Of a stretch of DNA of 50,163 nt, positions 1-50,163 are shown one piece after another. The stretch covers positions 4,316 through 54,478 of the forward strand of contig JBMORL010000118.1 in assembly GCA_049322335.1 (NCBI GenBank). Direction: 5' to 3'. The first letter of the stretch is position 1, and each line of letters starts with the position of its first letter. The translations under genes were made by a program, and so were the position numbers. The DNA comes from Bacteroidota bacterium (GTDB lineage: Bacteria; Bacteroidota; Bacteroidia; Flavobacteriales_D; UBA2798). The notes under the pieces are model-generated. The model did no database searches. It was not told the origin of the DNA and saw nothing but the letters and a program-made list of their open reading frames with translations.

Positions 1-262
1 ATCGTTATTGCTCTTCCTTACAATAATGTCACTCCTTCGGAGTTGGGTGATTTTTTGATTATATATCGTAATTGATTTAGGCATAATGCATCCTTCGGAG
101 TTAGCCGTTATCGTTATTGCTCTTACTTACAATAATATCACTCCTTCGGAGTTGGGTGATTTTTTGATTATATATCGTAATTGATTTAGGCATAATGCAT
201 CATTTAGGGTTAGCCGTTATCGTTACTGCTGCTTCTTATAATAAACTTCGGAGTTGGGGCGG
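1..262. repeat. Tandem direct repeat with a ~109-bp unit (copies at 1-109 and 110-218, a diverged partial copy from 219). Each unit carries a hairpin motif, ACTCC-TTC-GGAGT-like, followed by a T-run.
   Basis: Units at 1-109 and 110-218 differ at only a few positions. The motif CCTTCGGAGTT recurs at ~33, ~92, ~142, ~248 and in degenerate form at ~413-428. Confidence 0.8.
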
Positions 263-483
263 ATTGATACAATAACAAAATCCGAATCCCAAAAGGATGA
301 TATTATTTTAACGAGGGAACTCTAACACAATCCTGTCAACCCCGAAGGCAGTGACATTATACACGCATTTCTTCTTAGTGTCTTTACTTACATTGAAATC
401 AAAAAAAATAATGTCCCTTCGCGGAGTTGAATTGAAGAGGGTGTGGAATTTTACAAATAAAATGAAGCTATTATTATAGTCTG

Positions 484-3400
484 TTAAATCCGTATTCCGA
501 TTACTGTAATATCATCGTTTTGCTCCAGGTCACCCATCCAGGTGTTGAGTGCGCTTTGAAGTAACCGGTACTGATCTTTCATGGGCAGCTGAGCATTATT
601 GACCAGGATTTCCTGCATGGGTTTATATTTGAATTTTTTCCCTTTTTCTCCCCCAAACTGGTCGGCAAAACCATCGCTGAAGATATAAATGCAATCGCCT
701 TTTTGAAGTTCAATAGTGTGTGGTGTAAATGGTTTTTGGTTAAAGTAGTAACCAATTGGCATTTTGTCGGGTTTGACTTCTAAAAGTGAAGAGTAATTAT
801 TGACCAGTGATGAGTTGTCCTGGTTTTCCTGCATTAAACTTATCACTCTTCGCTCATCATTCATCACCAGCCATAAAGGATTATTGGCACCCGACCATGA
901 GAATTTAAATTTTTCATTATCCGAAACCTCTAATTTTCCCAATGAAATGTCCATGCCGTCTTTATTCTCTCCTTCCACACCGCGTTGTTTAAGGGCATCG
1001 ATTACTTTTTCACGTAACTGGTTAAGGATTTCAGCAGGATCTGTTATTTTTTTTTCGTTTACGATTTCCTTCAAAAAGGAAGTTCCCAGCATACTCATAA
1101 AACCACCCGGAACTCCATGCCCCGTACAATCCGCAACCGCGAAAAGGACAACCTGCTCCGAACTGCCGCTGCCAACTACCGCTGCCGGCTGAACCTTTTC
1201 TATCCAGAAAAAATCACCGCTAACAATATTTTTCGGGCGAAAGAGCACGAATGAATCAGAAAAAATTTTGTGAAACTCTTTTTCAGAAGGAAGAAGAGCT
1301 TCCTGGATGGTTTTGGCGTAATTAATACTATCGGTAATTTCCTTATGAGCTTCTTCCACCTTTTCTTTTTCTTCACGTAATTCTTTGGTGCGCTGACTCA
1401 CTTTTCCTTCCAGTATTTGCTTTTCTTTTACCAGTTTGCGTTCGCGATATTTTATCCATGAATAACCGGAAACAACAATAACTATTCCACACAAAATATA
1501 AAACCATGTGGTTTGCCAGAAAGGAGGTGTAATAATTATTTTAATACTGGCTCCGCGCTCATTCCACACTCCATCATTATTCGAACCTGCAACAATAAAT
1601 GTATATTCTCCCGGATCGAGGTTAACAAAAGTTACCTGGCTTTTATTTCCGAGGCTCACCCACTCGTCATTGAATCCTACCAGCTTGTATTTATACCTGT
1701 TTTTTGCCGTGTTAACAAAATCCAGTGACGCAAATTCGATAGTGAAAAAATAATGATCGTAATCGAGCGTGATTTCATCGGTAAAGGTTACGTCTTTTTC
1801 TGTCTCCAGTTTTTTATCCCGCAATAAAATATTGGTTATAACAACACCCGGAACAGTTGTGTTAACCATCAGTTCTTCCGGATCAAAATAATTCAACCCC
1901 TTGTTTCCTCCTATAAGTATATAGCCGTTGTCAAGTGAAAGAATGGTATTATAAGGCACTTCATTGCTTTGTAATCCATCTGTAAAATCATATTTATGAG
2001 ATGTGTAGTTGGAAAGATTAAATTTTGTCACTCCTCTTTTTTCCACCAGCCACAGGTTTCCTGATTTATCTTCAGTAATTCCCATTACGCCATCCTCACC
2101 GATTTTGTATTTATCGGTATAGTTTTCGAAAGTATGTGCAGATTTATCAAACCGGCAAAGTCCGGCTGCAGTGCCCACCCAGGTGTCATTATTTTTATCG
2201 TGATAGATACTTATCACATCATTTGAAGGAAGGCCTTCCCTTATTTTTTCATCGTAAAAAAAGTATTTCATTTCTCCGTTTTGCTGAAGAATATTAATCC
2301 CCGAATCGGTAGCGATCCATAAATTCTCTTCGTTATCAAATTTCAGGTGGCGGATATCTTCGCTGGTAAGCAGCGATTTTTCATTTTCATCATAAACGAA
2401 ATATTCAAATTTTCCTGTAACCGGATTATATTTATCCATACCGCGGAAAATAAGCGACATATAAATTTCCCCCTTCAGATTCATATCCATAGAAATAATG
2501 GTGTGGTGCCGCGGATGGCCTTCTCCCTTATCAGGATGAAAGTTTTCCATGGATTTTTTTACGGGGTCGTATAAAAACATGGCTGATCCGTTTACGGAAA
2601 TCCACAGGTTTCCATTTGCGTCTTCCTGCAGAGCCTGGCAAATAGATTGTGTATGAAGAAGGTTTTCTCCTTTTTCATTTACCACATAATTTACAAACCG
2701 GTTACTTTCAGTATCAAAAACACGAACACTTCCCATCACACCGATATAAAGTTTACCCGTTTTTTTTCCATAATGCAACGACCACACCTGCGAGTTGGGC
2801 AATGCATCGGGATCAGCTGTGTTCGCTTTATAGTGTCCAAAACGAAAAGTGTAGGGATTAAATATACTTACACCGGAAGATAAACTTCCCACCCAAACCA
2901 GTCCGCTGTAATCTACGTAAACGCTCATCAGGTTATTGTCGCAGATGCTGTAAGGATCGTTTGGATTATTTTTAAAGTTTTTCACTTTCCCGGTTTCGGG
3001 ATTAAAGCAAACCAGCCCTTCCTCAACCGTAGCGATCCAGATATTCCCGAAACGATCTTCAGCAAAACGATAGATCATGCGATAGGATTTTAACGGGGCG
3101 TATTTTAACTCTTTCGGGTTGCCAAAATGTTTACCTGTTTTTTTATTATCGCTGGCATACGTCTCAAAATAGCTGTCCATCACAGAAACATTATTGCTAT
3201 ACATTTTATTCTCGTCCTGGTGAAATATGTTGATACCACCGCTCCACGTACTGATCCATACACGATTTTTACTGTCGCAGAAAACGGCACGAATCACTTC
3301 GTTATTCAGAAATGTTCCCGAACCATCATCATACCCATTAAATCTTCTGCATTTTTGGGTAATGGGATCGTAACAGGTAACACCGGCATTGGGGTGTCCG

Positions 3401-3984
3401 AGCCAGAGTTTCCCGTTGTTGTCTTTCACCACCGAACGAACGAGATCGGACTGAATGGAATTAGCTTTTTCTTTTTCGCTTCGTATGTAAGTGAATTTAT
3501 CTGTTTTTGTATCGAGAATATTTACTCCTCCATCCAGCGTACCCATGTAAATTTTATCTCCCACGAGACAAAGCGATAAAACCGTATAGCTATTGAGAAA
3601 ACCATTGCCGGAAGTATCCGTTTTGTAGCGATATATTTTATCTTTTTCGAGATCGATACGGTTCAAACCACCTTCACGTAATCCTATCCACAGGCTTTTA
3701 TCATATGCCAGCAGTGAAGTGATATTGCCGGCTGAGATGGTAGTGGTATCATTTATGTTGTTATGATAATTTTTAAATGTATGGCCGTCATATTTGCTTA
3801 ACCCGTCCACTGTACCGATCCATACAAACCCATGCATATCCTGCGTAATGGCAAATACTGAATTCTGTGCCAATCCGTCATCCACACTCAGCTGACGGAA
3901 ACGGGCTGACTGTGCAAAAAGAGAAAACCCGGCAACAACAAACAGGGTGGTTAAAAAAATATATTTCAGCACTTTTTTCATCAA
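484..3984 (-). CDS. Membrane sensor PP2C-type (SpoIIE family) serine phosphatase. Order: signal peptide, two-component-regulator beta-propeller repeats, Y_Y_Y-like domain, one TM helix, coiled coil, C-terminal SpoIIE/PP2C domain.
   Basis: N-terminal hydrophobic signal (LFVVAGFSLFAQS). Repeated W-x-G-T / LxxYD propeller motifs. TM segment (ILCGIVIVVSGYSWI). PP2C motif VADCTGHGVPGGFMSMLG and a C-terminal DGxxDQ motif. Confidence 0.85.
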   Translation of the reverse strand: MMKKVLKYIFLTTLFVVAGFSLFAQSARFRQLSVDDGLAQNSVFAITQDMHGFVWIGTVDGLSKYDGHTFKNYHNNINDTTTISAGNITSLLAYDKSLWIGLREGGLNRIDLEKDKIYRYKTDTSGNGFLNSYTVLSLCLVGDKIYMGTLDGGVNILDTKTDKFTYIRSEKEKANSIQSDLVRSVVKDNNGKLWLGHPNAGVTCYDPITQKCRRFNGYDDGSGTFLNNEVIRAVFCDSKNRVWISTWSGGINIFHQDENKMYSNNVSVMDSYFETYASDNKKTGKHFGNPKELKYAPLKSYRMIYRFAEDRFGNIWIATVEEGLVCFNPETGKVKNFKNNPNDPYSICDNNLMSVYVDYSGLVWVGSLSSGVSIFNPYTFRFGHYKANTADPDALPNSQVWSLHYGKKTGKLYIGVMGSVRVFDTESNRFVNYVVNEKGENLLHTQSICQALQEDANGNLWISVNGSAMFLYDPVKKSMENFHPDKGEGHPRHHTIISMDMNLKGEIYMSLIFRGMDKYNPVTGKFEYFVYDENEKSLLTSEDIRHLKFDNEENLWIATDSGINILQQNGEMKYFFYDEKIREGLPSNDVISIYHDKNNDTWVGTAAGLCRFDKSAHTFENYTDKYKIGEDGVMGITEDKSGNLWLVEKRGVTKFNLSNYTSHKYDFTDGLQSNEVPYNTILSLDNGYILIGGNKGLNYFDPEELMVNTTVPGVVITNILLRDKKLETEKDVTFTDEITLDYDHYFFTIEFASLDFVNTAKNRYKYKLVGFNDEWVSLGNKSQVTFVNLDPGEYTFIVAGSNNDGVWNERGASIKIIITPPFWQTTWFYILCGIVIVVSGYSWIKYRERKLVKEKQILEGKVSQRTKELREEKEKVEEAHKEITDSINYAKTIQEALLPSEKEFHKIFSDSFVLFRPKNIVSGDFFWIEKVQPAAVVGSGSSEQVVLFAVADCTGHGVPGGFMSMLGTSFLKEIVNEKKITDPAEILNQLREKVIDALKQRGVEGENKDGMDISLGKLEVSDNEKFKFSWSGANNPLWLVMNDERRVISLMQENQDNSSLVNNYSSLLEVKPDKMPIGYYFNQKPFTPHTIELQKGDCIYIFSDGFADQFGGEKGKKFKYKPMQEILVNNAQLPMKDQYRLLQSALNTWMGDLEQNDDITVIGIRI

Positions 3985-6251
3985 AAATGAATTCCCATTA
4001 CAGTGATATCATCGTTTTGTTCTATTTTTCCTTTCCATTCTTCCAGTTTTTTCTCCAGGGCGAGCATCTGGCCGGAAGGAGACAAATCTTTCACCGAAAT
4101 TAGTAATTCCCTGAGACTTTTCTGCCTGAATTTTTTTCCATGGGGCCCGCCAAACTGATCGGCATAACCATCACTGAAAATGAAAAGCTGATCTCCTTTG
4201 TTTACTAAAACCGTTTTGGTATTAAAATCTTCTTCCTTAAAATAACGGCCTATGGGCTGCTTGTTGGCCTCCACTACCTCTATTTCACCTGTTGAAGCCC
4301 GTAAAATCCACAGCGGGTTGTTGGCACCGGACCACAAGATAGTTTTGGATTTATAGTTTATTGTTTCGTGTTTTTTCTGTTCTATTATACCCAAATCCGA
4401 AACTTCAAACTCCAAACAACAAAGTGATATATCCATTCCGTCCAGCACCTGTTCTTCGCTTTTTTCAAACGTTTCGATAACGAGTTCGGTTACTTTATCG
4501 AGAATTTTTCCGGGATCAGTTATTCCAAACTCTTTCACTGCGCGGTTCAGTGCATTACTGCATACCACACTTACCATTGCACCGGGAACACCATGGCCTG
4601 TACAATCGGCAACAGCGAAGTATACAGTCGGCAGTGGGCAGCCGGCAGTGGGCAGTCTTTGTAACGATTTGTTTGTTACTTCCGGCTGCCCACTGAGAGC
4701 TGCAGACTGAACCACTTCCATCCAGTAAAAATCTCCCGCAACAATATCCTTCGGTTTATAGAAAATAAATGATTCGGGGAAATATTTCCTGAAAGACTTT
4801 TCGGGAGGGAGAATGGCATCCTGCAGGCGTTTGGCGTAGGAAATGGAATCGGTTATTTCTTTATTTTTTTCCTCTACAATCTCTTTTTGTGTTTCAATTT
4901 CTTCTTTTTGAGAAGTAATGATTTTATTTGCTTTTCTTATGCGTAAAAGTCCGCGGTATATTATTACGGCCAGCGCGATCATCAACACCAGGCCTATTCC
5001 GAAAAACCAGAGCAACTGATTTTTTCGTTTTGATTCTTCGTCTTTCAATGCTATTTCCGCATCTTTTGCACGGTTTTCGTTTTCACTGTTTTTCAGCTGA
5101 AGATCTTTTTTCTCGGTTTCATATTGCAAATGCAGCTCATCCATCTTTGCACTTTTTTCCTGGTCGAAAATTAGTGCATTTACGCTATCATGTTTTATAA
5201 TGAATTCATACGCGTTTCTGAAATCTCCCAATTGCACATATACATCCGAAAGCGATTTATACAGATTTTTTGTTTCAGGTTTATTTCCCAGTTCTTCCAC
5301 CATTTTTTTTACCGACAGGTAACCTGCCAATGCTTCGGCATATTGTTTTTTCGACTGGTAAACGGATGAGATATTATTAGCCGTATTGATGAGCCCTTTC
5401 TGATCGCCAATTTCAGTATAAATTTCTCTTGCCTTGGTATAATATTCGATCGCTTTTTTTTCATCGCCTTTGCGGAAATAAGCAATGCCAATGTTGTTAT
5501 ACGTTTGTGCAATGCCCGGTTTTTGTCCGAATTCCAGTTCAATTTCCAGCGACTTGTTGTGATATTGGATGGCCAGGTCGTATTGGCCCAGGTCGGTATA
5601 AATAATTCCGAGGTTAGCCAGTGAAGACAGCGCCCCTCTTTTGTTTCCCAATGCTGTTTGCATTTCAAGCGCCTTGCGGTAACTGGAAAGGCATTTGGCT
5701 GTATCGTTAAGATAATAATACGAGTTTCCTATTCCAACAAACATCGAAGAAGCCGACATTTTATCCCCGATTCGCTCAAAAGTTCGTAAAGCAAAAAAAT
5801 AAGATTTCAGCGCTTCTTCCGGGTTACCCAAAAAAACATGACAGTTGCCAATCTCGGAAGTAATCTTCGCATATTCTTTCGGGTACTTTATAGAATCAAT
5901 GAAAGACAGAGCGGTGGTATGATACTTAAGTGTGGTTTTAAAATCACCCCTGATATCGTATACCCATCCGAAATTATAGGTTGACATCGCTTTTCCTTTG
6001 GGATAATTTATCTTTTCGGAAATACGGAAAGCCTCGCGTGAATAGTTCAGTGAACCGGTATCCGCCAAACGATTCATTTCATACGCGATCTCATTCATTA
6101 CATTTACTTTCAGCGTATCGTGCAACTTTTTTTTAAGCACAGTTTGCAGCGAATCGATCTTTCGCAATGCTACCTGTTGTGCATCAGCCTGCAACAAACA
6201 AACCAGCATAATGGCTGAAAAAATGGCCGTTATTTTTTTCAGATTCAACAT
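3981..6251 (-). CDS. Membrane sensor PP2C-type (SpoIIE family) serine phosphatase. Order: signal peptide, TPR-repeat periplasmic domain, TM helix, coiled coil, C-terminal SpoIIE domain. Translationally coupled to the downstream paralog.
   Basis: TPR-like repeats (AxxYYxKAxEI, GxxYxxLG). TM (WFFGIGLVLMIALAVIIY). PP2C motif VADCTGHGVPGAMVSVV. Its stop overlaps the next gene's start in ATGA at 3981-3984. Confidence 0.85.
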   Translation of the reverse strand: MLNLKKITAIFSAIMLVCLLQADAQQVALRKIDSLQTVLKKKLHDTLKVNVMNEIAYEMNRLADTGSLNYSREAFRISEKINYPKGKAMSTYNFGWVYDIRGDFKTTLKYHTTALSFIDSIKYPKEYAKITSEIGNCHVFLGNPEEALKSYFFALRTFERIGDKMSASSMFVGIGNSYYYLNDTAKCLSSYRKALEMQTALGNKRGALSSLANLGIIYTDLGQYDLAIQYHNKSLEIELEFGQKPGIAQTYNNIGIAYFRKGDEKKAIEYYTKAREIYTEIGDQKGLINTANNISSVYQSKKQYAEALAGYLSVKKMVEELGNKPETKNLYKSLSDVYVQLGDFRNAYEFIIKHDSVNALIFDQEKSAKMDELHLQYETEKKDLQLKNSENENRAKDAEIALKDEESKRKNQLLWFFGIGLVLMIALAVIIYRGLLRIRKANKIITSQKEEIETQKEIVEEKNKEITDSISYAKRLQDAILPPEKSFRKYFPESFIFYKPKDIVAGDFYWMEVVQSAALSGQPEVTNKSLQRLPTAGCPLPTVYFAVADCTGHGVPGAMVSVVCSNALNRAVKEFGITDPGKILDKVTELVIETFEKSEEQVLDGMDISLCCLEFEVSDLGIIEQKKHETINYKSKTILWSGANNPLWILRASTGEIEVVEANKQPIGRYFKEEDFNTKTVLVNKGDQLFIFSDGYADQFGGPHGKKFRQKSLRELLISVKDLSPSGQMLALEKKLEEWKGKIEQNDDITVMGIHF

Positions 6252-6307
6252 AATTTAGACCTGATGAAGATAATACAAATCCGGTTACCGGAAAGTGATA
6301 TTTTGGT

Positions 6308-6315
6308 TACCTTTG
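6308..6315 (+). promoter_or_regulatory. Candidate Bacteroidetes sigma-A -7 box (TACCTTTG, matching the TAnnTTTG consensus) upstream of pruA.
   Basis: It matches the Bacteroidetes -7 consensus and lies 18 bp upstream of the ATG. No clear -33 TTTG at the proper spacing. Confidence 0.3.
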
Positions 6316-6333
6316 GCATAAAACTTACCACCC

Positions 6334-7965
6334 ATGCCAAAAGGAATTTATAAAGTGCCGGTAGCTATAAATGAACCGGTAAAAAGTTATGCGCCCGGAA
6401 GTGCTGAAAGAAAAGAACTACAGGCCAAACTGAAAGAGCTCCGTTCAAAAACCATTGATGTTCCCATGTATATCGGGGGAAAAGAAGTGAGAAGCGGGCA
6501 TAAGATCCGCCTTGCTCCGCCCCACGACCACAAGCATACATTAGGCTATTTTCATAAAAGCGATAAAAAACACGTTAAGCAGGCGATAGATGCCGCATTA
6601 AAAGCAAAAAAGAACTGGGAAAATCTTTCGTGGGAACACCGTGCTGCGATTTTTCTGAAAGCAGCCGATCTGATTGCTGGCCCTTACCGAAGCAAACTGA
6701 ATGCAGCCACCATGCTGGGCCAATCGAAAAATGCATTCCAGGCCGAGATTGATTCTGCCTGTGAGATTATCGATTTCCTTCGATTCAATGTACAATACAT
6801 GCAGGAAATTTATCATCAGCAACCCAATTCCGCTCCGGGTATGTGGAACCGGCTGGAATGGCGCCCGCTGGAAGGATTTATTTACGCGCTTACACCTTTT
6901 AATTTTACTGCTATTGCCGGAAACCTTCCTTCTTCCTGCGCTATGATGGGAAATACGGTGGTGTGGAAACCTTCCAACACCCAGGTATATTCCGCCAATG
7001 TGCTGATGGAAATTTTTATGAAAGCCGGATTACCCGATGGTGTAATTAATCTTATTTATCCTTCGGGGCCTGATGCAGCAGACGTAATTTTCAATCACCC
7101 TGATTTTGCAGGCATCCACTTTACAGGTAGTACAGAAGTATTCCAAAACATCTGGCAAACGATTGGTAACAATATTCACAAATACCGTTCCTATCCCCGG
7201 ATTGTGGGCGAAACAGGCGGAAAAGATTTTATCATGGCTCATCCCAGTGCTGATTATAACGTAGTGGCCACTGCTATTTCAAGAGGGGCTTTTGAATTCC
7301 AGGGACAGAAATGTTCCGCTGCTTCGCGTGCCTATATTCCCGCCAGCATTTGGCCGGATGTAAAAAAACAGGTGCTGGAAGACCTGAAATCAATGAAAAT
7401 GGGCGGCACCGAAGATTTTACCAATTTTATCAATGCTGTTATTGACGAAAAATCGTTCGACAAGCTGGCCGGTTACATTATGCGGGCGAAAAAAGATAAA
7501 AAAGTGCAGATTGTTGCCGGAGGAAAATGCGATAAAAGCAAAGGGTATTTTATTGAGCCTACTATTATCCAAACCAAAGACCCGATGTATGTCACCATGT
7601 GCGAAGAGCTCTTTGGGCCCGTGCTTACCATTTATGTTTATCAAGATACTGATTTTGACAAAACACTAACGCTTCTTGACAAAACCTCCAACTACGCACT
7701 AACGGGATGCATCATTGCGCAAGACCGTTACGCTATTGAATATGCCACTAAAAAATTACGTAACTCTGCCGGAAATTTTTACATTAATGATAAGCCAACC
7801 GGTGCAGTAGTAGGTCAACAACCTTTCGGAGGTGCACGCGGCTCAGGAACCAACGACAAAGCCGGTGCCATGATCAACCTGCTGAGATGGGTTTCTCCAA
7901 GAACGATCAAAGAAACGTTTGTGCCACCGGTGGATTACAGGTATCCTTTTTTGCAGAAGGATTGA
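6334..7965 (+). CDS. pruA: L-glutamate gamma-semialdehyde (delta-1-pyrroline-5-carboxylate) dehydrogenase, aldehyde dehydrogenase superfamily.
   Basis: The N-terminus MPKGIYKVPVAINEPVKSYAPGSAERKELQ is typical of P5C dehydrogenase. Aldehyde dehydrogenase motifs (catalytic Cys region GQKCSAASR; GTEDFTNFINAVID) and the ~543-aa length fit. Confidence 0.9.
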   Translation: MPKGIYKVPVAINEPVKSYAPGSAERKELQAKLKELRSKTIDVPMYIGGKEVRSGHKIRLAPPHDHKHTLGYFHKSDKKHVKQAIDAALKAKKNWENLSWEHRAAIFLKAADLIAGPYRSKLNAATMLGQSKNAFQAEIDSACEIIDFLRFNVQYMQEIYHQQPNSAPGMWNRLEWRPLEGFIYALTPFNFTAIAGNLPSSCAMMGNTVVWKPSNTQVYSANVLMEIFMKAGLPDGVINLIYPSGPDAADVIFNHPDFAGIHFTGSTEVFQNIWQTIGNNIHKYRSYPRIVGETGGKDFIMAHPSADYNVVATAISRGAFEFQGQKCSAASRAYIPASIWPDVKKQVLEDLKSMKMGGTEDFTNFINAVIDEKSFDKLAGYIMRAKKDKKVQIVAGGKCDKSKGYFIEPTIIQTKDPMYVTMCEELFGPVLTIYVYQDTDFDKTLTLLDKTSNYALTGCIIAQDRYAIEYATKKLRNSAGNFYINDKPTGAVVGQQPFGGARGSGTNDKAGAMINLLRWVSPRTIKETFVPPVDYRYPFLQKD

Positions 7966-7967
7966 TT

Positions 7968-8014
7968 GCGGGATTGCAAATCCCTTGTGATTGGGTGCGG
8001 GATTGTAAATCCCG
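7968..8014 (+). terminator. Two tandem stem-loops right after the pruA stop: GGGATT-GCA-AATCCC and CGGGATT-GTA-AATCCCG. Putative intrinsic terminator.
   Basis: Perfect 6-bp and 7-bp stems with triloops, beginning 3 nt after the stop codon. No strong U-tract follows. Confidence 0.4.
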
Positions 8015-8177
8015 TACAGCGGGGGATCAACTATGCTAAAAAGATAAAATCAGTATTTTTTTTCATTTTCATTATAAGATTATTAGTTTTTATATTTTTT
8101 ATACCTCAGTAATTATTAATTAATAGTTTCCCTTATCCTGTTTTTTGTCAAATTTTGACATAACCAAATACTATGTC

Positions 8178-8882
8178 ATGCAAAAAACAATATTATTTCT
8201 ATCCATAAGTTTATTGTTGCTCTCCGCCTGCTCTATTGAAAAGCGGCATTATACAAAGGGATTTTATTTTCATAAAAAACCGGTCATTAATTTCAGCCCG
8301 GAAGAAAAAAAAGAGCCGGTCATAATCCAGGAAGATAAGTGTATTCACCCTGAAGAAGAACAAAGTTTACGGGTCGTTTTTCAGGACAGCCTTCCGTTAA
8401 ACGAAACGGTAAAACAACCACAAAATGTTTCTGTTGATTCCAGGGTTTTGAAAAACAGTGAAACTGTACTGTTAAAAAAAGAAGAAATAAGTAGTTTAAA
8501 CCACACATCAGTCGTTGTCCCTGATTCCACTCATCAAAACCAGGTAAAACAAAACAAAAAAAACATGGCCGGCAGCGATGAACTGGAAGAAGAATTTTTA
8601 GGTGCAAACACTATGTTTTCACTGTGCCTTTTGTTCATTGCTGTTTTTGTGTTTAATCCCAGCCTGGGTATGTTTTGGCTTGCAGCGCTTCTCTTTGGCC
8701 CGATGGGTGTAATTTGTTCACTATTTTCTCTTTATTGTATCGCAAAAGCAGCAAGAGGTTTACTAAATAAATGGTACTCACCGAAAGAAAATAAAACAAT
8801 TCTATGGTTATTGGCCTGGGCAGTTTTTAATCTTCTGATTGCTGTTCTGCTAACACTTATGCTGATTGCGATGTTTGCTTAA
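8178..8882 (+). CDS. Hypothetical lipoprotein/membrane protein. Lipobox-type signal; C-terminal hydrophobic helices.
   Basis: The ATG at 8178 gives MQKTILFLSISLLLLSAC (lipobox). The track ORF begins at an upstream TTG. The C-terminal region has 3-4 predicted TM helices. No recognisable catalytic motifs. Confidence 0.5.
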   Translation: MQKTILFLSISLLLLSACSIEKRHYTKGFYFHKKPVINFSPEEKKEPVIIQEDKCIHPEEEQSLRVVFQDSLPLNETVKQPQNVSVDSRVLKNSETVLLKKEEISSLNHTSVVVPDSTHQNQVKQNKKNMAGSDELEEEFLGANTMFSLCLLFIAVFVFNPSLGMFWLAALLFGPMGVICSLFSLYCIAKAARGLLNKWYSPKENKTILWLLAWAVFNLLIAVLLTLMLIAMFA

Positions 8883-9075
8883 ATATCCCTGTTTGCTTTG
8901 CTCACAAAACAACATGTTCACTTTGGGTAGCTTAATTATATTCTAAAAAATCTTACCGATTTCATCAGGTTTCCCATTAACCTCATGGCCGGATTACCGA
9001 TATTGGTAACGTTTTGCCCTTTGATACTTTTTGTTTTAATTTACAGCAGTGAATGAAAACATATCCATCTACATC

Positions 9076-9405
9076 ATGTCGGCTTTGTATATCCTTGCCG
9101 GCATTAATCATTTTGTAAATCCTAAATTTTATCTGCGCATCATTCCCGGCTGGCTCCCTTTTCACAAAGCAATCAATTATTTCAGTGGTTTATGTGAAAT
9201 TATTTTTGCGGTTCTTTTATGGTTTGAAAATACCAAAACAACAGGCGCTTATCTTATAATTGCCTTACTAATTGCTGTTTTTCCTGCCAATATCAAAATG
9301 TATATGGATTTCAAAAGGAAAAAACACAACTACACGTGGGTTACATTGATTCGTTTACCTTTACAATTCCTGCTTATCTGGTGGGCGTGGATCTATACAA
9401 AATAA
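9076..9405 (+). CDS. Small integral membrane protein, possibly DoxX-like.
   Basis: Four hydrophobic helices (ILAGINHF..., GLCEIIFAVLLWF, AYLIIALLIAVFPANI, LQFLLIWWAWIY). Start moved to the first ATG; the track ORF uses an upstream GTG. Confidence 0.4.
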   Translation: MSALYILAGINHFVNPKFYLRIIPGWLPFHKAINYFSGLCEIIFAVLLWFENTKTTGAYLIIALLIAVFPANIKMYMDFKRKKHNYTWVTLIRLPLQFLLIWWAWIYTK

Positions 9406-9407
9406 GT

Positions 9408-9710
9408 ATGGTGGCAGAAAATCAATACAGCTATAAAGTAAAAAAAGGCGCTGCCGACCCTTTTCGGGGAGATTGGTATACAGATGAAAAAATAGTTCAT
9501 TTAAAAGAAGAAGCCGTTGAACTGGCAGCAGAGCTTACATTAGCCAATTACCATGAATTCCTTTCAGGCTGGGAAGAATTCGGTTATGAATGGTCGGTTT
9601 TTGAAATAAAAAACGGGGAAGAAAAGAAAATTTGGGAAGGATATGCGTTTATACAGAAATCATTTACATACAATAACCAGAATCCCGACAAAAACAACGG
9701 ATGGTTATAA
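9408..9710 (+). CDS. Hypothetical small soluble protein.
   Basis: The in-frame ATG at 9408 avoids overlap with the upstream membrane-protein gene. No recognisable motif. Confidence 0.35.
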   Translation: MVAENQYSYKVKKGAADPFRGDWYTDEKIVHLKEEAVELAAELTLANYHEFLSGWEEFGYEWSVFEIKNGEEKKIWEGYAFIQKSFTYNNQNPDKNNGWL

Positions 9711-11972
9711 CTTCTTCCGTTCTTTCTTCCCATAAAACATCATCACCAATACGGGCAGTAAAATCATATCACCCAATACAGCAAATATCAACGTTAGCCC
9801 GATCAGCAAACCGATATAAAACGTTCCCAGGAAGCCGGAAAAAACAAGGGTAAGAAATCCGCCAGAAAGAATAATAGTAGTAACATAAATAGCTTTTCCG
9901 GTAGTAAGATACGTTCGTTTTATGGCATATTGCAACGATTTTCCTGAAGCCAGTTCAAGTTTCAGTTTGCTGATGAAATGTATCGTATCATCTACGGCAA
10001 TCCCGAAAGCGATAGTAAAGATCATTGACGTGGATACTTTGAGATTAATATCTGTAAATCCCATCAGGCCAGAGATCATAATCAATGGCAGTATATTGGG
10101 AATAACAGCAATGATCACCATCTTCCACGATTTATACATTAATCCAACAATTAACGCGATCACTGCCATAGACAACATCAGCCCCTGCATCATTCCATCA
10201 GCGAGGTAGGCACTGTTTTTATCTATAAGTGTAGCGGTTCCTGTAATTTTATAATCCAATCCCGGGGAAATATTTTCCCTGAAAAATTTTTCAAAAAGTT
10301 CATTTCTTTCACGGAAAAATTTCCCTCCGGAATCAAAACATTTGCCGTAGATTCTTATTCTTTTTCCGTCACTTGTGATTACTTTTCTCAACTGTTCTCC
10401 CGAATGAAATTTTTCTGCTTTCGAAATAATGTTTACCATTTCTTCTTCCTTTTCAGGCAAAACATAATATTCGGGTGAGCAGGTATGCAGATTACGGTTT
10501 ATGGCTTTGATCACTGTATTGGGAGAAAACACTGTTTTTAATCCATATTCCGACAGAAGGAAATTTTCTATTTTTTGAATCTGGAAAGCAGTAAACTGAT
10601 TGTAAAGAAGCGTGTCATTCTTTTTATTGATAAAAACTTCCATCTCAAAGGGCCTGACTCCCGAAAACTTTTCTTCGAAAAATGAAAATTCTTTCCGCAA
10701 CTCACTTTCCGGTTTAAGATCTTCAAGCAAAAAATTATTGGAAATAATCATAGATGTTCCCCATGCCCCGATCAGGCCAATAACCAGTGAACCCGTTATC
10801 ACTTTATATTTCGACCGGATAAGCCAGCTATAGGAAGAATGTAAAAAACCATACCAGGTTCGCTGTTTTTCCAGCGATTTAATTTTTGGTGCCGGCATCA
10901 GGATTAAAAGCAAGGGTAAAAAGGTGTAGGCATGTAAAAATGCTATCATCACTCCCAATGAAGTATATAGTCCGAAAATACGGATCGGTTCTACAGGAGA
11001 AATAAGCAAGGTAAGAAATCCGATGGCTGTGGTAAACGAAGTAAGAAAAGTAGCCAGGGCCACTTCACGATACGCTTTTTTCAATGCCTCTGTTTTTGAA
11101 AGTCCTGATTTTAATTCATCAATATAATGAGAAAGGATATGAACCGCATCCGACATTCCTACTACAAAAACGATAGTGGGCAATAGCGTAAGCAGGATAT
11201 TCAGTTTTTCACCCACCACACCCATAAAGCCGATGATCCAGACAGAAGAAATTACCACCACAAGTATGGGTATCCAAACACCCCAAAATGTGCGAAAAGT
11301 GAACCACAGGAACACCACCACCAAAACAAACGAAGTGCACGCGAAAAAAAAGAATTCTTCTCCCATCATCGACACATACTTTCGCTGCACAATGCTGCGG
11401 CCCGTTATATGAAATTCATCAAACCCGGCCTTGCTTACCAGTTCTTCCACCTCTACCGACAGCACATCACATTTTTCTTTAGAAAGATACTGTTCGTGCT
11501 CTACCAGCAATGCAATAGCTTTTGCATCTTCCGAAACAATATTTCCCTTGTATAACGGAGAAGAAAACAAACGAATGGAATCATCGTGGTACATTTCAGG
11601 TTGACGGATGTGTATAAGCGGACTTTCGTATACCTGTTTTGCCAAAGTCGATTTTATCCATTCTGTGGAATTTACCACCGAATGAATATGGGTTACATAA
11701 GATGCTTTTTTTAGTTTTTGAATAAGTGAATCGGCTTTAAGAAGGAAAGCCTGGTCAAAAATCCCTTTCCCGCTTACCAAACCGATAAGTAAAAAATCGT
11801 TATCCGTTCCAAATAGTTTCCTGTGTTCATTAAAAAATTCGGTATCTTCATCACCGGAAGGAAAGAATTTTTCGAAATTGAAATGAAATTGTACAGAAAC
11901 CGCCTTATATCCGAGGAAAAAGGTGAGTGCAAGAAGCAATAAAAGGGAAAATAAAGCTGATCTTTTCGACAT
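9705..11972 (-). CDS. RND-superfamily exporter of the MMPL/SSD family: 12 TM helices in two bundles with two periplasmic loops.
   Basis: An N-terminal TM helix is followed by a large loop. There are two clusters of ~5-6 hydrophobic helices (e.g. GVWIPILVVVISSVWIIGFMGV; LMLSMAVIALIVGLMY). The ~755-aa length and layout are typical of MMPL/HpnN-like exporters. Confidence 0.75.
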   Translation of the reverse strand: MSKRSALFSLLLLLALTFFLGYKAVSVQFHFNFEKFFPSGDEDTEFFNEHRKLFGTDNDFLLIGLVSGKGIFDQAFLLKADSLIQKLKKASYVTHIHSVVNSTEWIKSTLAKQVYESPLIHIRQPEMYHDDSIRLFSSPLYKGNIVSEDAKAIALLVEHEQYLSKEKCDVLSVEVEELVSKAGFDEFHITGRSIVQRKYVSMMGEEFFFFACTSFVLVVVFLWFTFRTFWGVWIPILVVVISSVWIIGFMGVVGEKLNILLTLLPTIVFVVGMSDAVHILSHYIDELKSGLSKTEALKKAYREVALATFLTSFTTAIGFLTLLISPVEPIRIFGLYTSLGVMIAFLHAYTFLPLLLILMPAPKIKSLEKQRTWYGFLHSSYSWLIRSKYKVITGSLVIGLIGAWGTSMIISNNFLLEDLKPESELRKEFSFFEEKFSGVRPFEMEVFINKKNDTLLYNQFTAFQIQKIENFLLSEYGLKTVFSPNTVIKAINRNLHTCSPEYYVLPEKEEEMVNIISKAEKFHSGEQLRKVITSDGKRIRIYGKCFDSGGKFFRERNELFEKFFRENISPGLDYKITGTATLIDKNSAYLADGMMQGLMLSMAVIALIVGLMYKSWKMVIIAVIPNILPLIMISGLMGFTDINLKVSTSMIFTIAFGIAVDDTIHFISKLKLELASGKSLQYAIKRTYLTTGKAIYVTTIILSGGFLTLVFSGFLGTFYIGLLIGLTLIFAVLGDMILLPVLVMMFYGKKERKKL

Positions 11973-12062
11973 AGCCGGGCCTGTTCAGAAAAACAACCGT
12001 AAAGTAACCAATTTATTATGGGAGTAAGCGAAAATGACCTTTGATTTTTTAACTTTGCAGGG

Positions 12063-13292
12063 ATGAAAAATTTCAACATCCCGGCTTTTTACCGGTCGCC
12101 CCTTACCGGGAGAATCAAAGAACTGCGCAAGTCGGGCGACCCGAGAAAAAAAGACTTTAGCCCCTTTGAACTTAGCCTGGGCCCGGTGAAATTCCTCATC
12201 GCCCGTCATTTTGGCTTTTGTTATGGAGTGGAAAATGCTATCGAAATTTCCTATAAAGCCATTGAAGAAAACCCCGGAAAACGTATTTTTTTACTCAGCC
12301 AGATGATCCATAATCCTGATGTAAACAACGACCTGCTTTCGAGAGGGGTACGATTTATTATGGATACGGACGGACAAACTTTCATTCCCTGGGAAGACAT
12401 AAAACCCGATGACATTGTTATTACCCCGGCATTTGGAACCACTCTTGAAATCGAAAAAAAACTGCAGGATATTGGCGTGGAAGTTCAACGCTACAATACT
12501 ACCTGCCCTTTTGTGGAAAAAGTGTGGAACCGGGCGGAAAAACTGGGAACAGAAAATTATACTATCATCATCCACGGAAAAAACAAACATGAAGAAACCC
12601 GGGCCACTTTTTCGCACAGCAGAAAAAATGCGCCTTCGGTAGTAGTAAGGGATATGGAAGAAACCGTTTTACTCGGAAAAATTATCAGCGGTGAAATTCC
12701 TGCCGCACAGTTTCAGGAACTTTTTGCCGGAAAATTTTCGGATGGTTTTGATGTGAACAACGATCTGCTTCGCATAGGTGTCATCAATCAAACCACCATG
12801 CTGGCCACCGAAACACAAGCCATTGCCGACCACCTGAAAAATGTAATGTTAAATAAATATCCCGCAGACGATATAAAATTACACTTTGCTGATACCCGAG
12901 ACACGTTATGTTATGCCACCAACGATAACCAGCAAGCTACTTACGGCTTACTGGAAAAAGAAGCCGATTTTGCCATTGTAATTGGCGGATACAACAGTTC
13001 CAATACAACACATCTCGTGGAATTACTCGAACAAAAATTCACTGCCTTTTTCATTAATGGCAAATCCTGCCTCCCTGAAAAAAATACCATTCAGCATTTC
13101 GATATTCACAAAAAACAAATTAAAACAACAAAAGGGTTCCTTCCCGAAAAAGAAATAACCACCATTATCATCACCAGCGGTGCCAGTTGCCCGGATGTGC
13201 TGGTTGACGATGTGATCCGTGAATTTGCCTCTTACTACCCGGGCGTACTTTCTCCCGAAGAAGCAATTGAACGATTAAATCCTATCTCCTGA
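12063..13292 (+). CDS. ispH: 4-hydroxy-3-methylbut-2-enyl diphosphate reductase (IspH/LytB), long form with insertions.
   Basis: Its motifs align with E. coli IspH across the length: GFCYGVENAI ~ GFCAGVDRAI; TTCPFVEKV ~ ATCPLVTKV; INQTTM ~ MTQTTL; DTLCYATNDNQ ~ DDICYATTNRQ; GGYNSSNTTHL ~ GSKNSSNSNRL; TSGASCPD ~ TAGASAPD. Confidence 0.92.
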   Translation: MKNFNIPAFYRSPLTGRIKELRKSGDPRKKDFSPFELSLGPVKFLIARHFGFCYGVENAIEISYKAIEENPGKRIFLLSQMIHNPDVNNDLLSRGVRFIMDTDGQTFIPWEDIKPDDIVITPAFGTTLEIEKKLQDIGVEVQRYNTTCPFVEKVWNRAEKLGTENYTIIIHGKNKHEETRATFSHSRKNAPSVVVRDMEETVLLGKIISGEIPAAQFQELFAGKFSDGFDVNNDLLRIGVINQTTMLATETQAIADHLKNVMLNKYPADDIKLHFADTRDTLCYATNDNQQATYGLLEKEADFAIVIGGYNSSNTTHLVELLEQKFTAFFINGKSCLPEKNTIQHFDIHKKQIKTTKGFLPEKEITTIIITSGASCPDVLVDDVIREFASYYPGVLSPEEAIERLNPIS

Positions 13293-13294
13293 TT

Positions 13295-13681
13295 ATGCCG
13301 GTAAAAGCCGAATTTATTCTTTACGTTAAAGACCAGGAAAAAAGCAAATCGTTCTGGTCGGCTATACTTGAAAAAGAGCCGGTGCTGCATGTTCAGGGAA
13401 TGACTGAATTTATGATTACCGAAAACTGCAAACTGGGCATTATGCCCGAAAAAAATATTGCACGAATTATTTCTCCTGCTGTAGAAGATCCTTCCCTGTC
13501 ATCAGGAAAGTCGCGTTGTGAAATTTATCTTTATGTAAACGATCCCGATCTCAGTTTGCAAAAAGCCATCAGCGAAGGTGCCCATCCCGTTAGTAAATGC
13601 GAAAACCGCGACTGGGGCGACCGCGCAGGCTATTGTGCCGACCCGGATGGGCATATTGTGGTGTTTGCCCGTAAAATTTAA
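13295..13681 (+). CDS. VOC-family (glyoxalase/bleomycin-resistance-like) small protein.
   Basis: ~128 aa with a beta-alpha-beta-beta-beta-like pattern, ending DPDGHIVVF, which is typical of glyoxalase-fold proteins. It starts 3 nt after the ispH stop. Confidence 0.5.
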   Translation: MPVKAEFILYVKDQEKSKSFWSAILEKEPVLHVQGMTEFMITENCKLGIMPEKNIARIISPAVEDPSLSSGKSRCEIYLYVNDPDLSLQKAISEGAHPVSKCENRDWGDRAGYCADPDGHIVVFARKI

Positions 13682-14940
13682 ATCTTCACCAATCGCCCTT
13701 TATTGAATATCGCTATGGCTTTCCCTTTCAGTTTTTTTCCAATGAAAGGAGTATTTTTTGATTTGGAACGAATGTCTTTTTCGGTAAACGTCCATTCTTT
13801 TTCAGGATCGAATATGGTAAGTTCTGCTTTACTGCCCACCTCTACTTCTATTCTCTCTAGTCCGAGTAGTTTTCTCGGATTGGTGGTCATTTTTTCCACT
13901 ATCTCATCGGTTTTCATGTGCTTTGAAAGAACAGCGTTGGCCGCACCGAAAGCCGTTTCCAACCCAATGATCCCGTATTCTGCATGATCGAATTCTACAT
14001 TTTTACTTTCAGGGTCCTGCGGACAGTGGTCGCTGCAAATGCAATCAATGGTTCCGTTTTTTAATCCTTCTTCAAGAGCGCGGTTGATGGATGCTGTCCG
14101 CAGAGGCGGAATCACTTTCAGGCTGGTATTAAATTCTTCGAGATCAGCATCTGTAAAATACAACTGGTGAGCCGCCACCTGGCAACTAACGTTCCATCCC
14201 TTGCTTTTAGCTGCTTTTATAAGGTCGACACTTTTGGCAGAGGAAACCGCAACAAAATGTATACCCGTTTGGTTGTATTCGGCCAGGTAAATATCACGTA
14301 TCACCTGTATCTCTTCCGCCAGTTCGGGAATTCCCTTTAGTCCAAGTAAAGTTGATTGAATCCCTTCATGCATCATTCCTCCTTTGGAGATAGAAATTTC
14401 ATTGGGAAAACTCATTATTCTTCCGCCAAAATTTTTTGCGTACAACATCGCTCTCGACATCAGGCCCGCTTTCACATAATTTTTATAATCACAAAACGCC
14501 ACCGCTCCGGCCAATTTCATGTCATACATCTCTGAAATATTTTCTCCGTCCATTTGTGCCGATAGCGAACCACAGGGAAGAATAGTAACCGGAAGCGGAG
14601 TGCTTTTGCTCATTATGTATTCCACCTGCGATTTGCCGCTTACCGGTGGCTTTGTTCCCGGCATGGCTACTATAGTTGTAAATCCGCCTGCCAGCGCTGC
14701 TGCTGCTGCCGTTTCCAGCGTTTCCTTATGTTCCTCGCCCGGATCACAAACATTCGCACACATATCCACCCAACCTGCTGAAATATGAAGCCCGTTAGCT
14801 TCCACCACTTCATCTGCAGCTTCGTTGCACTGGTCATCCACACGGGTAATGATTCCCCGGTCGATAAGAATATCTTTTTTCTTGCCGTTGTGAGGCGAAT
14901 TTTTTCCGGTAACCAGGATGTTGCGGATCAGTAGCTTCAT
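13678..14940 (-). CDS. pyrC: Dihydroorotase-like amidohydrolase. The N-terminal HxH metal-binding motif is degenerate.
   Basis: VDMCANVCDPGEEHKETLETAAAAALAGGFTTIV aligns with the DHOase consensus IDPHVHLREPGxxHKEDIxxGxxAALAGGVTTV, but H-x-H is replaced by C-x-N. The later DHCPQ motif matches the conserved DHAPH region. Confidence 0.75.
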   Translation of the reverse strand: MKLLIRNILVTGKNSPHNGKKKDILIDRGIITRVDDQCNEAADEVVEANGLHISAGWVDMCANVCDPGEEHKETLETAAAAALAGGFTTIVAMPGTKPPVSGKSQVEYIMSKSTPLPVTILPCGSLSAQMDGENISEMYDMKLAGAVAFCDYKNYVKAGLMSRAMLYAKNFGGRIMSFPNEISISKGGMMHEGIQSTLLGLKGIPELAEEIQVIRDIYLAEYNQTGIHFVAVSSAKSVDLIKAAKSKGWNVSCQVAAHQLYFTDADLEEFNTSLKVIPPLRTASINRALEEGLKNGTIDCICSDHCPQDPESKNVEFDHAEYGIIGLETAFGAANAVLSKHMKTDEIVEKMTTNPRKLLGLERIEVEVGSKAELTIFDPEKEWTFTEKDIRSKSKNTPFIGKKLKGKAIAIFNKGRLVKI

Positions 14941-14951
14941 GTTTTTTTAAT

Positions 14952-17003
14952 TTATGTTTTCCAGAATCGCATGATCAGAATTTCGAACAAAAGAAATATC
15001 AGCACAAGCAAAATACAATGTTTCCAGTATTCTTTCGTGTCGTCAATGGTTTCAATATCCAGTTGTCCCGCCACATTCGATTCATCCACCGCACTGATAT
15101 TTTTTATTCCTGCCTGGCGGGCTACTTCTGCCACTTCGGTGGGCAAAAAACAGGTGAGATCGGATTCTTTTCTTCCGTAATTGTAGCCAACACCCAGAAT
15201 CTCTTCTTTTCCTTTCATCAGTGTATAGTTGCCGGCTTCTTTCACCTGTGCGTGGGCATAAACAGAAATATTTCCATCCGTATTTTTTATTTCGGGAACG
15301 ATAGATAATTCATCTCCTTCTTTTTTTAATTCGTAAGTGGTTTCTGAAGAAAATTCATTGTTGCGTACATCTATCGGTTCATCCCGTCCTATTTGCTGTG
15401 CGCGCACGGATGAATTCTGGCTCCATTCTGCTATCCGCAATACCACGGGAACAAAAACAGCATGGCGTGAAAAATTTCCGGCTTTTTCATCCAGGGGCAC
15501 TGTGCACACATAAAAATTCCCGCGTTCATATGAGGTTTTCCCCAAAAACAGGTCGCTGTTCTTTAATTGCATCAACACTTCTATCCTCGATAACGAATTA
15601 TTGATCGTAGTATAATGCTGCCTTACGGAAGGAAGATCCATGCTGGCGGGATTTTTTTCAAACACATTGGCATAAAACGGAAGGCTCAGATCCATCGGTG
15701 CCGTTTTCTGCAATGATGTGTCCACGCCTGTAAAAGTAATTCCATTGGCGGGACGCAATAATTCGTTATAGGTGTTCAGATCGGCTTTCAGTGAAGGAAA
15801 AAACAACACATTTCCTCCCTGTTTTACGTATTTCAGCAATTCGGCAGCTGTTCCGCTGGCAACAGACGGAATTCCGCAAAGTATCACTAATCCATATCCC
15901 GTTAGTTTCGAATAATCCATTCCCGAAACATTTACAGAAGCAAGTTTAAAAAACGGATCTTTCCTGAACAGGCGGTTGATATAGGAAGAAGCAGTGTCTT
16001 TTTCGCCATCAGGATGTACAGCCAATACTTTCATTTCGCTTTTAACATTCCATGAGAAGTACCAGTAATTATCGTTGGTTACTTCTTCATCGGGAATACT
16101 GAGCATCGCCAGCTGAATTCCGCTTTGTGTGTTCGTAAAATACAGGGTAGAATCCACATAGCTGTCCGGACCAACGGAAAAATTTCCGATAGCTTTTGGC
16201 GCCCCGTTGACAGTGAGCTGCAACTGGCGGCCGGTAATTTCATTTTCAGAATAATTACGTATCCGAACCACCAGTTTTTCCTGTGCATTCAGTTGCCGCA
16301 CCGGGGTTTCGAACCAGGCGGTATCAATACAGACATTATTTCGTTTCTGTGCTTTAAGGGCAATGAGGGTTACTTTTTCATCTGTTTTTATTTTCTCAAA
16401 ATCGCTGGTATTTTTCTGGAAATCGGATATCCATACGATTCGTTTGGAAGATTCTTTTTCGGTAGCCAGCAGGTCGTTTTGGCGGGAGAATACTTCCGAC
16501 AGGTTACGTGTAGCAGCCGAAGGTTTTATCCCGTCTACCATGTCCATAAATTCCTCCCGGCTTACTAAACGTTGCTGGTATCCTTCAAAATCGTTGGTCA
16601 CCAGTTGAAACAAGTCGCCCGGACGGTATTGTTTGGCCAGTTCTATGGCACGGCTGCGGGCCACATCCAAAAGCGGACCGTTTACCCCTTTGGCTTCCAT
16701 GCTGAAGGAATTATCGATGTATACCGAAATTATCTTATTCCCGCGTTTTACATCCGACTGGCTGCCCGGAATAAAGGGTTGCGCAAAAGCGAACACAAGG
16801 AAAGTAATAGCCAGGATACGACAGGCCAATATAATGAGGTGTTTGAGGCGGGAACGGCTTTGGGTTTGTTCTTTTACTTCCTTCAGAAAACGGGTATCTG
16901 AAAAGTAAACCCGCTTGTATTTTCGGAAGTTAAAAAGGTGAATAATGACGGGAACCGCTATGGCCGAAAGGGCAAAAAGAAAAGCGGGATAGACGAAACT
17001 CAT
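14952..17003 (-). CDS. BatA-domain protein: an N-terminal double-transmembrane domain, a large central region and a C-terminal TM anchor.
   Basis: N-terminus MSFVYPAFLFALSAIAVPVIIHLFNFRK, then a second TM (ILACRILAITFLVFAFAQP). C-terminal TM CILLVLIFLLFEILIM. This layout is typical of Bacteroidetes aerotolerance-related BatA_N proteins. Confidence 0.55.
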   Translation of the reverse strand: MSFVYPAFLFALSAIAVPVIIHLFNFRKYKRVYFSDTRFLKEVKEQTQSRSRLKHLIILACRILAITFLVFAFAQPFIPGSQSDVKRGNKIISVYIDNSFSMEAKGVNGPLLDVARSRAIELAKQYRPGDLFQLVTNDFEGYQQRLVSREEFMDMVDGIKPSAATRNLSEVFSRQNDLLATEKESSKRIVWISDFQKNTSDFEKIKTDEKVTLIALKAQKRNNVCIDTAWFETPVRQLNAQEKLVVRIRNYSENEITGRQLQLTVNGAPKAIGNFSVGPDSYVDSTLYFTNTQSGIQLAMLSIPDEEVTNDNYWYFSWNVKSEMKVLAVHPDGEKDTASSYINRLFRKDPFFKLASVNVSGMDYSKLTGYGLVILCGIPSVASGTAAELLKYVKQGGNVLFFPSLKADLNTYNELLRPANGITFTGVDTSLQKTAPMDLSLPFYANVFEKNPASMDLPSVRQHYTTINNSLSRIEVLMQLKNSDLFLGKTSYERGNFYVCTVPLDEKAGNFSRHAVFVPVVLRIAEWSQNSSVRAQQIGRDEPIDVRNNEFSSETTYELKKEGDELSIVPEIKNTDGNISVYAHAQVKEAGNYTLMKGKEEILGVGYNYGRKESDLTCFLPTEVAEVARQAGIKNISAVDESNVAGQLDIETIDDTKEYWKHCILLVLIFLLFEILIMRFWKT

Positions 17004-17305
17004 TAAAAAACAAAGTTAGAAAAATATCTTGTTAAAATTCATAAAAAATGTGATTTCGGGGGCTGTGAACCGGAAAATAACGTATTATTGACCCATCAAA
17101 CAAACGGCATCCCGCCTGACCGGGATATTGGAAAATAGTTGCACTAATTAGCTAAAACCCTGTTTCTGTAAAGAGGCAGGGTTTTATGTTGAAAAGCCGA
17201 TTATGCGATTTCAGAATACATGATTTTTGATCTTTGATTTATTCAGATTTTGTTAAAAAGATAAAAACAGGCTTTTTTCTTACAGTTTTTGGGTAAATTT
17301 AGTGC

Positions 17306-17608
17306 ATGAAGAAAATATTACAATTACTTGTTATAGCTTCTATATTTCTTTTTACAGCCTGCGAAAAAGCGGAACGGCCGGAAGAGAAAACGGAATTTGG
17401 CGAATGTGGAACGATGACTCATTCTACAAATGTGGGTATGGGATTAAAATCGGATGCGGAAATCCACCAAATGGTAGATGAACGGATCAGTTATTTTGTT
17501 TCACAGTTGGGAAGTGAAGATGCGTTCGAACAATTCTATGGGAAAACCATCCATGAGATCAGGCAGGAATTTATACAGGTATTTACAGATTCGCTGGGGA
17601 GAAAGTAA
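17306..17608 (+). CDS. Hypothetical small lipoprotein.
   Basis: Signal plus lipobox (IFLFTACEK). No recognisable domain. Confidence 0.45.
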   Translation: MKKILQLLVIASIFLFTACEKAERPEEKTEFGECGTMTHSTNVGMGLKSDAEIHQMVDERISYFVSQLGSEDAFEQFYGKTIHEIRQEFIQVFTDSLGRK

Positions 17609-17632
17609 AAAAACACCGGATATTGTTCTGAA

Positions 17633-18166
17633 ATGAAAAAAGTTCTCTTTTATGCTTTAATACTACTCTCTATAGAAGCATTACTGATTTGGCTTTGGAT
17701 ACACACCAATCAACCCGATCCAAGTTCTTCCATTGTTGGCATGTATCTGATTCCGGTAATATTCATTTTACATCTTTTTGCAGGAATATTCCTGTTTTTT
17801 TATACCAAGCCCTGGGGAAAATCATTTATAATTAACGCCTTCCTCTCCCCGGTTGTTTTTTGGATATTTTGGGATTTTTATTTGAATGATCTTTTTGTCG
17901 GGAATTACGAGCATTATATTTTTTCGTACAAGAATAAATCATACACCCTGATTGTTCCGCTAGATACATCATACGACAACATGTTTTATCTTGATGAGTC
18001 AACTGGTGAAAATTCCTTTACAAGCATTGATGCGGGAAGATGTTTCATAAAAAACGATACTATTTTTCTTCAGGGTGATTCCATCAGTATGAAAATTTTC
18101 AATAGCATTCTGATAGGGTTTCCTGAAAAGGACACAAAAATTGAAATGGGGGTGGTTTGTTATTAA
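17633..18166 (+). CDS. Hypothetical membrane protein with three N-terminal TM helices.
   Basis: Hydrophobic helices LFYALILLSIEALLIWLWI, YLIPVIFILHLFAGIFLFFY, INAFLSPVVFWIFW. No recognisable domain. Confidence 0.45.
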   Translation: MKKVLFYALILLSIEALLIWLWIHTNQPDPSSSIVGMYLIPVIFILHLFAGIFLFFYTKPWGKSFIINAFLSPVVFWIFWDFYLNDLFVGNYEHYIFSYKNKSYTLIVPLDTSYDNMFYLDESTGENSFTSIDAGRCFIKNDTIFLQGDSISMKIFNSILIGFPEKDTKIEMGVVCY

Positions 18167-18272
18167 ATCCCTATTAATGAATGAAAAATCATTCTATTAT
18201 ACAATCCCTTTCATCATCTTATATTTCCTTTTCAGGTGTATTCCAAACATGGGTTGGTGTAAATAAAATGAT

Positions 18273-18647
18273 ATGGTAAAAGGATCATTCATATTAAAAG
18301 GAAACCATCTCGTAAGCGGAATCAATAACGTTTTAACCAACCTTCTTACAGAAGGAAAATCATCTTCTTATCCATTTGAAAACGGAACCGTGTATTTTTT
18401 TGATGAACACGATTGGTTTACCACTACCAATTATTGTATTGTAGCCGTAATTGACAACCGGTTATTTGATGCAAAAACAAATTCCCTGGAAATCCATTGC
18501 TACACCCTGGGTGGAAAAACCGGAATTTTTGAATGGGATCTCTGGAAAAGGGAAAAAAAATGTCTTTCCGGTTTTCACAAACTGATATCGGGTTATTGCA
18601 AAGGTTATGAATGGCAAATAGAGCCACTGGAGATAAAAAAATCGTGA
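18273..18647 (+). CDS. Hypothetical small protein.
   Basis: A 124-aa ORF with a start 4 bp before the next gene. No recognisable domain. Confidence 0.35.
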   Translation: MVKGSFILKGNHLVSGINNVLTNLLTEGKSSSYPFENGTVYFFDEHDWFTTTNYCIVAVIDNRLFDAKTNSLEIHCYTLGGKTGIFEWDLWKREKKCLSGFHKLISGYCKGYEWQIEPLEIKKS

Positions 18648-18650
18648 ACA

Positions 18651-19100
18651 ATGGAAATCCGAATTCTTTATTCCGCTGTTGCATTTTTTATGATTATTGT
18701 TTCACTACAACGTACAGGGTTTTTTCAAAAGATTATTACCTGCGGTTTATGTTTGGCAATATTTTTATCCTGGATCGAAAACGAAAATATCAGGTTTTCC
18801 GCATTTATACTTTTTAATTTATCTGTATTGTTATCCGTTTATTACGGAGCCACCCAAAAACACCTGTTACTTACTGAAAAAGTTATCATCCTTACTACAG
18901 GAATTATAATTTTTTTGAGAAGTTTTTTCGGAATGATGCACTGGCCGGGAGCTGTCCCGGTTGGCTTATTCATGATTTTACCTGTATTAGGTTATATCTA
19001 TTTATTGATAAATAAAAATATCTTAAAAAGTAAAGAAGCTGGTTTTTTAACCCTGTTAATTTTCCACTGCATGGTTGTTTTCATTCAAATGATGACCTGA
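18651..19100 (+). CDS. Hypothetical integral membrane protein with 4-5 TM helices.
   Basis: Highly hydrophobic 149-aa ORF. It converges on the end of the SMC-like operon. Confidence 0.45.
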   Translation: MEIRILYSAVAFFMIIVSLQRTGFFQKIITCGLCLAIFLSWIENENIRFSAFILFNLSVLLSVYYGATQKHLLLTEKVIILTTGIIIFLRSFFGMMHWPGAVPVGLFMILPVLGYIYLLINKNILKSKEAGFLTLLIFHCMVVFIQMMT

Positions 19101-19123
19101 TATTGAACCATGAATAATAAAAC

Positions 19124-19651
19124 TCAATTCACCCCTTCTTTAATCTTATTTCTTGCCAGTTCGCTGGCGAAGTCGATAAATACTTTGTAAGCCAGTGTAA
19201 AGGTAAATTTATCTTCCGCGTGTTTATCTATAATATTTCTGCGGCCCAGTGAATTGACAAAAGTTTTCCGGGAATCCTTGTCACGCAACTGTTTGTTGGA
19301 ATTGATCAGGTCGGTATAGTTGGAATTCTCAAAATATTTATCCACGCGCTCCTGGTCCCACTCCGAATACTGGATCTCTTCAATAAAGTTTCTTCCATCG
19401 CGGTCGAGTTCGTAGCTGAGAATAGCAAAGAAAATACAAATGTCGCGCGACAGTGTTTCGTTACTTTCACCCGAAAGCAAAAAACAAAAATCATTGGTCA
19501 TCCGCAATTCATAGTCGAATGACATTTTAAAGAATTCGGTGTAAAATTCACCGTTTTCCCTTATAACCTGGTAAAGCGGTTCGGAAGGAAGGATGAATTT
19601 TCCATCCAGCAATTCCTTTACTACCTGTTTATGCGATTTCGGGTAATCCAT
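19124..19651 (-). CDS. Third gene of the SMC-like ATPase operon: a 175-aa acidic helical protein, size-compatible with a kite-type (MukE/MksE/JetB-like) subunit or an ABC-3C C-terminal component.
   Basis: It overlaps the upstream gene by 23 nt (19629-19651), so it is translationally coupled. No enzymatic motif. The assignment rests on operon context and size alone. Confidence 0.6.
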   Translation of the reverse strand: MDYPKSHKQVVKELLDGKFILPSEPLYQVIRENGEFYTEFFKMSFDYELRMTNDFCFLLSGESNETLSRDICIFFAILSYELDRDGRNFIEEIQYSEWDQERVDKYFENSNYTDLINSNKQLRDKDSRKTFVNSLGRRNIIDKHAEDKFTFTLAYKVFIDFASELARNKIKEGVN

Positions 19652-20837
19652 GTTTGCTTATTTTAACTTTGGGAACGCTTAAAATGGCGTCCTGCATTTT
19701 TATTTGGGTATGTTTCTTTTCGGGATCGGCTTCCAGTACCATGTCGTCTTCAAAAAGAAGAGAAACCATGGAGAAGAATTTTTCCTGGTCTACATCAGAA
19801 AAATCACGGTTGGCGGTATCGCTGCACCATCCGAAAAAGTCTTCAATAGGCAGCTTACTTTCCATTCTCGTTTTATACAATTCCCGGTTGAAAATCCACT
19901 TTTCCTGGAAAGTGATTTCTTCGCTGAGTAATACAGGTGTATCATCGAGGAATTGCTCCACATATTCTTTGGCGGTGAGATAAAAATTGCGTGAGTAAGC
20001 GCGTTCGAGTGTAGTTTTGAAAATGCGCGGCACCCTGGTTTGATACGGCTTGCGCAAAAATTCAATCCATCCCGAAAGAATAAGTGATTCAGTTTTGATA
20101 CGTTCAATAAGTGGCAATAATTCGTTGGTGAGAATTTTAGATTGTTTCAGTAAATCATCATTCGACTGTACCAAAAACCCATACAGTTTTTCAAATTGCT
20201 GGCGTGCAATTTCATCGGGAAAATCAAGGCGTTTGATATTTACATAATACGCCACCTCGTGTAATTGATTGGTAATGGAAGCCTGCTGGTTCACATCCAG
20301 GATTTCATTCAGCGGAATAATGTAATGTTCAATCCATCCCGAGGCACGGTGCACTTTTTCGCGGTAATCGATTTTTTCGATGTTGGCTTTCAGTGCGCGG
20401 GTTTCGGAAAGAAGTTTTGCCGTATTTTTCTCAATAGAGTCCACAAAATTTCGCACTTCCGAAAGAATATCTTCAATACGTTTAATGAGAATTTCCCTGT
20501 CGCCATTGATCCCTTCCTTAATTTTTCTAAAAAGAGCAAGAATAGAAAATCCGTATTTTTCGATTGTTTCGGGAAGTACGGGTTTAAATTCGTTGGAGAT
20601 AAACTCGATCAGCTGGAAAAAAACGGGACGAATTTCAAAATCGTCATTTACGTTTCTCACGATTTTAAACTCCAGCAGTTTGTCTTCCATATCGTGGCCG
20701 TATTTTTTTACAATGGCACGAAATTGCTGGTTGCGTAAAAATCCTTTCTCCATCTGCTCGCTAAAAAGCTCCTGCAGCATGTCGAAGTGATTCCACACGA
20801 AGTATAAAATAGTACGGGGTTCTGCTTTTACTAACAT
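19629..20837 (-). CDS. Second gene of the SMC-like ATPase operon: a 402-aa helical protein, size-compatible with a kleisin-like (MukF/MksF/JetA-like) subunit or an ABC-3C middle component.
   Basis: Its start codon at 20835-20837 directly abuts the ATPase stop at 20839-20841. No catalytic motif. The assignment rests on context. Confidence 0.6.
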   Translation of the reverse strand: MLVKAEPRTILYFVWNHFDMLQELFSEQMEKGFLRNQQFRAIVKKYGHDMEDKLLEFKIVRNVNDDFEIRPVFFQLIEFISNEFKPVLPETIEKYGFSILALFRKIKEGINGDREILIKRIEDILSEVRNFVDSIEKNTAKLLSETRALKANIEKIDYREKVHRASGWIEHYIIPLNEILDVNQQASITNQLHEVAYYVNIKRLDFPDEIARQQFEKLYGFLVQSNDDLLKQSKILTNELLPLIERIKTESLILSGWIEFLRKPYQTRVPRIFKTTLERAYSRNFYLTAKEYVEQFLDDTPVLLSEEITFQEKWIFNRELYKTRMESKLPIEDFFGWCSDTANRDFSDVDQEKFFSMVSLLFEDDMVLEADPEKKHTQIKMQDAILSVPKVKISKHGLPEIA

Positions 20838-20838
20838 A

Positions 20839-23490
20839 TTATGCTTCGGCTATGGGTTCGCTGTAAATGGCATTTAATCTTTCGTTGATATTGATCTTTC
20901 CTTTGCTTGGATAGATGAAGTAGTATTTGCTGAATCCCGGAACAGGATCGGGCGCAGCAAAAATGGGAATGAAATTATGCTCGCGGCAGAATTTCACCAG
21001 CTCGGGGCGATTGTGTTTGTCGATAGTAGCTACCTCGTCAATGAACAAAGTAATCCTGTTGTCTACATCAGTAACCGCCAACCGGTTGATGATTGACATG
21101 ATAATTACTAAACGGATCATTCTGTCAGTTCCATCCGATTCTACCTGGTTCGCAAGATCCACTTTCTTTAACATTCCTTTCAGCATCAGGTGAAGTTCGA
21201 TATCAAACAATTCATCGAAATAAACTTTTTTGGAATTGTCGAGGTATTGGTTGAGAATTTTAAGATTCTCCGTCTGATCGAATTCCAGCATCAGCTGTCC
21301 GTTGATTTCCTGGATTTCTGAAATGGCTTTAATTTCTCCGAGTACGCGTTTGTTATCCAGCAATTCAATCTGCAGTGATTCGATATCCGAAATCCGTGTT
21401 CCCGCGAGTTTCGAGTTGAATTTGGTATAAATAAATTGTTTGAATTCTTCGTAACGTTTCAGCAAATTGAAAGCCGGGTTAGCAAACTGTGTGGAAATAC
21501 TTGCCAAAAGCCCATCGATACTTTTTTCCTTGTCATTCAAACAGGCAATTTCTTCTTCGAAATAGCGAATGAATTCTTCTTCATCGGCAATAGTGCTTTT
21601 TAAAATGTGGCGCAGGTTGTCGAATGCTTTGTCTTTTTGTGATTTCAGGTCGGCCCGGTCGGCATAATGCGCTTTCATTTTGTTGTAAATAAGATCAAGG
21701 TTCTCATTATTTTCACAGGGAATGGGCGGCAATCCGAGGAAATCAACTTCCTGTTTTCTTTCACGGAGAAGTGTTATGCGTTCTTCTGTTTTTTTACGGT
21801 CATCACGGATAGCAGCGAGCATGTGTTCCTTGGTCATGATCTCCTGCATGGTGGATTTTAATTCGCGCTCCAGCTCGTCTTTTTCTTCACGCAGCTTCTC
21901 TACTTCGAGGCGGAAAGAGCTGAGTTCTTTTTCTACCTGGGGTTTTGTTTTTAATTTTTTGATTTTTTCTTTTATCTCATCAATGTTTTCACGGATCTGC
22001 GAAAGCTGAAGGTGAACATTTTCAGAATCTTTAACTGTATTCAGCAGTTTTTCGAATTGATCGCGCTCGCGTTTCAGCTCAGTCAGTTCTTCATTGATTT
22101 CATCTACTGATTTAAACTCTTTCAGAGAAATACCTTCCACGTCAATTTCACCGTCAAAAATTTTCAGTTTACGGGTGGCGCGTTTTACTTTTTCAAGCAC
22201 TTTTCCCGAGGGAAGAGATGTTACTCTTTCAGAAAGTACCGTGTTGAGTAATTTTCTTGTATCGGCATCATCCGAGATTTTATGAATGAGCAGGTCATTG
22301 TAGTTACGGGCCTGGTTTTCTTTTTCACTTATGGCTGCACTCAATACATCAATTCTTGCGCGGATATGGTTTCCGGTGTAGCGCTGGCTTTCTACCTGTG
22401 TAATCTGTGATTCGATCTCCTTACGGTTTTGTTCCAGGTTATCGAGCGATTCAGTGAGGAATTCCAGGTTTTCGTAGGAGTTGATTTCATCCAGTTCCAG
22501 TCGCTTGTCGTCAACATAACGTGTGCGATTGATAATATCCGATTCCTTTTGTCCGATTCTGCGGTTCAGATCCTGCTCTTTGGGACGAAGGAATTCTCCG
22601 ATCTCATTTACCAGTTCAGAAATTTCTTTTGCTTTGGTATGAACTTTTTCTTCCAGTTCGGGGAGAGTGGTTTTGTATGATTCTTCAAATGCAAAAACCA
22701 GCTCACTGAGAATTCTTGATTTGGATTCGTATTTGTTTACGATTTCGCGGAAATCGAGGAAATCATCTTTTACCGAACGAATATTTTTTATTTCGTCATT
22801 GAGGCGCAGAAGGTCGATGATGTCTTTTTTGTTTTTCTGGGAGAAATTAAGCACTTCATTTTCGCGGTTATCAGCAATGATGAGTGCATCTTTAAGTGTT
22901 TTGTTGGTGATGAGTTTGGAATTGATCAGGTAGCGGTACACTTTCGAAAAGTTATTGCTTAATCCGTCAGATTTCACGTTTTCCTCCAGCCAAACGGCAG
23001 CATTGTTGTCGCGGCCACGCTGGTAAACAAAACTAAACACTTCCGATTTGCTGTTGAATTTATCCAGCGGCAATCCTTCCTGTTCGAGGCGCTCCTGCAC
23101 TTCTTCAAATTTCAGCAACCGTTGCTGGGAACCATCTTCGCGGAAGAAAAAATCTTCGCGGAATTCACTGGGAAAAGTATAATATTCGAGTTCGCCTTCA
23201 GTATCACGTTTGATAAGCACGCAATAACTGGAGCTTTTAAAAATTTCGAAAACGATATAACTCTGGTTGGGTGTCGGGAAATAGTGGTGAACCGTTTCCT
23301 TGTCGCCTTTTCTTTGTCCGGAGAACGACATTTTGTTTCCATCGATGATGAACAAAAAGTTGAGCGCATAGATGAGCGTACTTTTTCCGATGTTGTTGGG
23401 TCCTACGAGCTGAAGCGAGTCGCAGTCATCCACGCGAACGATGGCTTTTCCGTATACACGCGAGTTGAGAACAGCAATTTTTCTAAGCAT
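20839..23490 (-). CDS. SMC-like ABC-type ATPase with a split head and a long central coiled coil (883 aa). This is the lead gene of the three-gene operon.
   Basis: N-terminal Walker A LVGPNNIGKST. About 550 aa of E/K/L-rich heptad sequence in the middle. At the C-terminus, signature-like ESDGTDRM, Walker B plus D-loop ITLFIDEVATID, and an H-loop region REHNF. Confidence 0.8.
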   Translation of the reverse strand: MLRKIAVLNSRVYGKAIVRVDDCDSLQLVGPNNIGKSTLIYALNFLFIIDGNKMSFSGQRKGDKETVHHYFPTPNQSYIVFEIFKSSSYCVLIKRDTEGELEYYTFPSEFREDFFFREDGSQQRLLKFEEVQERLEQEGLPLDKFNSKSEVFSFVYQRGRDNNAAVWLEENVKSDGLSNNFSKVYRYLINSKLITNKTLKDALIIADNRENEVLNFSQKNKKDIIDLLRLNDEIKNIRSVKDDFLDFREIVNKYESKSRILSELVFAFEESYKTTLPELEEKVHTKAKEISELVNEIGEFLRPKEQDLNRRIGQKESDIINRTRYVDDKRLELDEINSYENLEFLTESLDNLEQNRKEIESQITQVESQRYTGNHIRARIDVLSAAISEKENQARNYNDLLIHKISDDADTRKLLNTVLSERVTSLPSGKVLEKVKRATRKLKIFDGEIDVEGISLKEFKSVDEINEELTELKRERDQFEKLLNTVKDSENVHLQLSQIRENIDEIKEKIKKLKTKPQVEKELSSFRLEVEKLREEKDELERELKSTMQEIMTKEHMLAAIRDDRKKTEERITLLRERKQEVDFLGLPPIPCENNENLDLIYNKMKAHYADRADLKSQKDKAFDNLRHILKSTIADEEEFIRYFEEEIACLNDKEKSIDGLLASISTQFANPAFNLLKRYEEFKQFIYTKFNSKLAGTRISDIESLQIELLDNKRVLGEIKAISEIQEINGQLMLEFDQTENLKILNQYLDNSKKVYFDELFDIELHLMLKGMLKKVDLANQVESDGTDRMIRLVIIMSIINRLAVTDVDNRITLFIDEVATIDKHNRPELVKFCREHNFIPIFAAPDPVPGFSKYYFIYPSKGKININERLNAIYSEPIAEA

Positions 23491-23560
23491 TTTCCTTGTA
23501 TTATTAAAGTATCAAAGATAGCGATTGACCCCTCGTGAAAAGGGCGGGCTTTTTGTGATT

Positions 23561-23575
23561 TGTCAACATTTGACA
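23561..23575. promoter_or_regulatory. Perfect inverted repeat TGTCAA-CAT-TTGACA, ~70-85 bp upstream of the SMC-like ATPase operon start. Candidate operator.
   Basis: 6-bp arms with a 3-bp spacer, read directly from the 23491-23778 intergenic region that precedes the minus-strand operon. Confidence 0.3.
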
Positions 23576-23778
23576 CCAACTGTTGATAAGTTGTAATTGG
23601 CTGATCAATCAGGCAAAAAGCCTGTGAATATCTTTTTCCGGCACCTGAAAAACAGGCGGAAAATGTTAATTACTGCGCCTGAAAGGGCGAGAGCAGGTAT
23701 AAATTAATTAACTGAAAATGAAATGGTTTTTGAGGAAGAAAACAAAAGTTTTTCCTCTTGCATGACTCCTTAAAACCA

Positions 23779-26439
23779 TTATTTCTCCATCACCACTTTT
23801 CCTGTACGCAGTGTTCCGTCAGAAAGCAGCAGCCGATAGAAATATACCCCACTGCTTAAATCCGACACCGTTAGTGAAGTGGATTTGCTGTTCACCGCTA
23901 CCGATTTCACTACCTGCCCCACTCCGTTCACCAAAATGAAAGAATGTGATCCGGAAGGAAGCTGGCTATAATTGAACAGGTGAAGATTCAGCTGGCTGTT
24001 GGCAGGATTCGGATAAATGGTATAAACTACATATCCGGATAATGTTTCCTGTACATTAACTCCTGTTGAATCTATAGTTACACAAAAATCTTCCACTTCA
24101 CCAAATTGGGGACTGTTGCAGGGCAAAGGTTGTGTTGTGCTGGTTCCGCCCACATATTTCATAGTGACACGCATACGGGTGGTTCCCGGAAGAGCTGTTA
24201 GAGGAACATTCACTGTGCCTGTTACTGCAGCGGTAACATTTCCCCCTGAATTATAGGCAATCTCAGAAGGATCGGAGAATACGCCATCCTGGTCATAGTC
24301 AATCCACACTACAAAATGTTCATCCTGTGCGCTGGTGGCATAACCGGGAGTGAGTGTAATAGGGTAAGAAGAACCTGCATTAATCACTGTATTCATGCCT
24401 GTATAAACGTATCCGGCATCTGCCCCGGATGTGCGGCTAATGGTATTGAAATCCACTCCTGCTATCCATTCGTTGATTACATTGGTTCCCTGCGAAGCAC
24501 AATACGCTGCATTTTCGCATGTCCCGCAACCGGTAGTGCTAAATACCGCAGACGGGCCGTAAGCAGTAGTTCCGGTATCGCAAACCGTTGATACCTGCAC
24601 TTCGTAAGTGGTACAATTGGTTAATCCTGTTATAGTATAAGGGCTGGTCACATTGTTTTGCGTTGTCCACGTAGATGTTCCCACCGGGCGATACTGAATA
24701 TTGTAGGCGTTGGCAGCTACAACTGCATTCCATGTGATAGTTGCACCGGAAGATGTGGGCGATGATGCACTAACGGATGATGGATAAACGCAGCATCCAT
24801 CGGTAGTAAATGTCCCTGTCACAGAGTTTCCGCTGGTATCGGGGTTGCAATAGGTTACAATGGTGTATTCGTAATCAGTACAACCTGTCAGTCCTGTGAT
24901 GTTTACCGAATTGCTTCCGGTAACCAATGCTGAATCCCATGTAGATGACCCCACCGGACGGATATAATACCAGAAATCATTGGCTCCATTGGGATCGCTC
25001 CAGCCCAGTGTTACCGAGGTGTCACTAACGTTGGAGGCACTTAAGTTGTAGGCAGGCGCACAGCTGCCTGTACCGCAGTTGTTCATCAGGTACATAATGG
25101 AGTTATTGGCGTTGAGCCTTCCGTTGGTAACTGAAATTCCTGTCATTGCAGGGGTAACATCCACGCCATTCATTAATGCAGTTAATACCATATCAGCACC
25201 GGCCTGCGGGTCGGCTTTAACGGTGGTCATAAATGAATTGCAGGGAATGGAATAAATCAAACCGATTACACCGGCCGTAAGCGGACATGAAAAAGAAGTT
25301 CCCGTGGTAGAGGTGTATGTATTTGTTCCGGTGGTGGTATACACATTAATACCCGGTGCACCAAAATCCACATGAGTGGCCCCGTAACCACCGGCCTGGC
25401 CATCGTTATTATCAGTACGTGTAACAGAAACCATATAATTACTCGGACAGGCGGTGGGCATATCTCCCACTACGTCCACGTTGGCGTTATTATTTGTAGT
25501 GGCAGCGGGATTTAAAACTCCGTAGACACCGAGGGTATCATAAAAAGCACACCACAGCGGGTAGTTATTAGGATCGGCATTGTCAATTCCCCAGGAGGCG
25601 GAAGTAGCCACAACGAAGGCTCCTTTTACTCCATTGGTTTGATCATAAAGTTTTCTCATTTCCAGCGGATAGCTATAAGCAGAAATAACGGACGATTCAC
25701 TGGTGTTAAAACCTGAAACGAGCATTAACTTCACATTCCAGTTGGCTCCTGATACGCCTACAGAATTATTTCCGCGCGCACCGGCCATTCCCATACACTG
25801 GGTTCCGTGAGATCCTGTTCCATGATTATCGTTACTGTTATTTACATTCCATCCTTCATAGTCGTCTACATATCCGTTTCCGTCATCATCCAGGCTGTTA
25901 TTCGGAATTTCCTGGTGATTGCGCCAGAAATTAGGTTGCAGGTCGGGGTGATTGTAATTGGCGCCACCACCTTCCACCACACAAATAACAATGGTATCTC
26001 CGAAAGCAGTTAAACCACCTGTAGTTACATCCCAGGCAAGATCGGAATCTATATCTGCATCATTACCATTGAGGTGGTGCCACTGGTTTCCGATATTGGG
26101 ATCGTTGGGCATGGTAGAGCGTTCCTGCACATAGTGATTGTTTTGCGCAATGCGTATGCCGGGATGTCCCCATAACTGATTGAGCAATGCCTCGTGTGAA
26201 ACCGCATGATGATTAAAGTTGATTTGCCAGATGCGCATGTGTTTGGAGAGTTCTCCGGCAACAGAAAGGTTATAATGTTCGGGGAAATTTTTTATTATTT
26301 CAAAAGGTGAATAATTGCCTTTTACCTGAACCAATACTTCACCCGGTATGAAAGCAGTTTCTGTTTCGGGGTTTAATTGTGCAAAAGATGAGTAATGTGC
26401 CAGAAAAGCGGCAAATAAAAAAGTAAAGATCTTTTTCAT
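23779..26439 (-). CDS. Secreted subtilisin-family (S8) serine peptidase with FN3-like repeats, a GEVED-type domain and a T9SS C-terminal sorting domain.
   Basis: Signal peptide MKKIFTFLFAAFLAHYSSFAQ (start reset to the ATG at 26437-26439). Catalytic His region HGTGSHGTQCMG and catalytic Ser GTSFSCPLTAG. GEVEDF motif. The C-terminal ~80 aa (IYPNPANSQLNL...GVYFYRLL) is typical of a Por/T9SS CTD. Confidence 0.85.
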   Translation of the reverse strand: MKKIFTFLFAAFLAHYSSFAQLNPETETAFIPGEVLVQVKGNYSPFEIIKNFPEHYNLSVAGELSKHMRIWQINFNHHAVSHEALLNQLWGHPGIRIAQNNHYVQERSTMPNDPNIGNQWHHLNGNDADIDSDLAWDVTTGGLTAFGDTIVICVVEGGGANYNHPDLQPNFWRNHQEIPNNSLDDDGNGYVDDYEGWNVNNSNDNHGTGSHGTQCMGMAGARGNNSVGVSGANWNVKLMLVSGFNTSESSVISAYSYPLEMRKLYDQTNGVKGAFVVATSASWGIDNADPNNYPLWCAFYDTLGVYGVLNPAATTNNNANVDVVGDMPTACPSNYMVSVTRTDNNDGQAGGYGATHVDFGAPGINVYTTTGTNTYTSTTGTSFSCPLTAGVIGLIYSIPCNSFMTTVKADPQAGADMVLTALMNGVDVTPAMTGISVTNGRLNANNSIMYLMNNCGTGSCAPAYNLSASNVSDTSVTLGWSDPNGANDFWYYIRPVGSSTWDSALVTGSNSVNITGLTGCTDYEYTIVTYCNPDTSGNSVTGTFTTDGCCVYPSSVSASSPTSSGATITWNAVVAANAYNIQYRPVGTSTWTTQNNVTSPYTITGLTNCTTYEVQVSTVCDTGTTAYGPSAVFSTTGCGTCENAAYCASQGTNVINEWIAGVDFNTISRTSGADAGYVYTGMNTVINAGSSYPITLTPGYATSAQDEHFVVWIDYDQDGVFSDPSEIAYNSGGNVTAAVTGTVNVPLTALPGTTRMRVTMKYVGGTSTTQPLPCNSPQFGEVEDFCVTIDSTGVNVQETLSGYVVYTIYPNPANSQLNLHLFNYSQLPSGSHSFILVNGVGQVVKSVAVNSKSTSLTVSDLSSGVYFYRLLLSDGTLRTGKVVMEK

Positions 26440-26516
26440 GTGTTTAATTTTGGGAAATATAGGAAAAAACGGGATTGTGTACAACTGAATTTTTACCAAC
26501 GGCATAAATGAATAAA

Positions 26517-26548
26517 CAAAAACCCCGGCTTCTGTTAAAAACCGGGGG
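26517..26548 (-). terminator. Rho-independent terminator for the WG-repeat gene: hairpin CCCCGG(N13)CCGGGG followed by a U-run on the minus strand.
   Basis: A 6-bp GC stem at 26523-26528 / 26542-26547. The A-run at 26517-26522 on the plus strand is a U-run on the minus strand, immediately 3' of the hairpin. It sits ~25 nt downstream of the stop at 26572. Confidence 0.55.
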
Positions 26549-26571
26549 CTGAAAGGGTTTTGCTACCTTGT

Positions 26572-29500
26572 TTATCTAACCGGATCGGCAACCGGTTCTT
26601 TGGGAAGGGGAACCAGTTTTGCCTTTTTTCCGTTATGTTTTACCAGCCAGACGGACTGATCAGTTTTTCTCACTGTGCAATAATATCCATCCACTTCGGG
26701 GTTGGATATGCGGACGAATTCGTTTTTCAGAATCGTTTTTCCTTTGCGGTTGATCAATCCGTAAAAATGAGGTTCCTCACCGGCAGCGCCATTTGCTTCA
26801 GTCATAGTTGCAAAATGGTCATAAAAACTATACACATCGTAATAAACGGGTTCTATAATTATTTTACCGTCAGCATCAGCAACACCTGATTTATCCCCAG
26901 AATAAATCCGGTAATAACGGGACTCATCGTCAGTATACATGATATTGATATTATCTCCCCTGCTCTTCACCATCAATTCGTAGTTTTCGTTATAGGCATA
27001 GATTATTCCCTGTTTTGTTGCTTTTACGGTGATGTCTTCATAATAACCGCCCGGCCAGATAGAATCGTATTCGGGTTTCAGAAATACACTGAAATTATCC
27101 CTTGAATCAATCAAACCGTATTTTCCATTTTCTTTAAAAGCATATCTTCCGTTATGCACTTCGTATCCGGGCCAGAAAGATATTTTTTCTGTTTTATCTG
27201 AAGCGGTTTCAACCAAATACATTTTTCCGGATGTTGTTTTGTAAACCAGGTTGGAATTGTGCAACTTCTTACACTCCGTTACTTTTTCTTCCGATAAAAA
27301 CCTGTTCTGATTCGTACTGAAAAGTTTTTCATCACATATAAAAAATCCTGACACAGCTTTTATGCCTGCCACACTATTGAATTCAACAGGAGTGAAATTA
27401 TTTGTATATGTATTGAATAACCCTTTTTTATTTTTTTTATGCAGTATAAAAAATTCATTGTATTCACCACCTCCCTCCATTACAGTTATGCTATCCAAAC
27501 CACCTGTTTCAATAACAGAAAGTGTGCCCTGCCAGTCGTGTATAAAATACGTTTTATTTTCGCTGGTAAATGCAGTGTGTTCACCGGAATTTGAGCATGT
27601 AATATCCTTCACGGGCTGGTCGTTCAAAACATTAAATCCAAAACCGTTATATTCCAGGAGGTAAGTATCTTTTCCTTTTTTGGCCTCATATTTCCCCGAA
27701 TACTTTATGGGTTTGATTCCGGAAAATGGCAATTCAGTTACTTTTTTGTATCCAATTTTATCTTTCAAACTGAAAATATTCCACAGTTCGGAACCCTTTT
27801 TCGTATTTACCAAAAAGATAGTATGAGTAGTGTCGCCCGACACCAAAGAAGTAAAAGACGCAGGCACAGATTCAAAGACCATTCCTGTCATTTTTTTTGC
27901 AGTAATATCAAACACTCCGCATTTGTTTTCACCCTGCTGAACAAATACAATATTTTTTAACATAGTGTGAACTGGTTTTTCTCCGTTTATCCATTCGTAT
28001 AATTTATTACCGCTTTCATCTGTAAGAATTGATTTTTTTCCATCCAAAGCAGCAAAAATATTTTTAAATCCGGCCGGATTAGATGCGGGAATAATCGTTG
28101 CAATAAACACGGTATCAAAAAATGCGGAGGACAGCTTAAAATCTTTTCCGTTATAATTGACCAAAGCAGATTTTTTTCCGTTGTTGAACCAGAAATTACC
28201 TTTTTCATCGAAAAGTGATGTAATCGTATTGTATTCATAACGTCCAAACATTTCGCTCACCATTTTTCCATCTGTATCATATAAAAAAGTTTTATCCTTT
28301 TTACCGGCATAGATCAGAACCGGGTTATCCGTTCCTCCTTCCAAATCGTTATAAGGGAAAATGGCCGGGGAAATTTCATCCGCTCCGCTGAGCAGAACAA
28401 TTCCTTTATTATCCACCAGCGAAAAACCATCATCGCTTTTCACCACATATCTTCCGTAGGCACACTGAACGGGATCAGTGTTTTCATCTTTATGCAAAGG
28501 GCGAATATATTTTTCAAAAGAAAGGCTGTCGCCCTGCAAAAGATTTGTTTTCCAAAGATTCGTTTCCTTCTCACTTTTTGTAATTGAATTGAAAGCAGCA
28601 TCAAGAAAATGATAATTAAAATTTTTATCCATTACCATCCATTCGTTCCCCGCAGCGTAATGCCTGATGATGGTTTTATCTTCCGTCCATTTACCTGTAT
28701 TCATGTTATACAACAATGTCCTGCCCCGTTTTCCGCCTTCGGTAATCATAACCACATTTCCATCGGCATCCAGTGAATCCCACATATTTCCCCATTCATC
28801 AAATAGCTGGTAAGGATGTGTATATTCATCGTTATTGTATTCGTTTATGATCACCCATTCATTTTTTACCTGCGCCTGGAAAAAATTACAATTCGTACGC
28901 AGGTCGGCCTCTGCGGGAAGAGAAAAATTCTTATCATTTATATGTACTTTTTTATTGCCCGAAGCATAATCACCGGTGCTGTATAACCATTGGTTATCTG
29001 CCACCATATTTTGATTACTGGCCGAGATCAGTAAACCTGATGCTGCAGGAATGAATTCCTTCCCTTCAGCATTTACCATACCCAGTTTTTTATCTTTCAC
29101 TACCAGGTAAAAATCATACAGTGATAACGATATCTCATCCCATTTCGGAACAACGGCCCATTTAAGATTTCTCAATTCGTAAATACCATATTTCCCATTC
29201 AGCCTTACTTTTACCGGAAGGTGATAGTTATACAGTGAAGTATAATCAATATCCAAAGGCTGAAACCCGGCATTGGAATTATAACCCGCCCAGGCTGCCA
29301 TCCGGGCAGAAGAATTCAATAATTCAGTTGCCGTTATATTTTCAAAAGCAGGCTTACCGGAAAGATCATAGCAGGAAAAAAAAGTTTCATATCGCTTTTC
29401 GTAATCAATATACCCGCATGAAAAACCGGTTTTTGTTTTTTGTACAAAAGAAAATTTCTGCGGAATGATCCAGGTATGTTTTGAGATGTCGTATACACCA

Positions 29501-30897
29501 CTCTTGCTATACCCGGGATCTGGCGGTGGATACACAAAGATCGGATTTCCTGAAACATCATATCCGGAAATGGAATCCATCATCTCTCCATAGCCGTCAT
29601 ATACTTTTATAGGATCAGTAGATTCAGAAGCAGGCAGATAATCATTTACCACCAGCAGGTTTCCATATACAGCAACGGAAGAAGAAATTGCATACCCCAT
29701 TCCCAGGTAATTTTCATCTGTTTTCATCCAGGCTGTTTCACCCATGGGAATAAAATATTCGTTATTGAGGCGATACATTTCAGCCGGCATCTCGTAATTC
29801 ATGTTTTGCTGGGAGAAAACGGCAAAAGAATCAAGGTTTTTAAATGTTTTTTTTATTCCCATGATCTCTGCTTCTACCGCCAGCTTTCCTTTATTTACAT
29901 AGGCTGTATAATTTTCAGTCAGGGAACGGTATAAAAAATCGTTTACCGGTGGATAAGTAACGTCACAAAACAATGCGCTGAAAATTCCGTATTTGTTGTT
30001 TTTATAAAATCCAAATTCGGGCATACCCAGAAAATCTTTTCCACATTCCTTTAGTTCGGTTATATCATTTCCGGGAAGGAATTTTTTTACCAGGTTTTCA
30101 TTCCATTCCGCCTTTTCAATTTCAGTTACCGAATCGTAAATCTTGAAATTTTTATCTGCCAGGTAAACATCAGAAAAAATAGTATTGGAAGGATCTCTTT
30201 TTGTTTTTGACAACACCAGGTTATCTTCATCATATTTTACAGAAAAAAACTCCGGCTGAACAAGCCATTCACCGGTTGACATATCCAATACACCGCTTTT
30301 CTGTGTAGCTTCCTGGTAAGACCATGCCACTGTTCCATCCGTATTGACAGAATCGCCTCCGTCAACAGTTATCAGATTATACCCTTCCCTGTCCAGGTAT
30401 TTACGAATAACCACCAGGTGTTTGCCTTTAACGGTAACCGACCATTCGCTATTAACAGAAAGAGGCATATAATTATACCTGGCTATGGCCGAAGTCCATG
30501 ATGAGTCGGGATGAGGCATTTCATAAACCGAATCATTCATAACAACCTGGTATTCGTATGCGTGAAAAAAGCCCAGTCTTTTGAACTTCGAGGGAAAAGA
30601 TTCCTTATGTTCATTTGTATAATAACCAACTGCATTATTTTTTACTGCAAAATATCCGTTTAACCCGTCATAATGAATGATAAAATCAAATTCTGCATTA
30701 CGGATAATTTTATTTTCATTCTTATCAAACAATCCCCACTTTCCACCTGAACGAAATGCTACTATAGCATCGCTTTCATCCATATCAAATAGTTTATCTG
30801 CTTTCGGGGTACAATTAATCATACCCAATATATCCTGGGATTGCAGAGGTAAAGCGGACATTAAAAAGAAGAATACTATAAATCTTGCCTTTTTCAT
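26572..30897 (-). CDS. Very large secreted WG-repeat (KWG/WG beta-repeat) protein, 1441 aa.
   Basis: Signal peptide MKKARFIVFFFLMSALPLQSQ. Dozens of repeats with a GKWGLFD / NKYGIF / GKYGIYE / GKYGLID core, which is the WG-containing-repeat signature. Confidence 0.7.
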   Translation of the reverse strand: MKKARFIVFFFLMSALPLQSQDILGMINCTPKADKLFDMDESDAIVAFRSGGKWGLFDKNENKIIRNAEFDFIIHYDGLNGYFAVKNNAVGYYTNEHKESFPSKFKRLGFFHAYEYQVVMNDSVYEMPHPDSSWTSAIARYNYMPLSVNSEWSVTVKGKHLVVIRKYLDREGYNLITVDGGDSVNTDGTVAWSYQEATQKSGVLDMSTGEWLVQPEFFSVKYDEDNLVLSKTKRDPSNTIFSDVYLADKNFKIYDSVTEIEKAEWNENLVKKFLPGNDITELKECGKDFLGMPEFGFYKNNKYGIFSALFCDVTYPPVNDFLYRSLTENYTAYVNKGKLAVEAEIMGIKKTFKNLDSFAVFSQQNMNYEMPAEMYRLNNEYFIPMGETAWMKTDENYLGMGYAISSSVAVYGNLLVVNDYLPASESTDPIKVYDGYGEMMDSISGYDVSGNPIFVYPPPDPGYSKSGVYDISKHTWIIPQKFSFVQKTKTGFSCGYIDYEKRYETFFSCYDLSGKPAFENITATELLNSSARMAAWAGYNSNAGFQPLDIDYTSLYNYHLPVKVRLNGKYGIYELRNLKWAVVPKWDEISLSLYDFYLVVKDKKLGMVNAEGKEFIPAASGLLISASNQNMVADNQWLYSTGDYASGNKKVHINDKNFSLPAEADLRTNCNFFQAQVKNEWVIINEYNNDEYTHPYQLFDEWGNMWDSLDADGNVVMITEGGKRGRTLLYNMNTGKWTEDKTIIRHYAAGNEWMVMDKNFNYHFLDAAFNSITKSEKETNLWKTNLLQGDSLSFEKYIRPLHKDENTDPVQCAYGRYVVKSDDGFSLVDNKGIVLLSGADEISPAIFPYNDLEGGTDNPVLIYAGKKDKTFLYDTDGKMVSEMFGRYEYNTITSLFDEKGNFWFNNGKKSALVNYNGKDFKLSSAFFDTVFIATIIPASNPAGFKNIFAALDGKKSILTDESGNKLYEWINGEKPVHTMLKNIVFVQQGENKCGVFDITAKKMTGMVFESVPASFTSLVSGDTTHTIFLVNTKKGSELWNIFSLKDKIGYKKVTELPFSGIKPIKYSGKYEAKKGKDTYLLEYNGFGFNVLNDQPVKDITCSNSGEHTAFTSENKTYFIHDWQGTLSVIETGGLDSITVMEGGGEYNEFFILHKKNKKGLFNTYTNNFTPVEFNSVAGIKAVSGFFICDEKLFSTNQNRFLSEEKVTECKKLHNSNLVYKTTSGKMYLVETASDKTEKISFWPGYEVHNGRYAFKENGKYGLIDSRDNFSVFLKPEYDSIWPGGYYEDITVKATKQGIIYAYNENYELMVKSRGDNINIMYTDDESRYYRIYSGDKSGVADADGKIIIEPVYYDVYSFYDHFATMTEANGAAGEEPHFYGLINRKGKTILKNEFVRISNPEVDGYYCTVRKTDQSVWLVKHNGKKAKLVPLPKEPVADPVR

Positions 30898-31047
30898 ACT
30901 AATTGGTTTTTACAAACTTAAATGTAGGAGAACTTATCCGATATACGGTAAATACCGTATTATTTTTTTCCTCTTAGCCGGTGGAGGCTTAATTTTTATA
31001 TATTTAGCACCACAATCATTTACAACCAACACTAAAATTCAACAGCC

Positions 31048-32961
31048 ATGGATTCTTCCGTTCTCCAGTTCTGGTGGATACCTGCTATCCTTATCAGTTT
31101 TATCTTTTATAAATTTATTCTCCGTGTATTTTTCGGAATGGTCATTGTTCCCGAAGACCGTATAGGGCTGGTGACCAAAAAATTTGTGCTGTTTGGCCAG
31201 CATAAAGCACTCCCTGACGGAAGGATTGTGGCCACCAAAGGCGAAGCAGGTTTCCAGGCCAAAACACTGGCACCCGGACTCTACTTCGGGATGTGGGTAT
31301 GGCAATATGAAGTAACCATGGAGCAATTTACCGTGATTCCCGAAGGGAAAATTGGCCTTGTTCTTTCAAAAGACGGGGCAGAAATTCCTACCGGTAATAT
31401 TTTGGGGCAAAGAGTAGATTCTGATAATTTCCAGGATGCGGAAAAATTCCTGAACAATGGCGGACAACGGGGAAGACAAACTTCTTACATCACAGCCGGA
31501 TCATATCGTATCAATACTATGTTATTTCAAATCTCGGTGACGGATATGGTGCTGATACAGGAAAGCAAAGTAGGAATAGTTACCACATTGGATGGACTTC
31601 CCATTGAAGCGGGACAGATTGCCGGAAAAATGATAGACGGGCATAACAATTTCCAGGATTTTGACACTTTTATACGCAATGGCGGAAACCGGGGATTACA
31701 ACCACATGTTATACTGGCTGGCTCATACAACCTCAATCCCTGGGCTGTACAGGTGGAAGAAATTCCAATGACAGAGATTCCGATAGGATACGTGGGAGTG
31801 GTTATTTCCTATATAGGGCAGGATGGACGCGACCTAACGGGATCCGAATTCAAGCACGGAAATATTGTGGAAAAACATCACAAGGGAGTATGGCTGGAAC
31901 CACTCGGCCCGGGAAAATATCCTGTTAACAAATACACAATGAAAGTAGAGCTTGTTCCTACTACCAATCTTGTGCTTAACTGGGCATCGGCAAGAAGTGA
32001 AGCACATAATCTTGACAAGAATCTTTCTACTATTACGGTGCGATCGAAAGATGGATTTCCTTTTAATCTCGATGTAGCACAAATTATTCACGTACCCACT
32101 ACCGAAGCCCCAAAAGTAATTGCACGATTCGGAAACATGGTGAATCTTGTTTCACAGGTACTCGAACCTACTATCGGAAACTATTTCCGTAACTCGGCAC
32201 AAGACAGTGATGTGATCGCCTTTTTAAGTACCCGGAAAGAAAGACAAGAATCAGCAAAAGCACATATTAAAAAAGTATTGGATGAATATAACGTGAATGC
32301 AGTGGATACATTGATCGGTGATATCGTTCCACCGGAATCACTAATGAAAACACTTACCGACCGGAAAATAGCAGAAGAACAAAAAGTGACCTACGAAACG
32401 CAAAAGCGCGCACAGGAAACACGCCAGGGAATGGAAAAAGAAACCGCTATTGCCGATATGCAGAAAGAAATTGTAAAAGCGCAGCAAAGTGTTGAAATTG
32501 CCGAACGCACTGCCAATGCTGCTGTAAAAAAATCGGAAGGAGATGCGGCCAGCGTAAAATTAGCGGTAAGTGCCGAAGCAGAAGCCACCAAAATGCGCGC
32601 CCATGCCGAAGCAGAATCTACCAAAGCAAGAGCAATAGCCGATTCGGAAGCTATTAAATTAAAAGCATCAGCACAGGCAGAACAAATTACGCTCACAGGA
32701 TCGGCAGAGGCCGGAAAATTACTGGCTATTGGTAAATCAAATGCCGAGGCTTATGAACTGGCGGTAAAAGCCCTGGGCGGAGATAATTTTACACGATATA
32801 AAATCACCGAAGAGCTGTCGAAAGGAAACATAAAACTCATACCTGATATTCTCATAGGCGGATCTAACGGAAACGGAACTGCTATAGATGGATTGCTGGG
32901 ACTAAAACTAATGGAAATGATGGATCCGGATAAGAAAAAGAATGAGGAAAAGAAAGGATAA
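31048..32961 (+). CDS. Flotillin-like SPFH/band-7 domain protein with an N-terminal membrane anchor and a C-terminal Ala/Glu-rich coiled coil.
   Basis: N-terminal TM (WWIPAILISFIFYKFI). Extended SPFH-like region. C-terminal AEAEATKMRAHAEAESTKARAIADSEAIKLKASAQAEQ repeats typical of bacterial flotillins (YqiK-like). Confidence 0.7.
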   Translation: MDSSVLQFWWIPAILISFIFYKFILRVFFGMVIVPEDRIGLVTKKFVLFGQHKALPDGRIVATKGEAGFQAKTLAPGLYFGMWVWQYEVTMEQFTVIPEGKIGLVLSKDGAEIPTGNILGQRVDSDNFQDAEKFLNNGGQRGRQTSYITAGSYRINTMLFQISVTDMVLIQESKVGIVTTLDGLPIEAGQIAGKMIDGHNNFQDFDTFIRNGGNRGLQPHVILAGSYNLNPWAVQVEEIPMTEIPIGYVGVVISYIGQDGRDLTGSEFKHGNIVEKHHKGVWLEPLGPGKYPVNKYTMKVELVPTTNLVLNWASARSEAHNLDKNLSTITVRSKDGFPFNLDVAQIIHVPTTEAPKVIARFGNMVNLVSQVLEPTIGNYFRNSAQDSDVIAFLSTRKERQESAKAHIKKVLDEYNVNAVDTLIGDIVPPESLMKTLTDRKIAEEQKVTYETQKRAQETRQGMEKETAIADMQKEIVKAQQSVEIAERTANAAVKKSEGDAASVKLAVSAEAEATKMRAHAEAESTKARAIADSEAIKLKASAQAEQITLTGSAEAGKLLAIGKSNAEAYELAVKALGGDNFTRYKITEELSKGNIKLIPDILIGGSNGNGTAIDGLLGLKLMEMMDPDKKKNEEKKG

Positions 32962-33153
32962 GGAGGGATAGGCATTAGGTTATTGGTGGTGAGTAATGAG
33001 TTAAAAAGTGTGGGTCATCCGCGGGATTAATTATTGGGAAACGGCAGCACCTGAGAATTGGTTGAGTTGTTTCCTGCATTTTCATCTTACATCAATCCCG
33101 ATGCCTGAAGGAGACTTACCATATGAGTCAGCATTCATCTCCGCATTTACTTC

Positions 33154-33188
33154 GTAATTCGCAATTCGTCAATCGTCAATCGTCATTC
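33154..33188. repeat. Five tandem degenerate heptamers (GTAATTC GCAATTC GTCAATC GTCAATC GTCATTC) in a convergent intergenic region.
   Basis: Direct reading of the sequence between the flotillin stop (32961) and the DUF2797 stop (33221). Confidence 0.6.
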
Positions 33189-33220
33189 TCCATTCCGCAT
33201 TTCAAATCAAAAAAACTTCC

Positions 33221-34018
33221 TCACCCTTCCACTTTCACCACATAACCCGACTGATTGCGGATGTTGATCACTCTTCCTCCATCGAATAAAAGATATTGTG
33301 CTTTAATTCCCCTGAGTGTTCCTTTTATTTCCGGGTTTTTCTCAAAATTCATACTCGATACTTTTACAGGATATTCCAAAACAGGGTAATTAAGATTTGT
33401 AATATGATTTTCATTCAAAACATACTGTTTAAGATCAGCAGGAAGCAAACCGGCCGCTGTATTCTTTCTTTCAGCAAGATCAACTCCCTGCATCACTTCA
33501 TTCTTTAACATGCGTTGCCAGTTGGTTTTGTCGGGCATATGTTTTTTTAATTCCACTTCTATCAGTCCAGCGAGTTGCCGGTAAGGAACTTCTGCAAGAA
33601 TAATGGCAGCGGTAGCACCCTGGTCGATCCATCGTGTGGGAACCTGTGTATTGCGGGTTACTCCTACTTTTACATCACTTGACAATGCCAGGTACACATA
33701 ATGCGGCTGTACATGATGTTCTTTTTCCCATTGCGGGTCGCGGCCCTCGCCCAAATGCCCGCGGCATAATTCAGGTTTTACAATACAATCAGAATTTTCG
33801 GGCGAATTGATGAAACAGGGATAACAAAAACCCTGTCCGAATGATTTTTTGGTGGGTTTACCGCAGTTTACACACAAAATCTGCCCCGTATATTTCAGTG
33901 AAATTTCTTTCCCGATATAACTGTTAAGGCCTATCAGCTGTTCGCCCAGGCGCAATGAATACTGAACCTGGTCATTCAGTTCTGTTTTCATTTTTAATAA
34001 CTGGCCTGTGGCTTCCAT
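33221..34018 (-). CDS. DUF2797-like zinc-ribbon protein.
   Basis: Motif CVNCGKPTKKSFGQGFCYPCF (CxxC...CxxC). The ~265-aa length and adjacency to a GH3-family gene fit the Bacteroidetes DUF2797 / GH3 neighbourhood. Confidence 0.5.
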   Translation of the reverse strand: MEATGQLLKMKTELNDQVQYSLRLGEQLIGLNSYIGKEISLKYTGQILCVNCGKPTKKSFGQGFCYPCFINSPENSDCIVKPELCRGHLGEGRDPQWEKEHHVQPHYVYLALSSDVKVGVTRNTQVPTRWIDQGATAAIILAEVPYRQLAGLIEVELKKHMPDKTNWQRMLKNEVMQGVDLAERKNTAAGLLPADLKQYVLNENHITNLNYPVLEYPVKVSSMNFEKNPEIKGTLRGIKAQYLLFDGGRVINIRNQSGYVVKVEG

Positions 34019-34221
34019 ACATCGTATTTTTTATAAATGTAAATGATTTTTGCTTTGTGAAATCATAATTTAGTACAATTCTTCTGCGCCAATCTGCGGG
34101 AGATAAAAGTACGCATTTTGGTTTCCTGCAGATTCTTGCCAAAGCATGAGAAAGTTCGCGGATTAGCACAGAAAAGAAATCTGTGCTGGTGTATTATTGT
34201 TAATAATTTGTACTTTTAGCC

Positions 34222-35739
34222 ATGCCGTTCAACTCCATTTTTTCGTGGCTGATAAAAAAGCGCATTCACCAGATAGAACTTTTTATGAAGTACCCGGTGG
34301 AAGTGCAAACCGAACATTTTCTAAAACTGGTATCGGCAGCGGCAGAAACAGAATGGGGAAAAAAACACGGATATTCTTCCGTTAAAAACTATTCTGAATT
34401 CAAAAACCGTGTTCCCCTGCAGGATTATGAACAGCTAAAACCGTATGTGGACCGGTTGATGAAAGGTGAACAAAACCTGTTATGGCCAACGGATGTAAAA
34501 TGGTTTGCCAAATCATCGGGCACCACCAGCGACAAAAGCAAATTCATTCCTGTTACCCTTGAAGCACTGGAAGAATGCCATTATAAAGGCGGAAAAGACC
34601 TGTTGTGTTTGTATTATCACAATCACCCCAACCGGAAATTATACAAGGGCAAGCACCTGATTGTGGGAGGAAGCGCACAAATCAATTACCTGAGTAACGA
34701 TTCGTATTTCGGAGACCTGTCAGCCATTATCATCAAAAATCTTCCGTGGTGGGCCGAGTTCAGAAGAACACCCAGCATCGACATCGCCCTGATGCAGAAC
34801 TGGGAAGAGAAAATAGAAAAAATGGCCAGCTCTACTATTCACGAAGATGTATACATTATTGCAGGTGTTCCTTCATGGACGTATGTTTTACTGAAACGCA
34901 TTCTTGAAATTACCGGCAAAGACAATATTGCTGATGTATGGCCGCGGCTGGAATTGTATATGCACGGAGGAGTAAGCTTTACGCCTTACCGCCAGCAGTT
35001 CAAGGACATCATCCGCAAACCCGACATGAATTACGTGGAAACCTATAATGCTTCGGAAGGTTTTTTTGGCATACAGGATACTTCTGATAAAAACGAATTG
35101 CTGCTGATGCTCGACTATGGAATTTTTTATGAATTCATTCCTATGGAAAAATTTTCAGCGGGAGCGGATGCTGCCATAGACCTTTCGCAGGTGGAAACAG
35201 GAAAAAATTATGCACTCGTCATCTCCACCAATGCCGGATTATGGAGATATGTAGTGGGCGACACCATTGAATTTACTTCCGTATCCCCCTATCGTTTCCG
35301 TATCACCGGCCGCACCAAACATTTTATCAATGCTTTTGGCGAAGAACTGATTGTTGACAATGCCGAAAAAGCCATGGCTATTGCCTGCGAACGAACCGGT
35401 GCCGCAGTAAGAGAATATACTGTTGCACCCGTTTATATGAAAGAAGATGAGCCCGGCACCCACGAATGGGTAATTGAGTTTGAAAAAGAGCCCGGTGATC
35501 CCGGATTTTTTACCGAAGTACTCGACAATGCCTTAAAATCACTTAATTCGGATTATGAAGCCAAGCGATCGAACAATCTGAATATGCGTTTTCCCGTTAT
35601 TCATAAAGCGGTAACTGGCACGTTTTATGCGTGGTTAAGAGAAAAAGGGAAACTGGGAGGGCAACATAAAATTCCCCGGTTGAGTAACGACAGAAAACTG
35701 ATGGAAGAAATTCTGAAAATCAACGCTTCTCTGAAATGA
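34222..35739 (+). CDS. GH3 (auxin-responsive promoter) family acyl-adenylate-forming enzyme.
   Basis: Length 505 aa. The N-terminal region and the adenylation-type motif FAKSSGTTSDKSKFIPVT (an SSGTT P-loop-like motif of the ANL/GH3 superfamily). Later YNASEGFFG. Confidence 0.75.
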   Translation: MPFNSIFSWLIKKRIHQIELFMKYPVEVQTEHFLKLVSAAAETEWGKKHGYSSVKNYSEFKNRVPLQDYEQLKPYVDRLMKGEQNLLWPTDVKWFAKSSGTTSDKSKFIPVTLEALEECHYKGGKDLLCLYYHNHPNRKLYKGKHLIVGGSAQINYLSNDSYFGDLSAIIIKNLPWWAEFRRTPSIDIALMQNWEEKIEKMASSTIHEDVYIIAGVPSWTYVLLKRILEITGKDNIADVWPRLELYMHGGVSFTPYRQQFKDIIRKPDMNYVETYNASEGFFGIQDTSDKNELLLMLDYGIFYEFIPMEKFSAGADAAIDLSQVETGKNYALVISTNAGLWRYVVGDTIEFTSVSPYRFRITGRTKHFINAFGEELIVDNAEKAMAIACERTGAAVREYTVAPVYMKEDEPGTHEWVIEFEKEPGDPGFFTEVLDNALKSLNSDYEAKRSNNLNMRFPVIHKAVTGTFYAWLREKGKLGGQHKIPRLSNDRKLMEEILKINASLK

Positions 35740-36569
35740 AAAAAATAATTTTTCTGCTTTCACTGCTCATCAGCATTTCTGTGAATGCCCAGGATTCTCT
35801 TGTTTCTTTCCAATCTGTTTTTAGCATCAAAGGCCCCTGTTCTCATTTCACTACCGATAACCTGGGCAATATCTATACTGTTCACAAAGACCGTATCACC
35901 AAATACTCACCGCAGGGAGATTCACTTTGCAGCCAGAGCTTTAAATGGATGGGAGAAATCACTTCGATAGATGCCACCAATGCTCTGAGGATTGTGGCAT
36001 TCAGCCGCGACCTTAACCGGTTGATGATCCTTGACAATACGTTGAGTGTGCAGGGAGAAGTGATTAAACTGGAAGACCTCGGATTACAATTCACCAGCCT
36101 CGTTTGCCAGTCGCCCAACAACAATAACCTGTGGGTTTACAATATGGAAGAATTCCGTTTATTACGGCTCAACAAAGACTTTACCGTAGCCAACAATTCG
36201 GGAAATCTTACGCAGGTATTGGGAATCAGCATCAATCCTGTATTTATAGCAGAATACAACAATTACCTGTATGTAAGTGATCCTGATGTGGGAATACTGG
36301 TATTTGACATGTTTGCCGGGTATGTGAAGACGCTTCCGGTAAAAGAAAAAAATTATTTCCAGGTAGTGAATAATAAGATTTATTCTTTACACAATGGGAT
36401 GAAATATGATAAGCTAAACTGGTATGATGTGACCGATCATTCTCAGGGTTCATATGAACTTGATTATTGGATGGGGAGCCAATTCAGAATTGAGAACAGC
36501 CGGTTGTATGTCAAAATGGAAGGAGATGGCCCGATTGATGTTTTTGATATTGTTACCGGCAAAAAATAA
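35736..36569 (+). CDS. Hypothetical secreted protein, translationally coupled to the GH3 gene.
   Basis: Signal peptide MKKIIFLLSLLISISVNAQ. The start overlaps the GH3 stop (ATGA). No recognisable catalytic motif; the composition is beta-rich. Confidence 0.5.
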   Translation: MKKIIFLLSLLISISVNAQDSLVSFQSVFSIKGPCSHFTTDNLGNIYTVHKDRITKYSPQGDSLCSQSFKWMGEITSIDATNALRIVAFSRDLNRLMILDNTLSVQGEVIKLEDLGLQFTSLVCQSPNNNNLWVYNMEEFRLLRLNKDFTVANNSGNLTQVLGISINPVFIAEYNNYLYVSDPDVGILVFDMFAGYVKTLPVKEKNYFQVVNNKIYSLHNGMKYDKLNWYDVTDHSQGSYELDYWMGSQFRIENSRLYVKMEGDGPIDVFDIVTGKK

Positions 36570-36727
36570 CCTGTATCCTTCGCATTTTCTGCATTGTTGA
36601 TAAATAATCCTGCAAGATTTTCACAAGAAAGCATACGGCTGTCTACAGCATGTAAAAAATTCTATTTTTGCATAACGGAAAAATCACCCGGAATTTTAGT
36701 AATTTGGAATCATTAAAAAATTCGTTT

Positions 36728-37354
36728 ATGCACATTGCCATTGCGGGAAACATCGGATCGGGAAAAACTACTTTAACCACCATGCTGGCCAACCACTACA
36801 AATGGGAAGCCCACTACGAAGATGTTTCGCAGAATCCCTACATCAACGATTTTTATGAAGATATGCAGCGCTGGTCGTTCAACCTGCAGATTTACTTCCT
36901 GAACAACCGCTTTATGCAGATACAGGAAATCCGCAAAGCGAAAAAGAATTTTGTACAGGACCGTACCATTTATGAAGATGCCTACATCTTTGCCCCCAAC
37001 CTGCACGCAATGGGACTGATGACTACCCGCGATTTTGAAAATTATTTTTCTCTTTTCAACCTCATGGAGTCTTTCATCTCTCCGCCCGACCTTTTGATCT
37101 ATCTCCGTTCCAGTGTTCCCACTCTTGTTAATCATATTCAATCACGCGGCCGCGAATACGAAGAAAGTATCCGTCTCGATTATTTAAAACGCCTCAACGA
37201 ACGCTACGAAGCATTTATCTCCACCTACGATCGCGGCAAACTGCTGATCATTGACGTTGACAATAACAAATTCCCCACCAGCAAAGAAGACCTCGGAAAT
37301 ATCATCCGCAGCATCGATGCAGAAATGCATGGTTTGTTTAAAGTGGCGAAGTAG
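36728..37354 (+). CDS. Deoxynucleoside kinase (dNK family).
   Basis: P-loop MHIAIAGNIGSGKTT at the N-terminus, the ERS-like motif region and LID arginines (RGREYEE). Start moved to the ATG at 36728, since dNKs begin at the P-loop. Confidence 0.85.
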   Translation: MHIAIAGNIGSGKTTLTTMLANHYKWEAHYEDVSQNPYINDFYEDMQRWSFNLQIYFLNNRFMQIQEIRKAKKNFVQDRTIYEDAYIFAPNLHAMGLMTTRDFENYFSLFNLMESFISPPDLLIYLRSSVPTLVNHIQSRGREYEESIRLDYLKRLNERYEAFISTYDRGKLLIIDVDNNKFPTSKEDLGNIIRSIDAEMHGLFKVAK

Positions 37355-37524
37355 GGGGAGATTTGAGATATCAGACGGGAAGATTTTAGATGTTAGACTT
37401 ATAGGTGAAATTTAACCTGGTTTTGTTTTAAAACACTGCCCGATCCTAACCATACTACGTGCGTCATTGCAAGCCGGCCTGATGTAAACAAAGGAGTTTT
37501 CGACCGCGGCAAGCTGCCAGTGCG
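37355..37524. repeat. Copy 1 of a ~165-170-bp direct repeat: GGGGAGATTTGAGATATCAGACGGGAAGATTTTAGATGTTAGAC...GGCAAGCTGCCAGTGCG.
   Basis: Near-identical to the copy at 40010-40176, with one substitution and one 2-bp indel. It begins right after the dNK stop codon. Confidence 0.85.
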
Positions 37525-37613
37525 TTGGAATAATGAAACAAAATAAATCTGATTTCCCTTTCAATTCATTTATTAACCCATGTTAATTTGTAGAAAACTC
37601 CTGACATCTACAT

Positions 37614-38180
37614 TTGAGCATGAAAAAAACAATACTCCTTATTATTTTATGGGTTGGCGTTATCGTATTTTCATCGTGCAGGAAAGCAGCCGGACTGGAA
37701 ACCAGGAAAGAATTAGAAAAATTATTTGAAAAACTGGAAGGAAACTGGAAGCTGGAAGGTTATCAAAGGATTAATTATTATTTGCTGGGAAATGATACCA
37801 CTGTTTACCCTCCGTCAAGATCATATGAATATATTCAAAATGATACTTTATACGCTGGTGGTGAAAAGGGATTTCTTGATATACATTTGGAAATAAAGAA
37901 TTATAAAAAATTTGAATTTGAAACCAACTTTTACAAAGAGAAAGATATATTTTTACCTTTTCCATATATCAATGAATCGTCTGCAACATACAGTACTAAT
38001 TGGGAAAGCATGGGAAAATCTCACTATATTTCTCTTGACGCCATTTACACTATTAGCCGGTTGGATGAAAATCATTTATCCTTATACTACAGCAAATCAG
38101 AAAGTCATGGAAATGGTGGCCTTTGGGGGGGAGTATCGGAAAGTTCCTCTGTTACCGTCCGATATGATTTTGTAAGGTAA
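37614..38180 (+). CDS. Hypothetical lipoprotein, inside the direct-repeat-flanked cassette.
   Basis: Signal plus lipobox (IVFSSCRK). 188 aa. No recognisable domain. Confidence 0.5.
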   Translation: MSMKKTILLIILWVGVIVFSSCRKAAGLETRKELEKLFEKLEGNWKLEGYQRINYYLLGNDTTVYPPSRSYEYIQNDTLYAGGEKGFLDIHLEIKNYKKFEFETNFYKEKDIFLPFPYINESSATYSTNWESMGKSHYISLDAIYTISRLDENHLSLYYSKSESHGNGGLWGGVSESSSVTVRYDFVR

Positions 38181-38256
38181 AAAGTACATTTTCTGTTTTT
38201 TTTGCAGATGATTTCATGATAAAAAACATTGCTATATATTAACCAAAAACGAACCC

Positions 38257-39963
38257 ATGCTACATTACCAGCCACACTACTACGACCTGTTTTATTTTCT
38301 CGCTGTAATTCTTCCTGTTTGGTATTTACTATGGGCTGGGAATAAAAAGGGAATTCCGGTTGTTCCATGGTCGCTTGTACTGATCACCACTATCCTATTT
38401 ATTATACTCGGATCTAAAATATTTACCATATCCCCGAATCAATGGCGCGTTTTTTTTGAGGAAGGAGTTCTTCCTGCAAACACAGGCAGAACAGTTTTGG
38501 GCGCATTGGCCGGATGCCTTTTTTCGCTTTACGTATGTAAAAAATATTTCCAATTCAGTTATCGTGTTTTTGATCTTATTGCACCGGTTATTCCATTATC
38601 AATGGCTATTCAACGGATCGGTTGTTTTTTACATGGCTGCTGTTTTGGCACTTCAACTGATGCTTTTTGGGCAGTGCAATATGGATTTAACACCCCTGCG
38701 CATATTCACCACAGCAATGAAGGCTGGATTTCAATTAGTGATGTTGCTTCTTTATCCGTACATCCTAACCAATTATATCAGTCATTTTCGTGTATTATCA
38801 TTTTTTTCCTTGCTGTATTTTATCTCAAACACAAACTCCATCGTCCCGGAAACTTATTATTGTCGGTAGTTGCATTGTATCTTGTCTCCCGTTTTTTCAC
38901 TGAATTTTTCAGGGCGGATATCACCAACGGAGCAGCGGGTGAAACCTGGCTGGAATTAAAATATATTCAATGGATTTTGTTGTTTTTTGTTTTTACGCTA
39001 TTTTATATTATCCGAAAACGCGAAAAAATAAAATCAGGCAGACATCCTATTAATGCTTTATTCACCGAATCAGTAAAAAAACACACTTTCATTTACTACC
39101 TGTTGTTTATTACCCTTCTTTTTTCATGGAGCTGGCTTCCATCAACAGAAAAACTTGTTATCTCTACGGCCATACTCTCTTCTTTTCTATTCTATTTAAA
39201 ACATTTTTCAAATTCAATTTCTTTATCAGGATTCAAATGGACATTTCTTTCCTTATTCCCGGTTTTACTTGTGTTTTTTTCTTTCAACACAACACAGCCG
39301 GATACTATCCCGCAGAAAAAAAATTATTTCTCAGCAGGAGCTGGTGCATACACAGGAGATTACACCTATATAGTTAGAGGCTGCAATTCCAGCACCTATT
39401 ATCATTCTAAATACAACATTTATGGCCTTGGAGTTTCATACAATCATTTTGATAAAGCAGGGAACAAATGGATCTTTACAGGAAGTTTTGCAAAAGGAAT
39501 TCAAACAGAAGCCAATACAAAAAGACATTTTACAACCGTTTATAATCTTATCGGAGGAGGATTACAGGCGAGATATGAAGGAAAAAAATGGGGTTATGGG
39601 CTTGGGGGATATTATGGCCGGTTCGTTCTGGGAATAGATGCCGTACCCGGCCTGCCTTTTGTTGAAGTAAGATATGGCAACGTAAAAAAATTATTTTTAG
39701 CAAGCGGATATGGTAATCAGTTTCCCGGAGTATCAGGGCTTGAAAACTTTTATATCGAAACCGGAACATCTCTTTTTAATAAAAAACATGACTTTAAATT
39801 CGGGTTTACTTTAGCGGGATTTTATCTCAGGGCTAAACTTGACCTTCTTAAATCCAAATTATCAGCAGAACCATACATGTATGCCGGAAATTTTGATTCA
39901 GATCCTTATAACGGATATACCACTTCACGATTCGGACTGGCACTTTGGTGGAATTTCAGGTAA
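38257..39963 (+). CDS. Fusion protein: an N-terminal prolipoprotein diacylglyceryl transferase (Lgt)-like polytopic membrane domain plus a ~300-aa C-terminal beta-rich domain of unknown function (possibly beta-barrel-like).
   Basis: About 7 TM helices with the Lgt-family signature region SMAIQRIGCFLHGCCFGT (compare Lgt GR[IL]G[NC]FxNGE/CC.G). The C-terminal part is rich in G/Y/F/N alternation (GYGLGGYYGRFVLGIDAV...), ending ALWWNFR. Confidence 0.55.
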   Translation: MLHYQPHYYDLFYFLAVILPVWYLLWAGNKKGIPVVPWSLVLITTILFIILGSKIFTISPNQWRVFFEEGVLPANTGRTVLGALAGCLFSLYVCKKYFQFSYRVFDLIAPVIPLSMAIQRIGCFLHGCCFGTSTDAFWAVQYGFNTPAHIHHSNEGWISISDVASLSVHPNQLYQSFSCIIIFFLAVFYLKHKLHRPGNLLLSVVALYLVSRFFTEFFRADITNGAAGETWLELKYIQWILLFFVFTLFYIIRKREKIKSGRHPINALFTESVKKHTFIYYLLFITLLFSWSWLPSTEKLVISTAILSSFLFYLKHFSNSISLSGFKWTFLSLFPVLLVFFSFNTTQPDTIPQKKNYFSAGAGAYTGDYTYIVRGCNSSTYYHSKYNIYGLGVSYNHFDKAGNKWIFTGSFAKGIQTEANTKRHFTTVYNLIGGGLQARYEGKKWGYGLGGYYGRFVLGIDAVPGLPFVEVRYGNVKKLFLASGYGNQFPGVSGLENFYIETGTSLFNKKHDFKFGFTLAGFYLRAKLDLLKSKLSAEPYMYAGNFDSDPYNGYTTSRFGLALWWNFR

Positions 39964-40009
39964 ACAGGAGAAACGATTTGAGATTTGACCCTTCGACCAG
40001 CTCAGGGTG

Positions 40010-40176
40010 GGGATTTGAGATATCAGACGGGAAGATTTTAGATGTTAGACTTATAGGTGAAATTTAACCTGGTTTTGTTTTAAAACACTGCCCGATACTA
40101 ACCATACTACGTGCGTCATTGCAAGCCGGCCTGATGTAAACAAAGGAGTTTTCGACCGCGGCAAGCTGCCAGTGCG
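40010..40176. repeat. Copy 2 of the ~165-bp direct repeat.
   Basis: Matches 37355-37524 (GGGGATTTGAGATATCAGACGGGAAG...CAGTGCG). It begins ~45 bp after the stop of the Lgt-like fusion gene. Confidence 0.85.
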
Positions 40177-40424
40177 GGAGACCTGAATCCGTGCAAAGGC
40201 TGGATACATTTTTCAAACAACTTTTTCTTTAAACTCTCGGTTGCATAGGAAAAAAGTAAAGGAAATTTTTCTATTTCGCGGCAATCCAATTTACTGATCC
40301 ATTCATTTTTATTTTCCGGCCTGGTGTTTTCTGAAGATGCGCTATTTTTTTCGGAGGGGTTGCAGCTAAATAGTAATAAAAATAAAAGGCTATTACTTAA
40401 AATTGATCTATAAACAATTTTCAT
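40116..40424 (-). CDS. Possible small lipoprotein. Its last ~20 codons lie inside direct-repeat copy 2.
   Basis: An internal ATG gives MKIVYRSILSNSLLFLLLFSCNP (lipobox). The gene is uncertain because its 3' end is supplied by the repeat. Confidence 0.3.
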   Translation of the reverse strand: MKIVYRSILSNSLLFLLLFSCNPSEKNSASSENTRPENKNEWISKLDCREIEKFPLLFSYATESLKKKLFEKCIQPLHGFRSPALAACRGRKLLCLHQAGLQ

Positions 40425-40485
40425 AAATACATTTTTTAGTTGAAGCGCCATCTTTTCAAGATTTGAGTTCAATCAAAACATAAAG

Positions 40486-40680
40486 TTATTTTTTACCATT
40501 TTTATTTATTGAAAACAAAACTAAACCAGTAACCATAAAAAACAAACTTAATATCAATAACTGAAACGAAAAATCTATCGGGCCACCGAAACCATTACCT
40601 CCATCTGTATTTCGAAACAGGAGAAATATCCCGATGATGAATAAAATTTTGCCCACGTTTTTTAAATGAAAAATATTCAT
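40486..40680 (-). CDS. Hypothetical small membrane protein (64 aa, two TM helices).
   Basis: Hydrophobic helices ILFIIGIFLLF and LLILSLFFMVTGLVLF. No homology inferable. Confidence 0.3.
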   Translation of the reverse strand: MNIFHLKNVGKILFIIGIFLLFRNTDGGNGFGGPIDFSFQLLILSLFFMVTGLVLFSINKNGKK

Positions 40681-40698
40681 AAATAATATTTAATCAAT

Positions 40699-40890
40699 TC
40701 ATAAATGGATCAAATCACCCGGGCTGGATTCCTTTATTTTTTTGATTATCTCTTCTCCATGCTCAAAAGACCGGCATGGAATTATAATTTTATTGGGCGG
40801 GTTTTTGATATCGTTCATCACTGCCAGGTTTCCTGCCATCATTTTTTCAATTTTCAATGTTCCGATGATTTTGGGGCGAATGATATGCAT
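40699..40890 (-). CDS. Hypothetical small protein (63 aa).
   Basis: Only an ORF in an otherwise empty interval. No motif. Confidence 0.25.
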   Translation of the reverse strand: MHIIRPKIIGTLKIEKMMAGNLAVMNDIKNPPNKIIIPCRSFEHGEEIIKKIKESSPGDLIHL

Positions 40891-40991
40891 GCTTAATTAT
40901 TCTATTCTACAGTTAATTTTGCGTTATAGAAACACTATTGAAGAAAACATATTTATTACAAGCCATCTCAAACCAATCCGTTTTACCCCCG

Positions 40992-41444
40992 TCAGCGGCT
41001 GGATTTTTTTTTCTTTTTTGAAGACCTGGCTTTTTTATTGAAGTCCAGCGCAAGATTTATCCAAAACTCAAATTCTTTTTTGGCTTTTAAATTATCCTCG
41101 TGAATAAAGAGATAGCCCCGGTATTCTTTATTTTTCATCTTCATGGTTTCGCATTTTTTTGTCCGCAACAGGTCATCGTGAATGGTGGGATCTATCCGGC
41201 ACATCAGCTTGTCATCACCTGACGAAAAGCACATTTTACCATTGACCATAAAAGTAGTACCGCGAAACATCTTTTTTTCTTCAACATTATCCAGGTGCTG
41301 TAATGCTTCACGAACCCGGTTGGTTAGTTTTTCGTTGTGTGCTATAATTTTTTTTATTTTAAAACCGTTATTAAAATTACTCCTGGCCACCAGACTTTTG
41401 CCCTGTGTTTTATTTCCAGATTCCGTTTTTTTCAGTGAGGACAA
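40992..41444 (-). CDS. TfoX N-terminal-domain protein (Sxy/TfoX_N-like), stand-alone.
   Basis: The motif EEKKMFRGTTFMVNGKMCF...DDKLMCRID matches the TfoX_N pattern (MFGG.G.Y.NGKMFA...DD.LYLK.D). The C-terminus is lysine-rich. Confidence 0.5.
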   Translation of the reverse strand: MSSLKKTESGNKTQGKSLVARSNFNNGFKIKKIIAHNEKLTNRVREALQHLDNVEEKKMFRGTTFMVNGKMCFSSGDDKLMCRIDPTIHDDLLRTKKCETMKMKNKEYRGYLFIHEDNLKAKKEFEFWINLALDFNKKARSSKKKKKSSR

Positions 41445-42174
41445 TGGGTGTATTACCAGTCACTACAATGGTATGCTCATGTTGAGCCATATAACCACCT
41501 TTGTTGCCCACCATTGTCCAGCCATCATTTAATGTCACCGCATAATTTGAGTGTGTTGAAATAAATGTTTCTATTGCAACAACAGAGTTATTTCTGAATT
41601 TTGTCAGATTAAATCTGTCCTTAAAATTGGCAATCTCAGAAGGTTCTTCGTGCAGGCTTCTGCCAATTCCGTGTCCTGTAAGATTTTTTATCACTTTGTA
41701 GCCGCGTTCTTTTGCTTCTGTTTCTATAAGGTGTCCGATATCTGAAACTCTTACACCGTCTTTGATATTTTCTATGGCTTTCTGGAGAATTTCCTTTGAT
41801 GCATCCACAAGCTTCCGGTGTCCGTTTTTATCTTCACCAAGCACAAACGAGCCACCGTTGTCAGACCAAAAGCCATTCAGCTCGGCCGAAACATCAATAT
41901 TCACCAAATCACCTTCTTTCAGTTTTCTGTTTTCAGACGGAATACCATGACAAAATTCGTTATTTACACTTATGCAGGTCCAGCCCGGAAAGCGATAAGT
42001 TAAAAACGGAGCTGATCTTGCACCAAAACCTGATAGTATAGTTGCTCCGAAGTTATCTAATTGTTTTGTCGTCATGCCCGGCTGAGCATAATTTCTCATT
42101 TCTTTTAGGGTGTAAGCAACGGCTTCGCTTGCCTTTTGCATCCCGATCAGTTCCTCTTCTTTTGTTATCGACAT
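41410..42174 (-). CDS. map: Methionine aminopeptidase, type I.
   Basis: Pita-bread fold metal ligands in context: D(101)/D(112) region GDLVNIDVSAELNGFWSDNG; HGIGRSLHEEP; TIVVTGN. 254 aa. Confidence 0.9.
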   Translation of the reverse strand: MSITKEEELIGMQKASEAVAYTLKEMRNYAQPGMTTKQLDNFGATILSGFGARSAPFLTYRFPGWTCISVNNEFCHGIPSENRKLKEGDLVNIDVSAELNGFWSDNGGSFVLGEDKNGHRKLVDASKEILQKAIENIKDGVRVSDIGHLIETEAKERGYKVIKNLTGHGIGRSLHEEPSEIANFKDRFNLTKFRNNSVVAIETFISTHSNYAVTLNDGWTMVGNKGGYMAQHEHTIVVTGNTPIVLTEKNGIWK

Positions 42175-42357
42175 ATTTGCCTGGTTAGTTTTTTATACGA
42201 TGGCTCCATTGTAAAACTATAACGGTTTCGGAGATTGGGCCAGTTGTTTTTAAACTGTAAATTATCTGCAGTTACCAGCATTTATTCGTCCATCCAACTG
42301 TTCACACTTCCCGTCTGCTCAAGATACCATACAGGTGTTCTTTTCAATTTATGTATA

Positions 42358-42921
42358 TTATTTCTTTCGTTTGTGTGTAAGTGTTACTGTTTTTAAATCT
42401 TTTCCGCTTGTGTCGGTATAAATCATTTCAAGAACAAACAGATCGTTGTCCACAAATGTAGTAACAGTCCGAACTCCTGCCACCTGGTTTGTTGTTACGT
42501 CAACATGATTTCCCCAGCATGTTATAATTTTTTCGTCAGACGATATTGTTCCTTCACTTGTCATGAAGTCAGTATGGGTGCTCTCAAAATGTATTTCAGT
42601 GTATTTGTTTTTGTAGCGGTCAAATCCAAGGTAGCGCACAACTGTCAGTGGTTTTCCCTCAAAACTGCTGTTGTATTCAAGTCTCATAAATCTTCCGTCC
42701 ATTACCCATTCGGCTTTGCAGGAAGTTTTCCCGTCAATGTATTTTCCATTTCCGACCGGAATTTTTAAGAAAACATCCCAGTCACCCTGCATTGTATTAT
42801 ACACCGTATGTTCTTTTCCGGGAGTATTACGATCATTGCCTGGTTGCTCCTGTTGTCCGGAAACGGGCTCAATAGAAAAAATGCTTGCGAGAAAAAGTAA
42901 AAACTGAAGCGTATGTTTCAT
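42358..42921 (-). CDS. Secreted hypothetical protein, possibly DUF1579-like (lipocalin-like fold).
   Basis: Signal peptide MKHTLQFLLFLASIFSIEPVSGQ. 187 aa. Loose resemblance only. Confidence 0.4.
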   Translation of the reverse strand: MKHTLQFLLFLASIFSIEPVSGQQEQPGNDRNTPGKEHTVYNTMQGDWDVFLKIPVGNGKYIDGKTSCKAEWVMDGRFMRLEYNSSFEGKPLTVVRYLGFDRYKNKYTEIHFESTHTDFMTSEGTISSDEKIITCWGNHVDVTTNQVAGVRTVTTFVDNDLFVLEMIYTDTSGKDLKTVTLTHKRKK

Positions 42922-42959
42922 ATTCGGTCTATATTATTAACCTGTAAGATGTAAACGTT

Positions 42960-43238
42960 TTATTTTCGAACTGTCCTGAGCAATTCTTTTTTTCGCTTTT
43001 CGGGTATGTCATTCCAGTGTACATTTAACAATGCTCCTTCAAAACTATACAAATAATAACAAACGGGAATGGTTTTACCGGGATAATTTTCCTTTATTCT
43101 TACGTATGCTTTTGAAGCGCCCATTTGTTGCAAGTCGGCAAGGCTATAAACACCAATTTCAGTTAATCGTTTGGCTATGGTTGGACCTATATTTTTAGCG
43201 CCTTTAAATCCTGTTACTGTTTTAGATTTCTGTTTCAT
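42960..43238 (-). CDS. TfoX C-terminal-domain protein (Sxy/TfoX_C-like), stand-alone.
   Basis: GAKNIGPTIAKRLTEIGVYSLADLQQMGASKAYVRI...YLYSFEGALLNVHWNDIPEKRKKEL matches the TfoX_C pattern (LPNIG..ERL..GI.T..L...GA...Y..L....L.LLYALEGAL.G.HW..L). Confidence 0.6.
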   Translation of the reverse strand: MKQKSKTVTGFKGAKNIGPTIAKRLTEIGVYSLADLQQMGASKAYVRIKENYPGKTIPVCYYLYSFEGALLNVHWNDIPEKRKKELLRTVRK

Positions 43239-43504
43239 GTTTTTAAACTCCTATAAATTGAACAATGTCTATAGCGATGTTATTGGGATCTTTGATTACA
43301 AAGTGTCGTTCACACCACACCACCATAATTGCGATAAATTTTCAGTCTGTCTATGTCTATTATGGTTGTCATAACGTTTGGCAGCTACCCGAAGTTGGCG
43401 TTTTTGGAACACTAAACTGTCTATAACCACAAATGCAAATTTAATGAATTAATGTTTATATGAGCACTTCCTCGCAATTTTGGGCAGGTGTTGTTAGTGG
43501 CAGA

Positions 43505-44557
43505 TTATTCTTCATTTAAAAGCACATAACTTATTTTGTCAATATTTTCATAAAGCTGTCCAACTCCGGAAAGATTACTTAAAACTATAATTCCCTTTTG
43601 TCTGTTTTGAGAAAACTTAAGACTTGATGTATATCCTGTTGTCGCTCCATCATGAAAGTAAATAGTGTCATTTTCTTTATAGTAAATGTCCCATGCTAAT
43701 CCAATGTCCACCTTGTCGTTAATTTTATAGGTTGCTTGTTTTGCCAATAGTATGTCTTGGTCAATTGATGATTTCGTGAAGAAGTTGTAGTCTAAAAAAT
43801 TTAGGATGTCTGAAGCGCTGGATAAAATAGCTCCAGCACTTTCATATACTCCATAGTCGGGATTTTGCAGCATATTGCCAGTGCTGTCTCTGCCCGAAAC
43901 AATTAATGAAGCGTCAATGTTTTTTTTGTCGCTACTTGTTTGCAACATTTTAAGTGGCAAGAGAATATTTTCCTTTAGAAGAACCGAATATGTCTTTTTT
44001 GTTGATTTACAAAGAATGTCACCTAAGATTGCAAAACCAAGATTAGAATATCCGAATTTACTACCTGTCTCAAACTCTAATTTCAAACCTTTCTTTAAAT
44101 ATGTGCTCAATTGTTTTTTGTTTAGAGACTTTTCCCTGGAAGAATTTGGCGCATTTTTAGGTAACCCAGAAGTGTGATTGCAAAGAGATAAAATAGTAAT
44201 ATTTTTCGATTGATTATTGTCATACTTTATTTTAAACGAATAATACTTTTGCAAGTCGTCTGAAAGTGAAACCACTCCTTTATTAGAAAGGTCAGCTATT
44301 AAAATCGCTGTAAATACTTTTGTTATTGAACCTATTTCAAATAACTTATTTTGATTTGACGTAATTACTAAAGAATCGTTCTCCTTTTTTAGTCCATAAA
44401 AAATTCTTTGGGAATTTTCGATAATTCCTATTGATAGTTCAGTTCCGTTAGGAAAGTATTTAGCGAGTTGTTTAATTTTATTGTACGTGTCTTGCTTTAT
44501 TGTCTGCCCAAATGTCGAAATGGTTGTGAGTAATAAGAAGGGCACTATTTTTTTCAT
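43505..44557 (-). CDS. Secreted serine hydrolase of the beta-lactamase / PBP (class C-like) family.
   Basis: Signal peptide. The SxxK motif sits in FEIGSITKVFTA. Downstream Y-x-N-like and GxT-type motifs plausible (YSNLGFAILG; HDGATTGYTS). Confidence 0.65.
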   Translation of the reverse strand: MKKIVPFLLLTTISTFGQTIKQDTYNKIKQLAKYFPNGTELSIGIIENSQRIFYGLKKENDSLVITSNQNKLFEIGSITKVFTAILIADLSNKGVVSLSDDLQKYYSFKIKYDNNQSKNITILSLCNHTSGLPKNAPNSSREKSLNKKQLSTYLKKGLKLEFETGSKFGYSNLGFAILGDILCKSTKKTYSVLLKENILLPLKMLQTSSDKKNIDASLIVSGRDSTGNMLQNPDYGVYESAGAILSSASDILNFLDYNFFTKSSIDQDILLAKQATYKINDKVDIGLAWDIYYKENDTIYFHDGATTGYTSSLKFSQNRQKGIIVLSNLSGVGQLYENIDKISYVLLNEE

Positions 44558-44607
44558 GGAGTTTCTTATTACTTTTCTGTCGGTCTATAATTTGCCCCTA
44601 ACTTATT

Positions 44608-44675
44608 TATAGTCGAAACACCGTTTCGCCTATACAACCATTTTGGGTGTATAGCCGCCATAACGTTTCGGCTAT
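44608..44675. other. Two related strong stem-loops in the 143-bp gap downstream of the OmpA-family gene: TATAGTCGAAAC-ACC-GTTTCGCCTATA and ATAGCCG-N11-CGGCTAT.
   Basis: A 12-bp stem with 1 mismatch and a 7-bp stem. Both elements share the GTTTCG(G/C)CTAT core. No U-tracts follow. Confidence 0.4.
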
Positions 44676-44700
44676 TTCTACCCGTAAATTTAAAAAATTT

Positions 44701-46245
44701 TCACTTACTCAACACCTTAAACTCCGTTCTCCTGTTCAGCTGGCGGCCTTCTTCGGTGTCGTTGGTGGCAACGGGTTTTTCTTCTCCGTATCCTTTGGCA
44801 ACAAGGCGATCTTTTGAAATATTTTTTCCGATCAGGTAATCCACCACCGCCTGTGCCCTTCTCTGGGAAAGCGAATGATTGTATTCATTGGTTCCCTTAT
44901 TATCGGTATGGCTTCCCAATTCTATTTTCAGTGTGGGGTTTTCGTTCATTAATGCCACCAGGCGGTTTAATTCACTTACGGATTCGCTGCGCAAAGTGGC
45001 TTTGTCGAAATCATAAAAAATATTGTTGAGCGTAATGGTTTTTCCGGCTTCAAGTTTTTTCAGTTCCACATCCTTGGTAATTTCCTGGTAAGCGGCTGTA
45101 TCGGGAATATTAAAATTCTCTGAATGGAACAAATATCCTTTTGCGCTAACAGTCAACCCGTAGTTTTTTCCCGAAGGAAGTGAAATAAGGTATTTTCCGG
45201 TGGAGCTATTGGAAGTAATGGTAGAATAAATTTCACCGGTGGAATTGTCGATAATCTCAATCGTTGATCCCAGTGGTAATTTAGTGGCTTCATCGGTAAC
45301 GGTTCCTTTCAGCAGGGTGAGCTTGGGACCTTTCATTTCTTTTTCCTTTTCTTTTTCCAGCGGAATAAAATTCACTTCAAAAATTTCCTTTTCATTTTCT
45401 TTGGTGAACGAAGAAAAATAAGCGGTTTTTCCGTTGGCATGCATCACAAAATACACATCGTCATTGGGTGTGTTGACGGGTGAACCCATATTGACAGGTG
45501 AATTCCATCGGTCGCCACTGCGTTTGGCAAAATAAATGTCGAGTTTACCCAATGTATTATGCCCTTCGGAACTGAAATAAAACGTCACCCCGTCAGGATG
45601 CATAAAAACACCTTCTTCGTTTTTGGAAGTGTTGATGGTGTTTCCTAGATTTACTGCATCAGTCCACTTGCCGTTAGACTGCTGCCGGCTCATCCATATA
45701 TCGCGCTGGCCATAACCACCGGGACGATTACTCACGAAATAAATCGTTTTTCCATCGGGAGAATAGCAGGCTGAAGATTCGTGGTGTTCGCTGTTTACAG
45801 GGGAAGGAAGTTTTTCGGGAGTGCTCCAGGCATTTCCCATCAGTTTTGATTCGTAGATATCGCCATTGCCGCTTACATCATCCTGGTAAAGGAGCATTTT
45901 CTGGCCATCAGCAGAAATACCGATGATGGAATTATGCCTTCCGGGCTGGTTAACGGGTTTGGGAAGAATAGTGGCAGATATATAGGATTTTGATTCTGTA
46001 TTAAAATAAGAAACATAAACGTTTTCGTTCGACAGCGTTCCTTTTTTGATCTCTTTTTCAGAAACCGGCCTGCGGGAGGTATAAAACAACTGGCTTGCAT
46101 CAGCTGTAATAACAGGAGCATAATCGGGAAATTTTGAATTAATTTCTGTACCGAGGTTTTTGATCTCAATCCGCACAGAATCGTTTTTTTGTGCAAACAA
46201 CAGGGGCGACACCAGTACAAGTGCAAGGGTAAAAATCCTTCTCAT
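44701..46245 (-). CDS. OmpA-family protein with N-terminal TolB-like (PD40/WD40-like) beta-propeller repeats and a C-terminal OmpA/MotB peptidoglycan-binding domain.
   Basis: Signal peptide MRRIFTLALVLVSPLLFAQ. Repeated SPDG..YFSS/YFVS motifs. C-terminal NIFYDFDKATLR...LSQRRAQAVVDYL...NRRTEFKVL, the canonical OmpA_C signature. Confidence 0.85.
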   Translation of the reverse strand: MRRIFTLALVLVSPLLFAQKNDSVRIEIKNLGTEINSKFPDYAPVITADASQLFYTSRRPVSEKEIKKGTLSNENVYVSYFNTESKSYISATILPKPVNQPGRHNSIIGISADGQKMLLYQDDVSGNGDIYESKLMGNAWSTPEKLPSPVNSEHHESSACYSPDGKTIYFVSNRPGGYGQRDIWMSRQQSNGKWTDAVNLGNTINTSKNEEGVFMHPDGVTFYFSSEGHNTLGKLDIYFAKRSGDRWNSPVNMGSPVNTPNDDVYFVMHANGKTAYFSSFTKENEKEIFEVNFIPLEKEKEKEMKGPKLTLLKGTVTDEATKLPLGSTIEIIDNSTGEIYSTITSNSSTGKYLISLPSGKNYGLTVSAKGYLFHSENFNIPDTAAYQEITKDVELKKLEAGKTITLNNIFYDFDKATLRSESVSELNRLVALMNENPTLKIELGSHTDNKGTNEYNHSLSQRRAQAVVDYLIGKNISKDRLVAKGYGEEKPVATNDTEEGRQLNRRTEFKVLSK

Positions 46246-46446
46246 AGCATTGTTTTTTCGGAACTAAAAATACAAATATTATTCCAGAGTCAAAACCCGG
46301 CCTGCGAATGAGGGGGCGGCCCACTTTGTGAGTTATGCCGGAGTATTTTATCCTTCTGGCTGTCCCGCTCCGGATATATTCCCCCGGGATAAAAACTTTG
46401 TGTTTTTTTAACACTTTTGGGCCGGTTTGTTCGTTACTTTTAGACT

Positions 46447-49400
46447 GATGGGCTTTCTTCTGAAAACCGGTTGTATTTTACTACTGTTGCTGTGGCAGCC
46501 CTGCTTTGTTATTTCTCAAAAAAACAAAGTGTACTATTCCCTCAGCGAAGCCCTGAAAAATCCCGAACAGGTTTATCACCTTGAACTACGCAAAAAAAGC
46601 CTCTCCTCACTGCCTCCGGATATCGGTAAACTGGTGAACCTTGAAACACTTATTCTCGAAAAAAATTATTTAAAAGCGCTGCCTCCCGAAATCGGTCAAC
46701 TGAAAAACCTGAAAATACTTGACGCTGACCAGAACAGCCTCACCGCCATTCCTGCAGAAATAGGAAATCTTATACTATTGGAAGAACTGGACCTTGACCA
46801 GAATTATATCCGTGCTCTGCCCTCTTCCATCGGAAATCTTGTGAACCTCAAAAGCCTCGATATTCACAGCAACAATCTCACATCACTTCCCCGCGAGATC
46901 GGCAACCTTACAAAACTTACCGAAATTATTTTTACTGCCAACCGGATCGACAGCCTGCCGGTTGAATTTCAAAACCTGGAAAATATCACCACGCTGGTGA
47001 TTGATAAAGTAAAATATATTCCTGCTATCGGAAAAATGCAGAAATTAACCAGCCTGAGTATTTATGAAGGAGGAATGAAAACACTTCCGGAAGACCTGGG
47101 CGAACTGAAGAACCTGAAAACATTGAAAATATACAATACACAAGTCAAAAAACTTCCCGATGGTTTTGGAAAATTAACCCAACTTACTGAACTGATTCTT
47201 TCCTATAACCAACTGGATTCACTGCCTGCTGATATTGGTAATCTTGTGTTGCTTACGCGCCTTGATGCAAAACATAACCGGCTTACAACATTACCCGGTT
47301 CCATTGGTAAACTCAAACAGCTTCAATACCTCGGATTAAAAGGAAACCTGTTAACCACATTACCGGATGAAATTTGCGGATTAACCGAATTGAACGATCT
47401 TGAAGTTTCGGAAAACAAACTCACTTCATTACCGCTGGATTTTTACCGGCTGTCGAAAATAAAGTATCTTTCCCTTTCCAACAATCAATTTACCAGGCTA
47501 CCAGCCGAAATTGGAAAATGTACTCAACTTACCTATCTGAATGTTTCGGATAATAAACTTACCTCGCTTCCGGAAGAGATCGGCCAGCTGGTGAATGTTA
47601 CTTCGCTTCATTTAAAAAACAATCAGCTTAAAGAACTTCCTGCAGGAACCGGAAAAATGAAATCGCTGAAAATTCTGCATGCAGAATACAATTCGCTCAC
47701 CACCATTCCCTCTTCCATGAAAGATCTTTCCTCACTTACGGAGTTGCATATTCATCACAATAAAATCACGACACTTCCTGCAGAAACAGGTTTTATACCA
47801 TCACTCGCTTTACTGGATGCTTCACACAACCAGCTAACCACACTACCTGCAGAAATCGGCAAGCTTAATTTACTGATAAGAATTTATCTTCAAAATAATA
47901 AATTAACCACTCTTCCTGTTGAAATTGGAACACTGACTTCCTTAAACGAATTGCATCTGGACAGCAATAAGATCACTTCCTTACCTGCCACCATCGGGCA
48001 AATGAAAGAATTAAATACGCTGGAAATAAATTACAATTTGCTACCGGGATTACCTGCAGAACTGGGAAGAATGCCACAGTTGAGTTCGCTTTCTGTTATG
48101 GGAAACCCGTTCTCCACCACTCTTGATCCGCTGGCGGGTGCAAAAGAATTGTCATTTCTGCTGATGTCGGAAAAACATTTAAAACTACTTCCGCTGGAAA
48201 TGATCAATCATCCTCAGCTTATTGCTATTGAACTGGGAAATGAAAAAACAATAGAACTAAAATATCTTACACAAATTCTGATTGAAAATAGTTCATTCCC
48301 GCCCGAAAAGAAAAAGGAAATGCGCAGGCAGTTATGGGCGGATAAGATCATCCGGGAAATTATTTCCCACTCTTCTGTTCTTTACTGGGATGAACCGGGA
48401 ACGAAAAGCTTTGCCCTGTTATACGGGTTGAAATCCGCCCATTCCACCGAACAACTGACAGCGTTGTGCAATGATACTTCTTCATTGTACCTGAGGCTTT
48501 ATGCTTTCAGGGCGCTGGAAGAGCAAAACTATCCCGGAATTTATACTGTAATACGTGAACACATGTTTGACGATGATTTTGTGATGGAAGATAAATACAC
48601 CGATGACGATATAACAGCCGGTGATATTTATACTTCATCACGACTGCTCACTGCTGCTCAAAAAAAGGAGACTGACAGCTTACTTTTGTATACCGACAAC
48701 AACCTGTTACGTACAAAACATCTTCTCCGGGAACTGAAACCCGAAGAACGTCACCATCAGCGAATTTATGAACTTGCGGAAACATCAATGGAAGCTTTGC
48801 ATCTGCTGGCAGAATACGGAGATGAAAAAGATAGCGTAAGGTTAAGAAATTGTATGATTAAAAAACATTATGATCCGGATGATATCACATCCATTATTGA
48901 AAAACATCATTTTTCTTACTTAAAACCCGTATTGGATTCGCTCATCGTAAAAAAAAGCAACTATTATTCAGGATTTGCCGGTGCGATGGCATCCTACCGG
49001 GATGAATATGCACTGAATTATTTTAAAAATCAATTTGAGCTGAACGAAGGATCCGGTTGGAAAAGACAGATTACAGATTTTGAAGGAATGTCTGAATACC
49101 CCTGCCCGTTATACGATAAATTACTTTTTGAACTGGCGGAAAAATATCCAGCGTATATTACCAACAAACTTTTCGACTACCTGAAAACGCGTGATATATA
49201 CCGGAGTACAGAACTAGCAAAATCAACCCTTTCAAAGCTACATAAAGAAATTCCGAAAGAGGTTACAGAAAATTATATCCGGCACCTCGCCATTTATGAT
49301 TTTAATGCGCTGGGTGATACTATTGCCGGCATTTTTTCTAAGGCAGAAAAAGAACAATATGTCAGCATTTCTTTTGACGGAATTCATTATAGGGTGGAAC

Positions 49401-50163
49401 CAGAAAAAGATTATCATCATAGTTATTCTGATTTCACCGACTATAACCGAAAATACACCAATGTTTCCTTTTTTGTTGATCAGGCCCATTGTTTTAAAAG
49501 CGAAAAAACGGCAATAGCCATGCTTTCATTCATGAAAAACATTGGTGCAAACCTGAAAGAGATCACTTCCTGTATTTTATCCTATAACGAACCTGAATGG
49601 AACCGCCAGCTTATCGCGATTCTCGCAGAAAAAAGAAACCTGTATTATAGTATTGATGACGAAATAAAAGAATTGCTGGAAGAATACGGCTGGCTGGAAG
49701 AAATGAAAAAACTCACCAAAATATATCCCGTCAATCCAACCGGAAGCTGGGATATTATTTCTTACACTACCGAAAAAGGCGAAACCAAAACCGCGCCCTA
49801 TTTTGCAAAACTTGAACTAACGGCAAGCTCCTACAGGCACCTGCATTGTTCCGACTGGCATATTGGTAAATACACAACAGAAAAACCGAATGCCATACAA
49901 TTTGATTCGGTAGCTGAATATGAATATGTAAACAAAAATACTCCCGGGCTTGCTCTTTCGGCACCGCAACCCCGTTTTAGTTATTGCACCGGGATAAAAG
50001 ACATGTCTGTCGTTACGGATTACGATCACTATCTCACTGAAATTTTATCATCGGTAACCCGTTATGAATTAAAAGACAGTACGCTTACTTTGTATGGAGA
50101 AGGAAAAAGTGTAGTAAAATTAAAACTGAATAACAGCTGGTATCCCGACTGGAGAAAACCGGT
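46447..50163 (+). CDS. Large secreted leucine-rich-repeat protein. About 24 consecutive 23-residue LRRs, then an uncharacterised C-terminal region of more than 600 aa. It is 3'-truncated by the window end and missing from the supplied ORF track because no stop lies in the window.
   Basis: The ATG at 46447 is followed by an open frame to the last base (I read the codons and saw no in-frame stop). Signal peptide MGFLLKTGCILLLLLWQPCFVISQ. Repeats of L..LP.EIG.L.NL..L.L..N.L..LP run from ~46600 to ~48230. After that the sequence is non-repetitive. Confidence 0.8.

Follow-up and report, generated by a model that had tools for sequence, protein, structure and literature searches.

Introduction

What kind of machine is encoded by three adjoining genes in a chromosomal stretch of an uncultured Bacteroidota bacterium, and does it cut invading DNA or handle the cell's own? 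The Mks/Wadjet group, to which the locus bears a resemblance, includes defence systems that cut plasmids as well as complexes that organise the chromosome, MukBEF among them. A preliminary description of the DNA, made from its sequence, proposed either a reordered, nuclease-less variant of Wadjet/Mks or a conflict system of the ABC-3C type. We analyzed the whole stretch of 50,163 nt (hereafter the window) together with homologous loci from genomes and metagenomes.

Three coupled genes encode an SMC-like ATPase, a kleisin-like and a KITE subunit

An ORF check confirmed three consecutive genes on the minus strand, arranged as one operon and coding for proteins of 883, 402 and 175 aa, here called B (20839..23490), F (19629..20837) and E (19124..19651), with exactly the boundaries described before. 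The tight coupling of the genes was also seen: the TAA stop of B is separated by 1 nt from the ATG of F (junction 20835..20841, minus strand), and 23 nt are shared by F and E in the window, with an overlap of 14 nt in 68 loci. The order B-F-E on a single strand was conserved in all complete loci.

The ATPase motifs of B were found where they had been located, with Walker A GPNNIGKS at residues 30-37, SDGT at 785-788, the Walker B/D-loop LFIDEVATID at 815-824 and REH at 836-838, and all four were invariant in 24 homologues. The AlphaFold2 model of B (pLDDT 73) showed the split ABC head around a long coiled coil that had been expected: a head formed by residues 1-215 and 700-883, arms formed by two long antiparallel helices (218-395 and 462-695), and a small apical hinge-like module (396-461) carrying a conserved FDGEID motif at 445-450. 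The confidence of the models was moderate (pLDDT 72-73, pTM 0.38-0.45). When the B model was searched against the PDB with Foldseek, ranks one to four were occupied by MukB (E 1e-19 to 3e-18), followed by Rad50 in fifth place (2.6e-14), then JetC (about 1e-12) and Smc5/6. Weak sequence-level matches to the N-terminal part of MukB agree with this ranking (hhalign with the E. coli MukB N-terminal head, E 8e-4). The motifs and the model identify B as an SMC-like ATPase of the MukBEF-like group, and the median size of its family is 883 aa.

The model of F consists of an N-terminal winged helix (7-69), a helical bundle (88-262), a disordered linker (271-313) and a C-terminal winged helix (318-394), which is the arrangement of a MukF/JetA-type kleisin, and its nearest structures were MukF and JetA. 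At the sequence level, F could not be connected with MukF, JetA or ScpA. PADLOC recognised neither F nor E, and its JetA/JetB models and Pfam DUF3375, DUF4194, DUF2397 and DUF2398 did not match either protein. On the strength of its model, we assign F as a kleisin-like subunit of the MukF/JetA type (family median 398 aa).

The 175-aa protein, described earlier as having no enzymatic motifs, does have a family. It is a clear member of Pfam PF21980 (MksE), with an E-value of 3.9e-21 and a score of 76.5 bits where the cut-off is 27, aligned over profile positions 2-161 of 163; E. coli MukE scored 173 bits with the same model. NCBI names a protein identical to E "condensin complex protein MksE". 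We concluded that E is a KITE subunit of the MukE/MksE/JetB family. The argument that the three sizes fit an ATPase, a kleisin-like and a kite-like protein was correct, and B and F, now "hypothetical" in public records, can be named.

Smc-ScpAB was also considered as a family for the operon and rejected: Pfam SMC_N gave only E 0.33 with B, no Pfam hinge family and no NCBIfam SMC model matched it, and no match to ScpA or ScpB was found. The outcomes named beforehand as fatal to a condensin-like reading, namely RecN, SbcC or RecF, or ScpA/ScpB with a canonical SMC, were not found by family models.

Relatives carry a JetD-like gene between B and F

Proteins homologous to B, F and E over the full length were found in a widespread four-gene operon, B-G-F-E, in which G codes for a JetD-like Toprim nuclease of 260-290 aa and is placed between B and F. 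This arrangement was present at nine loci of close genomes and at 40 metagenome loci; the latter were 40 of 59 G-anchored loci, complete and uniform in gene sizes. Four loci (L095, L093, L096 and L098), for example, consist of B, a gene of 267-276 aa, F and E. The G protein of L095 matched Pfam JetD_C with 41 bits, and the PADLOC JetD1 model recognised G of L095 (2.0e-7), of L096 (2.5e-7) and of L097, a locus of the order F-E-B-G (1.4e-8). The G proteins were homologous to one another (E 1e-29 to 1e-57), and all retain [VI]EN, DxD and LEQ[EQ]. B, F and E of the window matched the subunits of G-bearing operons over their full length, with E-values of 1e-62 (BLASTP with B of a JetD-containing operon), 3e-49 and 4e-38.

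The outgroup of our tree consisted of compact operons of the order F-E-B-G (L097, L153 and L157). They share small subunits with the window (F 412-417, E 185-203, B 905-934 and G up to 306 aa); their E is Pfam MksE (109 bits), their G is JetD_C, and their F and B show detectable homology to the window proteins (5e-10 and 8e-14). They differ in having the canonical Wadjet order and a defence-island setting that includes SIR2, DEAD helicase and integrase genes.

The preliminary description had asked whether homologues lie in defence islands and whether a Toprim partner ever co-occurs. Both proved to be so among the relatives: distant copies adjoin CRISPR-Cas, toxin-antitoxin and transposase genes (Cas9-Cas1-Cas2, HigB, WYL, methylase, SIR2 and transposases), and a JetD-like G is present. 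Its statement that there is no Toprim partner holds for the window, where no ORF resembling G was found either inside the operon or outside it, but is misleading for the family, because the partner of the relatives sits between B and F. The B/F junction of the window corresponds to that slot, and the deletion of G there is clean.

G was lost in place while B, F and E were kept under selection

Among loci of close Bacteroidota genomes, nine were B-G-F-E and 70 were B-F-E. The nine were scattered in the tree and left 12 clades consisting entirely of B-F-E, which points to at least about 12 independent losses of G, a count that is approximate because the tree was built by neighbour-joining without bootstrap support. 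A remnant of G was detected in the spacer of one locus (L049, E 4.5e-5). In two pairs of loci (L084/L069 and L079/L066), common flanks of aroC, a protease and topA showed that the G-bearing and G-less copies are the same locus in sister genomes of the uncultured clade. The 1.07 Mb of sequence surrounding 73 B-F-E loci contained no ORF resembling G.

B, F and E were intact in about 70 species-level genomes, and dN/dS was 0.02-0.08 in B-F-E pairs and equally low in G-bearing operons, although dS was saturated in most pairs. Subclades wholly without G keep 74-93% identity. B was split into two ORFs at two loci. The low dN/dS values indicated strong purifying selection on all three genes.

The surroundings had been called accessory-looking. 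The neighbours themselves were as described: one flank holds an S8 peptidase bearing a Por_Secre_tail domain (the T9SS protease) together with a WG-repeat protein, the other four small ORFs without Pfam match. The window, however, is ordinary chromosomal Bacteroidota DNA that includes IspH, dihydroorotase, BatA, Lgt and aldehyde dehydrogenase genes, and the neighbours of the operon across the clade are housekeeping genes. In this clade the operon is a vertically inherited chromosomal locus.

The upstream control region (23491..23600, minus strand), compared with relatives by alignment, contains a TATCTTTG box about 30 nt before the ATG of B, which fits the Bacteroidota -7 consensus TAnnTTTG. 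A dyad, TTATCAACA-N12-TGTTGACAA, lies at about -99 in the window; at -97 to -99 it occurs only in the window and three relatives (L008, L010 and L011), and it arose in 0.8% of shuffles. The palindromic operator candidate reported earlier is present at 23560-23589, but it is imperfect, with 13-nt arms that are 85% complementary. Conservation of the dyad across the subclade of the window hints at regulation, which would be atypical for a housekeeping condensin.

Comparison of the operon with described families

The operon shares with Wadjet (MksBEFG/JetABCD, types I-III) the combination of SMC-like ATPase, kleisin and KITE, and with the relatives included also the Toprim nuclease: the B model matches JetC, the F model JetA, and G of the relatives JetD_C and JetD1. 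It differs in that the window has no JetD/MksG gene in the operon. Its genes follow the order B-(G)-F-E, whereas Wadjet has F-E-B-G, B-E-F-G or G-F-E-B, and all subunits are smaller than those of Wadjet (about 885 aa for B, compared with about 1,100-1,400; F about 400; E about 176), with G of the relatives, about 266 aa, being only the Toprim half of JetD. MukBEF of E. coli and its relatives is more remote. MukB has 1,486 aa against 883 for B, the order is F-E-B, identity with the window proteins is about 11-15%, and the phylum is different; Pfam KicB, MukF_M, MukF_C and PF04288 MukE, which match the E. coli proteins strongly, were not detected in those of the window. The MksBEF of Pseudomonas aeruginosa is thought to have arisen from a JetABCD-like ancestor that lost JetD, and has been shown to contribute to chromosome organisation (PMC10586767), the same scenario of JetD loss that we infer for the window operon. 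It is an independent lineage with another gene order and other sizes, and the clade of the window is distinguished by sister genomes of which some keep G and others lack it.

A 2025 census of the group lists the orders F-E-B(-G), B-E-F(-G) and G-F-E-B, with MksB of >890 aa and MksF of at least 400 aa (PMC7617805). The strings "BFE", "BGFE" and related ones had no occurrence in its Data S1 (PMC7617805), and the window falls outside its limits by order, by B of 883 aa and by the F family median; its size filters would exclude most of the B-(G)-F-E family. The suggestion that this is not a described family was therefore right as far as the census and the blindness of PADLOC to F and E go. It was overstated in that NCBI already names the third protein MksE and some relatives of B and F give hits to newer Pfam models.

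What the nuclease-free complex may do

The matches to MksE, MukB/JetC and MukF/JetA and the JetD-like gene of the relatives support the first of the two original proposals, the reordered, nuclease-less variant. We consider it probable, at about 80%, that the operon encodes a compact MukBEF-like SMC complex derived from B-G-F-E by loss of the nuclease, whose retained function is independent of cleavage. B would presumably dimerise at the small apical module, F may bridge the B heads with its helical middle part and its C-terminal winged helix, and E would bind F. MukBEF and JetABC provide the analogy by which the complex may entrap DNA and extrude loops with ATP. The four-gene form, by analogy with Wadjet, would be a defence against circular plasmids; in the uncultured clade the operon became a vertically inherited chromosomal locus from which G was deleted in place many times. 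G was deleted repeatedly and B, F and E are under purifying selection; therefore the retained function would need no DNA cleavage.

A continuing role in defence is unlikely but the strongest competitor. B-F-E would extrude loops on small circular DNA and silence or sequester it uncut, or recruit a nuclease encoded elsewhere. This would suit the Wadjet-like character of the closest G-bearing relatives, the islands around the distant ones, the difference of a single gene between the two states and the regulated expression suggested by the conserved dyad. The lack of a G-like ORF in the window and around the 73 loci, the housekeeping context with vertical inheritance, and about 12 losses followed by long-term purifying selection favour a role without cleavage instead. 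It is very improbable that the genes are a decaying, non-functional remnant of nuclease loss, as the repeated loss, the G fragment in one spacer and the split B genes might suggest, given intact subunits with invariant ATPase motifs, retained translational coupling, dN/dS as low as with G and the identity kept within whole G-less subclades.

The conflict systems fared worse still. An ABC-3C or Lamassu system, that is, an ABC/SMC-like ATPase with two unrelated accessory proteins, would account for three genes with the ATPase first, and B has weak PADLOC matches (E 4e-6 to 4e-3) to AriA, LmuB and AbiLi. These matches, however, cover the P-loop or coiled coil (for LmuB, coiled-coil level at about 2e-3), Foldseek gave 6e-4 for LmuB against 1e-19 for MukB, and the effector gene found in relatives is JetD and not one of the Lamassu or ABC-3C kind. 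E falls into MksE and is not an ABC-3C middle or C-terminal-domain component; ABC-3C Pfam families matched none of the three subunits (for F and E, at E up to 1) and none of 55 F-family members (E up to 0.01), PADLOC Lmu families did not match F or E, and no LmuA effector gene accompanies B. We therefore abandoned the ABC-3C alternative and regard this whole reading as scarcely credible. A DNA-repair ATPase of the RecN, SbcC/Rad50 or RecF kind with two accessory proteins is just as implausible, even though JGI labels some homologues "SbcCD ATPase subunit" and Rad50 was the fifth Foldseek match, since MukB ranked above it, no Mre11/SbcD partner was found, the partners are kleisin- and KITE-like, and NCBIfam RecN, RecF and SbcC models did not match.

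For the compact MukBEF-like complex, the nuclease-less members MukBEF and P. aeruginosa MksBEF, which act on the chromosome (PMC7617805, PMC10586767), offer an analogy: the likeliest retained function is chromosome folding or segregation, a tentative assignment that we place slightly short of even odds. MukBEF and MksBEF have been proposed to descend from a defence system via loss of the nuclease (PMC10586767). More speculatively, the clade might show a compact Wadjet, B-G-F-E, in conversion into a nuclease-free, chromosome-organising condensin, with a dozen or more independent losses. With many independent recent losses of the nuclease and both states at one locus, the transition from defence to organiser becomes directly testable.

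The censuses and defence-system classifiers now in use miss the B-G-F-E/B-F-E architecture and its size class. At about 883 aa, against about 1,100 to 1,486 aa for the MukB/JetC-type proteins compared, the ATPase is attractive for structural and single-molecule work and, if this speculative reading is true, would belong to the smallest known SMC-kleisin-KITE machine. The clade would then also serve as a living example of how MukBEF and MksBEF are proposed to have arisen from Wadjet.

The operon encodes an SMC-like ATPase, a kleisin-like subunit and a KITE subunit

The operon lies on the minus strand of the window and consists of three ORFs, coding for an SMC-like ATPase (B; 20839-23490, 883 aa), a kleisin-like subunit (F; 19629-20837, 402 aa) and a KITE subunit (E; 19124-19651, 175 aa). 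An ORF check of the window bore out exactly the positions and sizes claimed in the preliminary description, together with the tight translational coupling: a single nucleotide separates the stop of B from the ATG of F, and F and E overlap by 23 nt.

The ATPase motifs that had been named for B were confirmed in the sequence. Walker A (GPNNIGKS, residues 30-37), SDGT (785-788), LFIDEVATID (815-824) and REH (836-838) were invariant across an alignment of 24 homologues. Pfam gave only sub-threshold matches for B (AAA_21, AAA_29, MukB N-terminal and SMC_N), and a PDB sequence search found no match. The AlphaFold2 model of B (pLDDT 73) showed a head split between residues 1-215 and 700-883, a pair of long antiparallel helices (218-395 and 462-695) and a small apical module (396-461) with a conserved FDGEID motif. 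When this model was compared with PDB structures by Foldseek, ranks 1-4 were all MukB (E 1.1e-19 to 3.4e-18), and Rad50 (2.6e-14), JetC (about 1e-12) and Smc5/6 (about 1e-9) were also matched. A Lamassu identity was rejected, because LmuB was matched at E 6e-4 against 1.1e-19 for MukB. The family profile of B was aligned with E. coli MukB over residues 7-183 (E 8e-4).

E matched the Pfam family PF21980, "Condensin complex protein MksE", over its full length (E 3.9e-21; 76.5 bits, cut-off 27), and the NCBI record of an identical protein already bears the name "condensin complex protein MksE". PF21980 was also matched by E. coli MukE (173 bits), and was not matched by the E subunits of one type-II and one type-III Wadjet operon. 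Neither F nor any of its 55 relatives, the most remote at 14% identity, matched a Pfam family, and a PDB sequence search with F gave no match; the F family is compact, as clustering at 50% identity leaves just 131 clusters of it in a set of 1.84 billion proteins. PDB sequence searches with all three proteins and their family profiles returned coiled-coil noise only. With hhalign, the family profiles of F and E gave no significant alignment to E. coli MukF and MukE, whose single-sequence templates were too weak. For the window proteins, PADLOC produced only weak matches, to P-loop or coiled coil, and NCBIfam nothing useful.

From the combined results on E, B and F, we identify the operon as encoding an SMC, kleisin and KITE complex of the MukBEF-like (Mks/Wadjet) group. 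Of the two readings offered in the preliminary description, the first, a reordered and nuclease-less Wadjet/Mks variant, was essentially right. The second, an ABC-3C-like system, was considered and rejected as the identity, as were RecN/SbcC/Rad50, Smc-ScpAB and MukBEF proper.

Distant relatives carry a JetD-like nuclease gene between B and F

The F family was present in at least 271 species-level genomes, and the best 80 of these were all Bacteroidota MAGs, some with odd taxon labels. Records with a Bacteroidota-type operon but titled Bifidobacterium, Bifidobacteriaceae, Vulcanococcus, Methylacidiphilales, Gemmatimonadaceae or Competibacteraceae were those of the MAG loci L017, L023, L034, L039, L041, L050, L072, L080 and L081, and several "Chitinophaga pinensis" MAGs were also among the oddly labelled carriers. 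Such titles probably reflect mislabelling or bin contamination in public records.

The gene order in F-family loci was always B-F-E in one direction, with an F/E overlap of 14 nt in most. In each of four distant loci (L095, L093, L096 and L098), a gene of 267-276 aa, named G, was placed between B and F. The G of L095 matched Pfam JetD_C at 41 bits, exceeding the cut-off, and the PADLOC JetD1 model detected G in L095 (E 2.0e-7), in L096 (E 2.5e-7) and in L097, a compact locus of the order F-E-B-G (E 1.4e-8). The G proteins were clearly homologous to one another and to the JetD_C protein of L097, and the Toprim signatures [VI]EN, DxD and LEQ[EQ] were kept in all those compared. Unlike typical JetD, G consists of the Toprim half only. 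The window subunits were full-length homologues of the B-G-F-E subunits, with best E values of 1e-62 (B), 3e-49 (F) and 4e-38 (E). Median sizes were 886, 266, 399 and 176 aa for B, G, F and E in B-G-F-E operons, and 883, 398 and 179 aa for B, F and E where G was absent.

A metagenome scan anchored on G yielded 59 loci, 40 with complete B-G-F-E and 2 with F-E-B-G; the remaining loci were mostly interrupted by contig ends. Relatives of G were found neither in IMG/VR viral contigs nor in PLSDB plasmids. Distant B-G-F-E copies adjoined genes for Cas9-Cas1-Cas2, HigB, WYL, methylase, primase and transposase. In L096 (10853-19171), B-G-F-E was followed immediately by a 1,111-aa helicase (AAA_11/AAA_12) and a type II CRISPR-Cas system (Cas9 of 1,185 aa, Cas1 and Cas2), and this region is a compact defence island. 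Another locus, L094 (6495-10731), had B, F and E of 844, 392 and 178 aa beside FlgD and Flg_hook; E matched MksE, and this B-F-E operon was highly divergent. As it adjoins flagellar hook genes, its host is probably outside Bacteroidota, and the operon may be an independent nuclease-less occurrence.

The nuclease gene was repeatedly deleted in place

Loci of close Bacteroidota genomes were re-scored with HMMs for B, G, F and E. B-F-E was found in 70 loci, including three with a long B-F spacer, while 9 of about 80 loci were B-G-F-E, with G between B and F, and in two loci B was split into two ORFs. A short part of the 430-nt spacer of L049 still matched the C-terminal end of G (HMM positions 242-267, E 4.5e-5), probably a deletion scar; the long spacers of L035 (415 nt) and L031 (678 nt) had no detectable G remnant. 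No G-like ORF was present in the window, or in 1.07 Mb around 73 B-F-E loci.

In neighbour-joining trees of concatenated B, F and E, the Bacteroidota clade nested inside B-G-F-E lineages, and G-bearing loci were scattered among G-less ones. Assuming that G was never regained, there were 12 maximal all-B-F-E clades, an approximate count since the trees carry no support values. Distances of G followed those of B+F+E (Spearman 0.75), as expected under co-inheritance. The sister pairs L084 (B-G-F-E)/L069 (B-F-E) and L079/L066 had five downstream genes in common at 62-93% identity, including aroC, a protease and topA, indicating that the locus was inherited vertically and lost G in place.

In the 18-locus subclade comprising these four loci and 14 others, aroC, a secreted zinc protease and topA were located 0.1-7 kb downstream of E. 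The topA (topoisomerase I) neighbour recalls the interplay of MukB with topoisomerase IV; the association of the SMC-like operon with it may be coincidental.

Pairs of B-F-E loci showed dN of 0.05-0.2 with saturated dS. Where dS was finite, dN/dS was 0.02-0.08, by which a decaying pseudogene cluster was rejected. These values were as low as those of G-bearing pairs (0.016-0.195), and the operon has remained under selection after the loss of G.

Upstream region and surroundings in the window

Alignment with relatives revealed a dyad, TTAxCA-N(11-13)-TGTTxA, at 23560-23589, about -99 from the ATG of B. Its arms were conserved and its spacer variable, and it stood at -97 to -99 in the window and in the related loci L008, L010 and L011; L077 and L087 had a looser form. 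The dyad occurred in 4/58 B-F-E loci and 0/35 B-G-F-E loci, and in 0.8% of shuffles. It is a candidate operator; as an operator of the whole family it was rejected, since it is limited to the window's subclade. A putative -7 promoter box, TATCTTTG, is located on the minus strand in the 23515-23525 region, some 30 nt before the start codon of B, and fits the Bacteroidota -7 consensus TAnnTTTG. Equivalent boxes (TATCTTTG, TATATTTG, TATTTTTG) were aligned in L011, L008, L010, L077 and L087.

The context had been described as accessory-looking, but the window was no obvious island. Its base composition was not unusual, and its gene content was that of a typical Bacteroidota chromosome, with IspH, dihydroorotase, BatA, Lgt, aldehyde dehydrogenase, T9SS-tailed proteins and SpoIIE-type phosphatases. 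On the plus strand at 17306-19100, four small ORFs (100, 177, 124 and 149 aa) converge on the operon. They had no match in a Pfam search and, among the loci examined, were otherwise encountered solely in the near-identical contigs L005-L007; two of them, judged by sequence, appear membrane-embedded.

Relation to known systems and possible function

Diversity within the Mks/Wadjet group, including members that lack a nuclease, is already known (PMC7617805), so the operon is no new kind of system. Its gene order is different from those of the 2025 census, in which only FEB, FEBG, BEF, BEFG and GFEB were reported and the strings "BFE" and "BGFE" have no occurrence in Data S1 (PMC7617805). The census size filters (MksB >890 aa, MksF >=400 aa; PMC7617805) may explain the absence of the B-(G)-F-E family, as the median lengths of B (883-886 aa) and F (398-399 aa) are slightly under both limits and most of the family is excluded. 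F and E were undetected by the PADLOC JetA/JetB models and by Pfam DUF3375, DUF4194, DUF2397 and DUF2398. The newer Pfam models PF28007 and PF28010 touched some relatives and none of the window proteins. In L097 (1645-6167), "PF28010:MksB" was placed on a 413-aa kleisin-like protein, and "PF28007:MksF" was placed on the SMC-like ATPases of L097 (905 aa), L098 (6556-8205, truncated, 549 aa) and the relative P0205 (884 aa). These precomputed labels look swapped.

By inference from MukBEF and JetABC (PMC7617805, PMC10586767), B would dimerise via its apex, with F bridging the heads and bound by E dimers, and two complexes may pair through the N-terminal winged helix of F. ATP binding and hydrolysis would drive DNA loading and loop extrusion. 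A system with G would cut circular plasmids, and one without G would cause no cleavage. The main rival for the function of the G-less operon is a defence role, either nuclease-independent or with a nuclease acting in trans. We conclude that, within a Bacteroidota clade, a compact Wadjet-like B-G-F-E lineage repeatedly sheds its nuclease and keeps the SMC core. By analogy with MukBEF and P. aeruginosa MksBEF, the function kept without G would most plausibly be chromosome folding or segregation.

What the first reader, a model, noticed from the sequence alone, without database searches (positions are those of the whole stretch)
37355..40176. Two near-identical ~165-bp direct repeats bracket a two-gene cassette (lipoprotein + Lgt-like fusion).
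Copy 1 (37355-37524) and copy 2 (40010-40176) differ by one substitution (CGATCCTAACC versus CGATACTAACC) and one 2-bp indel near the 5' end. Each starts immediately after a stop codon of a plus-strand gene. Between them lie exactly two genes. A partial extra repeat fragment (GATTTGAGATTTGAC) precedes copy 2. Such long, almost identical direct repeats 2.6 kb apart imply recent duplication, recombination, or insertion or excision of the intervening cassette. Or they are copies of a dispersed intergenic element (MITE or REP-like, or a small RNA gene or terminator module) in the genome. No integrase, transposase or tRNA is nearby, so the mechanism is unclear.
Basis: seen in the sequence. Interest (0 to 1): 0.6.

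Follow-up and report, generated by a model that had tools for sequence, protein, structure and literature searches.

The report
Two-copy local repeat flanking two genes
A 165-base non-coding stretch occurs twice in the same orientation around two envelope genes in an uncultured flavobacterium; it looks like an ordinary local duplication kept similar by recombination, not a mobile element or an RNA gene.

Summary
The repeat is real. R1 (37360-37524) and R2 (40012-40176) are 165 nt and differ at one base (37445 C / 40097 A). No indel is needed. They bracket a lipoprotein gene and an Lgt-like gene fused to a beta-barrel.

Independent short-read assemblies from three accession blocks reproduce the junctions, so it is not an assembly artefact.

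The cassette and R1 are present in every related strain recovered (98.5-99% identity). No empty site was seen. R1 and R2 already differ at 2 of 63 sites in another strain, so the duplication predates strain divergence. The near-identity in this window is best explained by gene conversion.

R lacks:
- terminal inverted repeats or target duplications
- significant RNA or DNA folding
- Rfam, tRNA, promoter or terminator hits
- a nearby integrase or transposase
- protein homologues

It was not found in the GTDB genome, JGI metagenome or IMG/VR contig scans (exact 20-23-mers), by blastn in the plasmid and phage collections, or in 80 related dNK loci. Contigs read through its borders, which argues against a high-copy family.

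Verdict: a lineage-restricted, two-copy segmental duplication at a synteny breakpoint. It is ordinary and of low interest. The rest of the genome could not be searched.

The parts
37360..37524 (+). R1, the left copy of the 165-nt direct repeat. It starts 5 nt after the dNK stop codon.
   Evidence: Read through in strain contigs L095 and L096.
40012..40176 (+). R2, the right copy of the 165-nt direct repeat. It starts 48 nt after the stop of the Lgt-like gene and has one mismatch to R1 (40097 A versus 37445 C).
   Evidence: Its right 63 nt plus the flank are present in strain contig L004. Its left 30 nt are joined to the cassette in L001 and L095.
37355..37398 (+). Imperfect 22-nt tandem duplication at the 5' end of R (GGGGAGATTTGAGATATCAGAC / GGGAAGATTTTAGATGTTAGAC). 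The same feature sits at 40007-40050 in R2.
   Evidence: TRF: period 22, 2.0 copies, 81% matches. Only marginally unusual against shuffles, p about 0.04.
37403..37435 (.). Two short palindromes inside R: AGGTGAAATTTAACCT (imperfect, 16 nt) and TGTTTTAAAACA (perfect, 12 nt). They could be protein-binding sites, but the statistics are marginal.
   Evidence: Shuffle frequencies are 0.06 and 0.04.
36728..37354 (+). Deoxynucleoside kinase gene, the last gene of the conserved GH3 / 277-aa / dNK block. It forms the left border of the variable region.
   Evidence: Pfam PF01712, E=1.6e-54. Synteny is conserved in most of 80 GTDB loci.
37525..37619 (+). Unique 95-nt spacer between R1 and the lipoprotein gene. 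It is identical in all strains, so it is more conserved than R. It contains TACATTTG just before the ATG, a possible Bacteroidota -7 box identified by eye.
   Evidence: 0 differences in L095 and L096. Sequence.
37620..38180 (+). 186-aa predicted lipoprotein (signal ...VIVFSSC) with no family match.
   Evidence: Intact in strain variants P0027 and P0028.
38257..39963 (+). 568-aa Lgt-like protein. It has an N-terminal PF01790 domain (aa 7-247, below the NCBIfam equivalog cut-offs), extra helices, and a C-terminal 12-strand beta-barrel-like domain.
39975..40009 (+). Junction sequence before R2. It consists of the partial R-start fragment GATTTGAGATTTGAC, then CCTTCGACCAGCTCAGGGTG, which can form a 5-bp stem.
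   Evidence: The 20-mer is unique in the window and absent from all non-strain loci.
40177..40981 (-). Right flank of R2. Positions 40177-40277 are identical in strain L004. Positions 40278-40341 carry 18 differences. Positions 40369-40981 are replaced in L004 by an intact 313-aa gene. Only short ORFs without family hits occur here in the window.

Best explanation
R is a lineage-restricted, two-copy, non-coding segmental duplication (a low-copy direct repeat). It sits at the synteny breakpoint just downstream of dNK in a Crocinitomicaceae-like flavobacterial MAG.

Shown:
- Two 165-nt copies in direct orientation bracket a 2.49 kb unique segment carrying a lipoprotein gene and an Lgt-like/beta-barrel gene.
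- The arrangement dNK-R1-cassette-R2-downstream exists in strains from three sets of sequencing runs.
- R has none of the hallmarks of a transposable, site-specific or structured-RNA element.

Inferred:
- The duplication arose once, before the sampled strains diverged, through a recombination event. One route is tandem duplication of [R + cassette] followed by loss of the second cassette. Another is single-crossover (Campbell-type) integration of a circular DNA carrying one R.
- The two copies have since exchanged sequence by RecA-dependent gene conversion. That explains why they are 99.4% identical in this strain but differ more in another.
- As 165 bp of perfect homology in direct orientation, the pair is a passive substrate for deletion, circular pop-out or amplification of the cassette. 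No such variant was detected.
For: - Identity and copy number in the window.
- Independent k=31 Logan contigs break exactly k-1 = 30 nt inside the repeat, as expected for a two-context repeat. L001 equals 37495-40041. dNK contigs from five runs all end at 37389. L006 starts at 40147.
- L096 reads dNK-R1-lipoprotein-Lgt without a break. L095 carries the whole of R1, the cassette and 30 nt of R2.
- L004 reads from the downstream region into R2 and stops at 40114. That is exactly 30 nt from the A/G site at 40144, which shows that an R1 type (G) and an R2 type (A) coexist in that sample.
- At 37492 and 37521, R1 of L095 and L096 carries G,C. Window R1, window R2 and L004 R2 carry A,T. L095 and L096 are 3.05% apart from each other, while over the whole of each contig L095 is 1.0% and L096 1.5% from the window. 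Two changes on the window branch that both copy R2 are best explained by conversion.
- R diverges 1.8-3.0% between strains, against 0-2.7% in the flanks and 0% in the adjacent spacer, so there is no special constraint on R.
- No TIR or TSD. Fold z-scores are -0.5, +1.3 and +1.0. Rfam, tRNA, promoter and terminator searches were negative.
- No recombinase in the 29 large ORFs scanned against Pfam; a 30th, the partial LRR gene at 46448-50163, was not scanned.
- R is absent from 80 related dNK loci covering 1.4 Mb. Exact 20-23-mer scans found nothing in GTDB genomes, JGI metagenomes or IMG/VR. blastn found nothing in plasmids or phages.
- Nothing to the right of dNK is syntenic in relatives.
Against: - The rest of this MAG could not be searched. 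It is not in the searchable genome collection, so genome-wide copy number is not measured directly.
- The conversion inference rests on two linked sites. It could instead reflect inter-strain recombination, because mosaic divergence is evident in the cassette.
- L095 runs through a point where a fork to R2/downstream is expected. This leaves open a loop-like graph (tandem or circular R-cassette) or assembler pruning.
- The mechanism that created the duplication left no diagnostic scar, so tandem duplication plus deletion cannot be told apart from Campbell-type integration.
- R contains a 22-nt tandem and two short palindromes that might be binding sites.
Confidence: 0.6

Rival explanations
1. 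R is one member of a dispersed intergenic repeat family (MITE, REP or similar) of this genome, and two members happen to flank the cassette.
For: - R is of the right size and non-coding. Only 50 kb of the genome could be inspected.
- Contigs of all five runs break at the left border of R.
- A different genome (L098) has an intergenic element repeated four times in 7.5 kb around a homologous gene.
Against: - All contig breaks are accounted for by the two known copies.
- L095, L096 and L004 read through R borders, which near-identical copies elsewhere would prevent.
- No terminal inverted repeats, target duplications or palindromic structure.
- No copy in 1.4 Mb of related loci or in four public collections.
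- No ORF-derived peptide hits. That search had no positive control.
Confidence: 0.1
2. R is a functional cis-element, such as an operator or promoter region, a 3' UTR, a terminator or an sRNA, present twice because both upstream or downstream genes need it.
For: - Both copies follow plus-strand genes.
- R carries a 22-nt tandem repeat, a 16-nt imperfect palindrome and a 12-nt perfect palindrome.
- R1 lies upstream of the lipoprotein/Lgt-like pair.
Against: - Each motif is only marginally unusual, p = 0.04-0.06.
- No fold signal on either strand, no terminator or sigma-70 match inside R, and no Rfam hit.
- R2 has no plus-strand gene downstream.
- R changes as fast as or faster than its flanks, while the neighbouring 95-nt spacer is invariant.
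- R is not conserved in any relative.
Confidence: 0.15
3. The cassette is a non-autonomous integrative element, such as an integron-type cassette or a cis-mobilisable element, and R1/R2 are its recombination sites, used by a recombinase encoded elsewhere.
For: - Direct repeats bracket a discrete gene set at a synteny breakpoint.
- The cassette is restricted to this lineage.
- L095 graph oddity.
Against: - No integrase anywhere in the 50 kb.
- R does not fold as an attC-like hairpin (DNA z = +0.99) and has no complementary ends.
- 165 nt of shared identity is much longer than typical att cores (general knowledge).
- No empty site among strains.
- A 58% homologue of the Lgt-like gene lies next to the same OmpA/LRR neighbourhood in L013. 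This suggests long residence rather than recent arrival.
Confidence: 0.05
4. The duplication is an assembly artefact: a collapsed or looped repeat mis-resolved in the MAG.
For: - In a k=31 graph, A->R, B->R, R->B and R->C fit either a linear A-R-B-R-C arrangement or A-R-C plus a circle.
- The full B-R2-C path is seen only in the MAG itself.
Against: - L096 links dNK to the cassette through an R1 with private SNPs.
- L004 links R2-type sequence to the downstream flank while an R1 type coexists.
- L001 and L095 link the cassette end to the R start.
- With single-copy flanks, only A-R1-B-R2-C satisfies all of these.
Confidence: 0.03

Closest known systems
Low-copy direct repeats / segmental duplications that flank amplifiable or deletable units (RecA-dependent unequal recombination; for example amplifiable DNA units bounded by direct repeats in Streptomyces; general knowledge)
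   Same: Two long, near-identical, non-coding direct repeats bracket a few genes. There is no element-encoded recombinase. There are signs of copy homogenisation.
   Different: Neither amplification nor deletion of the unit was observed here. The repeats are short (165 nt), and the event that created them is unknown.
Campbell-type (single-crossover) integration products
   Same: The product structure is homology-insert-homology with the homology in direct orientation, exactly as seen.
   Different: No circular donor, plasmid or phage relative of R was found, nor any empty site.
MITEs and REP/BIME-type dispersed intergenic repeats
   Same: Size range, and a non-coding intergenic location after stop codons.
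   Different: No terminal inverted repeats, no target-site duplication, no palindromic fold, and only two copies detectable.
Integron gene cassettes with attC sites / clusters of attC sites lacking an integrase
   Same: A gene(s)-repeat-gene(s)-repeat layout in one orientation, with highly similar repeats.
   Different: R has no hairpin-forming imperfect palindrome and no complementary ends. No integrase is nearby. The cassette holds two genes with their own spacer. Only two sites exist.
The repeat-bracketed homologue locus L098 (JGI metagenome 3300041075)
   Same: A gene of the same Lgt-like/barrel family is bracketed by roughly 200-nt direct repeats 2.3 kb apart (89% identical). Such pairs were otherwise absent from 1.37 Mb of control loci.
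   Different: The L098 repeat is unrelated in sequence to R. It starts inside the 3' end of the gene, so it includes a gene relic. It recurs four times in neighbouring intergenic regions.

Membership tests
Segmental duplication / low-copy direct repeat | Two (or few) copies of the same sequence in the same genome region, with high identity beyond chance | tested here: met
   164 of 165 identical, spacing 2652, and only two copies in the window.
Segmental duplication / low-copy direct repeat | Real in the organism, not produced by the assembler | tested here: met
   Junctions are reproduced in Logan contigs of three accession blocks, with SNP-phased links.
Segmental duplication / low-copy direct repeat | No autonomous mobility functions or element termini | tested here: met
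   No recombinase in the window. No TIR or TSD.
Segmental duplication / low-copy direct repeat | Copy number in the whole genome is low | not testable with these tools
   The MAG is not in the searchable genome collection. Only indirect evidence is available, from contigs that read through R borders.
MITE | Terminal inverted repeats | tested here: not met
   No inverted repeat joins the two ends of R; only internal short palindromes were found.
MITE | Target-site duplication flanking each copy | tested here: not met
   The flanks are GGGGA|R|TTGGA and GTGGG|R|GGAGA.
MITE / REP dispersed family | Many copies in unrelated intergenic contexts | tested here: inconclusive
   None in the 50 kb window, in 1.4 Mb of relatives, or in the GTDB, JGI, IMG/VR, plasmid and phage collections. 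The remainder of this genome was not searchable.
REP/BIME | Imperfect palindrome able to form a stable stem-loop | tested here: not met
   RNA and DNA folds are no better than shuffles: z = -0.5, +1.3 and +1.0.
Integron cassette / attC | attC hairpin with complementary R''/R' and L''/L' boxes | tested here: not met
   No complementarity between the ends of R. The single-strand DNA fold is not significant. The dedicated attC covariance model was not available.
Integron cassette / attC | IntI integrase and attI adjacent (complete integron), or an array of several attC sites | tested here: not met
   No integrase domain in the window. Only two repeats.
Integrated element with att sites (prophage, ICE, cis-mobilisable element) | Empty site in close relatives; tRNA or gene 3' end as target; recombinase in the element or genome | tested here: not met
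   No empty site in strain contigs. No tRNA. No recombinase in the window. The rest of the genome is not testable.
Small RNA gene / riboswitch / terminator module | Match to a described RNA family, or a thermodynamically or evolutionarily supported structure; hairpin plus U-tract for a terminator | tested here: not met
   Rfam at gathering and E-value thresholds gave nothing meaningful. Fold z-scores are not significant. No terminator-like site in R. Covariation is not testable because there are only strain-level variants. Expression was not testable.

The most novel reading that the evidence does not exclude
R1 and R2 could be the working parts of a homologous-recombination-based cassette system for envelope genes. 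In this reading, genes of the Lgt-like/beta-barrel family are recurrently bracketed by direct repeats in unrelated Bacteroidota, so that the cassette can loop out, amplify or be exchanged without a dedicated recombinase.

Support:
- The window and L098 both show this bracketing: 2 of 5 loci, against 0 such repeat pairs in 1.37 MB of control loci.
- The loop-like contig topology of L095 would then reflect tandem or circular R-cassette forms.
Probability: 0.06. Interest if true: 0.55.

Novelty: new member of a known kind. Interest (0 to 1): 0.2.

Why it matters
As it stands, this matters little. It is a well-documented example of a short segmental duplication at a synteny breakpoint. It shows that near-identity of repeats need not mean recent insertion, because copies can be homogenised by gene conversion. 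Practically, it explains why short-read assemblies of this lineage break at 37360-37524 and 40012-40176, and it warns against calling the enclosed genes a mobile cassette.

It would matter more in two cases. First, if read-level data showed that the pair drives on/off or copy-number variation of the enclosed genes. Second, if the association between this unusual Lgt-like/outer-membrane-barrel fusion family and flanking repeats proved general.

Tried and rejected
1. Exact-pattern scans with three different R segments returned 0 hits in every collection: genome contigs, metagenome contigs and viral contigs. The source genome itself is therefore not in these collections, and genome-wide copy number stays unmeasured.

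2. I searched the 5.8-billion-protein collection with a concatenate of the 118-aa ORF that runs into R2 and the five longest R-encoded peptides, hoping to catch spurious ORFs called over other R copies. There were no hits. Even the known ORFs were absent, so this is a test without a positive control. It does argue that R is not a fragment of a known protein gene.

3. From memory, I suspected that CCTTCGACCAGCTCAGGGTG, to the left of R2, belongs to a dispersed hairpin motif of Bacteroidota. It is unique in the window and absent from all 96 non-strain loci, so I dropped the idea.

4. I considered that R2 served as the crossover anchor for the strain-specific replacement of the segment to its right. 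This was rejected because L004 is identical to the window for 101 nt beyond R2, and divergence starts only at 40278.

5. An attC or att-site reading was rejected on fold, ends and the absence of a recombinase.

6. PADLOC found no defence-system match for the cassette genes.

7. Looking up the 64-aa ORF to the right of R2, to find a contig reading through R2, returned only the window's own sample.

8. Two IMG/VR loci with Lgt-like genes carry only the stand-alone N-terminal domain and have no flanking repeats.
Full report
**Observation**

The window contains one pair of long direct repeats. The repeat finder gives 37354-37524 and 40006-40176 at 98% identity with spacing 2652. Alignment shows an uninterrupted identical block of 165 nt, R1 = 37360-37524 and R2 = 40012-40176. 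There is one mismatch, at 37445 C versus 40097 A. No indel is required, because the six bases before the block merely match at 4 of 6 positions. blastn-short and nhmmer find no third copy in the 50,163 nt. R1 starts 5 nt after the stop of a deoxynucleoside kinase gene, and R2 starts 48 nt after the stop of the second enclosed gene. The fragment GATTTGAGATTTGAC lies at 39975-39989.

**Surroundings**

The layout from left to right is:
- DUF2797 (minus strand)
- GH3 34222-35739
- a 277-aa protein 35736-36569
- dNK 36728-37354
- R1
- a 95-nt spacer
- a 186-aa lipoprotein 37620-38180
- a 568-aa Lgt-like protein 38257-39963 (PF01790 on aa 7-247 only)
- R2
- about 800 nt with only short ORFs that have no family hits
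- on the minus strand: TfoX_N, M24 peptidase, DUF1579, TfoX_C and beta-lactamase

No tRNA or tmRNA is present. None of the 29 large ORFs scanned against Pfam has an integrase, transposase or recombinase domain; the 30th large ORF, the partial LRR gene at 46448-50163, was not scanned here. The source is an NCBI MAG labelled Bacteroidota bacterium. Its dNK is 79-90% identical to those of Crocinitomicaceae, Fluviicola and other Flavobacteriales MAGs.

**Is it an artefact?**

No. Logan contigs (k = 31) of the same and other runs behave exactly as expected for a repeat with two contexts.
- L001 equals window 37495-40041, which is 30 nt of R1, the cassette and 30 nt of R2.
- dNK contigs of five runs all stop at 37389, 30 nt into R.
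- L006 starts at 40147.
- L096 (SRR28285651, 98.5% identical) reads dNK-R1-lipoprotein-Lgt without a break.
- L095 (SRR25572399, 99.0%) holds the whole of R1, the cassette and 30 nt of R2.
- L004 (SRR25572394) reads from the downstream side into R2 and stops at 40114.

That L004 stop is exactly 30 nt from position 40144. At that site R2 has A, whereas R1 of L095 and L096 has G. So an R1 type and an R2 type coexist in that sample. With single-copy flanks, only dNK-R1-cassette-R2-downstream fits all these links.

**Age and evolution**

Between strains, R1 differs at 3 sites (L095) or 5 sites (L096) out of 165. That is 1.8-3.0%, compared with 0-2.7% in flanking genes and 0% in the adjacent 95-nt spacer. 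R is therefore not under visible constraint.

At 37492 and 37521, R1 of both L095 and L096 carries G and C. Window R1, window R2 and L004 R2 carry A and T. L095 and L096 are further from each other (3.05%) than either is from the window; over the whole of each contig L095 is 1.0% and L096 1.5% from the window. The simplest history is that R1 and R2 were already distinct, and that part of R1 was overwritten from R2 in the window lineage, which is gene conversion. This is an inference from two linked sites. Inter-strain recombination is an alternative, because the cassette shows mosaic divergence, for example 8 differences in 76 nt at 38181-38256 in L095.

Either way, the duplication predates the divergence of strains that differ by 1-3%, and no strain lacking the cassette was found. 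Both cassette genes are intact in all variants, with mixed synonymous and non-synonymous changes.

**What R is not**

- It has no terminal inverted repeats or target duplications.
- RNA folds of either strand and a DNA fold are no better than shuffles: z = -0.5, +1.3 and +1.0.
- Rfam gives nothing at gathering thresholds and only eukaryotic noise at E up to 10.
- No sigma-70-like or terminator-like site lies within R.
- Its longest peptides have no protein homologues (which lacked a positive control).
- blastn finds nothing in plasmids or phages.
- Exact 20-23-mers from three parts of R are absent from GTDB representative genomes, JGI metagenomes and IMG/VR.
- nhmmer finds no R in 80 related dNK loci.

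R does contain an imperfect 22-nt tandem at its 5' end and two short palindromes. Each is only marginally unusual, with p = 0.04-0.06 against shuffles.

**Comparative context**

GH3 / 277-aa / dNK is conserved in nearly all of the 80 GTDB loci. Nothing to the right of dNK in the window occurs within 10 kb downstream of dNK in any of them. In 45 of 70 loci, dNK is followed by a conserved 321-aa gene with a Rossmann-type N-terminus (identified by eye, not scanned). The closest relatives each have something different. The right side of dNK is therefore a synteny breakpoint.

The Lgt-like gene has few relatives: 24 hits, 12 of them full length. The 58% homologue (L013) lies beside an OmpA/PD40 gene that is 90% identical to the window's, together with an LRR gene. 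This suggests that the Lgt-like gene has long been resident in this neighbourhood and did not arrive recently. The 186-aa lipoprotein partner is not conserved next to the homologues.

To the right of R2, strain L004 is identical for 101 nt, then diverges (18 differences in 40278-40341). It carries an intact 313-aa gene where the window has other sequence.

**Mechanism**

Shown: R is a two-copy direct repeat around a fixed gene pair. It lacks the features of mobile, site-specific or RNA elements.

Inferred: a single duplication-generating recombination created the pair. This was either a tandem duplication of R plus cassette followed by loss of the second cassette, or a single-crossover integration of a circle carrying one R. 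Occasional gene conversion has since kept the copies alike. The pair is a passive substrate for RecA-mediated deletion or amplification, but no such product was seen. I give this reading 0.6. The rivals are a dispersed family unseen for lack of the genome (0.1), a functional cis-element (0.15), a non-autonomous site-specific cassette (0.05) and an artefact (0.03).

**Unexplained and noteworthy**

L095 passes through the point where a fork towards R2/downstream is expected. The graph in SRR25572399 therefore looks like a loop: dNK to R to cassette and back to R. This could be pruning by the assembler, or tandem or circular forms. It could not be resolved because the look-ups were exhausted.

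One other locus of the same gene family (L098) is also bracketed by direct repeats: 4905-5102 versus 7177-7372 at 89% identity, starting inside the gene's 3' end. That element recurs four times nearby. No comparable repeat pair exists in 1.37 Mb of control loci. Two of five loci is suggestive but far too few to draw a conclusion.

**Verdict**

The interpretation as a recent insertion/excision cassette or as a dispersed element is not supported. This is an ordinary, lineage-restricted segmental duplication, a new instance of a known kind of feature. Interest 0.2.

Noticed in passing
window 38257-39963 (+): The 568-aa Lgt-like protein has an unusual architecture. It has an N-terminal PF01790 domain that scores below the NCBIfam Lgt equivalog cut-offs. 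In all 12 family members the Lgt signature region reads MAIQRIGCxxxGCCFG, with invariant C123, C128 and C129. Extra helices follow, and then a C-terminal domain of 12 long beta strands (aa 357-568). The model has pLDDT 77, and its best Foldseek PDB matches are outer-membrane barrels (FapF, EspP/AIDA-I autotransporter barrels, OmpG). The protein ends in ...WWNFR. An inner-membrane enzyme fold fused to an outer-membrane-type barrel is odd and may deserve study of its own.
   Followed up: partly
L098 1-7500 (JGI 3300041075, locus of homologue P0010): An intergenic element of about 200-300 nt recurs at 1-508, 3303-3510, 4905-5313 and 7177-7483. It separates one- or two-gene units that encode envelope proteins. 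The copy upstream of the Lgt-like gene is preceded by an 89-nt relic of that gene's 3' end.
   Followed up: partly
window 1-244: A tandem repeat with period 109 nt, 2.2 copies and 92% matches, next to the 3' end of a large SpoIIE/Reg_prop/Y_Y_Y sensor-phosphatase gene on the minus strand (484-3981).
   Followed up: no
window 19124-23490 (-): A three-gene cluster: an MksE-domain protein (19124-19651), a 402-aa protein without a family hit, and an 883-aa AAA/coiled-coil protein. It resembles an MksBEF-type condensin or Wadjet-like module. No fourth (JetD-like) gene was checked.
   Followed up: no
window 40369-40981 and 43317-44598 versus L004 11195-12273 and 3046-8858: Strain-specific replacements occur within otherwise 99% identical DNA. 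Where the window has short ORFs, L004 has an intact 313-aa gene. Where the window has a beta-lactamase-family gene, L004 has six other genes (glyoxalase, SDR, acetolactate decarboxylase, CMD, cNMP-binding, hydrolase). The region between dNK and OmpA is a hotspot of gene-content variation.
   Followed up: partly
L013 1-24 (SRR10211375): The contig carrying the 58% homologue of the Lgt-like gene starts with (GTCATTGG)x3, 227 nt upstream of the gene. This simple octamer repeat at a contig end recalls the GATTTGA-type units at the start of R.
   Followed up: no
L099 4030-4782 (IMG/VR UViG_3300045988_094354): A stand-alone 250-aa Lgt-like protein with the same cysteine-rich motif (GRVGCFISGCCYG) is encoded on a predicted viral contig. 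The cysteine variant of the Lgt fold is therefore not restricted to the barrel fusions.
   Followed up: no
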